From assembly GCA_050230475.1 (NCBI GenBank), contig JBFLGF010000003.1:1-64000 (forward strand): a stretch of DNA of 64,000 nt, written 5' to 3'. Both the position numbers and the translations under genes were made by a program. The notes below the pieces were generated by a model. It saw only the letters and a program-made list of their open reading frames with translations, did not search any database and was not told the DNA's origin. Below are positions 1 through 64,000 of the stretch, one piece after another. How positions within the stretch are numbered: the first letter of the stretch is position 1; each line of letters starts with the position of its first letter. This DNA comes from Ancylonema sp. (taxonomy: Eukaryota).

Positions 1-1
1 A

Positions 2-500
2 TGCTACACTTATGTGGATAAGGACCCGATCAGCCGCAACATTGCGCGCTCAGTCTTAACCACTCTTCAACAACAATACCCCACCCTACTACCTGATGTA
101 GCGATAAAAGCATTCGACAAGAGGCTACCCCAAGACATCTCTCAATGCTCGCCAACGTTTTTGGAGAGATTACTTGAATTCAATGGGCCAGTGGATCTGC
201 TAGGTGGCAGCTGGGGGTGTCAGAGCGTCAGCAGAGCAGGACGGCAACGCGGCGCAATGGATCCCCGCTTTCGGTTCTTCTATGACCTGGTCCGCATCAC
301 CAACTTCTTCCAGCAGAGGCAGTCAACCCCCCTTCTGTACCTGCTAGAAAACACATACCTTGGTGAGAGATGCACAGTTGCAGTGCAAAAGGCAAATGAC
401 CTGGTCCAATCGTTTCTTGGAGCGCCAGTACTCGTCGACGCTGCGGATCTGGGAGCAGCCGCGCATCGAGTGAGACTTTTCTGGACAAACATGCTCCAGC
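2..500 (+). mobile_element. DNMT3-like C5 cytosine methyltransferase fragment, probably from a Gypsy retroelement; runs off the window 5' and is truncated 3'
   Basis: Translation CYTYVDKDP...DLLGGSWGCQSVSRAG (motif IV)...YLLENT (motif VI)...AAAHRVRLFWTN (DNMT3-type motif VIII). Intronless and collinear with the DNMT at 40.6-42.3 kb that sits next to an integrase. Confidence 0.85.
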
Positions 501-830
501 ACTTTTACGACGACGTAAATCGTAATCTATCATGTGTATCTTGATACAACATCACCATGTGAGGCAACCTCATGAGTCATCATCCCACCATACTAGGTGA
601 AGTCAGAGGTCATGGGACACAAATCATGGGACCAAGGATGGGGAATGCCACCACTTTTTCGCTTCAAGGCGAATTTGAGTTACTACTCCAATACCCAAAA
701 GTGCCATACCGAGAATCACCTCGTAGACACCTTTAACGTCTTAAGCCGAGGGATTTGCAACCCGTACATGGCACACTACCTAGCACAATATTCTGATGTT
801 TAACATATTAATTGGGCTATAAGATTTTGA

Positions 831-1102
831 CATAGTAAAGCGAAACCGCGGGCAAGCGAGATTGTGTTGGTTCGAAACCGGGACCAAGTTCGCGCGGACG
901 AAATCGGCGTTTTGCATTCCCGATTCCCAAAAATCCTTAAAAATCAGAAGGTGAGCCTTAGAAACCCCCCGAAAATACCCCCAAAAAATGCAGAAGTAAG
1001 AGGAGGAGAAAAATCGTATTGTTGTCCTAATTTCAGCCATTTTTTGAATCTTGGTTCGGAGACAATTCGGAATCGCCTCCGCTTCGGTTCCGTTTTGCTA
1101 TG
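831..1102. mobile_element. hAT-type MITE
   Basis: Imperfect TIRs CATAGTAAAGCGAAACCG / CGGTTCCGTTTTGCTATG; 8-bp TSD GATTTTGA (823-830) / GATTTTGG (1103-1110). Confidence 0.75.
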
Positions 1103-3470
1103 GATTTTGGTTGTGTACAAGTTTGGCTTGAATCGACGAATTCCGAGAAGCTGCTAGTTTGCTTGACTTTAGTACAACAGCTAGCTTGCGTGATTTTAAA
1201 ACACCTTCGGAACAGTCCTATCGATGATTATAAACTATATTTATGCATTGGATGGTTATCATTTGTAGCTGTGTCAAATAAACAACAACCAGTGTTCGCC
1301 AATACGGTATACGCTACTCAATACACTAGAGTCGTAATGAGTTAAAGGGGTTTGATTACTCCATCTTTGACACTCGGGGTTTTGATTGAATTCATCTCAA
1401 ACCCAAATTCGTCGATTTAGCCTTCAAAACAAGGGAGATGGTGTCCGTATTGTCAAGAAATCATGGCAACAATCTATGCGTACAATGGTGTGATAGCTTC
1501 TGGAGTAATCTACAAAAAAAATTACTTGTACTCGTAATGACTCGGTCGTGTCCGGCTTCCTAAATTGCTCTATCTACTCTTCGTCATCGCTGTCTAGCCG
1601 CATGGGGAATTACCCTTCGTAATTAGCATGTTCGACAAAACGGATTTTTTCAACAACAAGCTTTTATAATCATCAAATTAGGTACAAGCGTATATTTAGA
1701 GCGTATTATAGTGTGTTACATACGCTGAGGCCATACTACACTAATTTTGCGTATTATAGGTGATATTGGCGATAGGTAGGTGATATTGGCGAACCTTGAC
1801 ACACTTTCAGCTAAAAGTACAAATGGAACACATGCGTGGAGAACTCTTCCTTTGAGTTTTGTGAGTGCTTCATTGCATTTACCAATATCCCTAGGTAGTC
1901 GTAGAGAAGACTACTTTCAATCAAATCGCACTATTGGCAAGTAAAAAATATTCAATACCTTTGACCCACCAACCACTTAAACCATTCAGATCGTGTTCAA
2001 CGACACGATATGATCACGCACGACATGATGCAACCATAAAAAAAATGAAATCAAAGCTACGCATGCATCAATATGGAGCCTAAACTCCTAAAGTCAACGC
2101 ACATGTCGGACTACACACACATCATCATCAGATCGTGGTACAAAATCGGTGCAATAGGCTGCAAGCGCGGGCACGTAAGTCTATCGATAGACTTCGTATA
2201 CATGTGCGTACAAGCGACACCGAGGCCATTTTGACATAGATGAGGCAACAACCGGAGAGGTAACTATGCAAATCAAAAAACAAACAACAACGGCTCAACC
2301 TGTCGATGACGAGACAGTGTTAAAAATTGGTCTCTATTCGTCGTATCGACTACATGATCGAGTCGGTTTAATTCAACGTTCGTCATAGTCCCAATACGAT
2401 AATATTTTGATTAAGAAAACTTTAAAAGGTACGCATTTTATTTCACCATTCAACAAATTCGTGCCCGAAATGTGTAAAGGTGGCTGAAAAGTATTAAATG
2501 AAGTATTATCAGAGGGATGTTTAGTAGAAGGGGACTGATAAAATCAATCAATAAGAGGAACAATGTAAGTGATCTTAAAAACTGGCGGTGGAAATATCAT
2601 CAACGTTAACGGGATTTTTTTAAGCTGTATAAATGGTACGTTTATATCGATGAGCATGTAATACTGACAAAAAATGATGGCTTTCGTCCGCAAACATCAA
2701 ATACGTCGAGATGTAACGATGTGCATCGAACGGATGTCAACATATTGGTGTTCTGTTATCATCGAAACAATAATGTGGATGATTGCGAAGGAGACATAAA
2801 TATTGAGAAAAAACTGTGGTCGATAAACATAGATTTTTCCTTTGAGACTAGAATAGAATAAAGACACAAAACCACTCAGCCATCACATCGTTGGAGGTTT
2901 TCTTTTTTGTGTTTTGTTTTGTGTTCCCAGCGTGGAATTGTGAGTATTCGCCTCCTCCTCTACATTGCATTCCAGCCAATAAACTGCCCCGATGGCTTCA
3001 TCAGGTCATCTTTAAAATTGTCTATACTAGGGAGGCGGCATCAAACACGGGTTCGCTTCCTCATTTACGAGGGCAATCCTTTATATGCTGTTGGAGTGTG
3101 CGATTTCTTCGGTAAATATTACGTTCGACGTCGTCAGTTTCTATGGATAAATGTGAAAATTTATGAGGTCGGAATAGTCCACACCGACAAGACATCCATC
3201 GTGGACGCCTGTGGTTCAAAATGGAGAAACGACGAAATATCGCACGGAAATTAACGGGCAACCCATCACAATCGATATCAACACCTGTCACTGTAACGAA
3301 GTGTTTGAATTGCCACGACACCGACGTCCGGAATGCTAGGCGTTCGGCTCAAATTCTCGGCTCATTATCCTCCCGACAGTCAAGTACCAAAGGGATTTGA
3401 CGATTCAGCAGCGCACATTGGAACACGGTAGGGTGGCAATAGATGCTGAAGGAAAAACTGTCGAGAAACG

Positions 3471-6400
3471 ATGGATTTTCTAAACCACGCGAGCAAATGG
3501 GCTCAAGGAAACGCCAGTGTGGGGGGCGTGGTGATCGTATGTTTTACATTTTACATTTTGCATCACTTCATTCGCCATGGCACCAACTTTCCGGGACCGA
3601 TTGTGTGGCCTGTTTTGGGTTGTATCCCAGACATCGTGTGGAATATAGACCGCCTCTACGACATGTCAACAGAATATCTCGCGGTACGCGAACGCTAGAG
3701 ATGTCTATCATGTGGAGGCATTTGGCTGTTCAAGTAGTTGAATTCAATGATAGGGTTGGTGGTGGGAGTATACTAGAGAAAATATGTATCGAATTTCTCG
3801 AACGAGCTCGAGATCAGTCGGCTGAATTGGGAACGCATTGGTAAATGGGGGTGGTTTTTCTTCGCTGCGTCTCTTTTAAGCGGCTTGTCATACATTTAAA
3901 AATTACGGTATACATTTTTCGCTTGTTTGCTGCGAGTATGATAAGGCTCATAACGCCAACACAATCATTCTTGTACCGGAAATATGTTCACTGTCGATTT
4001 CTTATGTCATCCTCGGGCCATACAGGATAAAATCATCATATAATTTATAATATCTATATCCTTATCGTCAGACGAGCACCGCTCTATTTCTTTCTTTTGA
4101 TTATATTATGAGAATTATGGCAGTTTGTAAATGTTCAATTAATGCCTTTCTGCTACTTTTCTCATCTACAGTAATTTCTATCTTCGTGCAGCGTTCACGT
4201 TCCAGCTCATTTTTCTCGAAGGCTCTCGGACTCAATGAAATTGTTACCGCTGATCCTGCCATCTTAGAGCACGTGCTGAAGACCAACTTTCAGAACTATC
4301 CGAAGGGCCCGGAATTTCAGGTGCCAGCCGCATTGCCACAAAAGACCGATAATCACAAGAAAAACTTAAAAACAATCGTCCCTTATTTTAAATGCAGAAA
4401 GTCAGCTGATATCTCCCATACCCAGTCCTAGCTATAGAGCACTCGTTTAATGTATGCGAGGCATGGCTGACTTACGCTGAATTGGCCAGTATAGTCGGTA
4501 GATGGAAACCTTGAGCTATAGCTGCTTGTGGTCATACATACTGGCCTCTTCTTTCCCCTTCCAATCTGGAACTTGGGCATGTGAACGTCTGAAATATTCA
4601 GGAATCATTTCGAGATTTGCTGGGTCACGGCATCTTCAACAGCGACGGTGACGAGTGGAAAACGCAGCGAAAGACGGCGAGTCTTGAATTTTCTGCGCGA
4701 TCATTGCGTGACCTGACCGTTACCGCTGTGCGGGACGAAGTTTCGCAGAGGCTGCTGCCTACCTTGCAAGAGGTACTTCAAGGGATCTGAGAGCGCAACA
4801 ACGTCTCTCGTATGCTTGCAAGGGATTCATTTATAATGGAGCCTTTGCATTTACAATGCGTCGTGACGTAAATGAATTGTATGCACACCTGTTTTGCTAT
4901 GCAGAAACGATAGAAGATGCTTAGATGCTATACAAAGAAGTGTTACCTCAGTACAATCACATATCTTGATTTACAACTGATTCGATGTGCAGGCCATGAA
5001 TTCCGGCCGTTCTCTCGACATCCAAGAGTTACTCCTGCGGTACACCTTCGACAACATCTGCAAAATTGGATTTGGCGTCGATCCTGGCTGTTTGGCCCCG
5101 GGACTTCCTGAGATTCCATTTGCCAGTGCTTTTGATATCGCAACAAAGGTATGGATGTGCGGAAAAATTTCGTATTGATTGTTACAGTATTTTTCCATGC
5201 ATTTTGGGAAGCAAACATTCATATGTATGGGTCGACACGACATGCAAACCATCCCTTTACCACAATTTGTGAGAAGTTCACACGATGGCAGGCCACTCTT
5301 GTCCGCAACATTCTTCCACAATTCTTGTGGCGACTTCGACAAAAGTTTCAGCTAGGGACGGAGAAGCGCCTCACAAATGCCATTGCGGTAAGGTTTCCCC
5401 CCAAGAATAATGTATTGGGCGTTTGCCGAAGATTCGGCCCGATCTTCAGGTTTTGTTGCCATGAAAAGGAATGATAGGCATCGAATGTATTTATAATTCA
5501 GTCCGATTTGTTCGCAGGAAATTAACGAGTTTGCGTCTGGAGTCATAAAGAAGAGACGCCAACAGCTCGCAGAGAGTGGAGCTGCTACAGCTGGCGAAAG
5601 CGTCGACGAACACACCGATCTACTATCCAGGTGATAGCTCCGATCTAAATCTGATTGTGTGGTACTTTTCCTATTCCTTCTGTGTTTTTTTTTTTAGGGA
5701 TGTCCGTATTCTGGATAAATTCTAGTAGAGCGAAAGAGCAGTCCACTTCACATAGTACAAGACGGCGATATCGTTTTGTATAACGATCGTTACACAATCG
5801 TGTAATGACTGTCACGTTTTGAGTGGGCCCTCATTCTCCCCTTCCGGTGCTCCAGATTCATGATTCTGGACGAACAAAGTTCCCAGAATCAGTTTTCGGA
5901 CACTTTCCTCCGCGATGCGTGCACGAATTTCATTCTGGCGGGCCGAGACACGTCCTCTGTGGCACTGTCCTGGTTCTTCTGGCTGCTGACGTGGCATCCA
6001 CATGTTGAGGCCAAGTGTTTGGAAGAAATCAATCGCATTTTGGATGTCAGGAGCGGAGGTACACCAAAAAAAACTCGTTATTCACTCTATAACGAAATCT
6101 TGAGCTATGTCTGGTATCCGCTTTCTGAAGTGAATCGACGGGTCCGTATGAAAGCTGATGTGGGCCAGCAATACGGTTATCGATATAATCATTCACAACG
6201 GAATTGGCAAAACTTACTTCACCATTTTGAAACTCAATTATTCGTGCAGATACTCTGGGCAGCGAGACTTTCTCCTTCGATGAGCTGAAGGATATGCATT
6301 ACATTCAAGCGGCACTCACGGAGTCCCTGCGGTTATACCCCTCGGTACCCGTCGATACCAAGTAAGACTGGTGAACCTGGTATTGATAATAATCACTCGA

Positions 6401-7363
6401 TCTATGTACCGTCTTCTGCCATTAATCGATAAATAAATCAATCGATACTCAAGACACTCTACTCCTACAACATATGGACACGTGTTAGACACTCATCATT
6501 TTTAAGCACTCGATACCAACAAACTTGGAGTATCGACATCGGGTAAGTTATTTTTTCAAGAATCCACCGACATGTGATATTCCTAGAACGACTGCTTCTA
6601 TGCAGGGCGACTGGTATACATTAAAGTCTGCTTAAAATAATTAGAACACGGTCAAAATGTAGAAGAACGAGAGACAAAATTAGACATACTCGGAGCCAGA
6701 GGATATCGGCATAACAACGATGATGGTAGTATCCTCGCACTCTTTTGTTGACGCCCTTCCATGTTCTCACTGTACCACTCCCGAGTGCATTTCCATCACA
6801 CTTCCCTCAGGTATGTTGTGAGCGACGACACGCTCCCTCACGGTCAACGCGTGTACAAGGGGTGGCGAGTCACATACAGCGCGTACGCCATGGGCCGCAT
6901 GGTCAAGATTTGGGGCGAAGATGCGGCCGAATTTCGGCCCGAACGATTCTTGGGTCCCGATGGAAGTTTTCGACACGAGTCGCCGTTCAAGTACCCTGCA
7001 TTCAATGCGGGCCCGCGATTGTGCCTGGGAAAAGAAATGGCATATGTGCAGGTACATCTAGGATGCCAATATCCCATCTTGATCTTGTGTATATTCATTG
7101 TTTCTCTTCAATCTCATTTGAAGATGTACACTATATTTTGAGTCGCAACGTTAGCCATTGCAGTGTTCCATTAAAAAATGGTGTGCTTCAACTTGACGAT
7201 GCAGATGAAGTCGGTGGCCTCTACCATCCTCCGCAATTTCCAACTGAAGGTTGTGCCAGGCCACAAGATTGCGTACTCCATGTCTCTCACACTCTTCATG
7301 CGTTACGGGCTACTAATGACGGTCCACCCGCGTGATCCCTCCAAACAACTTACAAGAAATTAA
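3471..7363 (+). CDS. Cytochrome P450, CYP86 clan (CYP94/CYP704/CYP86-like fatty-acid hydroxylase), about 10 exons
   Basis: GT-AG exons at about 3471-3683, 4192-4320, 4602-4772, 4993-5148, 5292-5387, 5518-5630, 5856-6058, 6250-6361, 6811-7051 and 7205-7363. Motifs: [34 protein letters not shown]-helix [26 protein letters not shown] and heme motif [11 protein letters not shown]. Confidence 0.93.
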
Positions 7364-8676
7364 GAACATAAAGCGTGTAGCCCATACAAGGTGACCAAAT
7401 AGGAACATCCAAGCCCATGCGGATAACTATTCATATCAAATGGATTGTAACCTTTAACTATCCGAGAAGAATCTATAGTCAAGTGGGAAGGAATCAATAG
7501 CGATCTCAATGAAAATATTTGTGAATAGGACATACTTAGTTTGGGAATCAAATTAAAACGCTGGATAGATCGTTACTGGAAAGTAGATCTTGGTGAGATA
7601 AAGTCGAGGTTGTGCTCCCTATTTGCAAGAGTTGTGGAGAGGTGTACACTTACTCAAGTAGTTTAGTTAAGCAACATCTTCGAACAAAACATCATTATTC
7701 CCCAATTGGATTTTTTGGTGCTGGCAGTGCGGGCACCTACTACCTCCAACGGTCTTCATATTGAAAATACGCAAATTAGCCAATTGCTTCATTAATAATG
7801 TGTCCGCAAGCCAGCATCGATCATTCTTGTATCGATACTGTCCAAAGCATGGCGACAAATGTCTTTGTGACTGTTTTCATATATTTGAGAGGTAGCAATA
7901 CTATTATTCACGCCATCTTATATCATATTTTCAAAAAGAATGTATGCATCTCATGTCACAACTTGCACACATTACTATAATTGTGGAAGCACACATACAA
8001 CACAAGCAAGGCTTCGTTATTGGGAAGCACTCAAATGGAAACCCTTATAACGATACTCAATGTGCTTAGGTTGTCTTTCACCGTATGCTTCGTAAATTTC
8101 CTCGCTAAATGTTTAATGGGTAAATAAAGCTTACAAATGAGTGGACCTTCGGCAAACATTTGTGATATCTAGTCAATGTGCGGCAATGTCGATACATGTC
8201 AACATCGAGAGTAGCTAGCCAAACCTTGACTATGACACACCTCTGGTACTAGCCCCTAGCTTCCTACCCCCCCACCCTCGTAAATGGTGCACAATTATCC
8301 GTGCTACATTCAATCACTTTTATCCCTCTGCGTACTCGGTCATAACACAAACACTCAAAGAGATTGAAGTGACATGATATGACTGAGCGGAGCGTTCCAC
8401 AAATCGAGCTTATCATTTCAATTGCGAAACCTGTGCGCGATGAGAGATGAGAGAGATGAGAGAGGCAGAGACGTGCTCATCACTCCCAAACTGATTTCCA
8501 TCCCGCACACAGGCACAACATTTAAGATTCTTTAGTGGCAAAAACATTGATGGAAAATAAGATGCGACGGAGAAACCATTGGAGTCGCGTTGGGCACACT
8601 TTCCATTTTTTCAAATAATCCATCTTCCCACACTCTAAAATTTTCGTCAAAATTGACCATATCTTTAAAAGTGTCG

Positions 8677-11600
8677 TTACATGCGACTCACCTCCCGCGC
8701 ATCCCCCACATGAATTCCGCATTCCGTCTTTTCCGACCCATCCTTGTTGGTCAGACCCTGCCACCAGCCCCCTCTCCATCAATCATCTCCTCACACCATG
8801 CGAATGCACGAGTAAGAGGGAGTCAGTGATAGAGATATTAAAGTATGCGAATGAAGGGCGATGGGGGTCTGTCTCACTTGGAATCTTCCCGCTCTCTCTC
8901 CTCCATACTCGAACCACTTGTTTTTGGGCACTGGCAGCGTGGTCATGAAGTCTCCGATGCTAGGGAAGCCCTGGGCGTGGAGGGGGTGGGCAGGCAGGCC
9001 GTGCACCTCAAGGTACTCGAAGCAGTCCCTGGGAGGATTGGAGGATTGGAGGATTGGAGGATTGGAGGATTGGAGGATTGGAGGATTGGAGGATTGGAGG
9101 ATTGGAGGATTGGAGGATTGGAGGATTGGAGGATTGGAGGATTGGAGGATTGGAGGATTGGAGGATTGGAGGATTGGAGGATTGGAGGATTGGAGGATTG
9201 GAGGATTGGAGGATTGGAGGATTGGAGGATTGGAGGATTGGAGGATTGGAGGATTGGAGGATTGGAGGATTGGAGGATTGGAGGATTGGAGGATTGGAGG
9301 ATTGGAGGATTGGAGGATTGGAGGATTGGAGGATTGGAGGATTGGAGGATTGGAGGATTGGAGGATTGGAGGATTGGAGGATTGGAGGATTGGAGGATTG
9401 GAGGATTGGAGGATTGGAGGATTGGAGGATTGGAGGATTGGAGGATTGGAGGATTGGAGGATTGGAGGATTGGAGGATTGGAGGATTGGAGGATTGGAGG
9501 ATTGGAGGATTGGAGGATTGGAGGATTGGAGGATTGGAGGATTGGAGGATTGGAGGATTGGAGGATTGGAGGATTGGAGGATTGGAGGATTGGAGGATTG
9601 GAGGATTGGAGGATTGGAGGATTGGAGGATTGGAGGATTGGAGGATTGGAGGATTGGAGGATTGGAGGATTGGAGGATTGGAGGATTGGAGGATTGGAGG
9701 ATTGGAGGATTGGAGGATTGGAGGAGGATTGGAGGATTGGAGGATTGGAGGATTGGAGGATTGGAGGATTGGAGGATTGGAGGATTGGAGGATTGGAGGA
9801 TTGGAGGATTGGAGGATTGGAGGATTGGAGGATTGGAGGCAGTGCAGCAGTGGTTAAAACAACAGGGATGGCTGAGTCATGGGTCATGGGTCATGGGTCA
9901 CGATGACGTGGGCTCAGAAGCTGCCAGGTGTCCCTCACCGGAACTCCCAGTAGGCCAGAGGCTGCACTTTCACCATGTCCCCTCCCTCGAATACCTGAAC
10001 CCCACATCAGATTCCCAGCCCCACTTCCGCCACCTCAGCAACCAAGCAGCCAGTAACGGATGCGGTTTGTCGTAGGCGGTTAACCTCTAGGTGAGCGCGG
10101 TCTGCGCCGTGGTCTCTCCTCCTCCCGTTCACCATGGCGTCCACCTGGCACACCAAAAAAGGGGGCGGATCAGTACTGCCCTGTGGTCTTCAGAGTGTAT
10201 CAGTTGAGAGGGGTGAGGAAGTTGAGGGCATGTGGTAGAGAAGGGGGTGGGGGGTGGGGAGTACCTGAAGGGACTTGAGAGCTCTCCCAAACGGTTCCAC
10301 TTTACAAAGCTTGTCGTACTCATCGATGTCCTGCGACCAACCGACCAACCGACCAATGCCACCTTACCACCACGGAATCTGATACGATCTGCTCCCCCTT
10401 CAACCCTCCATACAAGCACATACTGAATGATAACGGGTATCGAAACATGGCCGAACCGGGTGCGGGTCTGTGGTGGAATGAGAGGATGACAGGTGGAGTT
10501 ACCACAATGAAGAGGTCCGATCCGAATTTGGCATTGAATTCGTCTTTGGAAATCGCGTCTGCCGCATGGAATACCTCGGCTTTGAACCCGTACCTTTCCT
10601 GCAACACTCGTTTGGAAAAGTGTTTCCTGAGTTGACATATGAGATATGAGATAGGGTCTGTGCAGAGGCAGAGGTGTAAAGGAAGGTCGAAGGAAAGTGG
10701 TTACGAAAATAGAAGTAAAATGTTTTTGTTGAAGGGGAAGGTATCCCAAAGGTCATCATCCCAAGGGCATGTGCCATCTCCTCACCAGCAGTCACAACCC
10801 CTGAATTGCTACTGTCCGTGAGATGTTATATTACTTCTTGCCAGTGAGGAGTTGAATCGCTGTGCATTTTCCGTACCCATGTCCTCAAGAGGACTTTAGG
10901 GGAAGAAGGGCGTATAGGAATATGTAATAAACCATATGCATATATTTGGAGGAAAAAAAAAGCAGCTGATCAATCTGGAATTCTCTGACATCACCACAAA
11001 TTGTAAAGTGATGAGGCTGGTGTGTGGCAAAATCAGCTTCTAAATACGTTGGAGGTATATCTTAGACTGGAGGGTAGATGTGAGTCATGGCAAACCATAC
11101 ATTTGGCATCTCACCTCGCATTCGGCTAAGAATTTGTATGTCTCAGGGAAGAGATGGTAGGTGTCGATGAAGACAACTTTAAATTTGTCCATTTTGAAAG
11201 CGCCCAATCTGTGAAAGAGGTCGAGGAGAACCTGCAGATGAAGTCCACCTGTCAGTGCAGGTCACGTCACATGTAATGTAGAGTGAAAGAAGGACTCGGC
11301 ATGAGCATGTCATGAGCATTTCATTTGTTTTGAAAGTCGTCCCTACATTTCTTGGGGAGGGAGAAAAGTGGTGGCTACCAATCTAAAACGGAAGCAAAGA
11401 GGTTGAGGAAGAGAGAATGCTTGCCACGTCTCCGGCGATGAGGGCGCAGGGGAAGGTGGGGCGGTCGAAATTTTCGAGTGTGTGTTTTAAAGTCGAGAGC
11501 GCTTGTTCTTCGAGGTGCGCAAGCCGTTGTATTCGAGCTTCCGCATTCCATTGCTCGATGCTGTCAGCCGAAACCGCTCGTACTTGAAGCTGTTCACACC

Positions 11601-12076
11601 TGCTGTTGTGATTCACTCGCAAGCTACGATGCCCAGGCCGAGAAAAAGCGGAAGAAAGAAACCTGCATATTTTTCGACTTGCTGTCAGCGCCACCCACCC
11701 CTGCCTTGCCACGGTATGCAGGCGCTAGATGTTTCAGGATCGAACATAATGGAAATCAGCTCGTATCAGATATGGACAGATGTAGCGTAACTTATGTTCA
11801 GGGATGACCACAGATTTTACAACATCAAATTTACTCCATTCCGACTGTATAACAGTTCAGTATGGGACTTGGTACATTCGTGAAATTAATCGATGCTGTA
11901 CAAATTAATGTTCGTGGCCCAACCCGAAAGGTGACAGTATTGCATCAGGTAGCTCGAGTTGCGTATAATTACCTGCAGCTTGCGAGGTATTGTGACTTTA
12001 AGCTACTGTTTCTCGAAACGTTTTGATAGGAACCAGCGATGCTTCCAGCGTTCACTAACAGCTGAGAAACTGCCAT
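8677..12076 (-). CDS. APR-B: APS reductase, APR-B type (PAPS-reductase-like, no Fe-S cysteines), with a plastid transit-like N-terminus
   Basis: Spliced exons give MAVSQLL...FPCALIAGDV/VLLDL...FIDTYHLFPETY...YDKLCKVEPF...NGRRRDHG...KVQPLAYW...HPLHAQGFPSIGD...ERAGRFQ...KTECGIH. The CC and CxxC cluster motifs are absent and no thioredoxin domain is seen. The exact 3' end is uncertain. Confidence 0.88.
9032..9838. repeat. (GGAGGATT)n microsatellite, about 100 units, inside an APR-B intron
   Basis: Near-perfect 8-bp tandem array with one extra GGA near 9721. Confidence 0.98.
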
Positions 12077-12703
12077 GGTGGCCATCTCTACGTCCAGATA
12101 ATATATCGGCCTTGAGGAGACGGGTTTCACAGGCTCACTTCTATTACTCTACTGCTGATGCAGCACCGTGTAGCTGATGTGTACCACTTTTTCACACAAG
12201 ATGCTTACGCTTTTCACGAATCTAGACGTATGCACATCGGAATCCACATCAGTAGAAAGAGATGACAGACTCTACAATGTGTCTGATATTGCTCTCAGCT
12301 CATGAGTTGGTGTAGTTTCTGCTGGTGTCTTTTGCATAGAACGAAATGCTCGTCGTTGCAAGTCTAACGATAAAAACATGATGTTCTTACAGGAAATATT
12401 TATTCCAAATGAGAGGGGTTTCTCCTGACTACAGTACTCTGTATTGAGTCGACTTCGGAAACCGGAAACGTTTATTCCACATTACGGGTAAATAAATTCA
12501 GGGGTATTTGACTGTTCAAAGGTCACTCGTGATCGTGTGAGCTCAGAGTTCGCACATAGTCCATATACACTCATCACCTTCTCAACTTCTCACATTCGAT
12601 CTGTCTCTCTTCTGATCATCAGTCCATGCCGCATTGAGACTTGTACTACTGTGCCTGCACCAGCGTTCATCGAGCCTTCCCCAGGTTGCCAAGGCTGTCT
12701 GAG

Positions 12704-15183
12704 ATGGGAAAGAAGGGCAAACGAAATGGCGAGAAAGCACAGGAAGGGGAGATGGTTGGCGCACAAAAGTACCTCAACGAAATAGAAACTGGGGACAGCT
12801 GGGATAATCGGCACGCTTTGTACCAGAGAGCTGTGCAGGTGAAATTATCCACTGGAGAAGTCCTGACTTCATCTGAGTCTGCTTAGTTTCAGGAACGTAT
12901 TTCTTGCTGTCGCTGTAGCCGCGTAGGTGAGCGCGAAATTAATAATCAATAACTTCATAGAATTTTGGAGCCAAACAGTATGCTAGGTCAGGAGCTCGTA
13001 TTCGGCACAAAAGGAGTCGCCTTGTGAGGAACGCCAGCTAGAGCTCCCCGTATTTTGATACGAGGATATTGATAAAAATACATATATTGATAAAATTAAC
13101 ATGATAGTTGGATAGCATGACATGGCTACATTACACCTCCTCCAAGTGGTGAGGTTTGTGTCAATCATATCCATGAATTAAAACAGCTGACATTCACTCC
13201 AGTTAACGACCTCACTCGTACGTATAAGATGCACTTGAAAATGTTGATAACATTTCACCCATATCCGGTTAAATAAACTGAAACGAACAGACTCAGCAGA
13301 AGTGTTGTCCAAACATACGTTCCAACGGAAAGTAAACCACACCACATACTTCTCCCACCTGCCGAACCTGCAAATCGTCATACTCCATTGCCAGCCTTGG
13401 GATGCAGTCCCCAAAGGGCGTCATCAGCTACCTCACCAAATTCTTCCTCCTTTACGTCGGAGGCCGTGTGCCTCTCCACCTGCGGGAGGACTTCTGCGGC
13501 ACAGCGCTTATCTGGTCGGCCCTCAATGTCAGCCCCACTCGGCCGCTGTAGTAAAGACGAGGAAGACAGATGTGCCTTCATCAGTGACTATGGGGTGTCT
13601 GAATGCGTAGAGTGGTTCAGGCAAGATGATGCCTTGAAAGCTGAGAGTAGCTGGCAACCCACCCTGACCTGCAATGGATCATTGGTTGGTTGGTCGGTTG
13701 GCAGCTCTGAATGGCTGAGGGCGGACTTCCGTCGCACAGCCACTGGTCTAGACGTGGATGATGATGCCTTGGCCTGGGGGATTCGCCACAACCTTTCCAA
13801 ACTGCCCCAGGGAGGCCTCGGCCGCATTTGTTTGCTGCTTGGGAATGTGCTCGACTCTGCAGCACACGCCCGCCTGTTTTCGCCCGCAAAGCAGCAGACC
13901 GAGACCGCGAGTTCGGGGGAAGAAGGGCTTTCGGCACAGGAGAACGCACATGAATCTCCATCCGCGACTGACGGGAATGGGATAGAGGAGAAGTCTTGGA
14001 TTGTTGAAGGAGTCTCGGAGGCAGGGACGGACACAAGGAAGCTAGGACTTCAGGGGCTCCGAGAATTACAGACGTTGCCCTCTGACATCATTTGCGCGTT
14101 CAATTTCAGCACCTGCTGTCTGCACACCCGCAGAGAGTTGATGGTGTATCTGCGCCATGTGAGAGGGAGTCTGAGTGGGCGTGGAGGGCTTTTTGCGATG
14201 GACCTTTACGGAGGCATGTCCTCCGAATGCCCCCTCAAGTTGAAGCGCAGATTCGGAGATTTCACGGTACGCACTTGCCACGCATTGAGTGAGAGGAAAT
14301 CCTAAGATAGCCTTCAAGATAGAGAGCTACCGCGGACGTCTGGAGGAAGTTGTGTCGCTCTTGCTAATCCACAAAGCTGCCTTCCTGTCGTACACCCAGG
14401 GTATCACTTTAGAGTGGGTGACCTGAAGCCAACTTTGTATTGGTGCCAGCAAAAAGTCGCACAAGTTTGTGATTGATAGGATGGGATTGATCACATGCCA
14501 TTCGGGAATGTTATGATAATGATTGGAGGTATTATAATCGTGCGTACACTGTGGTCATCCTGAACCTTCATTTTTTGGGTGGGTTGGGGGATGCAGTACA
14601 CATGGGAACAAGAGGAATTCGATGCGGTGACACGGATGACTCGCATCAGCTTGCATTTCCGTTTGGAGAGTAGTAAGAAGACGATTCGAAAAGCATTTTC
14701 GTATAAGTGGCGCCTGTAAGTGATTCTTGTTTATGACCATGCAGTTCCCACTTCGGAATGAGAAGTCTCCAAAGTTGGGGCTTGTTTAGCCTGAAGTGCG
14801 AATCACAGTTCTATAGTAGACTTCGTGATTTGCAACTCCTGTACGTGAACTTGTGAGTGCACTCTCTCTGCCACACATATGCTAAGTCCCAACTCTCTTA
14901 TCGAGTGTGTCAAGTGACACATGTACGTGTAGGGTGCTATGATGTCCACCTTCATGCTAAACACAATTGTGTGGATTGCAGGTGGACTATAGCCGAGGCT
15001 CGTGAGTGTCTAGAGGAAGCGGGGTTCAAAAAAGTGTTTGTGTGGATGAGGACTATGCCAGACTTGCAATCTCGCGAAAGTGAGGAGGACGAAATAGATA
15101 TGGATGAGAACTCCAAGTATGAGGAAACAAATCGTTTTTTGCAATGTGACGCGTGGAATGCGTATGTTGTAGGAGTGGCTTAA
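12704..15183 (+). CDS. Class I SAM-dependent methyltransferase family protein (conserved plant family)
   Basis: Exons at about 12704-12838, 13408-13514, 13705-14267, 14597-14715 and 14982-15183 give LYQRAVQSPKGVISYL...LREDFCGTAL...GLDVD...DIICAFNFS...MDLYGG...YTWEQEEFD...WTIAEARECLEEAGF...WNAYVVG. Confidence 0.85.
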
Positions 15184-15692
15184 GTTTCGGCCATTCGATC
15201 CACATGCCCCTCATATGTGGTATTGGTCCGTCCTTGGCTCGGTTATAATGAGATTGCCCAAATCTCATGATAAAGGAGCCCTTGGAAGCCCTTGCTCGTC
15301 GAACCGGGGGAGACTTTAATGGAAGTGATAAAGCATAGGAACGAGCTATTCGTTTCAACTTCAGAACTTTGATTTTGCGAAAGTCACACATACGACAAAG
15401 AGAGCTTATGCTTTGTGAAAACATCAAGTTGTTATGTACACGCGAACTGCGTAAATCTACCTAAGCATGATAGGACATTTACGTCTGGTAGCAAGTGATT
15501 CATGGAAGCATGTATCCAACAACAATTCGCACAATCTCGATCAACCAACACCAATGATGATTCGACACGACAGTGGGGCTTGTGAGATAGACTCATTGTT
15601 TGAAGCATGGGAAGTGATTGGGTCAAAAAAATAGTCGATGAAGCCACGTGCATACCACTTCGCGACTTTTTGATATCCCGATTTGGAAGATG

Positions 15693-17508
15693 CTATGAGT
15701 TGAGGTTGTACTTGTACTTGCACTTGGCGCATTCGTAGAAAACAGTTTGGCCCTCGTCCGCCGACCGGAGCTAGAGAACCAACCAATCCGAGTCAAGAAC
15801 GAGTGACACAATCTTGTGAAGATATGCTTCGTGTGCAACAATTGGTTTGCGATTCTTCGAGCCTTGGTGCCACACCATCGACTAAGCTATGGGAAGTACA
15901 AACGATCCTCGAAAACAGGACACACACACATCCAAACTTTCGTGCCGTCTACCCCATAACACGCGATTGGATAAAGGTATGACAAACGAGATATCCTTTG
16001 CAACTTCACACGTTTGGTGTACACGATATCCATACTTCGTGCTCTAGCCCACCCCTGCCTCACCTGCATTGTATAATACTCCATCTCATCATTGCCACAT
16101 TGAGGGCACGCCTCTTTCACCTAAAGCCCCAACCCACGACGCCATACCACATTGCTATTCATTGAGAGGGCATTGATTAGCTAGGTGAGCCTGCTAGCAA
16201 CGCACCCAGGAAAAATACGTTTTCCCTCCCAAAACGAGAAAAATGATGGATTCTTGAACCCTAGAAATGAGGTTCACTGCAAGCGAATGTGATCAGACAT
16301 CAGTCCCCATACCCCTCCTTGCTCTCACCTTTGCCCTCTCCTTTGTAACGGACTTCTCCCCTGCAATAGCTGCTGCATCCCGCTCTAAAGGCACAAGAGG
16401 CTCTATGCCGTAGCGGCGCATGAAATCCTGAACACACACGCCCTCCCGAGTCATATATAACGGACTCAGGTATGTCTCTCCCCGCCTTCTTAGTTGCCTT
16501 CGGTCTGTGAGGGTAATTAAGAAATGAGGAGGAAAGCGGTGTCGAAGCAAAGGAGGAGGAGGAGGTCGCACATAATTGGTGCACACATGTGGGCTATTGA
16601 GTTACTCGTTAACTTGTCACTCATATACTCATTACTTATTTTTAAGGAGCCCACGCGCGAGATGAGTGCGTTGATATATACTCAACTCGTACTCCCACTG
16701 CATTCAGGAGTACTCATCTCTAGAAGATATGATATATGTCTATTTGTGAATGTTTACATTGGTTATGTGGACGTTTAGGGTTCTGAAAATGGAAGTTGAA
16801 GCCAGGGACAGGGAAGAGGGGACAATGCTCACCGCAGGGCCGCTATACGTCGTCCACTCCAAGTTCGCAATAGCTGCAAAATATGAGAGGAGAGAGCCAT
16901 CAGGCTGACGCAAATACTGCTGACCGAATATCCTGACCGGCAAATTCTCAATGTCAATGCAGAGGGGGGGGGATGAGTGAATTGCATTCTGAGAGACACA
17001 TGTGAATATGTAAATGCAGGACTGATACTGATTATGGATACAAGAGAGGGGGGATCAGCGGGGCAGAAAGGAGACAGGGAGAGCGCAGACCACATTGAGC
17101 CGGTTTGAATAGATCAATTCAAGCATATGATGGCATTGCCAACTTTCTTCAAATATACACCTCTACTTGCGTTCTCGCCGAGCTTGTCGCAGCTTATATG
17201 TAGTGGGCACTAACGGAGGTGTTTAGAGGCTAAGCGTACCAGTACTCGATGATGCCTTTATTGAAACGATCAGAAATCGTTTCTGTGTGCAAGAACATAA
17301 ACTGTGGCTGAGTCATTCCCGGCTCAGATGTATCCAAATTTAGAAATTTGTGAGACACATGCATGACCTGTAAACAATGACATGTCGTACCTCTTAGGTT
17401 CTGCTCGTTTTTGCACAAAGGACACGTAGCAAGGTAGCCATGAGAGGGTAAGTGCAGAAGAGTGCCACATAATGAGCAGAATCGGTAGGACAGAGCTTTT
17501 GTTGTCAT
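15693..17508 (-). CDS. RPA12: RNA polymerase I subunit RPA12
   Basis: N-terminal zinc ribbon FCSLCGTLL...CPLC and TFIIS-like C-terminal ribbon CPQCGNDEMEYYTMQ/LRSADEGQTVFYECAKC, joined across 5 in-phase GT-AG exons. Confidence 0.92.
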
Positions 17509-19926
17509 AGACTGCTACTGTAATGATGTGGTATGGGCAGTCGTGGAAGCAGCCGAAAGCCTGACATGCATGCAATGCGACGTCGAATGTCCCAGGACGG
17601 GATTGATCGCCAGGTATCGTCGAAATTGCACCAAGAAAGCTTGACGGGACTACCCCACGGGTCTACACCACACCAGTTGAAACCAATTATACCAATTATG
17701 CCCTGTATTTACGGTTTGTATATCAAGACTGCGTAAAGCCCGAGGGTCCAGAAAAGTCGTCCGCTGCAGCGACTGCGCGTCAAGAATCTACTACAGGACA
17801 AAAAAAAATCTGAACGATACCGGCACCGAATGCACTAATCTTGAAGGCCGTATCTAGCAACTAGATTCGTTGGTGTCAAGCTAGATACGGGGCAGTGCTG
17901 CAAGAAGAACTGGCGAACTGCATCGGACGGTTACGGATGGTCACGGGCTTAAAACGGATGGAGACGGATGGCAACTATTCAGAACGCCTGGAATTCTCGG
18001 CTGGAAACGGCGTGCTATGCCTCGGATGAGATGAGGTGCTGTAGTGATATGCCTCGGATGAGCGAGGCTCGGGGCCAATCGCAGCCAAAAAAAGCTGTGG
18101 CTGTGACCCGAGGATGCGACAACAAGTTGGATACGTTTCCAGATAAAGCCAGATATAACCGCCCGTATTCAGATTTACCATCCGCCCATGCTAACAAGGA
18201 ACACATGTTACACACTTCTAACGCCTTGACCTGAATCTATAATCAAAGATTATAGATTCGCCTGGCAGAGTTAAAATGATCGCAGAGAATCATGAAATGT
18301 ACAAGCACGCGTCGACCGGAGCAAATTGTATTGCCTACCAACTTCCGTGCACTGTTCCTCATTCGTCCGATGACGTCAAACCCGAATCCAGCGGTCAGTT
18401 ATGTTCCAACTCGTTCAACCATTTGTCCTCTTGCTCCCCACAGCTTCTTTCTTACCGAATTCGAAGCTTGCTTCGAGAGGCAGCTTTTTAACAGGTGCCG
18501 CCACAATGCCAATTTCCGACTCATAACATTTACCGTCGTCAATTGTCAGACTCGAGAAACGTTGATCACTCTGAGTCACTCTAGCAAATCTCATCGCCCA
18601 TAGTCGATACCATACGAATCGATGTGAATTGGTCGTGCCGGACAGAAAAGGGTGAATTCTGCACGAAAAATAAATTTTGGGTCTTCTTTCAATTTAAAAA
18701 TTACGCAGGGGTGCGGTAGATCTGAAGACTGGACAGTCGATGTGATTCAGAGCTGGCTTGAGTATGGCGGGACCTGTTGGTTTTCACTTTGAAGGGAGTC
18801 CTGAACTCCCAAATCTGGACGACCCAACATATTACATGGCTGTTTGTTATGTACCAGAAAGACACGCCGTTGTGATGTTGTCGAGAGTTCCAGTAAGCAG
18901 TTTGGCTCTAACTTGAACATACCACGTACAGCTGTGCTTTCCTATCGATGTTCAAGACGAACAACCGAATGGTACTGCTTTGATGTCGTGGTCATTTATT
19001 ACGTTGTTTATCATCTCTGCGTCTGTGGTAATTTTTGAGACCCACGAGGCGTATGCAGCAGCCAATTCCTTGTAGTGGAGACAAATTTGTGCAGCTCAAA
19101 TCATTCGTAGCCTATTTATACGCAATGGATTCGCCATAACGCAATCGAAAATGCTGGCAGGGTCGTCCCTCTGTCCTGGAGAAGATTCGATGGCTGGATA
19201 TACAATTATCGCATATGCAGTGCCCGTATCCTATCAAGCACATCGAATTCACATTCACTGGCGATGCTGGTGAGTTTTTTGTTCCAAGTGGCAGGTAGTA
19301 GCACTGTAAAGATCCATCATGCAGATGGCGCCGAATGGGTATTCGTAAAATTAAATGGCGAGTAGCCGGTGGGAGGCATTTGTTTAGCTTAAGCTCCAGC
19401 TTTAGCGTTCATTGTTGCCGTAGTCGGAAAAGCGTGGTATCGCTGTGAGTAGCATGTGTGCTGAGGCACAGGATACATGCTGATGATGTCAGGCATCGGC
19501 ACAGTTATCTTTGTATGCAGTTTGTAGTCTGTCTCTCATATATCAGTCACAAGCATGTGCTTCAGTGAACACGTTTCACAGTCTCTTCTGCCTTCTGTAC
19601 AGATGCCTTCTGTACACGTGAATCATAAAATAATTTTAAAGGGGGGAGTGAGCTTTTACAATTTTGGTGACCTCAGGAGGGCCATTTGGCTGATGGTCAC
19701 TGTCCAAATGTGTTGTAGGAGTATGCTTCTGGTCGGCATCGAGAACTATATCTAATATTGTATGGGTGACCTTACATCACTCACCACCCACATAGGACTG
19801 CCAACAGCATCACATGGCTCTCACTTTTCGTGGGGAAAAAGAAGGTGAATGTTTGCGTATGTCCGCGTCATCAGCCATGGTGGAAAGAGTCCATGATGAT
19901 CCCCTCCTCCGTTTGCTCTGTCGCAG

Positions 19927-21126
19927 TCGTAGATTTCGTGTCTGAGAGTGCTTGCATGAAGGCACTGGCGAGGTGTCCTCTCAAATGGGACGGCCATGAC
20001 ATCCCAATCCGGCAGTGTCTCGAAGACGATGTTTTTTCCCTCAACTGGGTGGGAGTCAGTGGAACTCCCCAGGAGCTCTACCCCTTTGTCAGACCTGTGA
20101 GTCACTCTCTTTTCCTCCTAGTCCCCACTTTCCATCCTCATCCCTCATGTATGCGTATCATTTGAAGCATACAGAATAGAGTATAGTGTATCTAGTGTAC
20201 CACTTTCCTGTAGTTTTTGATACTGTATGGTAAAAGAGGAGAGACGGGGAGGGATGGGGGCCTCTGCAGTTTGTGGTCTTTTCGCATCATTCATCAGTAG
20301 AGCAAGCTGTTTTGTTCGTGTATCTCACATGTTTCGTCAAGTATGAAACACACGATGCTTTGTGTGGCAGGGGTATTGGTGGTAGGAAAAAGTTGTTTCA
20401 CAGAGAGCAGATGATGAAAGGGAAATTTGAGTATACCTCTCTGTGTGGAGGGACCTTTTTCATCCGAAGTCGTTATGATTGATGTGGATGGAGTATGTTG
20501 GTGCGCAGGCCTTGCAGCAGTTTGGGGATGTGAAAGGAGAGTATGCTCCCCATCCGAGCTCAGGGATGGTGGGGGGCATGTTGAAGTTTTACTTTCTCCC
20601 TAGCAATCGGAAAAGATTGCCCCCTACCATTCAGTTTATAAGACCTGACAGGTGAGGAGAGTGAGAATGAGATCCACTCCATTCTCTGATCACGTGGACT
20701 GAACACGTGGCAAAATTGGAACAGAACTGGCCGCACCCTTTGGGCTCTGCAAGTACGCACACACACACGTATGGGGATACTTGTATCTGCACGTACTATG
20801 CCAGAGCGTGTCTGCAGGGGTGTATATGCATGTATGCGAGTAAGCCTGTGTGTCTAGACTACCGGGAAGTGTTAGTATGAGTGCAATTATCTGCATGTGA
20901 TGTGACGTTGCCCATGATCCTCTTTCATTCAAGTGGCTGGAAAGTGATTGTTTTCTCGAGTGATGCTCTTTGGCTCAGGCCGAAGACTTATCCCCCGACT
21001 ACGGTGAAGGTATTCACGGCAGAGGGTCCATTTGCTCCGAAATGCTCGGATTTCGGGAAGGATCACAATGCCCTTGGCTGCCCAGAATGCTACCGGAGGA
21101 GGCTGCAGCAACAAGCTGGAGCTTGA
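19927..21126 (+). CDS. Putative spliced gene resembling LINE ORF1 (RRM/DUF4283-like region plus degenerate zinc knuckle); 5' end unresolved
   Basis: Three open exons (19927-20096, 20509-20651, 20979-21126) join in phase through GT-AG. Peptide VDFVSESACMKALARCPLKWDGHDIPI...ALQQFGDV...PKCSDFGKDHNALGCP. Confidence 0.45.
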
Positions 21127-22391
21127 TGGAAAGGAAGGAGGAATGCGGGTCAGTAGGTTAATTTTTTGTGAATATGAGGGACATCGATTTGGCATCTGAT
21201 ACATATTTCTTCGAAATTGTGCCACATTTGGTGTTTAGGGTTTTGAACGGAAAAACTTGTCCTAAGCACGCAAGACATACGTAGTTTGTGGTATGTGAGG
21301 TTGAAAGGCTTGTAGGGGGGGTCCTACCCTAGTGTGTAAAATACACAGTAGCACAGGTGTCACTTTGCGAGTTCAGGCAGGGTAGACATTGTTTGTTTCA
21401 TACATGTTACGTCAATAAGTGTGTGTTGTTAGCCCCTCCGAATAAATTAGAGGCTAACCAGGCCACAATGTTGGATGTGGGTATTTCCCGAGTAGCTAGA
21501 ACTTTGAGGGCAAAGACTAGAACGAGAGTTGGTTTGACATCCATTCGGGGACTGCCCTAGAACATGTGGATAGTCTAGGTAGCTTACCGGCTGGTTTGCT
21601 TGTTTGTGAGTGTAAATCATCGAGCTAGTCATGGTGCTTGTCGAGATAGTAGAGACGGTGTGTGCTTTAAATATTCTGGGCATGAACTGTAGACAGTTCT
21701 AGCTCGTTTTTCCCTAGTGGTCAATCCGGATTTTTGTACCAACAACTTTTTTGTAAGCATTTTGTAAGCTCCGGACATTATGTTTCGAGGACAATGGCAA
21801 CCAGCAATGCACATGCACACAGATCCTTTTTCTTGGTTACTTAGCTGTTAAATATATTTTTTTTGCGTTTCTACTCATACCCTGAAGTAGTGACTCCTTT
21901 GATGCAAATGAAGTTCTCAGTGCTGAATGCAAGAATAGTCTTTCGTCATCAGAAAATGGGGAATTGGAGCCAATATCATGAGTTGTTTATCTTGCTAATG
22001 TACCAATATTTAAGCAACACCACTGCCAGAAAAAATCGTGTAAGGTTCATCTACATCTTCGAAAAACTTGTTCGCACCTCTCATCTGTACTTTAAAATTC
22101 CTTAGCTGCACTGTAGAAGCACTTCATCTATACACTTGTTTATCGTGGTTACAAGGGGTGGAAAGAGGGTTGCGAGTAAGACCACATCTCATTCTTGCTT
22201 GCACCAGTGCTGGACATAACCCCACTAGAGACACGAGCACAATTATTACATTTCCTAACCCTTCAAAGCAGTACCACACTCTGATCCAGTCCACCTTCAT
22301 GCTACGAGGTGAACAGTATCATTGCAGTCAAGCAGCAGCGTCGCTCAACTGGCTGATTTGCGAGCCACGAGTACCTTTGTACAGACATGGC

Positions 22392-22815
22392 CTATGAGCC
22401 ATCGCCACCAAACATATGTTTTACCCTTGACAAGATAGAATCCTGGCTTGGGTCGTAAGGATGCTCCTTACTTGGGATCTCAAGAATAGCAGGAAGAGTC
22501 TTGTTATAGCTGTCGATGGTAACCCGAATCATGTTGGCAATCTGTACCACAGAACATCCTTTCATAAGTCAATGACCCCGACAAGTATATTGCAAGCGAT
22601 TTCCTCCAATGATACAAGATGTAAGCACCCTTCATCTCAGTAGCACCATGTTGTGACCACGTGGTCAGCGCCTTTCTTCATTTCCTTCATTTAATTCGTG
22701 GTTTTGCTTGAAGGGCAGGGAACCTGTACGTACATATTGCTGATCAAAACCACCGCAATCTCTTCTCGAGCCGTGAACTCCTTGAATGTTTCTTCTATCA
22801 ATCGGGTGGGGGTCT
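22392..22815 (-). pseudogene. VHA-F: V-ATPase subunit F, 3' fragment, copy 1 (frameshifted)
   Basis: ETPTRLIEETFKEFTAREEIAVVLI plus IANMIRVTIDSYNKTLPAILEIPSKEHPYDPSQDSILSRVK. There is a 1-bp deletion in the SQY codons relative to copy 2, and no N-terminal exons were found. Confidence 0.85.
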
Positions 22816-23018
22816 CTGCAGGAGAGACATCGAAACCGCGAATAAGTGTGATATGATTCACTATCCACAACCCCAACATAGCAATCATATGCAGAAAGGT
22901 GATCCAGTCCAAGGGAATGCTCAGAGGTGAAACAGTATCATTGCAGTCACGACAGGCAGCGTCGCTTTCAACTGGCTGATTTGCGAGCCACGAGCAAAAA
23001 CCTTTGTGCAGACATGGC

Positions 23019-23399
23019 CTATGAGCCATCGCCACTTAACATATGTTTTACCCTTGACAAGATAGAATCCTGGCTTGGGTCGTAAGGATGCTCCTTACTT
23101 GGGATCTCAAGAATAGCAGGAAGAGTCTTGTTATAGCTGTCGATGGTAACCCGAATCATGTTGGCAATCTGTACCACAGAACATCCTTTCATGAGTCGAT
23201 GACCAGACAAGTAGATTGCAAGCGATTTCCTAGCTCAATGATCACAAGATGTAAGCACCCTTCATCTCAGTGTGCACCATAGTTGTGACCACGTGGTCAG
23301 AGCCTTTCTTCATTTCCTTCATTTATATTCGGGTTTTGCTTCGAAGGGCAGGGAACCTGTACGTACATATTGGCTGATCAAAACCACCGCAATCTCTTC
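23019..23399 (-). pseudogene. VHA-F: V-ATPase subunit F, 3' fragment, copy 2 (cut by the MITE cluster)
   Basis: EEIAVVLISQY plus a last exon nearly identical to copy 1. Homology stops at the TAA preceding the MITE TIR at 23403. Confidence 0.85.
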
Positions 23400-23402
23400 T
23401 AA

Positions 23403-24394
23403 GAGCATCCCTTGGGACGCACCACTTTTTCTCTCCACTTCTGCTCGAAACCCGCGGTTATCGCAGGTTATCGAACCGAAGTGGAGAGGCTACCCCTTCG
23501 AGACCCCGCGTATTTCACAGTGGAGCGCCGACAATAATGTTGGACCTTGGGACATCTCCACTTCGATTCGTCATTACTCTCGGTCGGACACGCCCGTCCG
23601 TCCGATCACAAGAAAGGGACGGCTGGGGTCAGACGCGAAACATTTCACATTTGCGCAGACGAAAAATAATCATTTCCCACGCGAGAGGAACGCACCGTGA
23701 GGGTACTAGGGGTTTCGATGAGTCATTTCACTTCGAGGACCCGAAGTGGACAGCTACCACTTTGAAAACTTAAGTTTTCGTTACATACGGAAAAAGGTCC
23801 TAAGAGTAATTAGGGCTCTCCGCTTTTTCGCTCCACTTCGGGTCGAAACCCGCGGGTATCAATGGTTAACGTGCCGAAGTGGAGAGGCTACCACTCCGTG
23901 TATTTTAATATTTCTAAGTGGAGCGTTTTCAAAAAAGTCGCACATTAGGACCTCTCCACTTCGATTCGTTATTCGTTCAAACCTCCCGGTCGGACACGCC
24001 CGGTCCGTCCGATCACAAGACGGGAACGGCTGTTCACGGCTGTTCATTTCCCGTCTGACGCGAAACATTTCATTTGCGCGGACGAAAAATAATCATTTCC
24101 CACGCGAGAGGAACGCACCGCGAGGGTACTACGTGGGTCTCGATGAGTCATTTTCAAAGTGGTAGCGCTCCACTTCGAGGCCTCGAAGTGGAGCGCTACC
24201 ACTTTGAAAACTTAAGTTTTCGTTATATACGGAAAGTGGAGCGGTGCCTTTTTCAAGTTGAATCGAAAAAACCCGAAGTGGAGCGCAAAGTGGAGAGCCC
24301 TAAAATGTATGCTCTGCAATGCTCTAAGAGCGCTGACACATTTTTAGAATCTTTTCGAAGTGGAGAGCGAAGTGGTAGGTCCCAAGGGATGCTC
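23403..24394. mobile_element. PIF/Harbinger-type MITE with a nested MITE at 23813-24300
   Basis: TIRs GAGCATCCCTTGGGAC / GTCCCAAGGGATGCTC with TAA on both sides. The nested element has TIRs GGGCTCTCC...CACTTCGGG / CCCGAAGTG...GGAGAGCCC flanked by TTA/TAA. Confidence 0.85.
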
Positions 24395-24397
24395 TAA

Positions 24398-24747
24398 GAC
24401 CGCACCACTTCGATTCGGCATTCGTTCGTACCTCTCGGCCGGATACGCCCGTCCGTCCGATCACAAGACGGGACGGCTATTCATTTTCCATCTGGCGCGA
24501 AACATTTCACATTTGAGCGGACGAAAAATAATCATTTCCCACGCGAGAAGAACGCTCCGCGAGGGTACTACGTAGGTCTCGAAGAGTCGTTTCAAAGTGG
24601 TGGCTCTCCACTTCGACCCCTCGAAGTGGAGAGCCACCACTTTGAAAACTTAAGTTTTCGTTATAGACAGAAAGTGGAGCGGTTGTAAGGTACGTATTTT
24701 GGCGAAATCGCGGGAAAACCCGAAGTGGAGCGCAAAGTGGAGAGCCC
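24398..24747. mobile_element. Partial copy of the GGGCTCTCC-TIR Harbinger MITE
   Basis: Same internal sequence and right TIR (GGAGAGCCC followed by TAA) as 23813-24300. Confidence 0.75.
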
Positions 24748-24750
24748 TAA

Positions 24751-25218
24751 GAGCATGAGGGTATCGGCGAGCGCTTCGAGTATCACTTGAATTGCACCTG
24801 ATTTTGAGTATTACTTCCAAGTTTTACGGGGTATCACATCGTGGCGTTTTAGAGTTTGCGAAGTGATACGCTCTGAGCGCCGTATCACAACTCTGTTTTG
24901 GGTATCACAAAGTGATACTCGTTTCACAATTGTGACACTCGTTGCTGTCGGCGTGGAGCCTTCTGCTTCATTTTTGTCCCGTGTAGACGTCGCTGAATTT
25001 TCGAAGGGAGTGTGACGTGACGTGTCTTTTTCGCGCGCAGACGATCCTTCGGAGTGATACTCCTGAAAAAACTTACTCTGATACGGATACGATTGGGTAT
25101 CACCTTTTACTATATACGCCTTATCGAAGTGATACTCTGCACAACTCGAACTCGAGGTTAACCTGTGGGTATCGCGTCAAAGTGATACTCGAGAAGTGCT
25201 CGCCGATAAACCATGCTA
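24751..25218. mobile_element. PIF/Harbinger-type MITE, second family
   Basis: Long imperfect TIRs GAGCATGAGGGTATCGGCGAGC...GTATCACTT / AAGTGATAC...GCTCGCCGATAAACCATGCTA, with TAA on both sides. Confidence 0.8.
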
Positions 25219-25658
25219 TAAGAGATGCTCTTAGTTGCATTGTTCCAATTTTGACGTGAAAAGTGTTTTATGATTATTCGCCACGAAGATTATTATTATT
25301 ATTACTATTATTATTATTACTACACTATTCTATTATATTATAGTATTTTATGATGAAAATTTCATCACGTACAACGATCATGACTTCAGCAACCTTTTAT
25401 TCGTGTGAGAATGACATCACCTTGGCATGCCGCCTTTCCCGCACGACTGGCTGCCGTGCACGGTGAACCCGTGGTACCAGGGTATGCGTAGCAAATTATA
25501 ATCCTCTTCCACTCCACATCTGGCAAATTTCGTCATCACAGTTGGAGTGATACTGGATTGATTGTGAAGTTCTCTGTGGCTTGCCGCCGAGCAAATCGTT
25601 TTACAGGCGTCATATTTAAGAATCGCAGAGACTGACCTTACACGCGTAGTTTTCCGCG

Positions 25659-27602
25659 ATGCCGATGGTAGGAGAACAATTGCATCCTTTGCCTGGCCAT
25701 TCTAGTAGTGCGAAGGGAAAGGGGTCTACTATTTCAGTAGGGCCAAAGAAGAAGAAGGCCAAATCTACGAATGAAGTGGAGAAGAGGTATTCTCTGGAGA
25801 GAGGCAGTCACAATTACGGTGTGAAACCTCTCGGAAATATGTACGTCGATGAGAATATGTCGAATATTAGGGATACTGGTCTAGGTTCGCTCAAGCTGTT
25901 GAGTGACGAACTTCTGGTGGACGTATTGGGCCTGCTCACAGCAAAGGACCTCAGCCGCCTAACTTCTGTCAGCAGATCTTTCTATGTCTTCACACATCAC
26001 AGCGATCTCTGGCGCAATCATGTGTTGAACGACTTACAAGGGGATTTTGATTTCTCTTTGAGCTGGAAGCAAACTTATCAACGTCGAATTTCTCTGGGGC
26101 GTGACCATAAACCATTCCGGGTAAGCTCGTAAGCTCCAGATTGTGTCAACTGGAGAGGTCAGGGAAGAGGGTGGGATGCGGTGTGACTCTGGGACTATCT
26201 ACTTCTCAACACTTGATGATTGCTGCTCTTTGCTCAGATTTCTGATCGTAATCTCACGATACGAATCGATGCACCACCTCGTATAAATCAAATTTCATTT
26301 AATGTCTCCTGAATTCATCTGGCAGGTGAAAGGATTCTATTCCGATTATCTCTTCCAGAGCTGGCTGTGTGCCAGCCTGAACATAAAGTCCGAGTGGCTG
26401 GCAAGGGACAATGTCCCGCGATGTTCAAATCTCAGTCGTCTAGACTTTATCCGCAACTTTGAGGAACCCAACCGGCCTGTCATCATCACAGATGCCATTT
26501 CTGATTGGCCAGCAATCAAGCGCTGGGATCGGCCGTATCTGCTGGAGCATGCAGGCCACATTCCCTTCGCTACTGGGCCTGTGGAAATGACATTGGAGAG
26601 ATTCTACAACTACGCTGACTCCATCCAAGAAGAGCGTCCACTCTATGTCTTCGACCCGCATTTCGGAACCAAAGCTCCCCGTCTAGTATCTGATTACAAC
26701 GTGCCCAAATATTTCGAAGAAGACTTGTTCTCTGTCCTAGACTCTGAGCGGCCTCACTATCGGTGGCTCATCATTGGTCCAGCACGCAGTGGAAGCAGCT
26801 GGCACATAGACCCCAATGCCACATCAGCATGGAATGCCGTTGTCCGGGGATCCAAGAAGTGGATCTTGTTCCCTCCAGACCAGGTGCCCCCGGGGGTCCA
26901 TCCCAGCCCAGATGGTGCTGACGTGGCAACTCCGGTGTCAATCACAGAGTGGTTCATGAATTTTTACGACCAAACTCAGAGGGGAGGGGCTCCTCGTCCA
27001 ATCGAAGGCATTTGCAAGGCAGGGGAGGTGCTCTTTGTCCCTCATGGGTGGTGGCACTTGGTCCTCAACTTGGAGGAGGCTGTGGCTGTCACTCAGAACT
27101 TCGTTAGCCAGTGAGTTCCTCGCTGTCCAATCATTTCTCACCATTTTTTTACCTCCCAAGCCTCTCCCAAACCTTTTGACGGCAAAAAGGGGTGTTTGAG
27201 TATCGATTTGCAGTCAATGAGACATTTTGGTAGGCGGACGTGACCAGATTGTTTTTATCGTCAGCCTGAACATACACGCTTTCTCCCGAATGTTCCGCGG
27301 AACTATCGTGGTAACAACAACCCCTGCTTCTGACGCGGTGGCATTGCAGTCGGAACATCCAAGACGTCGTGCACTATCTTTCTCGTCCAAATGCCGAAGC
27401 ACTTGTGTCCGGCACGAGAGATAGGGTGAGTTTGCATGACCGCTTTCGGGCCAAGTTCGAGGATCGATTCCCCGGTAAGTTGGAAGAGTTGCAACAAGCA
27501 TCCGATGAGGTTAACCGGAAGAAGCAAAGGAAAGAGTCATTTTGGGAGAGTGTAGGAGACCAGAAGATAGGAGGATTCAAGTTTGACTTTGGTTCTGGCT
27601 AA
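25659..27602 (+). CDS. JMJ22: F-box plus JmjC protein, JMJD6 group, JMJ22-like arginine demethylase/hydroxylase
   Basis: Three exons (25659-26120, 26326-27110, 27350-27602). Motifs: NYGVKPLGN, F-box LSDELLVDVLGLL, IIGPARSGSSWHIDPN, KKWILFPP, FVPHGWWHLVLNLE, AVTQNFV. Confidence 0.92.
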
Positions 27603-28806
27603 GATTGTTTAAGCTTTCATCGCAGGAACTTAAGGTTGTGTAACATTCTGGCCATTCAACGGTGCTTGACTCAAGGACACAGTCACGACTGTCCGAAAAC
27701 GACAAATTTGCATCATTTGTGTGCCTCTTGTCTCTTGCTAAATGTGTGCGTTACACAATTGCACATGGAGCAAAACGGCTTGTGCACACACATCGCCCAA
27801 ACCACCTCCACTATTCCTCGCATTCCTTCATGTCTTGACGAACACTGTACTTATCCACATGTGTATGCATACATCTGGTATTTCACGGGCCAAATGTGAA
27901 GGAGTCCGGAGCATAAACATGACTGAGCAAATTATGCATCACATCCAAACGACATCATTTTTTCCGTCGACTTTTTCTGATGTGTCAACGAAGTGCTCAT
28001 GCGTTCCCCTTTGCTTATTCGACAGAGTGGTCACAAACATGGCCTCTCAAAATGAGTAGAGCTTCTCAAGGGAGACAAATTCATTTGCTCGTGTTCGTTA
28101 GTAAGCACCAACTTGTCACACCTACCTTGCACCGTACGTACTTGTGTGAGTATACTGAATGGTCAATGAACACGTTTGCAAACAAGCTTCAGTCCAGAAG
28201 GTAACGTTTCAACTTGATGATGTCGAAAATATACCCTAGAGACCCTTGCAATTGCACTCTTTCCTTTCTCACCAAACCAAAAAAAACTAGCTAAAATAAA
28301 ATCTAGCTTGGCACCAAACATTATTACAATCACTGCATTTGCAAAGTGCGTCAGACTAGCATGCTGTCTACTCTACGAAAAACCACCTACTACAACTCCC
28401 ACGACCTTGATGAAAAGCCCAGCCCATTCGAATTCTACTAATAGTCCACAATTTTAAACAACGATGGAGATGCACGAATCCATACCTTCCCTCACTGCGA
28501 TTAGTGAGGGAGGGTAAGAAGCAATAATGCTACTTGTCCTCAAAGGAGGACAAGCAGCCCAACATAACATACTTAAAACCCAAGAGGAACCGAACTAGCT
28601 TGCACAACAAAGACTCACCAAACAAATACACCCTTGCAAAACGCCTTCACACTTTGGTCCAAATCTACATCTTTGCTGCACTAGCCATCTTTAAAAAAAG
28701 GGAATTATAACAATCGCCGATGTTGCTCCGACTTGCGCTTTGCTCCATAGCGTCCTTCATAAAAGCTGGGTGGCAATCAACCAGACCCCTCTCGTGTTGT
28801 GCCCAT

Positions 28807-31800
28807 CTACATTGGCGTGGGTCTGCATGCCGCCACAAAGGATTTGAGCACCGGATCCTTGAACAAGTTGTCTAATCGCTCCTTGGTAAGAGGCCTGCAA
28901 AAAACGGGTGGCCTTGATCAGCTTCTGGAAGGGGGCAGTACACCAGCCAGCAAGGAATGTGTCCCATTTCCATCCCCCCACATTCCTCTCTCCTATCACA
29001 CACAGCCAACCCCTTCCCAACCACCTCCTCCCCATCCCTATTGCCCCCAACCTCCCCCCCCCCTCACCTCCTCGTGAGCTTCGCCCACCACTCCGACTTC
29101 TCCACCGCTCGCGTCAACAGAGGCCATCTTGGGAGGGACTCTACGCAGGCTGCGGAACCAAAATGGAATGGATTGGGAGGGAGAAAGAAGCGAGAGAAGG
29201 GAGGGATATCTTTAACACACCATCCTCGGACCCACACCTTAACCCATCTTAACAAACCCACATCCACCCCTCACTCCATCCCACTCTTCCCCAACCTCCC
29301 TGTCTCCCGTTCCTCCCTGTCTCGAACATCTTTTACCATCCCATCCACTCTTACTGTTAGAGGTAATCGCCCACAAGTAGTTCTCCTCCGCTTCCGTCCC
29401 AAAATCCCCGTGGCACCTGTGTCCCACCTCCAAAAACTTCACCACCACTTCGAAGGCCTTGGGCAGGCGCTTGTAGGACGCCAGATCCAATCTCTTCTTG
29501 ATCGCTTCTTCGCTTGTGAGGTCCAGCACCGACGCCACCAGGCAAGCCGCCATGGCTAGATTGGCCACGGCTGCCCTCCCCTTCACTCCTGCCACTGACG
29601 TCCATGCCACCATGGCTTGAAACACAGGGGTGAAGTCCCATGCCTCCAACACGTCTGGAAAGGCCTCTCTCTGCAACCAACAAGGGAGGCGGTGGGGAGG
29701 ATGCGAGGGACCGTTAAGTGTTGCCTCTGGATGGTCAACGGAACGAATCCGCTTTCAATGGCAGGCCGAGTATTGGGGCCAGTAGCAAAGCACCTGTTTG
29801 CCACTTCTTTCATTCCTACCCAAACACCCTCTCTCCCCCTCTCTTTCTCTCTCTTCTCTCTCCCTCTCTCCCTCTCTCCCTCTCTCCCTCTCTCCCTCTC
29901 TCCCTCTCTCCCTCTCTCCCTCTCTCCCTCTCTCCCTCTCTCCCCCTCTCTCTCCCTCTCTCCCTCTCTCTCTTTCTTACACATCCGAATGTGTTGAGCA
30001 TCACGTTGCAGGCATCCATGAGGTTCAGGTGCCCTTCCTCCCCAGCCTTCAGCGCCCCCATCACGCTCGTTCGTGACCGCTCCTGAATGAAGCGTATGAT
30101 CTGACAGCCACCCACGCACCACCCACGCTCACCTCTCCCCTCTCACCCTCTCTCCCTACACTCCACTCCCCGCAGGAGCGGAGGTTGGTAGACAAACCGA
30201 CTCTCCCATACTCATCCTTCTCCTCTCACCTGCTTGTGTCCCCCCTGTCTGACCAGAGCCTCGCACCCCTGAGCCGTGCTGCTCATCCTCAGGAGCGCCG
30301 GCAGAAGGAAGCACACGGCCTGGATGGGCATCTCTTCGTCCCGCGCCTTCACAGTGAGCATGAAGGTCAGGAGGCGACTCACTCGGCGGGGAGCAGCCTC
30401 CGGAACCTGCTCCAAGTAACGCCCCGCCGCCCGCACAGCCGCCAAGACTCAATTGTCCAACTTCTTGCCGTGCTCCTGGAAGCGAGAAAATGAAAAGGGT
30501 TATGTGCGTGAGTCGTGCGAGGGGGTGCGGCGGATCAGGAGAGCAGATGCAGAGAAGAGGAGGAAACACTTTTTTTTTTTTTTAACTTTTTTTTTTTGGT
30601 TTGAATATTTTGTAATGTTTTTTTTGCACTTGCACGCAGTCTTCTGTGGGTCACCTTAGCGTCAGTGATGAATTCGAATACGAGGCTCATGATGGCGCTG
30701 ACGGAATGGAGCACCTCCTCCACGCTCTCCTGCGGGAGTACAGAGAGCAGGCCTGCAGCAAACACACACCTCTGTGTCATCATCCTCTCTCTGCTCCACT
30801 TCAGCAACCTTCAGTCCCAGATTCGAGCCCCCCTCACTTTCAGAGTTGACCTTCTCTTCCTCGCCCTCTCCTTCCCCCTTCCAAGTCAGCGCCTCAATCA
30901 CTCGTTCAACCAACGCCAGAGCAGCCACCACCACCCCCCTCGCTTGCTCTGCCTCAGGAGACGAGTCTGCCACATCCCACTCCCCCCACTCCCCACCCCC
31001 CATCCCGCCTCCGCTGATTCCGAAGGCCTCCAGGTTGGCGTGGTTCAGCAGACTCTCCCCTCCTCCCACCCCTGCCTCTGCCCCATCCCCCCCAGCCTCG
31101 GCTGGGTCTTCCTTGTCCTGAAACGTGAGGTGGGCGAGCTTCTCGAACATCCCCGGGGCTTCGGACCGAAGGGTGTTCACCATGAGGAGGAAGAAGGTGC
31201 CAGGGACCCCTCCGCCATCACAATCTCCCACAATCCACTCCCTCCCTCCCGCCTCTGCTGCCACCTTCGCCAACTGCAGCGCCACCTGCTTGCCCTCCCC
31301 CTCCTCCCCATTTCGTTGCAGCATGTGTGCGATGCCGCAGCGGCAGTCGTGGGCCCAACCGCTGTCCGGAAAGAGTTCTAGGACCCTGTTCCGCACTGGT
31401 TCCTGCGCCCCCCCAATGCACAGTCGCCACCTGTCAGCGCTTGCACCACCCTTGCAGCGAAGTCAGAAGGGAGTGTCCATCCCAGCCCCCCTACCGCAGC
31501 CTCCTGTGGCGCCATGATGGTGACAATGAGGTTCGCAATCTCTGCCAGCGCCTCCTCACTTTGCCGACAAAGCTCTGACGCCAACACAGGTACCTGCCAC
31601 AGCACAGGCCCAGCCCCCTAAACCTCCACCCCCCCATCGCGCCCTCCCCTCATGAAGTCGGCACAGGTCCTCACCATTCCCGCCAGCGAGTGCTTGGCAG
31701 CGTACAGATCAGTGTCCACCACGCCCTTGCTGAAGAAGAAGGAGAGGAAGCGGAGGGCAGGACCGAAGCACTCATCCCCTGACCACCATTCCCCAGCGTG

Positions 31801-33502
31801 CCAGCTGTCACCTGTCAGCCCCATCCCAGCCCCCCCCCCCCCTGCCTGCACCTACTCCCCCCCTCACCTGGTGTGCAGGCCGCCAAGCAGTCGGCAACAG
31901 GTCCCAGGGGCTCCTCCTCCTTCAGTGCGGTCCATCCGCTGGGGGAGAGGCCTCCAATCATCTCCAGACACGTCAGCGCGTGGATCACGGGAACCGCTCT
32001 CGACCTGAACCCGCCCCCCCCCCAACCCCCCTCTGCTCACACCTGTTCTGACATCCAGGTGGCACTCGCCCACTTCTTCAGGACCTCCAGTTCCTTGCCT
32101 TCTTTCGAGTGCCAGCTGGCACTTGTCATGATGTCACGTCAGCCCACTACACCGTGCCAGCTGGCGCAGTGGCTCCCCACCCCCCTCGTGACCCCCACCC
32201 TGCTCCCTCTCTTCCTCAGGGAGTCTGGCGGTACCTTTGCTTCACAATGGCGAGGATGGGGGGCACCACATCCGCCCAATCGTATTCCTCTGCCAGGGGG
32301 GGGAGGTTTCGGTATCCCACCAGGACGCGCAGCACCAGCTCCTGCTCCCTCGTGCTGACACCTGGAAGCATGCGGGCGAGGGAGGATGTGTGAATGGAGG
32401 AGTGAGGCATAGAATCGGTGCAGTAGACATCCATCCGCCTTGCAGCAGATTAAGTCTGGACCTCAGAGCAAGGGAGGAGGGGAGTGGCAACCTCCACAGC
32501 CCAGCACTCCAAAACCACCTTCCTTCTCCTCTCCATGTTTGCCATTCTACCGTCTACCACCACAGCCAGGCATCCTTCTTCCCCAAGGACAAGCCCCGGT
32601 CAGCCCTGCATGCATTCTGGAGTCCTTACAGGTCTCCTGTGGGCTGAAATCCCAGGAAAATCTCTTATTTCTCTACCCCTTTTGGCCCTCTCTGCCTTTC
32701 CCATACCGACCATTCCTCGGCGATACTAATCGAACCTCCCAGAAGGTAATGGATAGGTGAGGGTACTGTGGGCGACCAGGGCGACTGAGCCCCCTCCCTT
32801 CCTACCTATTCACTCAGGCTCTCTCCCTCCCTTCCTCCTTCGAGAGTTTGTAGTTACCCTCTGCCCTGGACCACCTTTGTTGCTTACCCTCTGCCTGCAG
32901 GGTAAGGTTGATGAGGTGGAGCCCTATGATTTGGTACACAGCCTCCACCACCTGCGCCTCCCCTCCCTCCACTAGCTGTACTGCCACCTGCAGACCTGAC
33001 ACCTGGCGCTCCTCCTTCCAACTTCGCAGCATCTCTAGTTGTGACTCCAGAGCGCAGTCCTGCATCAGAATCCCCTCCCCCCCCCCCACCCTCAGCTGAA
33101 CTGGTCTATCGTATCCTGTCTATTGTGCCTGTATCAAGTATCACACCAATTTGTTCGCCAATTCCAACGCTAACTGCACGCGCCCCCAGCTACAGAGTGT
33201 CGAGGCCAATCAAGTCCACTTTCAGTTCAAATCGATTCAGGCACTAGGCATCACTGGACCCCTGCTTGTGATGAGGGCGCGCCGGTCATTGAATACTTAT
33301 GCAATGGTGTTTTCGACACTGCTTGTCCTCGTGTGTTCACTCGGAGACCTACTGTCGCTCGTGGTACTTCTTCACCATCCACTTCCATTGCCGTTCCCGT
33401 ATCTGTTTCAGAAACCAGTGCTGCCTCTGCGTCCCTCTCAATTTCCCGAGATTGGGAACGAGACTCTCTCGTTCGACTAACTTCTCCAGTCATTCCTCCC
33501 AT
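28807..33502 (-). CDS. Neurochondrin family ARM-repeat protein, multi-exon; start uncertain (33065 or 33502)
   Basis: LEMLRSWKEERQVSGLQVAVQL...VYQIIGLHLINLTL, FFLLMVNTLRSE, AVRAAGRYLEQVP...MLTVKARDEEMPIQAVCFLLPALL and VLDLTSEEA match my recollection of plant neurochondrin segments. Confidence 0.8.
29829..29977. repeat. CT-rich simple repeat in a neurochondrin intron
   Basis: Direct reading of (CTCTCTCC)-type units. Confidence 0.9.
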
Positions 33503-33979
33503 TGGCCGATTGTGAAATGAGTCAACCAGGGGAGGAACAGTAAAAGTGTCCAGCCCTCTCCTCTCGTCGCGTTCATGAGCAGGTACATGAGGGTCCGCAA
33601 GACTGCCGTTCTCAAAAGACGGTTGCTCTTCTTGTTTCTCCGAAGCTGTTAAACAATTTTCAGTCGGAGTGGGGAGCGCAGGTTGATGCCACGTTCCATC
33701 AGCTTGCACCTGGACTGGACGTGGAGAGGTTTCAAGAACAGGCTGGTGCAGGTCTGGAGGGGAGAGGTGCTGGGATTCTGGCGAAGCAGCGTCTGTCGTA
33801 GGTTAATCTGCTAGGTCGCACAACTTTTTGATAAAAAGTGACAGGTCACGAATTGCTCTTACACGCGTGAAAAAAGTTGGAAAAGTACAGATTTTAGACC
33901 CGGAAAGTCCGGAAGTAAAAAGTCGACTTTTTGCACCGAAAAAGTCGAAAAAGTTACTATTTTAAAAAGTATATATGCG

Positions 33980-34560
33980 AAAAACGACGGGAACCCCATC
34001 TCATTACACGAACGTGCTTGTATAGAAACTACATATCCTAAAAAACGACAAACATGTGAGCCGATTATACTAGACAAAACTAGCAACAACATCCAACTCT
34101 GCATAAGAAAGTGGAACGCGCGGTGGCGGGGTAGGTAACAAGGCCATGGATTTCTCTAGACGTAGGGTTCTAGCATGTATCGCATGTGCTAGCGACCGTT
34201 GCAATGCAATCGACACTCTCTAACGGAACCATGTGTACAACAAGCTAATGGAGGGCCCTCATCTTGCACACTCTCTAGATGCTAACGTTGCACACTCGAC
34301 CATAAATCTATGCGACCTATCAGACAACGCATCGTATGTCTCAAGAGCTAAGGGCACAAATTTCGTCCCAGCTGCGCGATCCCGATAGTGAAGGGACGAA
34401 AATGCTACACATTTGAGTTTATCTCGAGAGAAGTGGAATATTGTGCACCCACTTTGTAATATCTCCATCTACTCCCCCCCCTCTTCCGTTTAGCAAGCCA
34501 AGAATGTGTTCAAGTAGGGTGAAATCACCATCAAATCCAGCACAACAAAATACGAGTTTT
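33980..34560 (-). mobile_element. Non-LTR retrotransposon 3' fragment (CRE/R2-type restriction-like endonuclease C-terminus)
   Basis: HYRDRAAGTKFVPLALETYDALSDRSHRFMVECA...WFR*RVSIALQRSLAHAI. Diverged copies lie at 38590-39170 (-) and 36395-36480 (+). Confidence 0.7.
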
Positions 34561-35266
34561 TGCCATCGCTAGGAGCCACCAAAGCGATTGACTATAAGAG
34601 TGAGAAGTTTGAGGACGTGCTCTCGGACTACGACTTTGTTCTTGATAGCACAGGTGAGAGGTTCGGCTTAGCAACTCCTAATATTCAATCGCATTTTAAA
34701 CGTTACTCGTGCAAATGCTTCTTAGAATGCGTGTGGTTTGCTTGTGTGCACGTCTTTCTAAATTTTTGTTTTGATAAGTGCAAAATAAAAATTTCTTACC
34801 AGTACGCCAGATTTTCAAGTCTTGTAGCAAACGGTGAAGTTTCGTCATAGGTGTCAATTCCTCCATTTCCTCACGTTCGACTTTGGGTAGCGCTTTTAAA
34901 AAGAGTAAGGTTTTTTTTGTCGTAGGTAGAAGACTACACGATAGCGAGGGGTTGTTATGCGATTGTATATGCTTGTTTTGATGTTGATCCCTTGAGCATG
35001 TTTTTTGCAACGGTAACCGCAAAGAAACTCAAAGTGATAAAAAAAACGAGAAAGTAGTGACTATCATCGATTTCGGCGCTAAGTCTCCCATCGAATCATT
35101 CGCATTGTCTATCTCTTCGGATTTGTTAGAGAGAGTGAATCCATTTCTTGGAAATGGTCATGTAAAAGTCATGATGGATAAGTCGTCCCCTTGGAAGTTC
35201 TTAGAAGGGATTAAAGCTTATGATCTCTTGGAAAGCAAGGCGGTAACATCATATCACCATCAATGA
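34535..35266 (+). pseudogene. Fragment of an NADPH-dependent alkenal/quinone oxidoreductase (AOR-like, MDR family)
   Basis: SLGATKAIDYKSEKFEDVLSDYDFVLDSTG followed by a GT donor, then SSDLLERVNPFLGNGHVKVMMDKSSPWKF...AYDLLES. Only the C-terminal part is present and it is degenerate. Confidence 0.7.
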
Positions 35267-35951
35267 AGTACAAGACAAGCACAAACTTCTTTAAGGACAT
35301 GCACGTGCTGAGAGAAGGTTGGTGTTGTGCTATCTAGCATCGTCTACACACACACGTGTAAATCACCGTTGCAATGAATACGAAAGTGTAATTGCACTAA
35401 CGAACACATCACACGTGTCTCCCACACAGGTAAACACATCGAAAACCACACCCGCCCCGTACGTGCGAACCCGCGCGTGTGGTACGATGCATTACACACA
35501 TGCATACCCATGCCATGTGTGCAACTACAATCACACGCACTCTCACACCTACATCATGCACCATCAAATGCAGGTTGACAACTCAAACATATCTACACCA
35601 TCATGAGTAAAATCATTCTGAATCCCCCCCAAAAGTCTTAGTAAGCTCCCGAGTCTTTGGCTTTGTAAACTCCACTCGCCATGCGTCACGCACCATGCGG
35701 CGGTCTATGTAGAAGGAGTTTGCGCAATAACCTCACTAAGAGGGGCCTCTCCACCCAAACCAACATGTATACAAATGAGTATATATCCACCTTCCAGTAG
35801 TTCGTAATGAAATAAGGAGGGTACCGCCCCTTATTCCATCGTCGCCTAGGAGATCAGATTACCACCACCATAATCCAACCACCGCCAAGGTTTAAGGTAA
35901 GGTTCAGCCTCACGGTTTGACATCGTGTGGCATCACAACAGTAGCTCACAN

Positions 35952-36190
35952 ATGCAGGCGCAGCGAGCGCAAATGATCCCAAAAATGCAATGGGGGCTGG
36001 GACCGTGGTACAGAGCAAGCCCAACCCCCCATGAGCAATCGGAAGGCGAGCCTTGGACTCTGGCTGACGAAGCTCCTCCTCGGACAAAACGGGAACCCCC
36101 CCCAAGATACCCACAAGAAGCGTCTGCCACAGGACACTATCATAGTCCCCCAAACACTCTAGAAACGCCGGAGTTGGGGGGCACGACCGA
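35952..36190 (-). mobile_element. Non-LTR (CRE-like) RT C-terminal fragment
   Basis: KARLPIAHGGLGL matches the LPxxxGGLG motif found after the RT domain; it ends at the N at 35951. Confidence 0.6.
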
Positions 36191-36511
36191 AGAAGGTAAG
36201 CAGGTCGTTGAGCGAAAACCTGCGTGAGGTTAACTAATTAATTAATAATAATAATTAATTAATTAACGGTTCAGATGGACGATGAGATACGAGATGAGTG
36301 CGTCATGAGCATGTCGAGGCACACGACTACAAAGCTTGAGTCATGATGAACGTCTCGATGCAATCTCGACTAGATACGGGAAGTAAGACTCTGACCCCAC
36401 CACCGCGCGTTCCACTTTCTTCTGCGCAGTTGCATATTGTTGCTAGTTTTGTCTAGTACGATCGGCTCACATAGTTGTCGTCGTCGTCGTCGTCGTCGTA
36501 TCGTTGTCGAT

Positions 36512-38485
36512 AAAGTAAATCCTCATTACAGGCGCAATCTTGGGACAATGAAAACGTGTGCCTGTAACGTGGTTTTGTCTGTAACGCGTTAAACGCACAA
36601 TGGCACATTTGCCAGGGGCCCTGAGGCAGATGTGCCCGTAACGAGGGAATCTCAATTTTTTGCTCTCGGAGGTGGTCCTTCGTCTGCCAAGTCTCTGAAA
36701 AAAATCACCAATAAATTTTGTCTTATTTGCTAATTGGAGCGTGAATACTTATGGTATGGTGCTTATGGTACTTACTAATGGTATCATATGCACTTGCATG
36801 TAGTTTGTGAGATGCGATGGTTGTCCAAGGTAATGATCGTTCACTCCGTCCATCCATTTGAAGGCATATAAGGCACATCTAAAGGAACGTAAAGGATTCA
36901 CATGATGGGATGGTATTGTCTTATCCTTATTGTCGACGAGTATAGATTCGGGCATGCGAGCCGTTGACTTTAACAAAGCCAAAAATTATTGTCTTATTTT
37001 CTGATTGGAGTGTGAATACTTACAATAAATGGTTTCATATTCACTCACATGGATTTTGAGAGATGCGATGGTTCTGCAAGGTAATGGTCGTTTACTTCGT
37101 CCATCCACTTCATATGAGGCACATCTAAAGGAACGTAAAGGATTGTCATGATGGTTTTGTCTCATCTTTTTTGTCGACAAATATAGATTCGGGTATGCGA
37201 GCCGTTGACTTTGACAAAGCCAATAACTATTGTCATATTTGCTGATTGGAGTGTGGATACTTACAATAAATGGTTTCATATTCACTTGCATATAGTTTGT
37301 GAGATGCGATGGCTGTCCAAGGTAATGGTTGTTAACTTCGTCCATCCATTTCAAGGCATATGAGGCTCATATAATGGAACATGAATATTTGTCGTGATTG
37401 GATGGTCTTGTTTTTGCTTTTTGTAAACAAGTATGGATTCATGCATGCATGCCATTATCTTTAACACAGCCAATAAATTGAATATGTACACAAAAGAGTA
37501 GCCATATATTTTTTCTGCCAACATTGCACGTTAAGTACTCCTGCTGTGCTTAACATCCACTTAAATACCCACTACCGGGAAAAAATATTGATTACCTCTT
37601 GCTTGCGGTTCATAACACATGTTGCTTGCATTGCCAATAACTTGTTCGCCAATTGTTGGACTTGTAACATATCTTCATCCCCAAGACAAGCATCTTGGGC
37701 GATAAAGTTTGCAATGCCTTTGCAATGACTCCCTAAATTCCACAAGAGTCATCTCGGAAGACCCCATGTCGACACCATCATCATCACTCTCGATGAGTTC
37801 AACATTCATATCCGCACATCCCATGTGTTGCACATGGTCCACAATCTCAAACACTTACCCGTTGGAACCACATGAACAGACCGTCTTTGAGCTTAGGCCT
37901 CATCCTCGTTCTTTCACCTTTTTCTTCGGAGAGGGAAGTCCATTTCTCGCCCTCCTTCAAAATCTCGCTAATAAGTGCTCTCCCGATCGCTTTGTCGAAC
38001 TCCTTGCTAGCAATTTGACTTCTCTTTTCTTGTGTCCATTGTGGATTGTGGATTTGTACCTCACAGATTCTCTCCTTCTCTGTGTGAGTTAATATCACCC
38101 AATACTATTAAAAATTCAAGGTACAGGTGCAGACCCAAACATTTCATATACGAACGCGCTACGAGCATGAACGACTATTTTCGATAAAGATTCCCTCGTC
38201 TTGGAAGGGAAGCTACCCCACGTTTCAATGTGGAGAAGATGCTATACGCCGGAAAAGGACTAAAATCTTCGTCTGAAACAATAATGTCCCCCCAATAGCT
38301 TGTAACGTCAGTATAGTATATGACGTCATAATTCGTTATAGGCACAAAACGGCTTTTTGATGTGTCTGTAACGTGATGTGCCTATAACGAAGACGTTTTG
38401 GCGGGGAAAAGTTAGTACACGCGATTTTGGTGCCTGTGACGTGATTGTGCTTATAACGGGTGTGCCTATAACGAGCGTTAACAGT
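36512..38485 (-). mobile_element. Internally deleted pogo/Tigger-like DNA transposon
   Basis: CENP-B/HTH-like peptide EKERICEVQIHNPQWTQ...IGRALISEILKEGEKW...LKDGLFMWF (38098-37860). Terminal regions 36512-36655 and 38330-38485 carry related GTGCCT(A/G)TAACG motifs in inverted arrangement. Confidence 0.7.
36708..37480. repeat. Three-unit tandem repeat (about 240-270 bp) inside the pogo remnant
   Basis: Units start at about 36708, 36979 and 37220 with CCAA(T/A)AA...TTGTC(T/A)TATTT...ATTGGAG...AATACTT. Confidence 0.85.
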
Positions 38486-38589
38486 GTCTAGTTTTTGTAG
38501 AAGCACGTTCTTGTAATGATGTGGAGTTCCCACCGTTTTGAAATAATGTACAATTCGCAGTTTTTTTCTTTGCAGAGAATTGTTTGTTA

Positions 38590-39170
38590 TTGCAAAACGG
38601 CGGGAACCCCATCTCATTGCAAGAACGTGCTCGTATAGAAACAACACATCCTTAAAAACGACAAATATGTGAGCCGATCGTACTAGCCAAAATTAGTCAC
38701 AATATGCAACTCCGCATAAGAAAGTGGAACGCGCGGTGGTGGGTGAGGTAACAAGGCCATGGATTGCTCTAGACGTAGGGTTCTAGCATATATCGCATGT
38801 GGTAGCGACCGTTGAAATGCAATCGATGCTCTCAGACGGAACCATGTGCACAACAAGATAATGATGGGCCTTCATCTTGCACACTCTCTAGATGCTAACG
38901 TTGCACACTCGACCAAAAATATGTCTAACCTATTAGACATTGCAACGTATGTCTCAAGAGCGAGGGGCACAAATTTCAATCCAGCTCCGCGATCCAGATA
39001 GCGCAGGGACGAATATGCTACACATTTGAGTTTATCTCGAGAGAAGTGCAATAGTGTGCACTCACTTCGTATGGCCTCCATCTACTCCCCCCCCCCCTTC
39101 CGTTTTACCAAGAATGCGTTATAGGCGGGTGAAATCACCATCACAACCAGCACACCAAAATACGGGTTTA
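38590..39170 (-). mobile_element. Second CRE-type non-LTR 3' fragment
   Basis: Collinear with 33980-34560 (LKFVPLALETYVAMSNRLDIFLVECATLASRECAR). Confidence 0.7.
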
Positions 39171-39299
39171 TTGTTTCGCGATAGGATAAGAGCGCTTCGT
39201 AGATNAAAACGAGTTAAGTGCCGATAGCGACATAACTGTTTTTCTCTCTAAACGAGTTAAATGTTGATGGCGACATAACTATTTAGGGCTTTACCTGAA

Positions 39300-42200
39300 T
39301 GCTTGTTTTCCAGCACCAGCCGTTTTCAAGCACCCTCTCCAACCACGGCTCTAGGCACCAAAGGTGGTACCCCTTATTTCACGTGTCGCACAACACCGTG
39401 TAGGGGGGCCCACTCCGACTCCCACCGATACGAAAGTGCATAGGAGCCCCCCAGTAGATCCTCTCCGCCTACAGGTTGTGGTTGAGGATGGGCATCGGGT
39501 TATGAGCGATGTTTTTCAACTACTCCTCTATGCGCGCCGCATTACTCCCCTCCAGCACTGCCACCCCGGAGTCCTTGAACTCCACTACTCGTAGAATGTG
39601 TGGCCTCGTTGGGAATTCCAAAGTGTGTTGCGCCTTCCGCTTTAGCAGCACGCAGTCTCGAGGCTTGAATGACGCCTTGGGGCGGTCCTGGCCACCCCCG
39701 CGCACCAGCTTGTGTCTCCCCTTGTCGCATTGTTGGGCAATCGCGAGGTTGCACATCGCTAGCGACATCACCTCTCGGAACGCCTTCCCCCTCCGATCCA
39801 AGAAAACATGCAGGTGCATGGTTGCTGCAGCTAGGTCCAAATTCTCCTCCTCTAGGTGTTGAATGCGGGACTGGAAAATGGGGTCTCACCCAAACATGAG
39901 AAAGTAGGGTGAATGACCTACCGCCTTTTGCTTGCTCATCGGGTAGCCCATGGTGACGTAGGGAAGCAGCTCATCCCAATCTCCCCCCCTCCCATCTAGG
40001 AGAAACTTTCTCAGCGCCCTCTTCATGGCTTGCACCATCTTCTCTGCCAGCCCGTCAGATTGGGGCTGCTCCCTTGACACTAGCGCCTGCGTAATCGTAT
40101 GTTGCGCTAGGAGATGCTAGAATTCCCCTATGAAATCCCGCCCTTGTTCCGCGAGGACCTCTCCAGGATCCCCATAACGACTAAGGACCCCCTCTAAGAA
40201 GCCTCGCGCCGTGTCCCTGGAAGACTCCGACGGGAGCGGGATGAGCTCCACCCACTCGGTGACGTGCTCGATGCAGAACATGACCCACTCGTTGCCAACT
40301 GCGGTTTTTCGCAACGGTCCAGCGAAGTTCACTCCCCATCGGTACCCAAGCCCCTTGATGGGCAAGGGCTGCAGCTCCTTCCTCGACTTGTGGAAGCCAG
40401 CCTTCACGCGTGCGCATGAGAGGCAAGCCACCGCCACCACTGTGTCGCCCATCCCGCGCCACTATTAGTTCTACCGTAGGCGATCTAGCACCCGCTAGAC
40501 GCCAAAATGACCCATCCCCCGATGACTATCTAGAGCGATCTGCTCTCTCATAGCTGGCCCGGGCATCATCACCATAACGCCCCGCCGCAGCAAGTTGAAC
40601 AAGTCGCTCCCCATCCGCCAGTAGAAGCGCGCCCGCCATCAAATTGCTCTCTGATTTGACGTGACGCCTGGCGTCGCCGTCTCCCCCGCCTCAAACCCCA
40701 TGAGTCGCTCCTTCTCCACCACCTCTGGCTACTCCCACACGCCCTCCCTCGTGTGGTAAACCATCCCCTCCTCCGGTGCCCCGTTATCCTTAAATGTGAA
40801 GGTATTACTGCCGAGGTAGGAGACAATGGTAGGCATGCACCTCCTTTCCCCCCCTAACTGGTTTAGAGGGGAAAAGGGGCGGCGGTCTGAGTGATTAGGT
40901 TTTGTGGGTATGTGATAAGGGTGAAGAACATGGTTTAGAGGGGATGAAGGTGGAAGGGAAGTGGGAAGGGCAGCTTCTCCTTCTGGAAATTCGTCTAGAA
41001 AAGGCGGACTCGATGTGCTGCCCCGCCTAATCCCGCCGAGTCCGCTATGACCGGCGCACCAGTGAAGCTCTCCACCAAGCTTGTAGCCTTACGCACCGCA
41101 TCAGATTTCTGGTCCCCTAGCCAGGTGTTTTCAAACAGGTAGAGGAGTGGTGAAGTCTGTTACGCTAGAAATAGTTGCATATCCGCACCAAGTCGTAGAA
41201 GAACTGGAAACGGGGGTCTGCGAGACCTTGCTATTGTGGACGCCATGTTGACGTACACTCTTGACTCTTCTCTTAACTCACTCAGAACTCAAATAGCGCT
41301 CAGTGACTATTAACACATACACATACTCAGTGGCGCATTCACATACACTTTAAACTCATACACATTGTGCGCGACACATAGACAAAACTTTTTTCATGAA
41401 AAGCAAGTGAAAACAAATACCGGAGAAGAATTGTCACTAATTGTCACTATAGTGGTTCGGTCGATCCGCTAGCCAAAAGTATGACCTTGGAACACGCTAC
41501 CGAGTCCAAAGCACATCTAAACGACTTACGACCCTGGATACATCGAACGTTGAATCTAAACCCGGTCATACACAATCTTCATAAATACGCACGCGCGCGC
41601 CACGTTAGGCTACGCCGTCGCCACGTTGTCACTGACACATATTCAACGATACAAACTAAACGAACCATTACGAACTAAAATACACGCGTCACAAGCACCA
41701 AACACATTTCATAGGCGCACACTCACACACTACTCATTTTATAGACGCACTCTTACACACAAAAGCAAGAACGTCACCGATCACACCAAGAGTTCCCGTC
41801 AAACTAAATTGGCAACTTTGGCCACCTAAAAGTTTAACACTAATTTATTCAGTTTATTTTAATTATTTAATTTAATATAGAGGTTATGTTGCAGCATATA
41901 TATCTCACGGCTATCTCCCAGCTTTGCTCACGCCCCCCTCCATCAGGTCCGAGGGACCGTGCCACACAACGAGGTATCCTAGAAAAAGGGGGATCACCAA
42001 GGAAACATCATGTGGCAGCCGCTTGTCAAACGTCTTTATGACTGCGTTTGAAAGTTGATCAAGGTATTCTGCTTGTAGACGCTGCAGCTTCGTTTTCGCC
42101 ATCCTCCTCGACATGGGATCACGGTCACAATATGTGTAGATGCACACCTTGTAATCGGCAGCCAGCGCCGTTTGCAGCACGTCGCGTGTCACCCCGGCGA

Positions 42201-42350
42201 ACGTCTTCATCTCACGGAGGTCGTTGCGTAGGGAAGTAGGAGAGAAGTGGCGTATAGAAGCGTTGATGGGTGTCGCCCCCTCCACCTCATCTCCCAGCCA
42301 AGAGGATGAGGGGCTCAACGTGGCTTTCAAGGTGCATTGCCCTTGATCCA
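39300..42350 (-). mobile_element. Decayed Gypsy-type pol remnant: DNMT3-like methyltransferase, integrase, PHD finger
   Basis: In order on the minus strand: KTFAGV (motif I)...YTYCDRDP...GGVSKAGR [solo LTR] QGLADPRFQFFYDLVR...LFENTW...AAHRVRLF*TN...EKERLMGF (motif IX), then integrase H...GHFG...CLSC...WGVNFAGP...CIEHVTEWVE...QSDGLAEK, then VLCDT*NKGYHLWCL (PHD). Contains stops and frameshifts. Confidence 0.88.
41235..41909. mobile_element. Solo LTR (675 bp) inserted in the DNMT domain
   Basis: Begins TGTGGA and ends TCTCACG (one change from the canonical CA). Flanked by the perfect 5-bp TSD GCTAT (41230-41234 and 41910-41914); removing it rejoins the DNMT sequence. Confidence 0.8.
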
Positions 42351-43189
42351 CTTTCCCGCGATTTAGGGTAAATATGTCGTGCCATCTGGCATCATTCACA
42401 CTCTCACGTGCCATTCTATTGTTATAACGACCATCATCGTTAATTACACTCCACATGTGCGAAATGCTACTTAACGTCATTAGTGTCCGCACACACGCGT
42501 TACAAAATCTGGTCGAGATCCGCATTATCCTTATGCGAGATAACAAATGGCTATTGTCCATACTATACTAGTCTATGAAGCACACCAAATATAATTTTCT
42601 CCCCCCCCAAAAGATGAGGCGAGCTCTTGGCACACTCAGCTTTGCATTCGGTGCAATATGTGACGTGTGGAAAGCACCAAGGGGCTTGCTTGTAAATTTT
42701 TTTGAGGGGTTGGGCCTCTAAACCAATCGATACAACCACATCATAAGTTTTCCAACTCAAAACATGTAAACTTAAATAGATATGCACTCTGAAAAATACA
42801 CGTCTTAAATTAAGAGTATGTTCCCCCCCCAATTTTCTCACAACGGGTCAAACATTCTCTTCTCAGTATTCGTAAGGATCAGTGTTTGGGCCATGCAAAT
42901 CACCAAGATGTTGCCCTTCCCATGCAAAGAAGTTGATGATCAAATGTTATTTGCACCTCATGGCAATCGTGTATACGACTCCATGGTTTGTAGATCCCCC
43001 CCCAAACACAGGTGGCCTTCCATGGTTATGAATTATTTATCAATTATGTACCATTATATTACATCATGAAAGTGTAATCTATATCACAAAGCGTTGGACC
43101 GCGTAGGCTTACTCCATGCTTAGTCATGCCGTCAAGGCTCAAATTTGATATCCCTATGTACAGTGATAAGATGGGAATGAAATATACCT

Positions 43190-44640
43190 GAATGTGAAGG
43201 ACCCATCCGGGACCCTCAGCAAAGGCTTATCCAAACACCATGAATGGTAGCCTTGATTGCATGCGTCGCGGAGCACCATTTTGCTTTGTCTCCGCCGGAT
43301 ACCACACACTCGGCAATGAACCGATGGACACCGATAAAATCGCTCCGGATAAGTATTGTGATCCACGATGGGAAGAGGTCAATGTGCAATTTTCTTATGA
43401 TGTTCTTCGATGCGCGGAGCGACACTCCCCTCCAACACCGCCACATCAATTGGCCGGATCTCCACCACCCGTAGGACATGAGGCTTGGCTGGAGCGTTTA
43501 GTCTGCACTCTGTGTGCTGCTTGAGGAGCACATAGTCTCCAGTTAGAAGTGAAGCCTTGGGACGATCCCAGCCACCCCCAAGCACTACCTTGTAGCTCTC
43601 TTTGTCCCGCTACTGTGCTATAGCCAAATTTATCATGGCCAATGGCATCACCCGCTTGAATGCTTGGCCCCGCTCCTCCAAAAAGACTTGCAGCCGCTCC
43701 TCTGTGACGTCCTCGTCCACCTCCACATCATGCAGCCTATGTTTGGGATCTCGCCCAAACATAAGGAAATGGGGGCTGCAACCCACCGATTTTGCTTTGA
43801 CATCTGGTACCCCATGGTACCATATGAAAGCAACTCATCCCAGTCCTCTCCCCCACCGTCCAATAGGCACTTGTGCATCAACCGCTTCATTGTTTGTACC
43901 ATGCGCTCCGCCAAGCCATCCGGCTCAGGATGCTCCCGAGATGCCAGCCTCTAGGTTATTTCATGTTTTTGGAGAAGGGTTTGGAACTCTCCAATAAATT
44001 CTCGCCCTTGGTTTGTCAGAACCTCCCCCGGCGCCTCGCAGCGGATCAGCACCCCCTCAAGTAGACCCCATGCGGAGTTTTTAGAAAATTTGGAGGGTAG
44101 AGGGATTAACTCCACCCACTTAGTGAAGTGTTCAATACACACTATGACCCAAGAGTTGCCAGCTGAAGTTTTCTCTAAAGGCCCCCCAAAATCTACCCCC
44201 CACTTGTAGCCCGCCCCCCGCTCGGGTAGTGGGTGCAATTCCTTGCCAGAGTCCCGGAAGCCTGCTTTCACCGGCGCGCATGGTAGGCATGATTTCACAA
44301 CTTCCACTACGGCATCCCCCATGCCTCTCCACCAACAGTTCTTTTGAAGTCTGTCCAAGACGCGATGAACTCCGAAATGCCCCATCTCTCGATGTGTCTC
44401 TAAGGCTATCTTAGCCCGCTTTGCTAGCTTGGGCACCACCACTAGCGCTCCTTGCTGCAGTATCTTGAACACACTGTCTCCTATCCATCGGTAGCTCTTA
44501 GCACGCTTGTAGATGCGGTCCCGCATCTTGGCACGAAGACCGTTGCCATACTTGTGTGTGTGAAGAAATCGAAGCACCTCGATGTCGTCCTAGATGTCTT
44601 TCTCTTCCTCCCCATCTTGTACAAGAGTGGAGAGGCCCAC
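43190..44640 (-). mobile_element. Gypsy integrase plus PHD finger remnant (copy B)
   Basis: ETHREMGHFG...CLPC (HHCC), WGVDFGGP, CIEHFTKWVE, GLAERM, followed by CRVC...MVLRDACNQGYHSWCLDKPLLRVPDG (C4HC3 PHD, one Cys changed to Arg). Confidence 0.9.
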
Positions 44641-44699
44641 CATCAGTGCCAGATAAGTTGCTGGCGCCATACCCTCCCCCTTATGTTGCTACTATAGGG

Positions 44700-45470
44700 A
44701 GCATTGGTGGTGGTGCCTTGGCCGGCGGAGCGAGCTGATATTGCTTTAGAAACACATTGGGGAATGGGCCATTTCGGAGTTCAACGTGTTTTAGATCGCC
44801 TTCAAAAGAATTGTTGGTGGCGAGGCATGGGGGATGCCGTGGTAGAAGTGGTGAGGGCATGCCAGCCCTGCGCTAGGGTGAAGGCAGGCTTTTGGGAGTC
44901 CGGAAAGGAGTTGCAACCGCTACCCCTACGGGGGCTGGGCTGCAGTGGGGGGTGGACTTTGCTAAGCCTCTAGATAAAACTTTTGATGGCAACTCTTGGG
45001 TCATGGTGTGTATCAAACATTTTACTAAGTGGGTAGAGTTGATACCACTTCCCTCCAAGTCGTCGAAGGACTCCGCACATGGTCTTCTGGAGGGGGTTAT
45101 CAAACATGAAATCACTCATCTGCTGGCGTCACTGGAGCACCCCCAGTCCGGCGGTCTAGCGGAACACATGGTCCATGAAGCGGACGCTGTGCAAGTGCCT
45201 CTTTGATGGTGGAGGATAGAATTGGGATGAGCTATTGCCTTTCGTGGCAATGGGCTACAAGATGTCTAAACAAAAATCGGTAGGCTATAGCCCCTTTTAC
45301 CTCATGATTGAAAGAGATACCATTTTCCAGAGTAGGCTGCAACACTCGCAAGCAGAGGAGCTAGACCTGGCCGCCACGACAGAACAACTACCTGTCTTCT
45401 TAGATGCCCGGGGTTAGGCATTCTAGCGAGTGATGCCTCTAGCCATGTGGAATTTAGCCAATATCGATGG
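44700..45470 (+). mobile_element. Gypsy integrase remnant (copy C), head-to-head with copy B
   Basis: ETHWGMGHFGVQRVLDRL...CQPC...WGVDFAKP...HFTKWVELIPLP, with frameshifts and an internal deletion. Confidence 0.88.
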
Positions 45471-45937
45471 ACTCCCATCTTGTAAGATGACGAATTGAAG
45501 AGAGTTTGCATTTTGTCAACCGAAGCCTCTTTTACTATTATTGATTCCATCATGTATATAAAAAAAATGCGTCATGTGCACTTTGAGCTAAATCACAAAC
45601 TGAAGAACAAGGATGGCTCACTCCCAACGCTACTCACTTGCTCTGCTCCTTGCAGAGAGACTAACCAACATGTCATTTCCTGTTCCTATTAAAACATAAG
45701 GATGCCTTATCGACCCCAAATCGACTACACTTGATAAATACAATTGTCAGCCCAACTAAACCGAATGGTTACCATCTCCCAATACGTCCTTCTCAAACAC
45801 TGGGGATGAAAGGCCCTTGAGGCGTGGTTAGACGACCCGCTAACACTTGCTGACACTAAATTGGGAATCTAGGTTGCTGGTGAGCCGGCCTCGCCACCGA
45901 AGCAGGGACCTCCTTGGTGCAAATAATGATGTGGCTC

Positions 45938-48144
45938 TCATTTTGGTAGTGCGAGGCTGAGGAAAACACTCAAGCCAAACCAGGCAAGGAAAAAGTAGCC
46001 GACTCTTTTGATGCCCTCCGGATCATCGGGGAATACCTACAAGGAAACAACAAAGAAGAAAATGTACACAAACCCTTCACTCCAGTTAGTTTCGCATTCT
46101 TCGTGCTGAAGCTATCATCCCCCTAGATTCCGTCACAACCAGTATCGAACGTTCACATCAGCCGGAGGTCAATGAAGAAAGTGCATAGAGAGAGTACAAG
46201 AATGGAAGGCACGCGGCCTGAAATCATAAACAAATGGATGGCTGTTCTCAATATTTTGGCTCCCTCTTACGCCCTGTCCCATCTTTCTTTTCCAGATGAG
46301 GCACCAAGTACATCACAAGGCATTCTGCCCTCTTCGAACATGGCAATGAAATTATGATGGCAGAAATACATGAATATGGCAGAAATGCATGAATATGGCA
46401 GAAATGCATGAATATGGCAGAAATGCATGAACATGCAAACCACTTACTGGACGTGGCTGCTCCCCCTGTCGCTGCGGGATCTCCTCCATGTCTGCTTGGT
46501 ATGGCCACACGTACTTTCCATCTGGCTGCTCCTGACGCATAAGACTCCATTGGTACATTCTCCTCTCCGGCTCCTGCATTAAGACGTCAAATGATACCTG
46601 CCCAAGATAGCACAAGGAGAGGATGTATTCTTTTTCAACAAACAACGGCATGGAACCATGGGCGAAGGACAGGCGCAGACGGAGCTTGGAAGTACTCCAG
46701 TGAGTCGCCCATCATTTCTTTTATTATATGGTAGATCAGCTTATATTAAAAACATCTGATGCGCACTCCTTTATCTGGAAGGCAAACCTTCCATTCCCAG
46801 TAGAGACCTACCAATGAACTGAAGTTTTGCCGCATGTGCCAGATGAAGGGACTGTGTCATGTACAAGGGGTGCACATATGTGCCCTATATGCACATGAAT
46901 GTGTGACTGTGAAGGGACGTGTCATAGATCCATGGTTCCCAGTCACTTTCGCTAAACTATCGTTCTCACCTCCAGTTCTTGCAGCTTCTGCTCTGCTGCT
47001 GCATCCCCTGCCTCCTTCTCAGCAAGCAGCTCCTTCCGCTTTGCGAAATATGCAGAAGCTACCTGCATGTTCCCCAAAGAGGCGGCAGTCAGCATAAAGA
47101 ATCGCTTAGTTTGGCCATGTTACTCTATAAAGTATTCTGGAATCTTCCATCGATACTTTCTGTTGCTTTCTTATATGGTCTTCTCGAGCAGGATATATTT
47201 ACTGCAACTACTACTACTGCTACTACTACTACTACTACTACTACTACTAAAGTGAGATTTATCAAAAGGATCCCCACCCGCAGAAGAAAGATTCACTGGG
47301 GCATGTTGTCAGTGCATGAACTTCGCCGGACATCTTAACCAAGTCTAACCTCAGCAGATGTAGAAGCGCGAGAAACTCCTAGCCGCCCGAAGTGATCGAC
47401 AAGAACTATGTCTGCGCAGATAAGACAAAGAATATTCGTCGGGTATGACAACCCCAGTATTCTACCGACTCATGATCATTTAACAACATCTGCTAAACCT
47501 GCAGCGAAAAGAATATGCAAGAATTGCTAACACAAATGTCTGGGGGTAAGAAGAATTTGCGTTTCATTCGAGGGTTGTGTGTTGCTTTGCACGTGAAGAT
47601 AGGGCGCATTAACAATGTTCTGAGGATAAGCTTTCCTCCTCGATATAGCAAGTTGCTGGAAAAAGGAAGGGACAGCGGTTTTCCAGGGCCACTGACAACC
47701 GCTGTGAATGCCCTTGGGAGCCTGGTACCCGAAAATCAGATACCAAGACAAGTCCCATCGTTCTATCGCACAGCTAAAATCGAAGGTAAGTCACACGGGT
47801 GCATAAGACCCAGCGACGTTGCCAACATCAATACGTGACTAGGGTGCATCGGAATATCAGTATACCGTCTCGTGAATAAACAGAGACAAAAATCCTTGGC
47901 TCGGTCAACTCTTATCTTTTATCAGACTTCCCTCACCTGCTCTTTCAGAGCTTGGCGCAGATCCTGTGGCTACTTCAGCTCGGACTGGACTCCGGCGCGG
48001 TGAAGAGATACATGACGGGCGGCATACTCCGGTAGCGGGCCATGCGATTTGACTGCCAGTTAGGAAAGGCTTCGAAGAAGATCCGGCTGGAGAAAGCAAT
48101 GCGGTCGTCTTTCCAACAGCTGACATTGGCAATGAATAGGCCAT
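45938..48144 (-). CDS. ndhU: Chloroplast NDH complex subunit U (CRRL, J-like protein)
   Basis: Exons 48144-47937, 47411-47350, 47062-46970, 46597-46448 and 46036-45938 splice in phase: transit peptide, DHFGRLGVSR, SFDVL...ERRMYQWSL...YVWPYQAD, and a C-terminal TM segment VGYFFLAWFGLSVFLSL. The true exon 1 may be the copy at 50843-51050. Confidence 0.88.
46357..46435. repeat. Four copies of a 19-bp minisatellite (ATGGCAGAAATGCATGAAT) in an ndhU intron
   Basis: Direct reading. Confidence 0.9.
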
Positions 48145-48787
48145 CACATGCAGCAATCCGCAGAGTTTGTGTCCTCAATGCTGAAGGAATTTGAGGAGAT
48201 TGCGGGTCGCGTAGAGCCGTAGAGAGTTAATGAGAGAGATGTGGGAGGAAAAGCCTAGGCTCCTGGTATGACAGTTGGCGAGCACCCCTGGATAGAATCG
48301 GGTTCCGTTTAGACTCCACTGCCTGAATGAGTCCGCCGTGGCGTAGAGGAATAATTTCGCTACAGTACTGCGACAGCGTGTATTGCGCCGTTATTGTTAC
48401 GCCATCGAAGTTGCCGCCTAGCCGCGCCAACAAGTGACACCTTCAGCTGACACAGCGGCACCGGCGCTTGATGGAAAGTCAGGCATGTAATCTACTTTTG
48501 TACTCACATGTGCATGCAGATCAAGTATATTATGTATATTATATTATGCATGCAACGGACGACGATAAAATGCAAGGTCTTGATGAGTAAGAGGACGTGG
48601 CTTCGTAATTTTTCCAAAACGCACAAAGACTCGCGATTGTGTCACCCACTGTATTTAGAAATGGCTTCGTTTGAAGTTCTGGCAATGTCGCCATCAAGAA
48701 TCCTCTGAAAGGGTCCGCGGCTAGCTTGAAATCGAAAGTATATATCACATTGCATCTTCCCTAACGTACAGTACGGGTTCGGTGGTG

Positions 48788-50407
48788 ATGGTGATGCCAA
48801 CTTGTCCGGGTCTGACACTTCGACATTCCGAGCTCGTGATGTTTCAACATCGCATATATGCTTCACCTGGTTTTTCCCACCCACAACATAGAGGTAGAAG
48901 AGGTGCGAACTCAGCTTTCGGTGCCGGCAATTGTATTCTTCTTGTTGAACACATGCATGTTCTGTACGTATACTGCACTTGATGTGGGCGGACAATATCC
49001 GTTTGTGGCATGGCATCTGGCCTGCAAAAATTCTGCACGTTCTGGATAGCCCGTGGGATTATTGAATCTTATCTCTTACGGAGCTGCTTGCGATATGAGG
49101 ATACCAAATAATACGGTACAGTCTGTAGTAGTATTCTGTGTTATCAGCCCAGCTGTTTCTGTCGGTGTCCATGATGAAATGTAAAAATCTCCTTCGATGT
49201 CTTAGACTATTTTCCGGTAGCCTTACTGTGTCCTTGTACATTGTTGTGCTTCTAAATAGTGGTCCTTATAAAGGATACAGGGGGCTGCAAACCGTACCAT
49301 TTGTGAATGCTTTCGAGAGTAAGACACCATATTCATGTCTTCGTGACTTCCATGTACTCTCCGACTCTCCCTGCAGATCGGAAGTTCTGGAAGGGCAACA
49401 AAGCCAAGCCTGTTGCTATTGCTTCTCAGGGGTCTCGTGATGATTTACAAGGAAGGACTGTGGTGGCAAGTGCCTACTATACATATAGCTGTATCTGTCT
49501 TAGGCCTTGCTGTCCTAGTATGATGCATGTACTTTTGGATGCATCATTCAGATTTATGCGTCCTGTCCAGCCATCCAGTGTATTTACATTTTTTCTGAAA
49601 CTCGTCACTAGCCAACTAATAATATCCTCCCCTGCTGGGTGGCAGATCATTGGCTTAGGCAGATCTGGCAGAGCAGCAGCACATTTAGCCCTTGTCCGTG
49701 GAGCTGCCAGTGTGATAGGTCTCGACAAAAATCCTCATGTTCTTCGATTGGAGGTGAGATGGATTCCTTTATGTGTAAAAAAATACCACACCGCTGGAAT
49801 CGTGATGAAAGGTATCACGGGTCCAGCAGGACAATCGGTGGTCGCAGCAAGTGGACCAGGCGAGTTGAAGTGTTATGTGTGGTGGCGCCTTTGAGACCAC
49901 TCACAAGGCATGTAATCGTAGCCTCTCCTTTGTGACACACAGGAAGATGCCACGTTTTCCGGATTCGCAAGAGACAGAGTGCGCACACAGACTGGTGCAC
50001 ATCAGGCGGCAACGCTTGAACAAGCATGTATTATGGTCCTCTCTCCAGGTGTTCCTCTATCTCAGCCTCAGATCGCAGAGGCCCTCAGGCAGGTACCAGG
50101 CTTGCAATTCATCACCACCATGTTTCTTGCCTCCATGCGAGCCAGTGTCAGTTGGTTCAACGACACTTGTTTAACCCCTGAGGTTTATAAGCCAGTGTCG
50201 AGTTGCGAGAGTTGGCATTCCCGTGAATAAGATCAAAATAGAAGCCAAACACACAACTCTGAAGCCCACTCATCTGCTTTCCGTATCCAGGGTATCCCTG
50301 CTGTATCCGAGCTGGCCTTTGCAGCAGAGTGCTTGCCACAAGATCTACCTATCGCTGCAGTGTCCGGAACGAATGGGAAGTCTACTGTGACTACCTTTAC
50401 GGGGCAG
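48788..50407 (+). pseudogene. murD: murD 5' half, unit 1 (possibly an assembly duplicate of unit 3)
   Basis: Same exons as the start of the full gene; ends at the microsatellite and the N. Confidence 0.7.
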
Positions 50408-50842
50408 GTTTGAATCGCTTTCCGTTTTGCTTCAAAATAATTATAGGACCCTGTACCACAACTTCTGATAGTCTGATAGTCTGGTAGTCTGATAGTCTGA
50501 TAGTCTGATAGTCTGNAGAAGATAGGGCATATCAAAAATGTTCCGAGGATAAGCTTTCATGCCACCTCGTCATAGCAAGTTGCTGGAAAAAGGAGGGACA
50601 GCGGTTTTCCAGGGCCGTTGTGAATGCCCTTGGGAGTCGAAAATCAGATAGCAAGACAAGTCCTATCGTTCTATCGCACAGCTAAAATCGAAGGTAAGTC
50701 ACACGAGTGCATAAGACCCAGCGAAGCGGCCAAAACCAATACATGACTAGGGTGCATTGGAATAACAGTATACCGTCTCGTGAATAAACAGAGACAAACG
50801 ATCTTTGACTCGGTTGACTCTCTTTTATCAGACTTCCCTCAC

Positions 50843-51050
50843 CTGCTCTTTCAGAGCTTGGCGCAGATCCTGTGGCTACTTCAGCTCGGACCGGACTCCG
50901 GCGCGGTGAAGAGGTACATGACGGGCGGCATACTCCGGCAGCGGGCCATGCGATTAGACTGCCAGTTTGGAAAGGCTTCGAAGAAGATACGGCTGGAGAA
51001 AGCAATGCGGTCGTCTTTCCAACAGCTGACATTGACAATGAAGAGGCCAT
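50843..51050 (-). other. ndhU: ndhU exon 1, diverged copy in unit 2
   Basis: Open 208-nt exon MASSLSMSAVGKTT...SERA with an intact GT donor. Confidence 0.8.
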
Positions 51051-51700
51051 CACATGCAGCAATCCGCAGAGTTTGTGTCCTTGACGCTGTAGGGATTTGA
51101 GGGGAAGGCAGGTTGCGTAGAGCGGTAGAGACATGTAGGAGAAGCCTGGGCCCCTGGTTGACGTAGCATGCGAGTTGGCGAGCACCCCTGGATAGAATCG
51201 GGTTCCGTTTGCACTCCACTACCCGAATGATTGCGCCGTGGCGTAGAGGAATAATTTCGCTTCAGTACTGCGACTTATTTGACAGCATGTATTGCGCCAT
51301 TATTGTTACGCCATCGTAGTTGCCGCCTAGCCGCGCCAACAAGTGACACCTTAAGCTGACACTGCGAGACCGGCGCTTGATGGAAAGTCAGGCATGGAAT
51401 CTACCTCTGTACGCGCGTCTTACAAGTGGATGCAGATCAAATGTATTCATTGTGCAACGGACGACGACAAAATGCATGGTCACTCTCGATGAGAAAGAGG
51501 GCGCGGCTTTGTATTTTTTCCTGTACGCATCAAGACTCGCGATTGTGTCATCCACTATAATTAGATATGGCATGGGTCTTCGTTTGAAGTTCTGGCAATG
51601 TCACCATCAACAATCCTCTGAAAGGGTCCGCAGCTAGCTTGAAATCGATAATATACATTGCATTGCATCTTCCCAAACGTACAGTACTGGTTTGGTGGTG

Positions 51701-53207
51701 ATGGCGATGCCAACTTGTCCGGGTCTGATACTTCGGCATTCCGAGCTCGTGATGTTTCAACATCGCATATATGCTTCATCTGGTTTTTCCCACCCACAAC
51801 ATAGAGGTAGAAGAGGTGCCAACTCAGCTTTTGGTGGTGGCAATTTATTCACCTTGTTGAACACATGCATGTTTTGTACGTATACTGCACTTGATGTGGA
51901 CAGGAAAAAAGGCAAAAATACAACAATTATGCGCATTTTGGATAGCCCGTGGGATGATTGAATCTTATATCTTACGGAGCTGCTTGCGATATGAGGAATA
52001 TCAAATAATACAGTACATTCTGTAGTAATATTCTGTGTTATCAGCCCAGCTGTTTCTGTCGGTGTCCATGATTAAAAGTGAAAACCTCCTTCGATGTATT
52101 ATTCTATTTTTTCTGTAGCCTTGTAGCCTTGTATAGCCTATATATATCATAGCCTTGTACATTGTTGTGCTCCTAAATAGTGGTCCTTACAAAGGATACA
52201 GGGGGCTGCAAACCGTACCATTCGTGAATGCTTTCGAGAGTGAGACACTGTATTCATATCTTCCATGTACTCTCCGACTCCTCTTGCAGATCGGAAGTTG
52301 TGGAAGGGTAACAAAGCCAAGCCTGTTGCTGTTGCTTCTCAGGGGTCTCGTGATGATTTACAAGGAAGGACTGTGGTGGCAAGTGCCTAATATATATATA
52401 GACCACTACCTATCTTACTCTTTGTTGTCTTTGTATGATGCATTTACTTCTGCATGCATCATTCAGATTCATGCGTCCTGTCCAGCCATCCATTGTATTC
52501 ATATTCCTCCTGAAACTCGTCACTAGCTGACTAATAATATCCTCCCCTGCTGGGTGGCAGATCATTGGCTTGGGCAGATCTGGCAGAGCAGCAGCACATT
52601 TAGCCCTCGTCCGTGGAGCTGCCCGTGTGATAGGTCTCGACACGAATCCTCAGGTGCTTCGATTGGAGGTGAGATGGATTCCTTTTGAGTCCAGCAGGAC
52701 AAACGATGGTCGCAGAAAGTGGACCCGGCGAGTTGGAGTGTTATGTGTGATGTGTGTTGGCGCCTTTGAGACCACTCACATGGCATGCAATCCTAGCCTC
52801 TCCTTTGTGACACACAGGACGATGCCACGTTTCCCGGATTCGCAAGAGGCAGAGTGCGCACAGAGACGGGCGCACATCAGGCGGCAACGCTTGAGCAAGC
52901 AAGTCTCATGGTCCTCTCTCCAGGTGTTCCTCTATCTCAGCCTCAGATCGCAGAGGCCCTCAGGCAGGTACCAGCCTTGCAATTCATCAACACCAACTTT
53001 CTTGGCTCCATGGGAGCCCATGTCAGTGCGTTCAACGACACACGACTCTGAATCATCATCATCATCCACTCATCTGCTTTCCGTATCCAGGGCATCCCTG
53101 CTGTATCCGAGCTGGCCTTTGCAGCAGAGTGCCTGCCACAAGATCTACCTATCGCTGCAGTTTCTGGAACGAATGGGAAGTCTACCGTAACTACCTTTAC
53201 GGGGCAG
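51701..53207 (+). pseudogene. murD: murD 5' half, diverged unit 2, truncated after the P-loop exon
   Basis: Open exons through [15 protein letters not shown] and SGTNGKST, followed by (TCTCATAG)n and a junction into ndhU sequence. Confidence 0.8.
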
Positions 53208-53321
53208 GTTCGAATCGCTTTCCGTTTTGCTGCAAAATAATTTTAGGACCCTGAACCATAACTCCTCATAGTCTCATAGTCTCATAGTCTCATAGTCTCA
53301 TAGTCTCATAGTCTCATTAAC

Positions 53322-54116
53322 CTCAGCAGATGTAGAAACGCGAGAAACTCCTAGCCGCCCGAAGTGATCGACAAGAACAATGTCTGCGCAGAGAAAGCAA
53401 AGAGTATTCGTTGGGTCTGAAACCCCCAGTATTCTACCGACTCATGATCATTTAACAACATCTGCTAAACCTGCAGCGAAAAGAATATGCAAGAATTGCT
53501 AACACAAATGTCTGGGGGTAAGAAGAATTTGCGTTTCATTCGAGGGTTGTGTGTTGCTTTGCACGTGAAGATAGGGCGCATTAACAATGTTCTGAGGATA
53601 AGCTTTCCTCCTCGATATAGCAAGTTGCTGGAAAAAGGAAGGGACAGCGGTTTTCCAGGGCCACTGACAACCGCTGTGAATGCCCTTGGGAGCCTGGTAC
53701 CCGAAAATCAGATACCAAGACAAGTCCCATCGTTCTATCGCACAGCTAAAATCGAAGGTAAGTCACACGGGTGCATAAGACCCAGCGACGTTGCCAACAT
53801 CAATACGTGACTAGGGTGCATCGGAATATCAGTATACCGTCTCGTGAATAAACAGAGACAAAAATCCTTGGCTCGGTCAACTCTTATCTTTTATCAGACT
53901 TCCCTCACCTGCTCTTTCAGAGCTTGGCGCAGATCCTGTGGCTACTTCAGCTCGGACTGGACTCCGGCGCGGTGAAGAGATACATGACGGGCGGCATACT
54001 CCGGTAGCGGGCCATGCGATTTGACTGCCAGTTAGGAAAGGCTTCGAAGAAGATCCGGCTGGAGAAAGCAATGCGGTCGTCTTTCCAACAGCTGACATTG
54101 GCAATGAATAGGCCAT
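53322..54116 (-). pseudogene. ndhU: Truncated ndhU (exons 1-2 only), unit 3
   Basis: Exons 54116-53909 and 53383-53322, then the duplication junction. Confidence 0.8.
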
Positions 54117-54759
54117 CACATGCAGCAATCCGCAGAGTTTGTGTCCTCAATGCTGAAGGAATTTGAGGAGATTGCGGGTCGCGTAGAGCCGTAGAGAGTT
54201 AATGAGAGAGATGTGGGAGGAAAAGCCTAGGCTCCTGGTATGACAGTTGGCGAGCACCCCTGGATAGAATCGGGTTCCGTTTAGACTCCACTGCCTGAAT
54301 GAGTCCGCCGTGGCGTAGAGGAATAATTTCGCTACAGTACTGCGACAGCGTGTATTGCGCCGTTATTGTTACGCCATCGAAGTTGCCGCCTAGCCGCGCC
54401 AACAAGTGACACCTTCAGCTGACACAGCGGCACCGGCGCTTGATGGAAAGTCAGGCATGTAATCTACTTTTGTACTCACATGTGCATGCAGATCAAGTAT
54501 ATTATGTATATTATATTATGCATGCAACGGACGACGATAAAATGCAAGGTCTTGATGAGTAAGAGGACGTGGCTTCGTAATTTTTCCAAAACGCACAAAG
54601 ACTCGCGATTGTGTCACCCACTGTATTTAGAAATGGCTTCGTTTGAAGTTCTGGCAATGTCGCCATCAAGAATCCTCTGAAAGGGTCCGCGGCTAGCTTG
54701 AAATCGAAAGTATATATCACATTGCATCTTCCCTAACGTACAGTACGGGTTCGGTGGTG

Positions 54760-57700
54760 ATGGTGATGCCAACTTGTCCGGGTCTGACACTTCGACATTC
54801 CGAGCTCGTGATGTTTCAACATCGCATATATGCTTCACCTGGTTTTTCCCACCCACAACATAGAGGTAGAAGAGGTGCGAACTCAGCTTTCGGTGCCGGC
54901 AATTGTATTCTTCTTGTTGAACACATGCATGTTCTGTACGTATACTGCACTTGATGTGGGCGGACAATATCCGTTTGTGGCATGGCATCTGGCCTGCAAA
55001 AATTCTGCACGTTCTGGATAGCCCGTGGGATTATTGAATCTTATCTCTTACGGAGCTGCTTGCGATATGAGGATACCAAATAATACGGTACAGTCTGTAG
55101 TAGTATTCTGTGTTATCAGCCCAGCTGTTTCTGTCGGTGTCCATGATGAAATGTAAAAATCTCCTTCGATGTCTTAGACTATTTTCCGGTAGCCTTACTG
55201 TGTCCTTGTACATTGTTGTGCTTCTAAATAGTGGTCCTTATAAAGGATACAGGGGGCTGCAAACCGTACCATTTGTGAATGCTTTCGAGAGTAAGACACC
55301 ATATTCATGTCTTCGTGACTTCCATGTACTCTCCGACTCTCCCTGCAGATCGGAAGTTCTGGAAGGGCAACAAAGCCAAGCCTGTTGCTATTGCTTCTCA
55401 GGGGTCTCGTGATGATTTACAAGGAAGGACTGTGGTGGCAAGTGCCTACTATACATATAGCTGTATCTGTCTTAGGCCTTGCTGTCCTAGTATGATGCAT
55501 GTACTTTTGGATGCATCATTCAGATTTATGCGTCCTGTCCAGCCATCCAGTGTATTTACATTTTTTCTGAAACTCGTCACTAGCCAACTAATAATATCCT
55601 CCCCTGCTGGGTGGCAGATCATTGGCTTAGGCAGATCTGGCAGAGCAGCAGCACATTTAGCCCTTGTCCGTGGAGCTGCCAGTGTGATAGGTCTCGACAA
55701 AAATCCTCATGTTCTTCGATTGGAGGTGAGATGGATTCCTTTATGTGTAAAAAAATACCACACCGCTGGAATCGTGATGAAAGGTATCACGGGTCCAGCA
55801 GGACAATCGGTGGTCGCAGCAAGTGGACCAGGCGAGTTGAAGTGTTATGTGTGGTGGCGCCTTTGAGACCACTCACAAGGCATGTAATCGTAGCCTCTCC
55901 TTTGTGACACACAGGAAGATGCCACGTTTTCCGGATTCGCAAGAGACAGAGTGCGCACACAGACTGGTGCACATCAGGCGGCAACGCTTGAACAAGCATG
56001 TATTATGGTCCTCTCTCCAGGTGTTCCTCTATCTCAGCCTCAGATCGCAGAGGCCCTCAGGCAGGTACCAGGCTTGCAATTCATCACCACCATGTTTCTT
56101 GCCTCCATGCGAGCCAGTGTCAGTTGGTTCAACGACACTTGTTTAACCCCTGAGGTTTATAAGCCAGTGTCGAGTTGCGAGAGTTGGCATTCCCGTGAAT
56201 AAGATCAAAATAGAAGCCAAACACACAACTCTGAAGCCCACTCATCTGCTTTCCGTATCCAGGGTATCCCTGCTGTATCCGAGCTGGCCTTTGCAGCAGA
56301 GTGCTTGCCACAAGATCTACCTATCGCTGCAGTGTCCGGAACGAATGGGAAGTCTACTGTGACTACCTTTACGGGGCAGGTTTGAATCGCTTTCCGTTTT
56401 GCTTCAAAATAATTATAGGACCCTGTACCACAACTTCTGATAGTCTGATAGTCTGGTAGTCTGATAGTCTGATAGTCTGATAGTCTGATAGTCTGATAGT
56501 CTGATAGTCTGATAGTCTGATAGCCTGATAGTCTGATAGTCTGATAGTCTGATAGTCTGATAGTCTGATAGTCTGGTAGTCTGGTAGTCTGATAGTCTGA
56601 TAGTCTGATAGTCTGATAGTCTGATAGTCTGATAGTCTGATAGTCTGTGCCGTCAGGCCCAGGCAGCAACCTCGAATTCTGATTCCAATCCGATCCGAGT
56701 GGTGATTTTTTGAGGAGGCGAATGCGATCCGAGTACTCCATCGTTCCCGAGCCGAGTAATCATATTTGCTGAATCGGTTTGATTCGCCCTCCTATTCCTG
56801 TCCAGTTTTTGGAGTCTGCTGGCTTGCATACATTTGTGGGAGGCAATCTGGGGACTCCTTTTTCAGAGGCCGCCTTGGCTTGTCTAGCAGCACCGCCAGG
56901 CAGTTGCCCATACCAGGTATGGAAGCTCACTCAACGCCTCGGAAAGTAAAGTACTGTTTTGGTACACTAGGCAGCTCTTCCTCCATGCCAATCGCCGATA
57001 ATCTCAGAACCATCTGCTGTGCAGGCAGCTGTGGTAGAAGTGAGCAGCTACCAGATGGAGCTTCCGGGACTCTTTAAGCCAAAGGTATGCTGTGCTCCTG
57101 GCTTCATTCTGGCTTCAACCAGATCACAGTGCATGCCTTGCTGGCAAAACAGCAGTAGGTCGGGTTGGCAGTGACAAGGGCCTCCCTCCAGGCAGCAGTG
57201 ATCCTGAACCTCACCCCAGACCACTTGGAGCGCCACAAGAGCATGGAGGCGTACGGAGAGCACAAGTGTCGCATGTTCGCGAGAATGGAAGCTGCTGACC
57301 TGGCCGTCATCCCTCAAGGTCAGCACACCTCCCTTGTATCATTTGTAGTAGCAGGTAGGATGGAAGTAAGCTGCAAACCGCATGTACCTGCTTGTGAGGA
57401 CCTGTCTGTGATCCTGGGGAGAAGAAGCATGAGCTGCTGCTGCGTGCATGTGGATGCAGATAATGCTCTACTTCGCCAGCTGGCCAACCGGGCTGGGGGT
57501 GGAGGAACTCGAGCCTGGCTGGGGGGTCTTCCCGGAGTCCAGGCAAGGCCTTCTAGGAATAAATAAAAATCAATTGCTTATCACGAGGGCATTACCTCTT
57601 AGAGAACGTGCCTGCGCAGTGACATCTGACGTCCATTCTGGTGTGCAGGTCGACGCCCTTTCCCGACGAGCCATCCTGAGTGTGCCCACCACAGGGGCAG

Positions 57701-59131
57701 AAGCTATGCTCTACCTCACCAGTCTGAAGGCAGTGGGAGCGCACAATGCAAAGAATGCTGCCACAGCTGCGCTCCTGGCCTTGGGGTTGGATGTGGGAGT
57801 GAATGAATCGCATCTTCAGGAGGCCGTTGCCACACTCCACCCTCTGCCGCACCGCATGGAAGTCGGTGGGATGCTGCTCCCATCCTCCCCTATCTCCATC
57901 TACATCTCTATCTCCATCTCCATCTCTATCTCTACCTCCATCTCTTTCTCCAACTCTATCTCTATCTCTACCTCCAATTCTATCTCTATCTCTATCTCCA
58001 TCTCCATCTCTCTATCTCTCTCTATCTCCATCTCTCACCCTTCTCTTTGTCATGCCGCTCTTCTCGCAACTAGACAGGGCAACGGGAGTGAGGTGTGTGT
58101 GGCATGCCAGTACACAGGTCACTGACGTGGCTCTCCCTATCAGCGAGGTCATAAATGATGCTCTGGTTCCCTTGCGCTGATGTGGCAGTGTGCACGGATG
58201 AATTGAAGCGAGTGTGGATCAACGACAGCAAGGCCACCAACGTGGAGGCCACAGCGGTTGCCCTGCAAGGCCTGGGGGGTCGCAAGGCAGTGGTGCTCCT
58301 GGGGGGAGTGGCCAAGGTAAGCCAATGGATACTACGCAGCTAGAGGGTGGGTCTCCATGGGGGGTCATCATTCAGTCCTGACTCCTCCGTCCTCAGTGCT
58401 GTCCAGGCTGGGAGTGATGGGAAGAGTCTGGGGTTTGAGCGGCTCCTGACTCTGTTGAACGCGCACCGAGCTGTGATCACGGTGAGGGGGGCACAGATAC
58501 AAACACTCTTTCACGTCTCGGGTTGGGTACCTCTTCTATTGGCTCCCAGAAATGGAGTGATCACTGTTGATTGGATGCCCTGGGGCTCGGCCTGCTTTCT
58601 GACGCAGAAAAAGGGACTTGTTGTGGTGTGATTTTTTTGGATCGAATCACAGTTTGGCTCGTCTGGGAGCAGCGTAGATGAGGAGCTGCGAGATGGGGGA
58701 CTCACCATCCCCCTACTCTGCGCGCACACCATGGCTGATGCTGTGGAGGTGGCACGCAGCCAGGCCCTCGCCGGTGAGTGGTGGTGAGGCTATGTGATAA
58801 GGAGCTAAGGCATGCATGTTGTGAACACGTACCGGTGCGTGGGAGAGGTCATCCGTGAAAAAATGCATGCTATAGATGAACGCGGAGTATAAGGAAGTGT
58901 CGGTAAGGTCCAAAAAAACTTCCGTACCTCCAAAGAAAGAAGCATGGAGGTCCTGATGTATGAGGAGGATGCATTTTTTTTGCAGTGCAATGATGGGCAA
59001 CAACTTTGGTGTGCATGTTCGCAGGGGATGTTGTTTTGTTGAGCCCGTCATGTGCAAGTTTTGACGAATTCTCAAATTTCGAGCATCGTGGCGAAACTTT
59101 TAAGATACTAGTCCTCCATGGGTCCACATAA
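54760..59131 (+). CDS. murD: UDP-N-acetylmuramoyl-L-alanine:D-glutamate ligase (plastid peptidoglycan synthesis), about 14 exons; start uncertain
   Basis: Spliced motifs [75 protein letters not shown] and [20 protein letters not shown]; stop at 59129-59131. Confidence 0.94.
56437..56647. repeat. (TCTGATAG)n microsatellite in a murD intron; related arrays at 50464-50515 and (TCTCATAG)n at 53265-53316
   Basis: Direct reading of 8-bp units with occasional TCTGGTAG variants. Confidence 0.97.
57890..58035. repeat. (TCTATC/TCCATC)n simple repeat in a murD intron
   Basis: Direct reading. Confidence 0.9.
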
Positions 59132-59611
59132 TAATTTTATCTAATGACGACATTTGTGACAATCATCAGCACAATACTTGTCATAAGTAAAATTAATGTG
59201 GGTTATTTACTATCGTGGATTGAATTATTTTTGCTCAGATGTGAAAATGCACCCAGTGTATGCTTCTTGACAAATGCAAAGCCTTGAACCCATTTCTTTT
59301 ATGAGTGATTGATTGCTGACGGAACCCCATAAAGAGCTTGCGAGCGCATTTTATCAGCGATCTGCTTAAGAAGGGTTAGGACGTATTGAAATTTTGTGCA
59401 CACCAGTACTCAATAAGAGAAGTGTAAGACATTCACGTCTGTTTTTTGTGGTATGATGAGAATAACCATGCCACTCAGAGGTATGTTGAAGGTTATCAAC
59501 AGATTGAATGAGGGGTTGGATACACCATACATCATATATCATGTATAGCGATCATATCATTCTATCGTATATCATCTTTGGATTGTGTTACGAGGCTCTA
59601 CCACTGGCAAC

Positions 59612-59840
59612 TAGGGTTGCAAGCCTTGCGTTTACAAATTACAATCATAATTCGGAATCCGACATCTGTAATCATGGGACCAATGTGTAAAGATGCAATA
59701 TGTGATTCACGATTTTTTGGTAATGAAACAAACGTAAATTTACACTACAAATGTAAAAATTACGGGATGACGCGGAAGTGCGTAAATACGCTCGTAAATC
59801 ACGAGGGCCGAACCCGAATTACGCAAATTTCGCAACCCTA
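59612..59840. mobile_element. hAT-type MITE
   Basis: TIRs TAGGGTTGC / GCAACCCTA; 8-bp TSD CTGGCAAC / GTGGCAAC. Confidence 0.78.
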
Positions 59841-60559
59841 GTGGCAACTACCAATAAAGTAGGTTATAACAAGTCATTGGTATTTGAGTGCCAGCAACCA
59901 AATAGAAGTACATGGATATCATGTTCTCGAACTCTACCAGTGTCGTGCTATCTAACATCGTGGCATACTCACACGTGTCATGCTATCACTCTAACGAACA
60001 TCACCATCAAATGCGCAGCACAGATGACGAAGACTTCAATTGCGTGCCCGCACACTCCGTACATTTTGTACAAGGATCCTCCAACACATGCTTCATACGT
60101 ACTATCCGCACATGTTGTGCCGGTGCTCGCATGCATCAATTTTTATTCATGTAGTGTGGCTGGTATAATTGACACATCAAGGAGAGTATGATACGAATGT
60201 ATCGATCTGAGGACTGACAATGTCGACAGAGTGTATGGTGCAACTATGCCATGCTATAGTGGTTGATATTGTCGGCTTTCCTACAACCTCTAATTATTCT
60301 ACATAGTGCACTTGGACTTGGACTAATATATCCTCAAGAAAGTATGATTGCAAAATTTGGTTAAGGCTATAAAAAAAATCATGACAAAACTCCCCTTTTG
60401 CCCTAGAATATCGTTATGAATATTGACGCATCATTGTATTGAGACGCATCATCAATCATTATCAATGTGTGCAATTAATTATTCACATGTTATTGACCTC
60501 AAATGTTTCAAACATTATGTTTGCATTCAGAATTCGAAGGGCCCCTCCACACTCAACCT

Positions 60560-61070
60560 TCATGGACATCGATCGGTACGTGTATCCGTGTCCGACACGG
60601 TCTCTATCCGACACAGCGAATCTGCGTTTCTGGGTCCGATATAACGAACGACACGGCCCGTGTCATGTGTTCCCGATACGTTTCTGAGACGGAGACGAGA
60701 GTCCAACCAAAATGCGTGTCCGAATTTTATAATCGTATTTTTGTTTGTTCTTCTTGTGGCGAAATCATTACGTTTTCATTTTTCGATTTTTTTATAGCAT
60801 TTGTAGCTTCTCGAGTTACATATTCTTGTGCTAGAGCAGAACTTGGTGAGATAAGGTTCCCGCTGTATCTCAATAATAATAGTCTCTCAATAACAATAAT
60901 AATAGCACCACTCTCTCTCCCTCTCTCTCTTGTTGTTTTTTACAGCAATTCTCTCATTTTTAATTTTACTTTTACAGGGATACGGGACGCGGGCTGTTGG
61001 GTCACGGGATTTCGAGTTCGCGTGTCGGGCAAACTTCAATAAAATTTGACGTGTCTGACCGTATCCATTA
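60560..61070. mobile_element. Possible degenerate MITE
   Basis: CGTGTC/GACACG motifs cluster at both ends around an AT-rich core; no clear TSD was found. Confidence 0.35.
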
Positions 61071-61269
61071 TACATACCAGTGCATCGCCTACTCAAACAT
61101 CGCTCACGAGGCATTTAAAATTTTCGACGACGAAGTCCTCGCTTAGAACCCTACTCGGGTGTTAGCCGCCAGGTTAACAACGTGCTAAGATAGGGAGAGA
61201 AGCAAGCGTTCTTGACTTCACGTTTACTGCAGCCGCAGTCGCTGTATTATAGCCTCTCAACGTTCGGCA

Positions 61270-64000
61270 ATGGCTGATGAGGAAGTCAACGTGCCAGGTG
61301 TAGTGGTTGAAGAAACTCCAGCGGTGGCAGAATATGCGGAACCCTCGGAGGTGCCAGTATCTGGGGAAGCATTAGCAGTTGAAGATCCGCCGGCAGCGGA
61401 GGCGCCCACCATTGAGGCGTCTCCAGGTGTTGAGGACGTCCCTACGACGGAGAATGTGCCCGAGGCACAAGAAAGGGTGAAACGGAAGTTCGAGAATGTG
61501 GAGAGTTCTGGACCAGACGCAGTCAACGGACAGCAGGTTGTGAATGATGAGCAGCAGGGAGCTGGAGGGTTCGATGCGGAAGCTGCAAAACAGAAAGCCG
61601 CAGACCTAGCTGCCAAGTTTGCCTTGGAAGGAGAGGCGAAGAGGCCGAGAACAGACGAAGCTTATGACGGGAACGGAGACTATGGTTTCCCCGCAACAAC
61701 AGAACCTGCGTCATCCGCTCGTATCTCTGGCTTCTCTGATGGTCCTGCCGCTTACAACGGTACGATGGCTGACAAGCTATCAAGGAGCACGGAAAACAAG
61801 GGTATGCGTATGCTGATTGTTCTTACAATTTTCTGCTGCAGAGGCTCCCCCTGGAGCTGGAGGCGAAAATTATAGTCACGCTCCAGACATGTCTCAGCAG
61901 CAATCTTATTATCAGTCCGGTGGTGATGGATCAACGACCAAACGAATGGAGGGTCCGAATGCCAAGGTGAGTATGACAAGGGATGTTCCAGCTTCCGTCG
62001 TATTCCTCACTATGCTTGTGATTTTTAAAACTAAACCTCTCCACCTGTTTTTTACAGGTTGGCCTTGTAATCGGAAAAGCAGGAGAGACCATCAAGTATC
62101 TTCAGCAGCAGTCGGGAGCTCGCATTCAGGTCACGCGGGATGCGGAGATTGATCCCAGTAATCCTACAAGGCCAGTGGAGCTCGTTGGAACTCCGGAGCA
62201 AATAGAGCGAGCCGAGACACTTATCACAGAAGTCATCAGCGAGGTTGGATGGTCTGTCTTTCCACCGATGTCTAGCTAGGAGGTGTCCAATCACAACTTT
62301 CTTCTCTTCTCTGGTGTCTTCGGTAGAATGCTGGTGAAGCTTTATGCGGCGGTCAGTTGGCGATGCTCATGTTTGCTTGGGTGTGTGGAGGCACAGCAGG
62401 CAGGGATCGGGGGCTCTGGAGCTCTGGTAGCTCGGGGTTTTGGAGGACCGCCTCCAGATGCTATCAGCATTACGGTGCCGAACAACAAGGTGTGCGCTAA
62501 TACCTGTTGGGTTGGAGTGGTGAAGAGCAGTGATATGTGCATTCGGTGGTTTCGTTTCCAGAGTTTTGGATGTCTCGTATCTTCTATCTTGCGAAGAGCT
62601 TGTCTGACTTGATCGTGCGAAGTGGTTGAGCAGGTCGGCTTGATCATCGGCCGAGGTGGAGAGACCATAAAAAATCTGCAAATGCGTTCAGGGGCACGTA
62701 TTCAGGTGACAACCCAGACGGAAAGAACATGTCTCAAATAACAAAACAAAGGTGCACAATAAAAAAATGTGATCTGTTCCTTGATCTGTGGGGTTTCGCG
62801 AATATCGCCACACCTCATTCTGTTCCATATGGAGTGGTGTAGGTGCAACTCGGTGACCTGTAGGTGCAAAGTGATCGGGAAACAGATTCCACGGCGCCAG
62901 AGAGAACTGTAACCATCATTGGGAACAAGAGGGCCACCGACATGGCGAAGGACATGATCTTGGATGTGATTGATGAAGTAAGTGGAACCATCTCCTCCCT
63001 CTCATGTCTATGCTGCTTGCTCGAAGGTCCCCTCGTTATGCCTCTTTGCTCGCACAGTCTGGTCACTCTCCTCGGAGACACGGCAGATGCAGTTACTGGT
63101 GTCAGACGTAGGAAGGATTGGAGGAGACGGTACATTGGCAGCAACAGCGCATTCTCAAATACATACCTCAGATATGCATTCTTTGACGTATAGAATTGGA
63201 AATGGACCGAACCTGTCCTTGCTAGAGGGTGTGCATCAGCAGTGGTGTACTGTGTGTGCTTGCTGACCCTGTGGGCCCTCCGCTTCGACCTCATCCGCCA
63301 TAAGAGCCTTGGGGAGGACCTGTACGACTCGGTTACTGGAAAGTATGAGCACTCTGCTCTGCCACTAAGTGTCATCTTCTATCTATCAAGTAATCGTCAA
63401 GTAGTTGTCAATAAGTATGTGAGAACCGTTGTGCTCGATTCACCTGATTTCCCGGTTCATGCATCCGAGCATATTAGCTGTGAGTATGGCAGCATATCTC
63501 ATCACCCTGCGTTGCCAGAATGACTGCCCTGAAATGTTACAATCACAAAATGCTTTTAGAGTGTCCATGGAGGCAGTCGGCCTGGCATGCTCTCTGTGGT
63601 CGGTCGGCTCTGTTTTGTCGGAGGGGTTCCGGAACCAGTAGGAAGGCAGAGGCGGGGAGAGGTGAAGTGCCAGCTGGCAGGGCAGAGAGCCGGAGGTGAG
63701 TCAGCAAGGGTAGAGGACAGAATGGTTCGGTTCCTTCCAGGTTCCTTCCTTCATTGCGTTGCTCTCGGCGGGTATCACTCTTGCCTTCCCTCTAAGCCCA
63801 CCCTGAGTGCTGCAGTCTTGTCCACTGCACGGATGCACGGATGCTGTGAGAAATCTGCGAATCACTGAACCGCCCCAGAGGCCCTTCCACTGCCCCAACC
63901 GTCTCCCCCTCGTCCCTCACAGCCGTAGGACCCACAGGCTCACTCACACCTCTGACTCGTGATTGGCAGAACCGTCCACGTGGGCCGCCAAACTTTGGGG
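61270..64000 (+). CDS. KH-domain RNA-binding protein (FUBP/KSRP-like), 3' incomplete; last clear exon ends at 62977
   Basis: Two KH GxxG motifs across spliced exons: PNAK/VGLVIGKAGETIKYLQQQSGARIQV and PNNK/VGLIIGRGGETIKNLQMRSGARIQ; acidic N-terminus. Confidence 0.88.

Follow-up and report, generated by a model that had tools for sequence, protein, structure and literature searches.

Remains of a dead Ty3/Gypsy element of the Gypsy-DNMT3 kind, whose methyltransferase was likely joined to an integrase-PHD tail by an internal deletion

The analyzed stretch of Ancylonema sp. DNA (64,000 nucleotides; hereafter, the window) carries, between positions 39310 and 42318, remnants of a DNMT3-like methyltransferase, an integrase and a PHD finger, which follow one another in this order on the minus strand, as determined from profile matches and alignments of relatives (Table 1). 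Methyltransferase-, integrase- and PHD-like text is also visible on the minus strand in a six-frame translation of positions 39100-45400. A retro-DNMT profile, built from 15 intact retro-DNMT domains, matches four collinear minus-strand pieces (42207-41989, 41236-41150, 41165-40977 and 40959-40645). Joined with X at the breaks, these pieces score 222 bits, compared to a best score of 6.7 bits in 200 shuffles. They support the reading of an earlier note on this DNA, which had recognized motifs I, VI, VIII and IX and a partly deleted motif IV: a motif I-like FAG is located at ~42201, ENT (motif VI) at ~41132, HRVR (motif VIII) at ~41015 and motif IX at ~40716-40693, and five codons of motif IV, including that of the catalytic Cys, are missing at 41932/41931. 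Motif X is absent. The same note had attributed the absence of the C-terminal half from the list of open reading frames to stops and a frameshift; the stops are there, and the frameshifts are two rather than one (near 41162 and near 40980, the latter accompanied by a short deletion). In a Pfam scan of three of the DNMT pieces by themselves, there were only chance matches and none to PF00145. The DNMT assignment of this copy is therefore made through its relatives and through a second DNMT fragment at positions 2-490, which PF00145 does recognize (E = 6.7e-08).

Table 1. Remnants of the element, its insert and further family copies in the window
Feature	Position	Strand	Remarks
Second DNMT fragment of the same family	2..499	+	PF00145 E 6.7e-08; 74% to P0302; retro-DNMT profile
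Decayed PHD finger	39310..39438	-	PF00628 E 0.28, below cut-off; aligns to relatives over its length
Gypsy integrase	39440..40638	-	intact HHCC; N,E,E in place of D,D,E; interrupted by nine stops; matches 8 clade C proteins at 65-69%
In-frame break point between DNMT and integrase N-terminus	40636..40644	-	compared with P0012, lacks ~680 codons (motif X, RT, RNase H)
DNMT C-terminal part to motif IX, without motif X	40639..40977	-	51% to P0302 aa 726-837; profile
DNMT middle, motifs VI (ENT) and VIII (HRVR)	40980..41229	-	two stops; frameshift near 41162; profile
Target-site duplication GCTAT, copy 2	41230..41234		
675-bp high-copy insert, TG...CG ends on + strand	41235..41909		flanked by 5-bp duplication
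Target-site duplication GCTAT, copy 1	41910..41914		
Pre-DNMT linker and DNMT3-like N-half	41915..42318	-	47% to P0302 aa 499-636; 38% to P0012 aa 1050-1178; profile
Second decayed copy: RNase H-integrase linker, integrase, PHD	43196..44685	-	no DNMT before integrase
Third, inverted integrase fragment of the same Gypsy-DNMT3 family	44716..45459	+	

The integrase is of the Ty3/Gypsy DDE type with an HHCC zinc finger. The zinc-finger profile (Integrase_H2C2, PF17921) scores above its Pfam cut-off in the window copy (E = 1.7e-07), and the core profile (rve, PF00665) remains under its cut-off (E = 0.0055) and aligns to intact relatives over its length; both are above cut-off in close relatives. 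The HHCC/DDE integrase of the earlier note is hence right in its zinc finger and not in its catalytic triad, which reads N,E,E. Only three of the eight zinc ligands of the PHD finger are left, and the PHD fingers of its relatives exceed the Pfam cut-off of PF00628. The finger had been described as C4HC3, which does not fit this lineage: its form is C4-H-C2-H, with His as the last ligand in all 14 clade A and C relatives (the clades are defined below), and the last ligand is Cys in all eight clade B and D proteins. Among the profiles that had been proposed as a check, Integrase_H2C2 exceeds its cut-off in this copy, rve and PHD match below theirs, and PF00145 does not match the DNMT pieces. The integrase-PHD frame contains 11 stops, at least five of which fit single C-to-T or G-to-A changes, an anecdotal count.

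No RT or RNase H was found anywhere in the window by tblastn, in agreement with what the earlier note had seen. There is no repeat pair in the window that bounds the copy, which is truncated at both ends. Because the motif IV Cys and motif X are gone, the DNMT is frameshifted twice, the integrase-PHD frame is interrupted by stops, the triad is altered and most PHD ligands are lost, the copy is dead in all three domains; kept catalytic residues, a mark of the Gypsy-DNMT3 kind, are not found in it. The CpG observed/expected ratio of the element (0.64-0.88) is not below that of the window (0.77) or of a host exon (0.55), and composition therefore gives no sign of self-methylation.

The segment 41235-41914, which had been suspected of interrupting the DNMT, indeed does so, and consists of the 675-bp insert and one GCTAT copy. 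In run X1, the summed contig depth of the insert is 27,934-45,169, compared to 17 in the next DNMT bin, or about a thousand-fold that of the adjacent DNMT (depth is not copy number). Given the GCTAT duplication and the high depth, we infer that a common element inserted here at a later time. The insert likely represents a solo LTR left by an unrelated element. It has no terminal inverted repeat, and there is no Rfam match in positions 36000-46000, insert included. The insert also has an excess of CpG (observed/expected 1.44). As for the other family copies in the window, the DNMT fragment at 2..499 retains motif IV (as WGCQ), is cut by the window start and ends after motif VIII.

To place these remnants, we compared them with related proteins. 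With the DNMT-end/integrase region as a query, 43 matches were found among longer proteins: eight in clade C, one in clade A, eight in clade B, two in clade D and 24 of distant Gypsy type. Clade C comprises eight close RT-RH-INT-PHD clusters (966-1091 aa), none of which has a protease or DNMT. The clade A match, P0012, is a full Gag-PR-DNMT-RT-RH-INT-PHD protein. Clade B has its DNMT before the integrase (RT-RH-DNMT-INT-PHD), and clade D consists of two further RT-RH-INT-PHD proteins. The DNMT of P0012, used as a query, retrieved seven proteins: six have the full order PR-DNMT-RT-RH-INT-PHD, and one, PR-DNMT-RT, is truncated. The copy at 2-490 retrieved 681 proteins from the full library; the best 150 of them are 101 DNMT-only fragments, 39 proteins of clade B type, eight PR-DNMT and two DNMT-RT, and its nearest matches are short fragments at 60-80% identity. 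A query with the N-half of the window DNMT found none among 436 candidates (cluster representatives of 570-1817 aa). This is not evidence of absence, because P0295 and P0302, whose lengths are in that range, are cluster members and not representatives. No family loci were detected in viral contigs (four scans), prokaryote genomes or metagenomes, and a locus search gave two PHD-only matches at 26% and no family locus. The only named relative, P0208 (GJP34393.1), comes from a zygnematophyte, Closterium sp. NIES-68; it has a zinc knuckle, protease and DNMT, ends 68 residues after the DNMT and belongs to a different subclade.

Catalytic motifs IV, VI, VIII and X are kept in all 15 intact relatives aligned, and motif I is kept in 14 of them. 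Motif IV reads WEC, not the usual PC, in 67 of the best 150 matches, and WPC in 21. The best solved-structure matches of the P0012 DNMT domain are to DNMT3B (E = 1.2e-06), and those of the 2-490 copy are to HaeIII, followed by DNMT3A/B. We conclude that the element carries an unpermuted, intronless C5-methyltransferase domain that is probably related to DNMT3, as judged by similarity and not by a tree with cellular DNMTs. The place of the DNMT differs among related Gypsy polyproteins. It follows the protease and precedes RT in clade A and in 10 of the best 150 matches, and it lies between RNase H and integrase in 39 of these 150.

The trees place the window copies consistently. In the integrase tree (50 rows, made up of 48 of the 49 proteins tried and two window copies), both window integrases fall within clade C (SH-aLRT 97), which is sister to clade A (96) and apart from clade B. 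In the RT-RH tree, clades A and C group together (100), again apart from clade B. Both are quick trees with SH-aLRT support only and with distant Gypsy proteins as outgroup. In a DNMT tree of 22 rows, P0302, clade A and the window copy form one group (100/100), and clade B lies outside it; the branch that unites the window DNMT with P0302 has a support of 88/81 only, and this tree has no cellular DNMT3 as outgroup. The first DNMT trees contained three groups only and show distance, not sisterhood.

The nearest DNMT relatives of the window copy suggest how the intact family is organized. P0302 (860 aa), which has the DNMT closest to that of the window, and P0295 (676 aa) consist of a protease followed by a DNMT, and both end 21 residues after motif X. 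They are at least 49% identical to the window read-through and 74% identical to the 2-490 copy. In their cluster (21 members), 14 of the 15 listed proteins end 21 residues after motif X, and the remaining one is a fragment that stops earlier. On the RT side, 14 of 16 listed proteins of 900-1100 aa begin 148-177 residues ahead of one shared RT motif (the others at 129 and 54), and the start of the non-shortened clade C proteins is the linker that follows the DNMT in clade A. The spacing also agrees: 21 residues, a stop and 45 residues amount to 67, versus 59-68 in single-frame clade A. We propose that the intact family is probably laid out as Gag-protease-DNMT, a stop, and then RT-RNaseH-integrase-PHD. 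The second frame would open at the stop of the first, as deduced from proteins of different records; the link between P0302 and the proteins of clade C consists of trees and spacing only, not of a common contig. The DNMT shares an open reading frame with RT and RNase H in six of the seven clade A proteins; the nearest relatives appear to be organized otherwise, and the window copy has no RT.

We next consider the joint between the DNMT and the integrase. There, the DNMT and integrase text share one or two residues, the frame is kept and nothing is filled in. The alignment of P0012 to the window is collinear and has a single jump, from aa 1390 to aa 2069; what the window copy is missing is therefore motif X, RT and RNase H. 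Ahead of the window DNMT lies sequence that matches the linker on the protease side in P0302 and P0012. Motif X and the integrase His are separated by 127-291 residues in clade B and by 692-753 in clade A. The corresponding distance in the window, where motif X is absent, is ~45 residues. Because this is shorter than in either clade, the joint represents a loss under either model. The earlier note had the DNMT running directly into the integrase, which cannot be maintained: with motif X absent, the joint is a break point and not a natural linker. Judging from these alignments, the direct fusion is most likely the product of an internal deletion of ~2 kb and not a design of the family. We are therefore rather confident that the window holds a dead Ty3/Gypsy remnant of the Gypsy-DNMT3 kind, in which an internal deletion of the DNMT end, RT and RNase H likely joined the DNMT to an integrase-PHD tail.

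The two parts could also stem from separate copies or subfamilies and have been brought together, through recombination or a template switch, at a short sequence common to both. Such a chimera would suit a region that is a pile of fragments, where 7 kb contain three pieces of integrase and several repeats, and the DNMT is less similar to its best relative (49%) than the integrase is to its best relatives (65-69%). However, the DNMT domain is more diverged than the integrase among intact relatives too, the two halves are on the same strand, in the same order and in frame with nothing filled in at the joint, and both belong to the A+C lineage in separate trees. We consider a chimera unlikely. 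Far less probable still is that RT-RH-DNMT-INT-PHD, with the DNMT directly before the integrase, is the native order of the family, and that only a short stretch was lost. This order, which the earlier note had expected of intact copies, does exist in the wider superfamily, where 39 of the best 150 matches have the DNMT after RNase H or directly before the integrase. These proteins are of the distant clade B, however, and have 27-29% identity to the DNMT read-through, where clade A reaches 38-40% and P0302 49%, and the order in the nearest intact relatives is Gag-PR-DNMT-RT-RH-INT-PHD. In addition, RNase H is joined directly to the integrase in all eight clade C clusters and in the window's second integrase copy, and the linker ahead of the window DNMT is of the protease-side type. 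A native DNMT-integrase order is already contradicted by the linker and the trees.

That the joint was made by an assembler across repeats is just as improbable. The region is rich in repeats, and none of the listed contigs extends 31 bases beyond the joint in both directions; the single listed contig that crosses the break point has ~14-17 bases on its short side, under the 31-base bar. Yet this 299-base contig, from another study (run X6), spans positions 40626-40924 over the joint with one difference and no gap, and most of the region is covered by near-identical contigs from runs X1, X3 and X6. With internal deletion as the preferred explanation, the window copy is an ordinary dead fragment, and the fusion that makes it conspicuous is most likely the scar left by a deletion. 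What remains of the earlier proposal that one family combines a methylation writer, an integrase and a PHD finger is that the three do belong to one element, with the motifs present in 15 of 15 relatives; the direct DNMT-integrase line is not supported as its architecture.

The window element is of the Gypsy-DNMT3 kind, as far as this is described in the text of PMC5890265. Compared by description, it shares with KnitGypsy-Dnmt3 of Klebsormidium nitens the Ty3/Gypsy type, an intronless, unpermuted DNMT3-like domain and a host of streptophyte type, the last presumably so for the window element. In the account given there, the DNMT of KnitGypsy-Dnmt3 is in the Pol open reading frame with RT and RNase H, whereas the nearest relatives of the window copy suggest a place at the end of an upstream Gag-protease frame. 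The terminal repeats of the K. nitens element are described in the same text as having a DIRS-like arrangement. A PHD finger is not mentioned in the text and three supplements of PMC5890265; its Fig. 4c and main supplementary PDF may show a PHD and the domain order. A preprint (bioRxiv 10.64898/2026.05.21.726589) also names "Gypsy-DNMT3" of streptophytes. In the literature searched, which most subscription papers fall outside, we found no description of a DNMT and a PHD in one Gypsy element and none of the two-frame Gag-PR-DNMT / RT-RH-INT-PHD layout.

PHD fingers are described as widespread in retrotransposons in the portions consulted of PMC6673714, PMC9940879, PMC2774666, PMC10952607, PMC13519894 and bioRxiv 10.1101/2021.11.30.470311. 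Gypsy-7a_cRei and REM1 of Chlamydomonas are likewise Gypsy elements whose polyprotein has an accessory PHD, which is proposed to guide insertion (PMC9940879; PMC6673714, as excerpted). The consulted part of PMC9940879 lists no DNMT for Gypsy-7a_cRei; the window family has one, and its clade A and C fingers end in His. SymbioDIRS-Dnmt3 is likewise a retroelement with a DNMT3, found in two domain orders within Pol, but it is a dinoflagellate DIRS element with a tyrosine recombinase and without the DDE integrase of the window family (text of PMC5890265). EpiLTRs, as outlined in the preprint, are likewise LTR elements with a cytosine methyltransferase and a chromatin reader; in them, a DNMT4-sister enzyme is combined with DAM and a chromodomain, whereas the window family has no adenine methyltransferase. 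Neither DAM nor a chromodomain was found in clade A or C relatives, which sets them apart from EpiLTRs.

The distant clade B has a further domain. Polyproteins P0013, P0014 and P0015, together with 14 of the best 150 matches, end in a second methyltransferase-like domain. This tail matches the phage DNA methyltransferase family phrog_799 in three of three members (best E = 3.7e-06) and phage class I or N6-methylase-like Atlas clusters at 0.95-0.96. Its fold model has a pLDDT of 66 and resembles class I methyltransferases only at a TM of ~0.4, and a profile search against solved structures gave nothing under E = 0.2. Among the relatives, only clade B has this second, phage-like methyltransferase. 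Clade B may be seen as a DNMT3 and PHD counterpart of EpiLTRs, with a predicted second methyltransferase.

How would a live element of this family use its domains? We suggest, at even chances, that the DNMT would be made with Gag, packaged in the particle and used to methylate CG sites of the new cDNA before integration. This scheme follows, by analogy, the model set out in the text of PMC5890265, whose discussion still regards the role of retrotransposon DNMTs as open and whose peer-review file argues for action on the element's own cDNA from the DNMT sharing a polyprotein with RT. According to the same text, SymbioDIRS enzymes methylated CG de novo when placed in yeast; with that of Klebsormidium no methylation was obtained there, a result that the authors called inconclusive.

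The PHD finger, with slightly better than even probability, would stay on the integrase, tether it to H3 tails that probably lack K4 methylation and steer insertion away from active promoters. By sequence, the clade C finger is closest to the CHD4, KMT2C, WSTF, ATXR5, KDM5 PHD1, PHF21A and UHRF1 fingers with solved structures, several of which read H3 with unmethylated K4. PHD fingers that read K4me3 carry a Trp in their cage, and the relatives have Gly at that position. The earlier note had likened this arrangement to the ADD domain of cellular DNMT3. The comparison is weak: in single-frame relatives, ~1,000 residues separate the DNMT from the PHD, and in the nearest ones the two probably lie in separate frames. 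A coupling of reader and writer like that of DNMT3-ADD is unlikely, because the two domains flank RT and are probably on different proteins. The window copy does none of the proposed steps.

We put forward a fuller reading tentatively, at somewhat less than even chances. The DNMT would end the Gag-protease frame, and the RT-RNaseH-integrase-PHD frame would start at the stop, so that the DNMT would be made at capsid-level amounts and fill the particle. Within the superfamily, the DNMT would have shifted from one of two sites in Pol to the other, and a phage-like amino-methyltransferase would have been gained in one branch. The resulting combination of DNMT3, PHD and a second methyltransferase has no counterpart in the papers searched. 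The new elements here are the candidate two-frame layout, the two Pol positions of the DNMT and the predicted second, phage-like methyltransferase in a distant clade. A DNMT probably on the Gag side of a frame break, versus one in the single frame of a sister clade, versus one after RNase H in a distant clade, is a natural experiment, which asks whether the enzyme has to be tied to RT or whether packaging alone is enough. Intact proteins such as P0302 and P0012 offer testable enzymes.

The genes that flank the element are intron-split eukaryotic genes. The stretch also occurs in glacier and ice metagenomes of three further studies, and none of the datasets listed as containing it is of RNA. 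Host genes at 5809-7138 and 25650-27114 comprise intron-split cytochrome P450 exons and a JmjC-domain gene. At 47346-56487 are three tandem units of ~3 kb, of which the first and third are 99.7% identical and the middle one is ~86-90%, with an N at 50516; they are possibly an assembly or haplotype artefact. One exon in these units has no Pfam match and is, we presume by eye, MurD-like. A long 8-bp tandem array with strong GC skew occupies 8850-9870, and a similar array with an 8-bp period is located near 56390-56690. A short repeat family with perfect or near-perfect palindromes, including one of 60 bp at 24151-24210, lies at 23400-24750, and a 241-bp tandem repeat in 2.3 copies lies at 36777-37353. 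Two copies (87%) of another repeat of very high depth, at 33981-34562 and 38594-39173, adjoin the 3′ end of the element.
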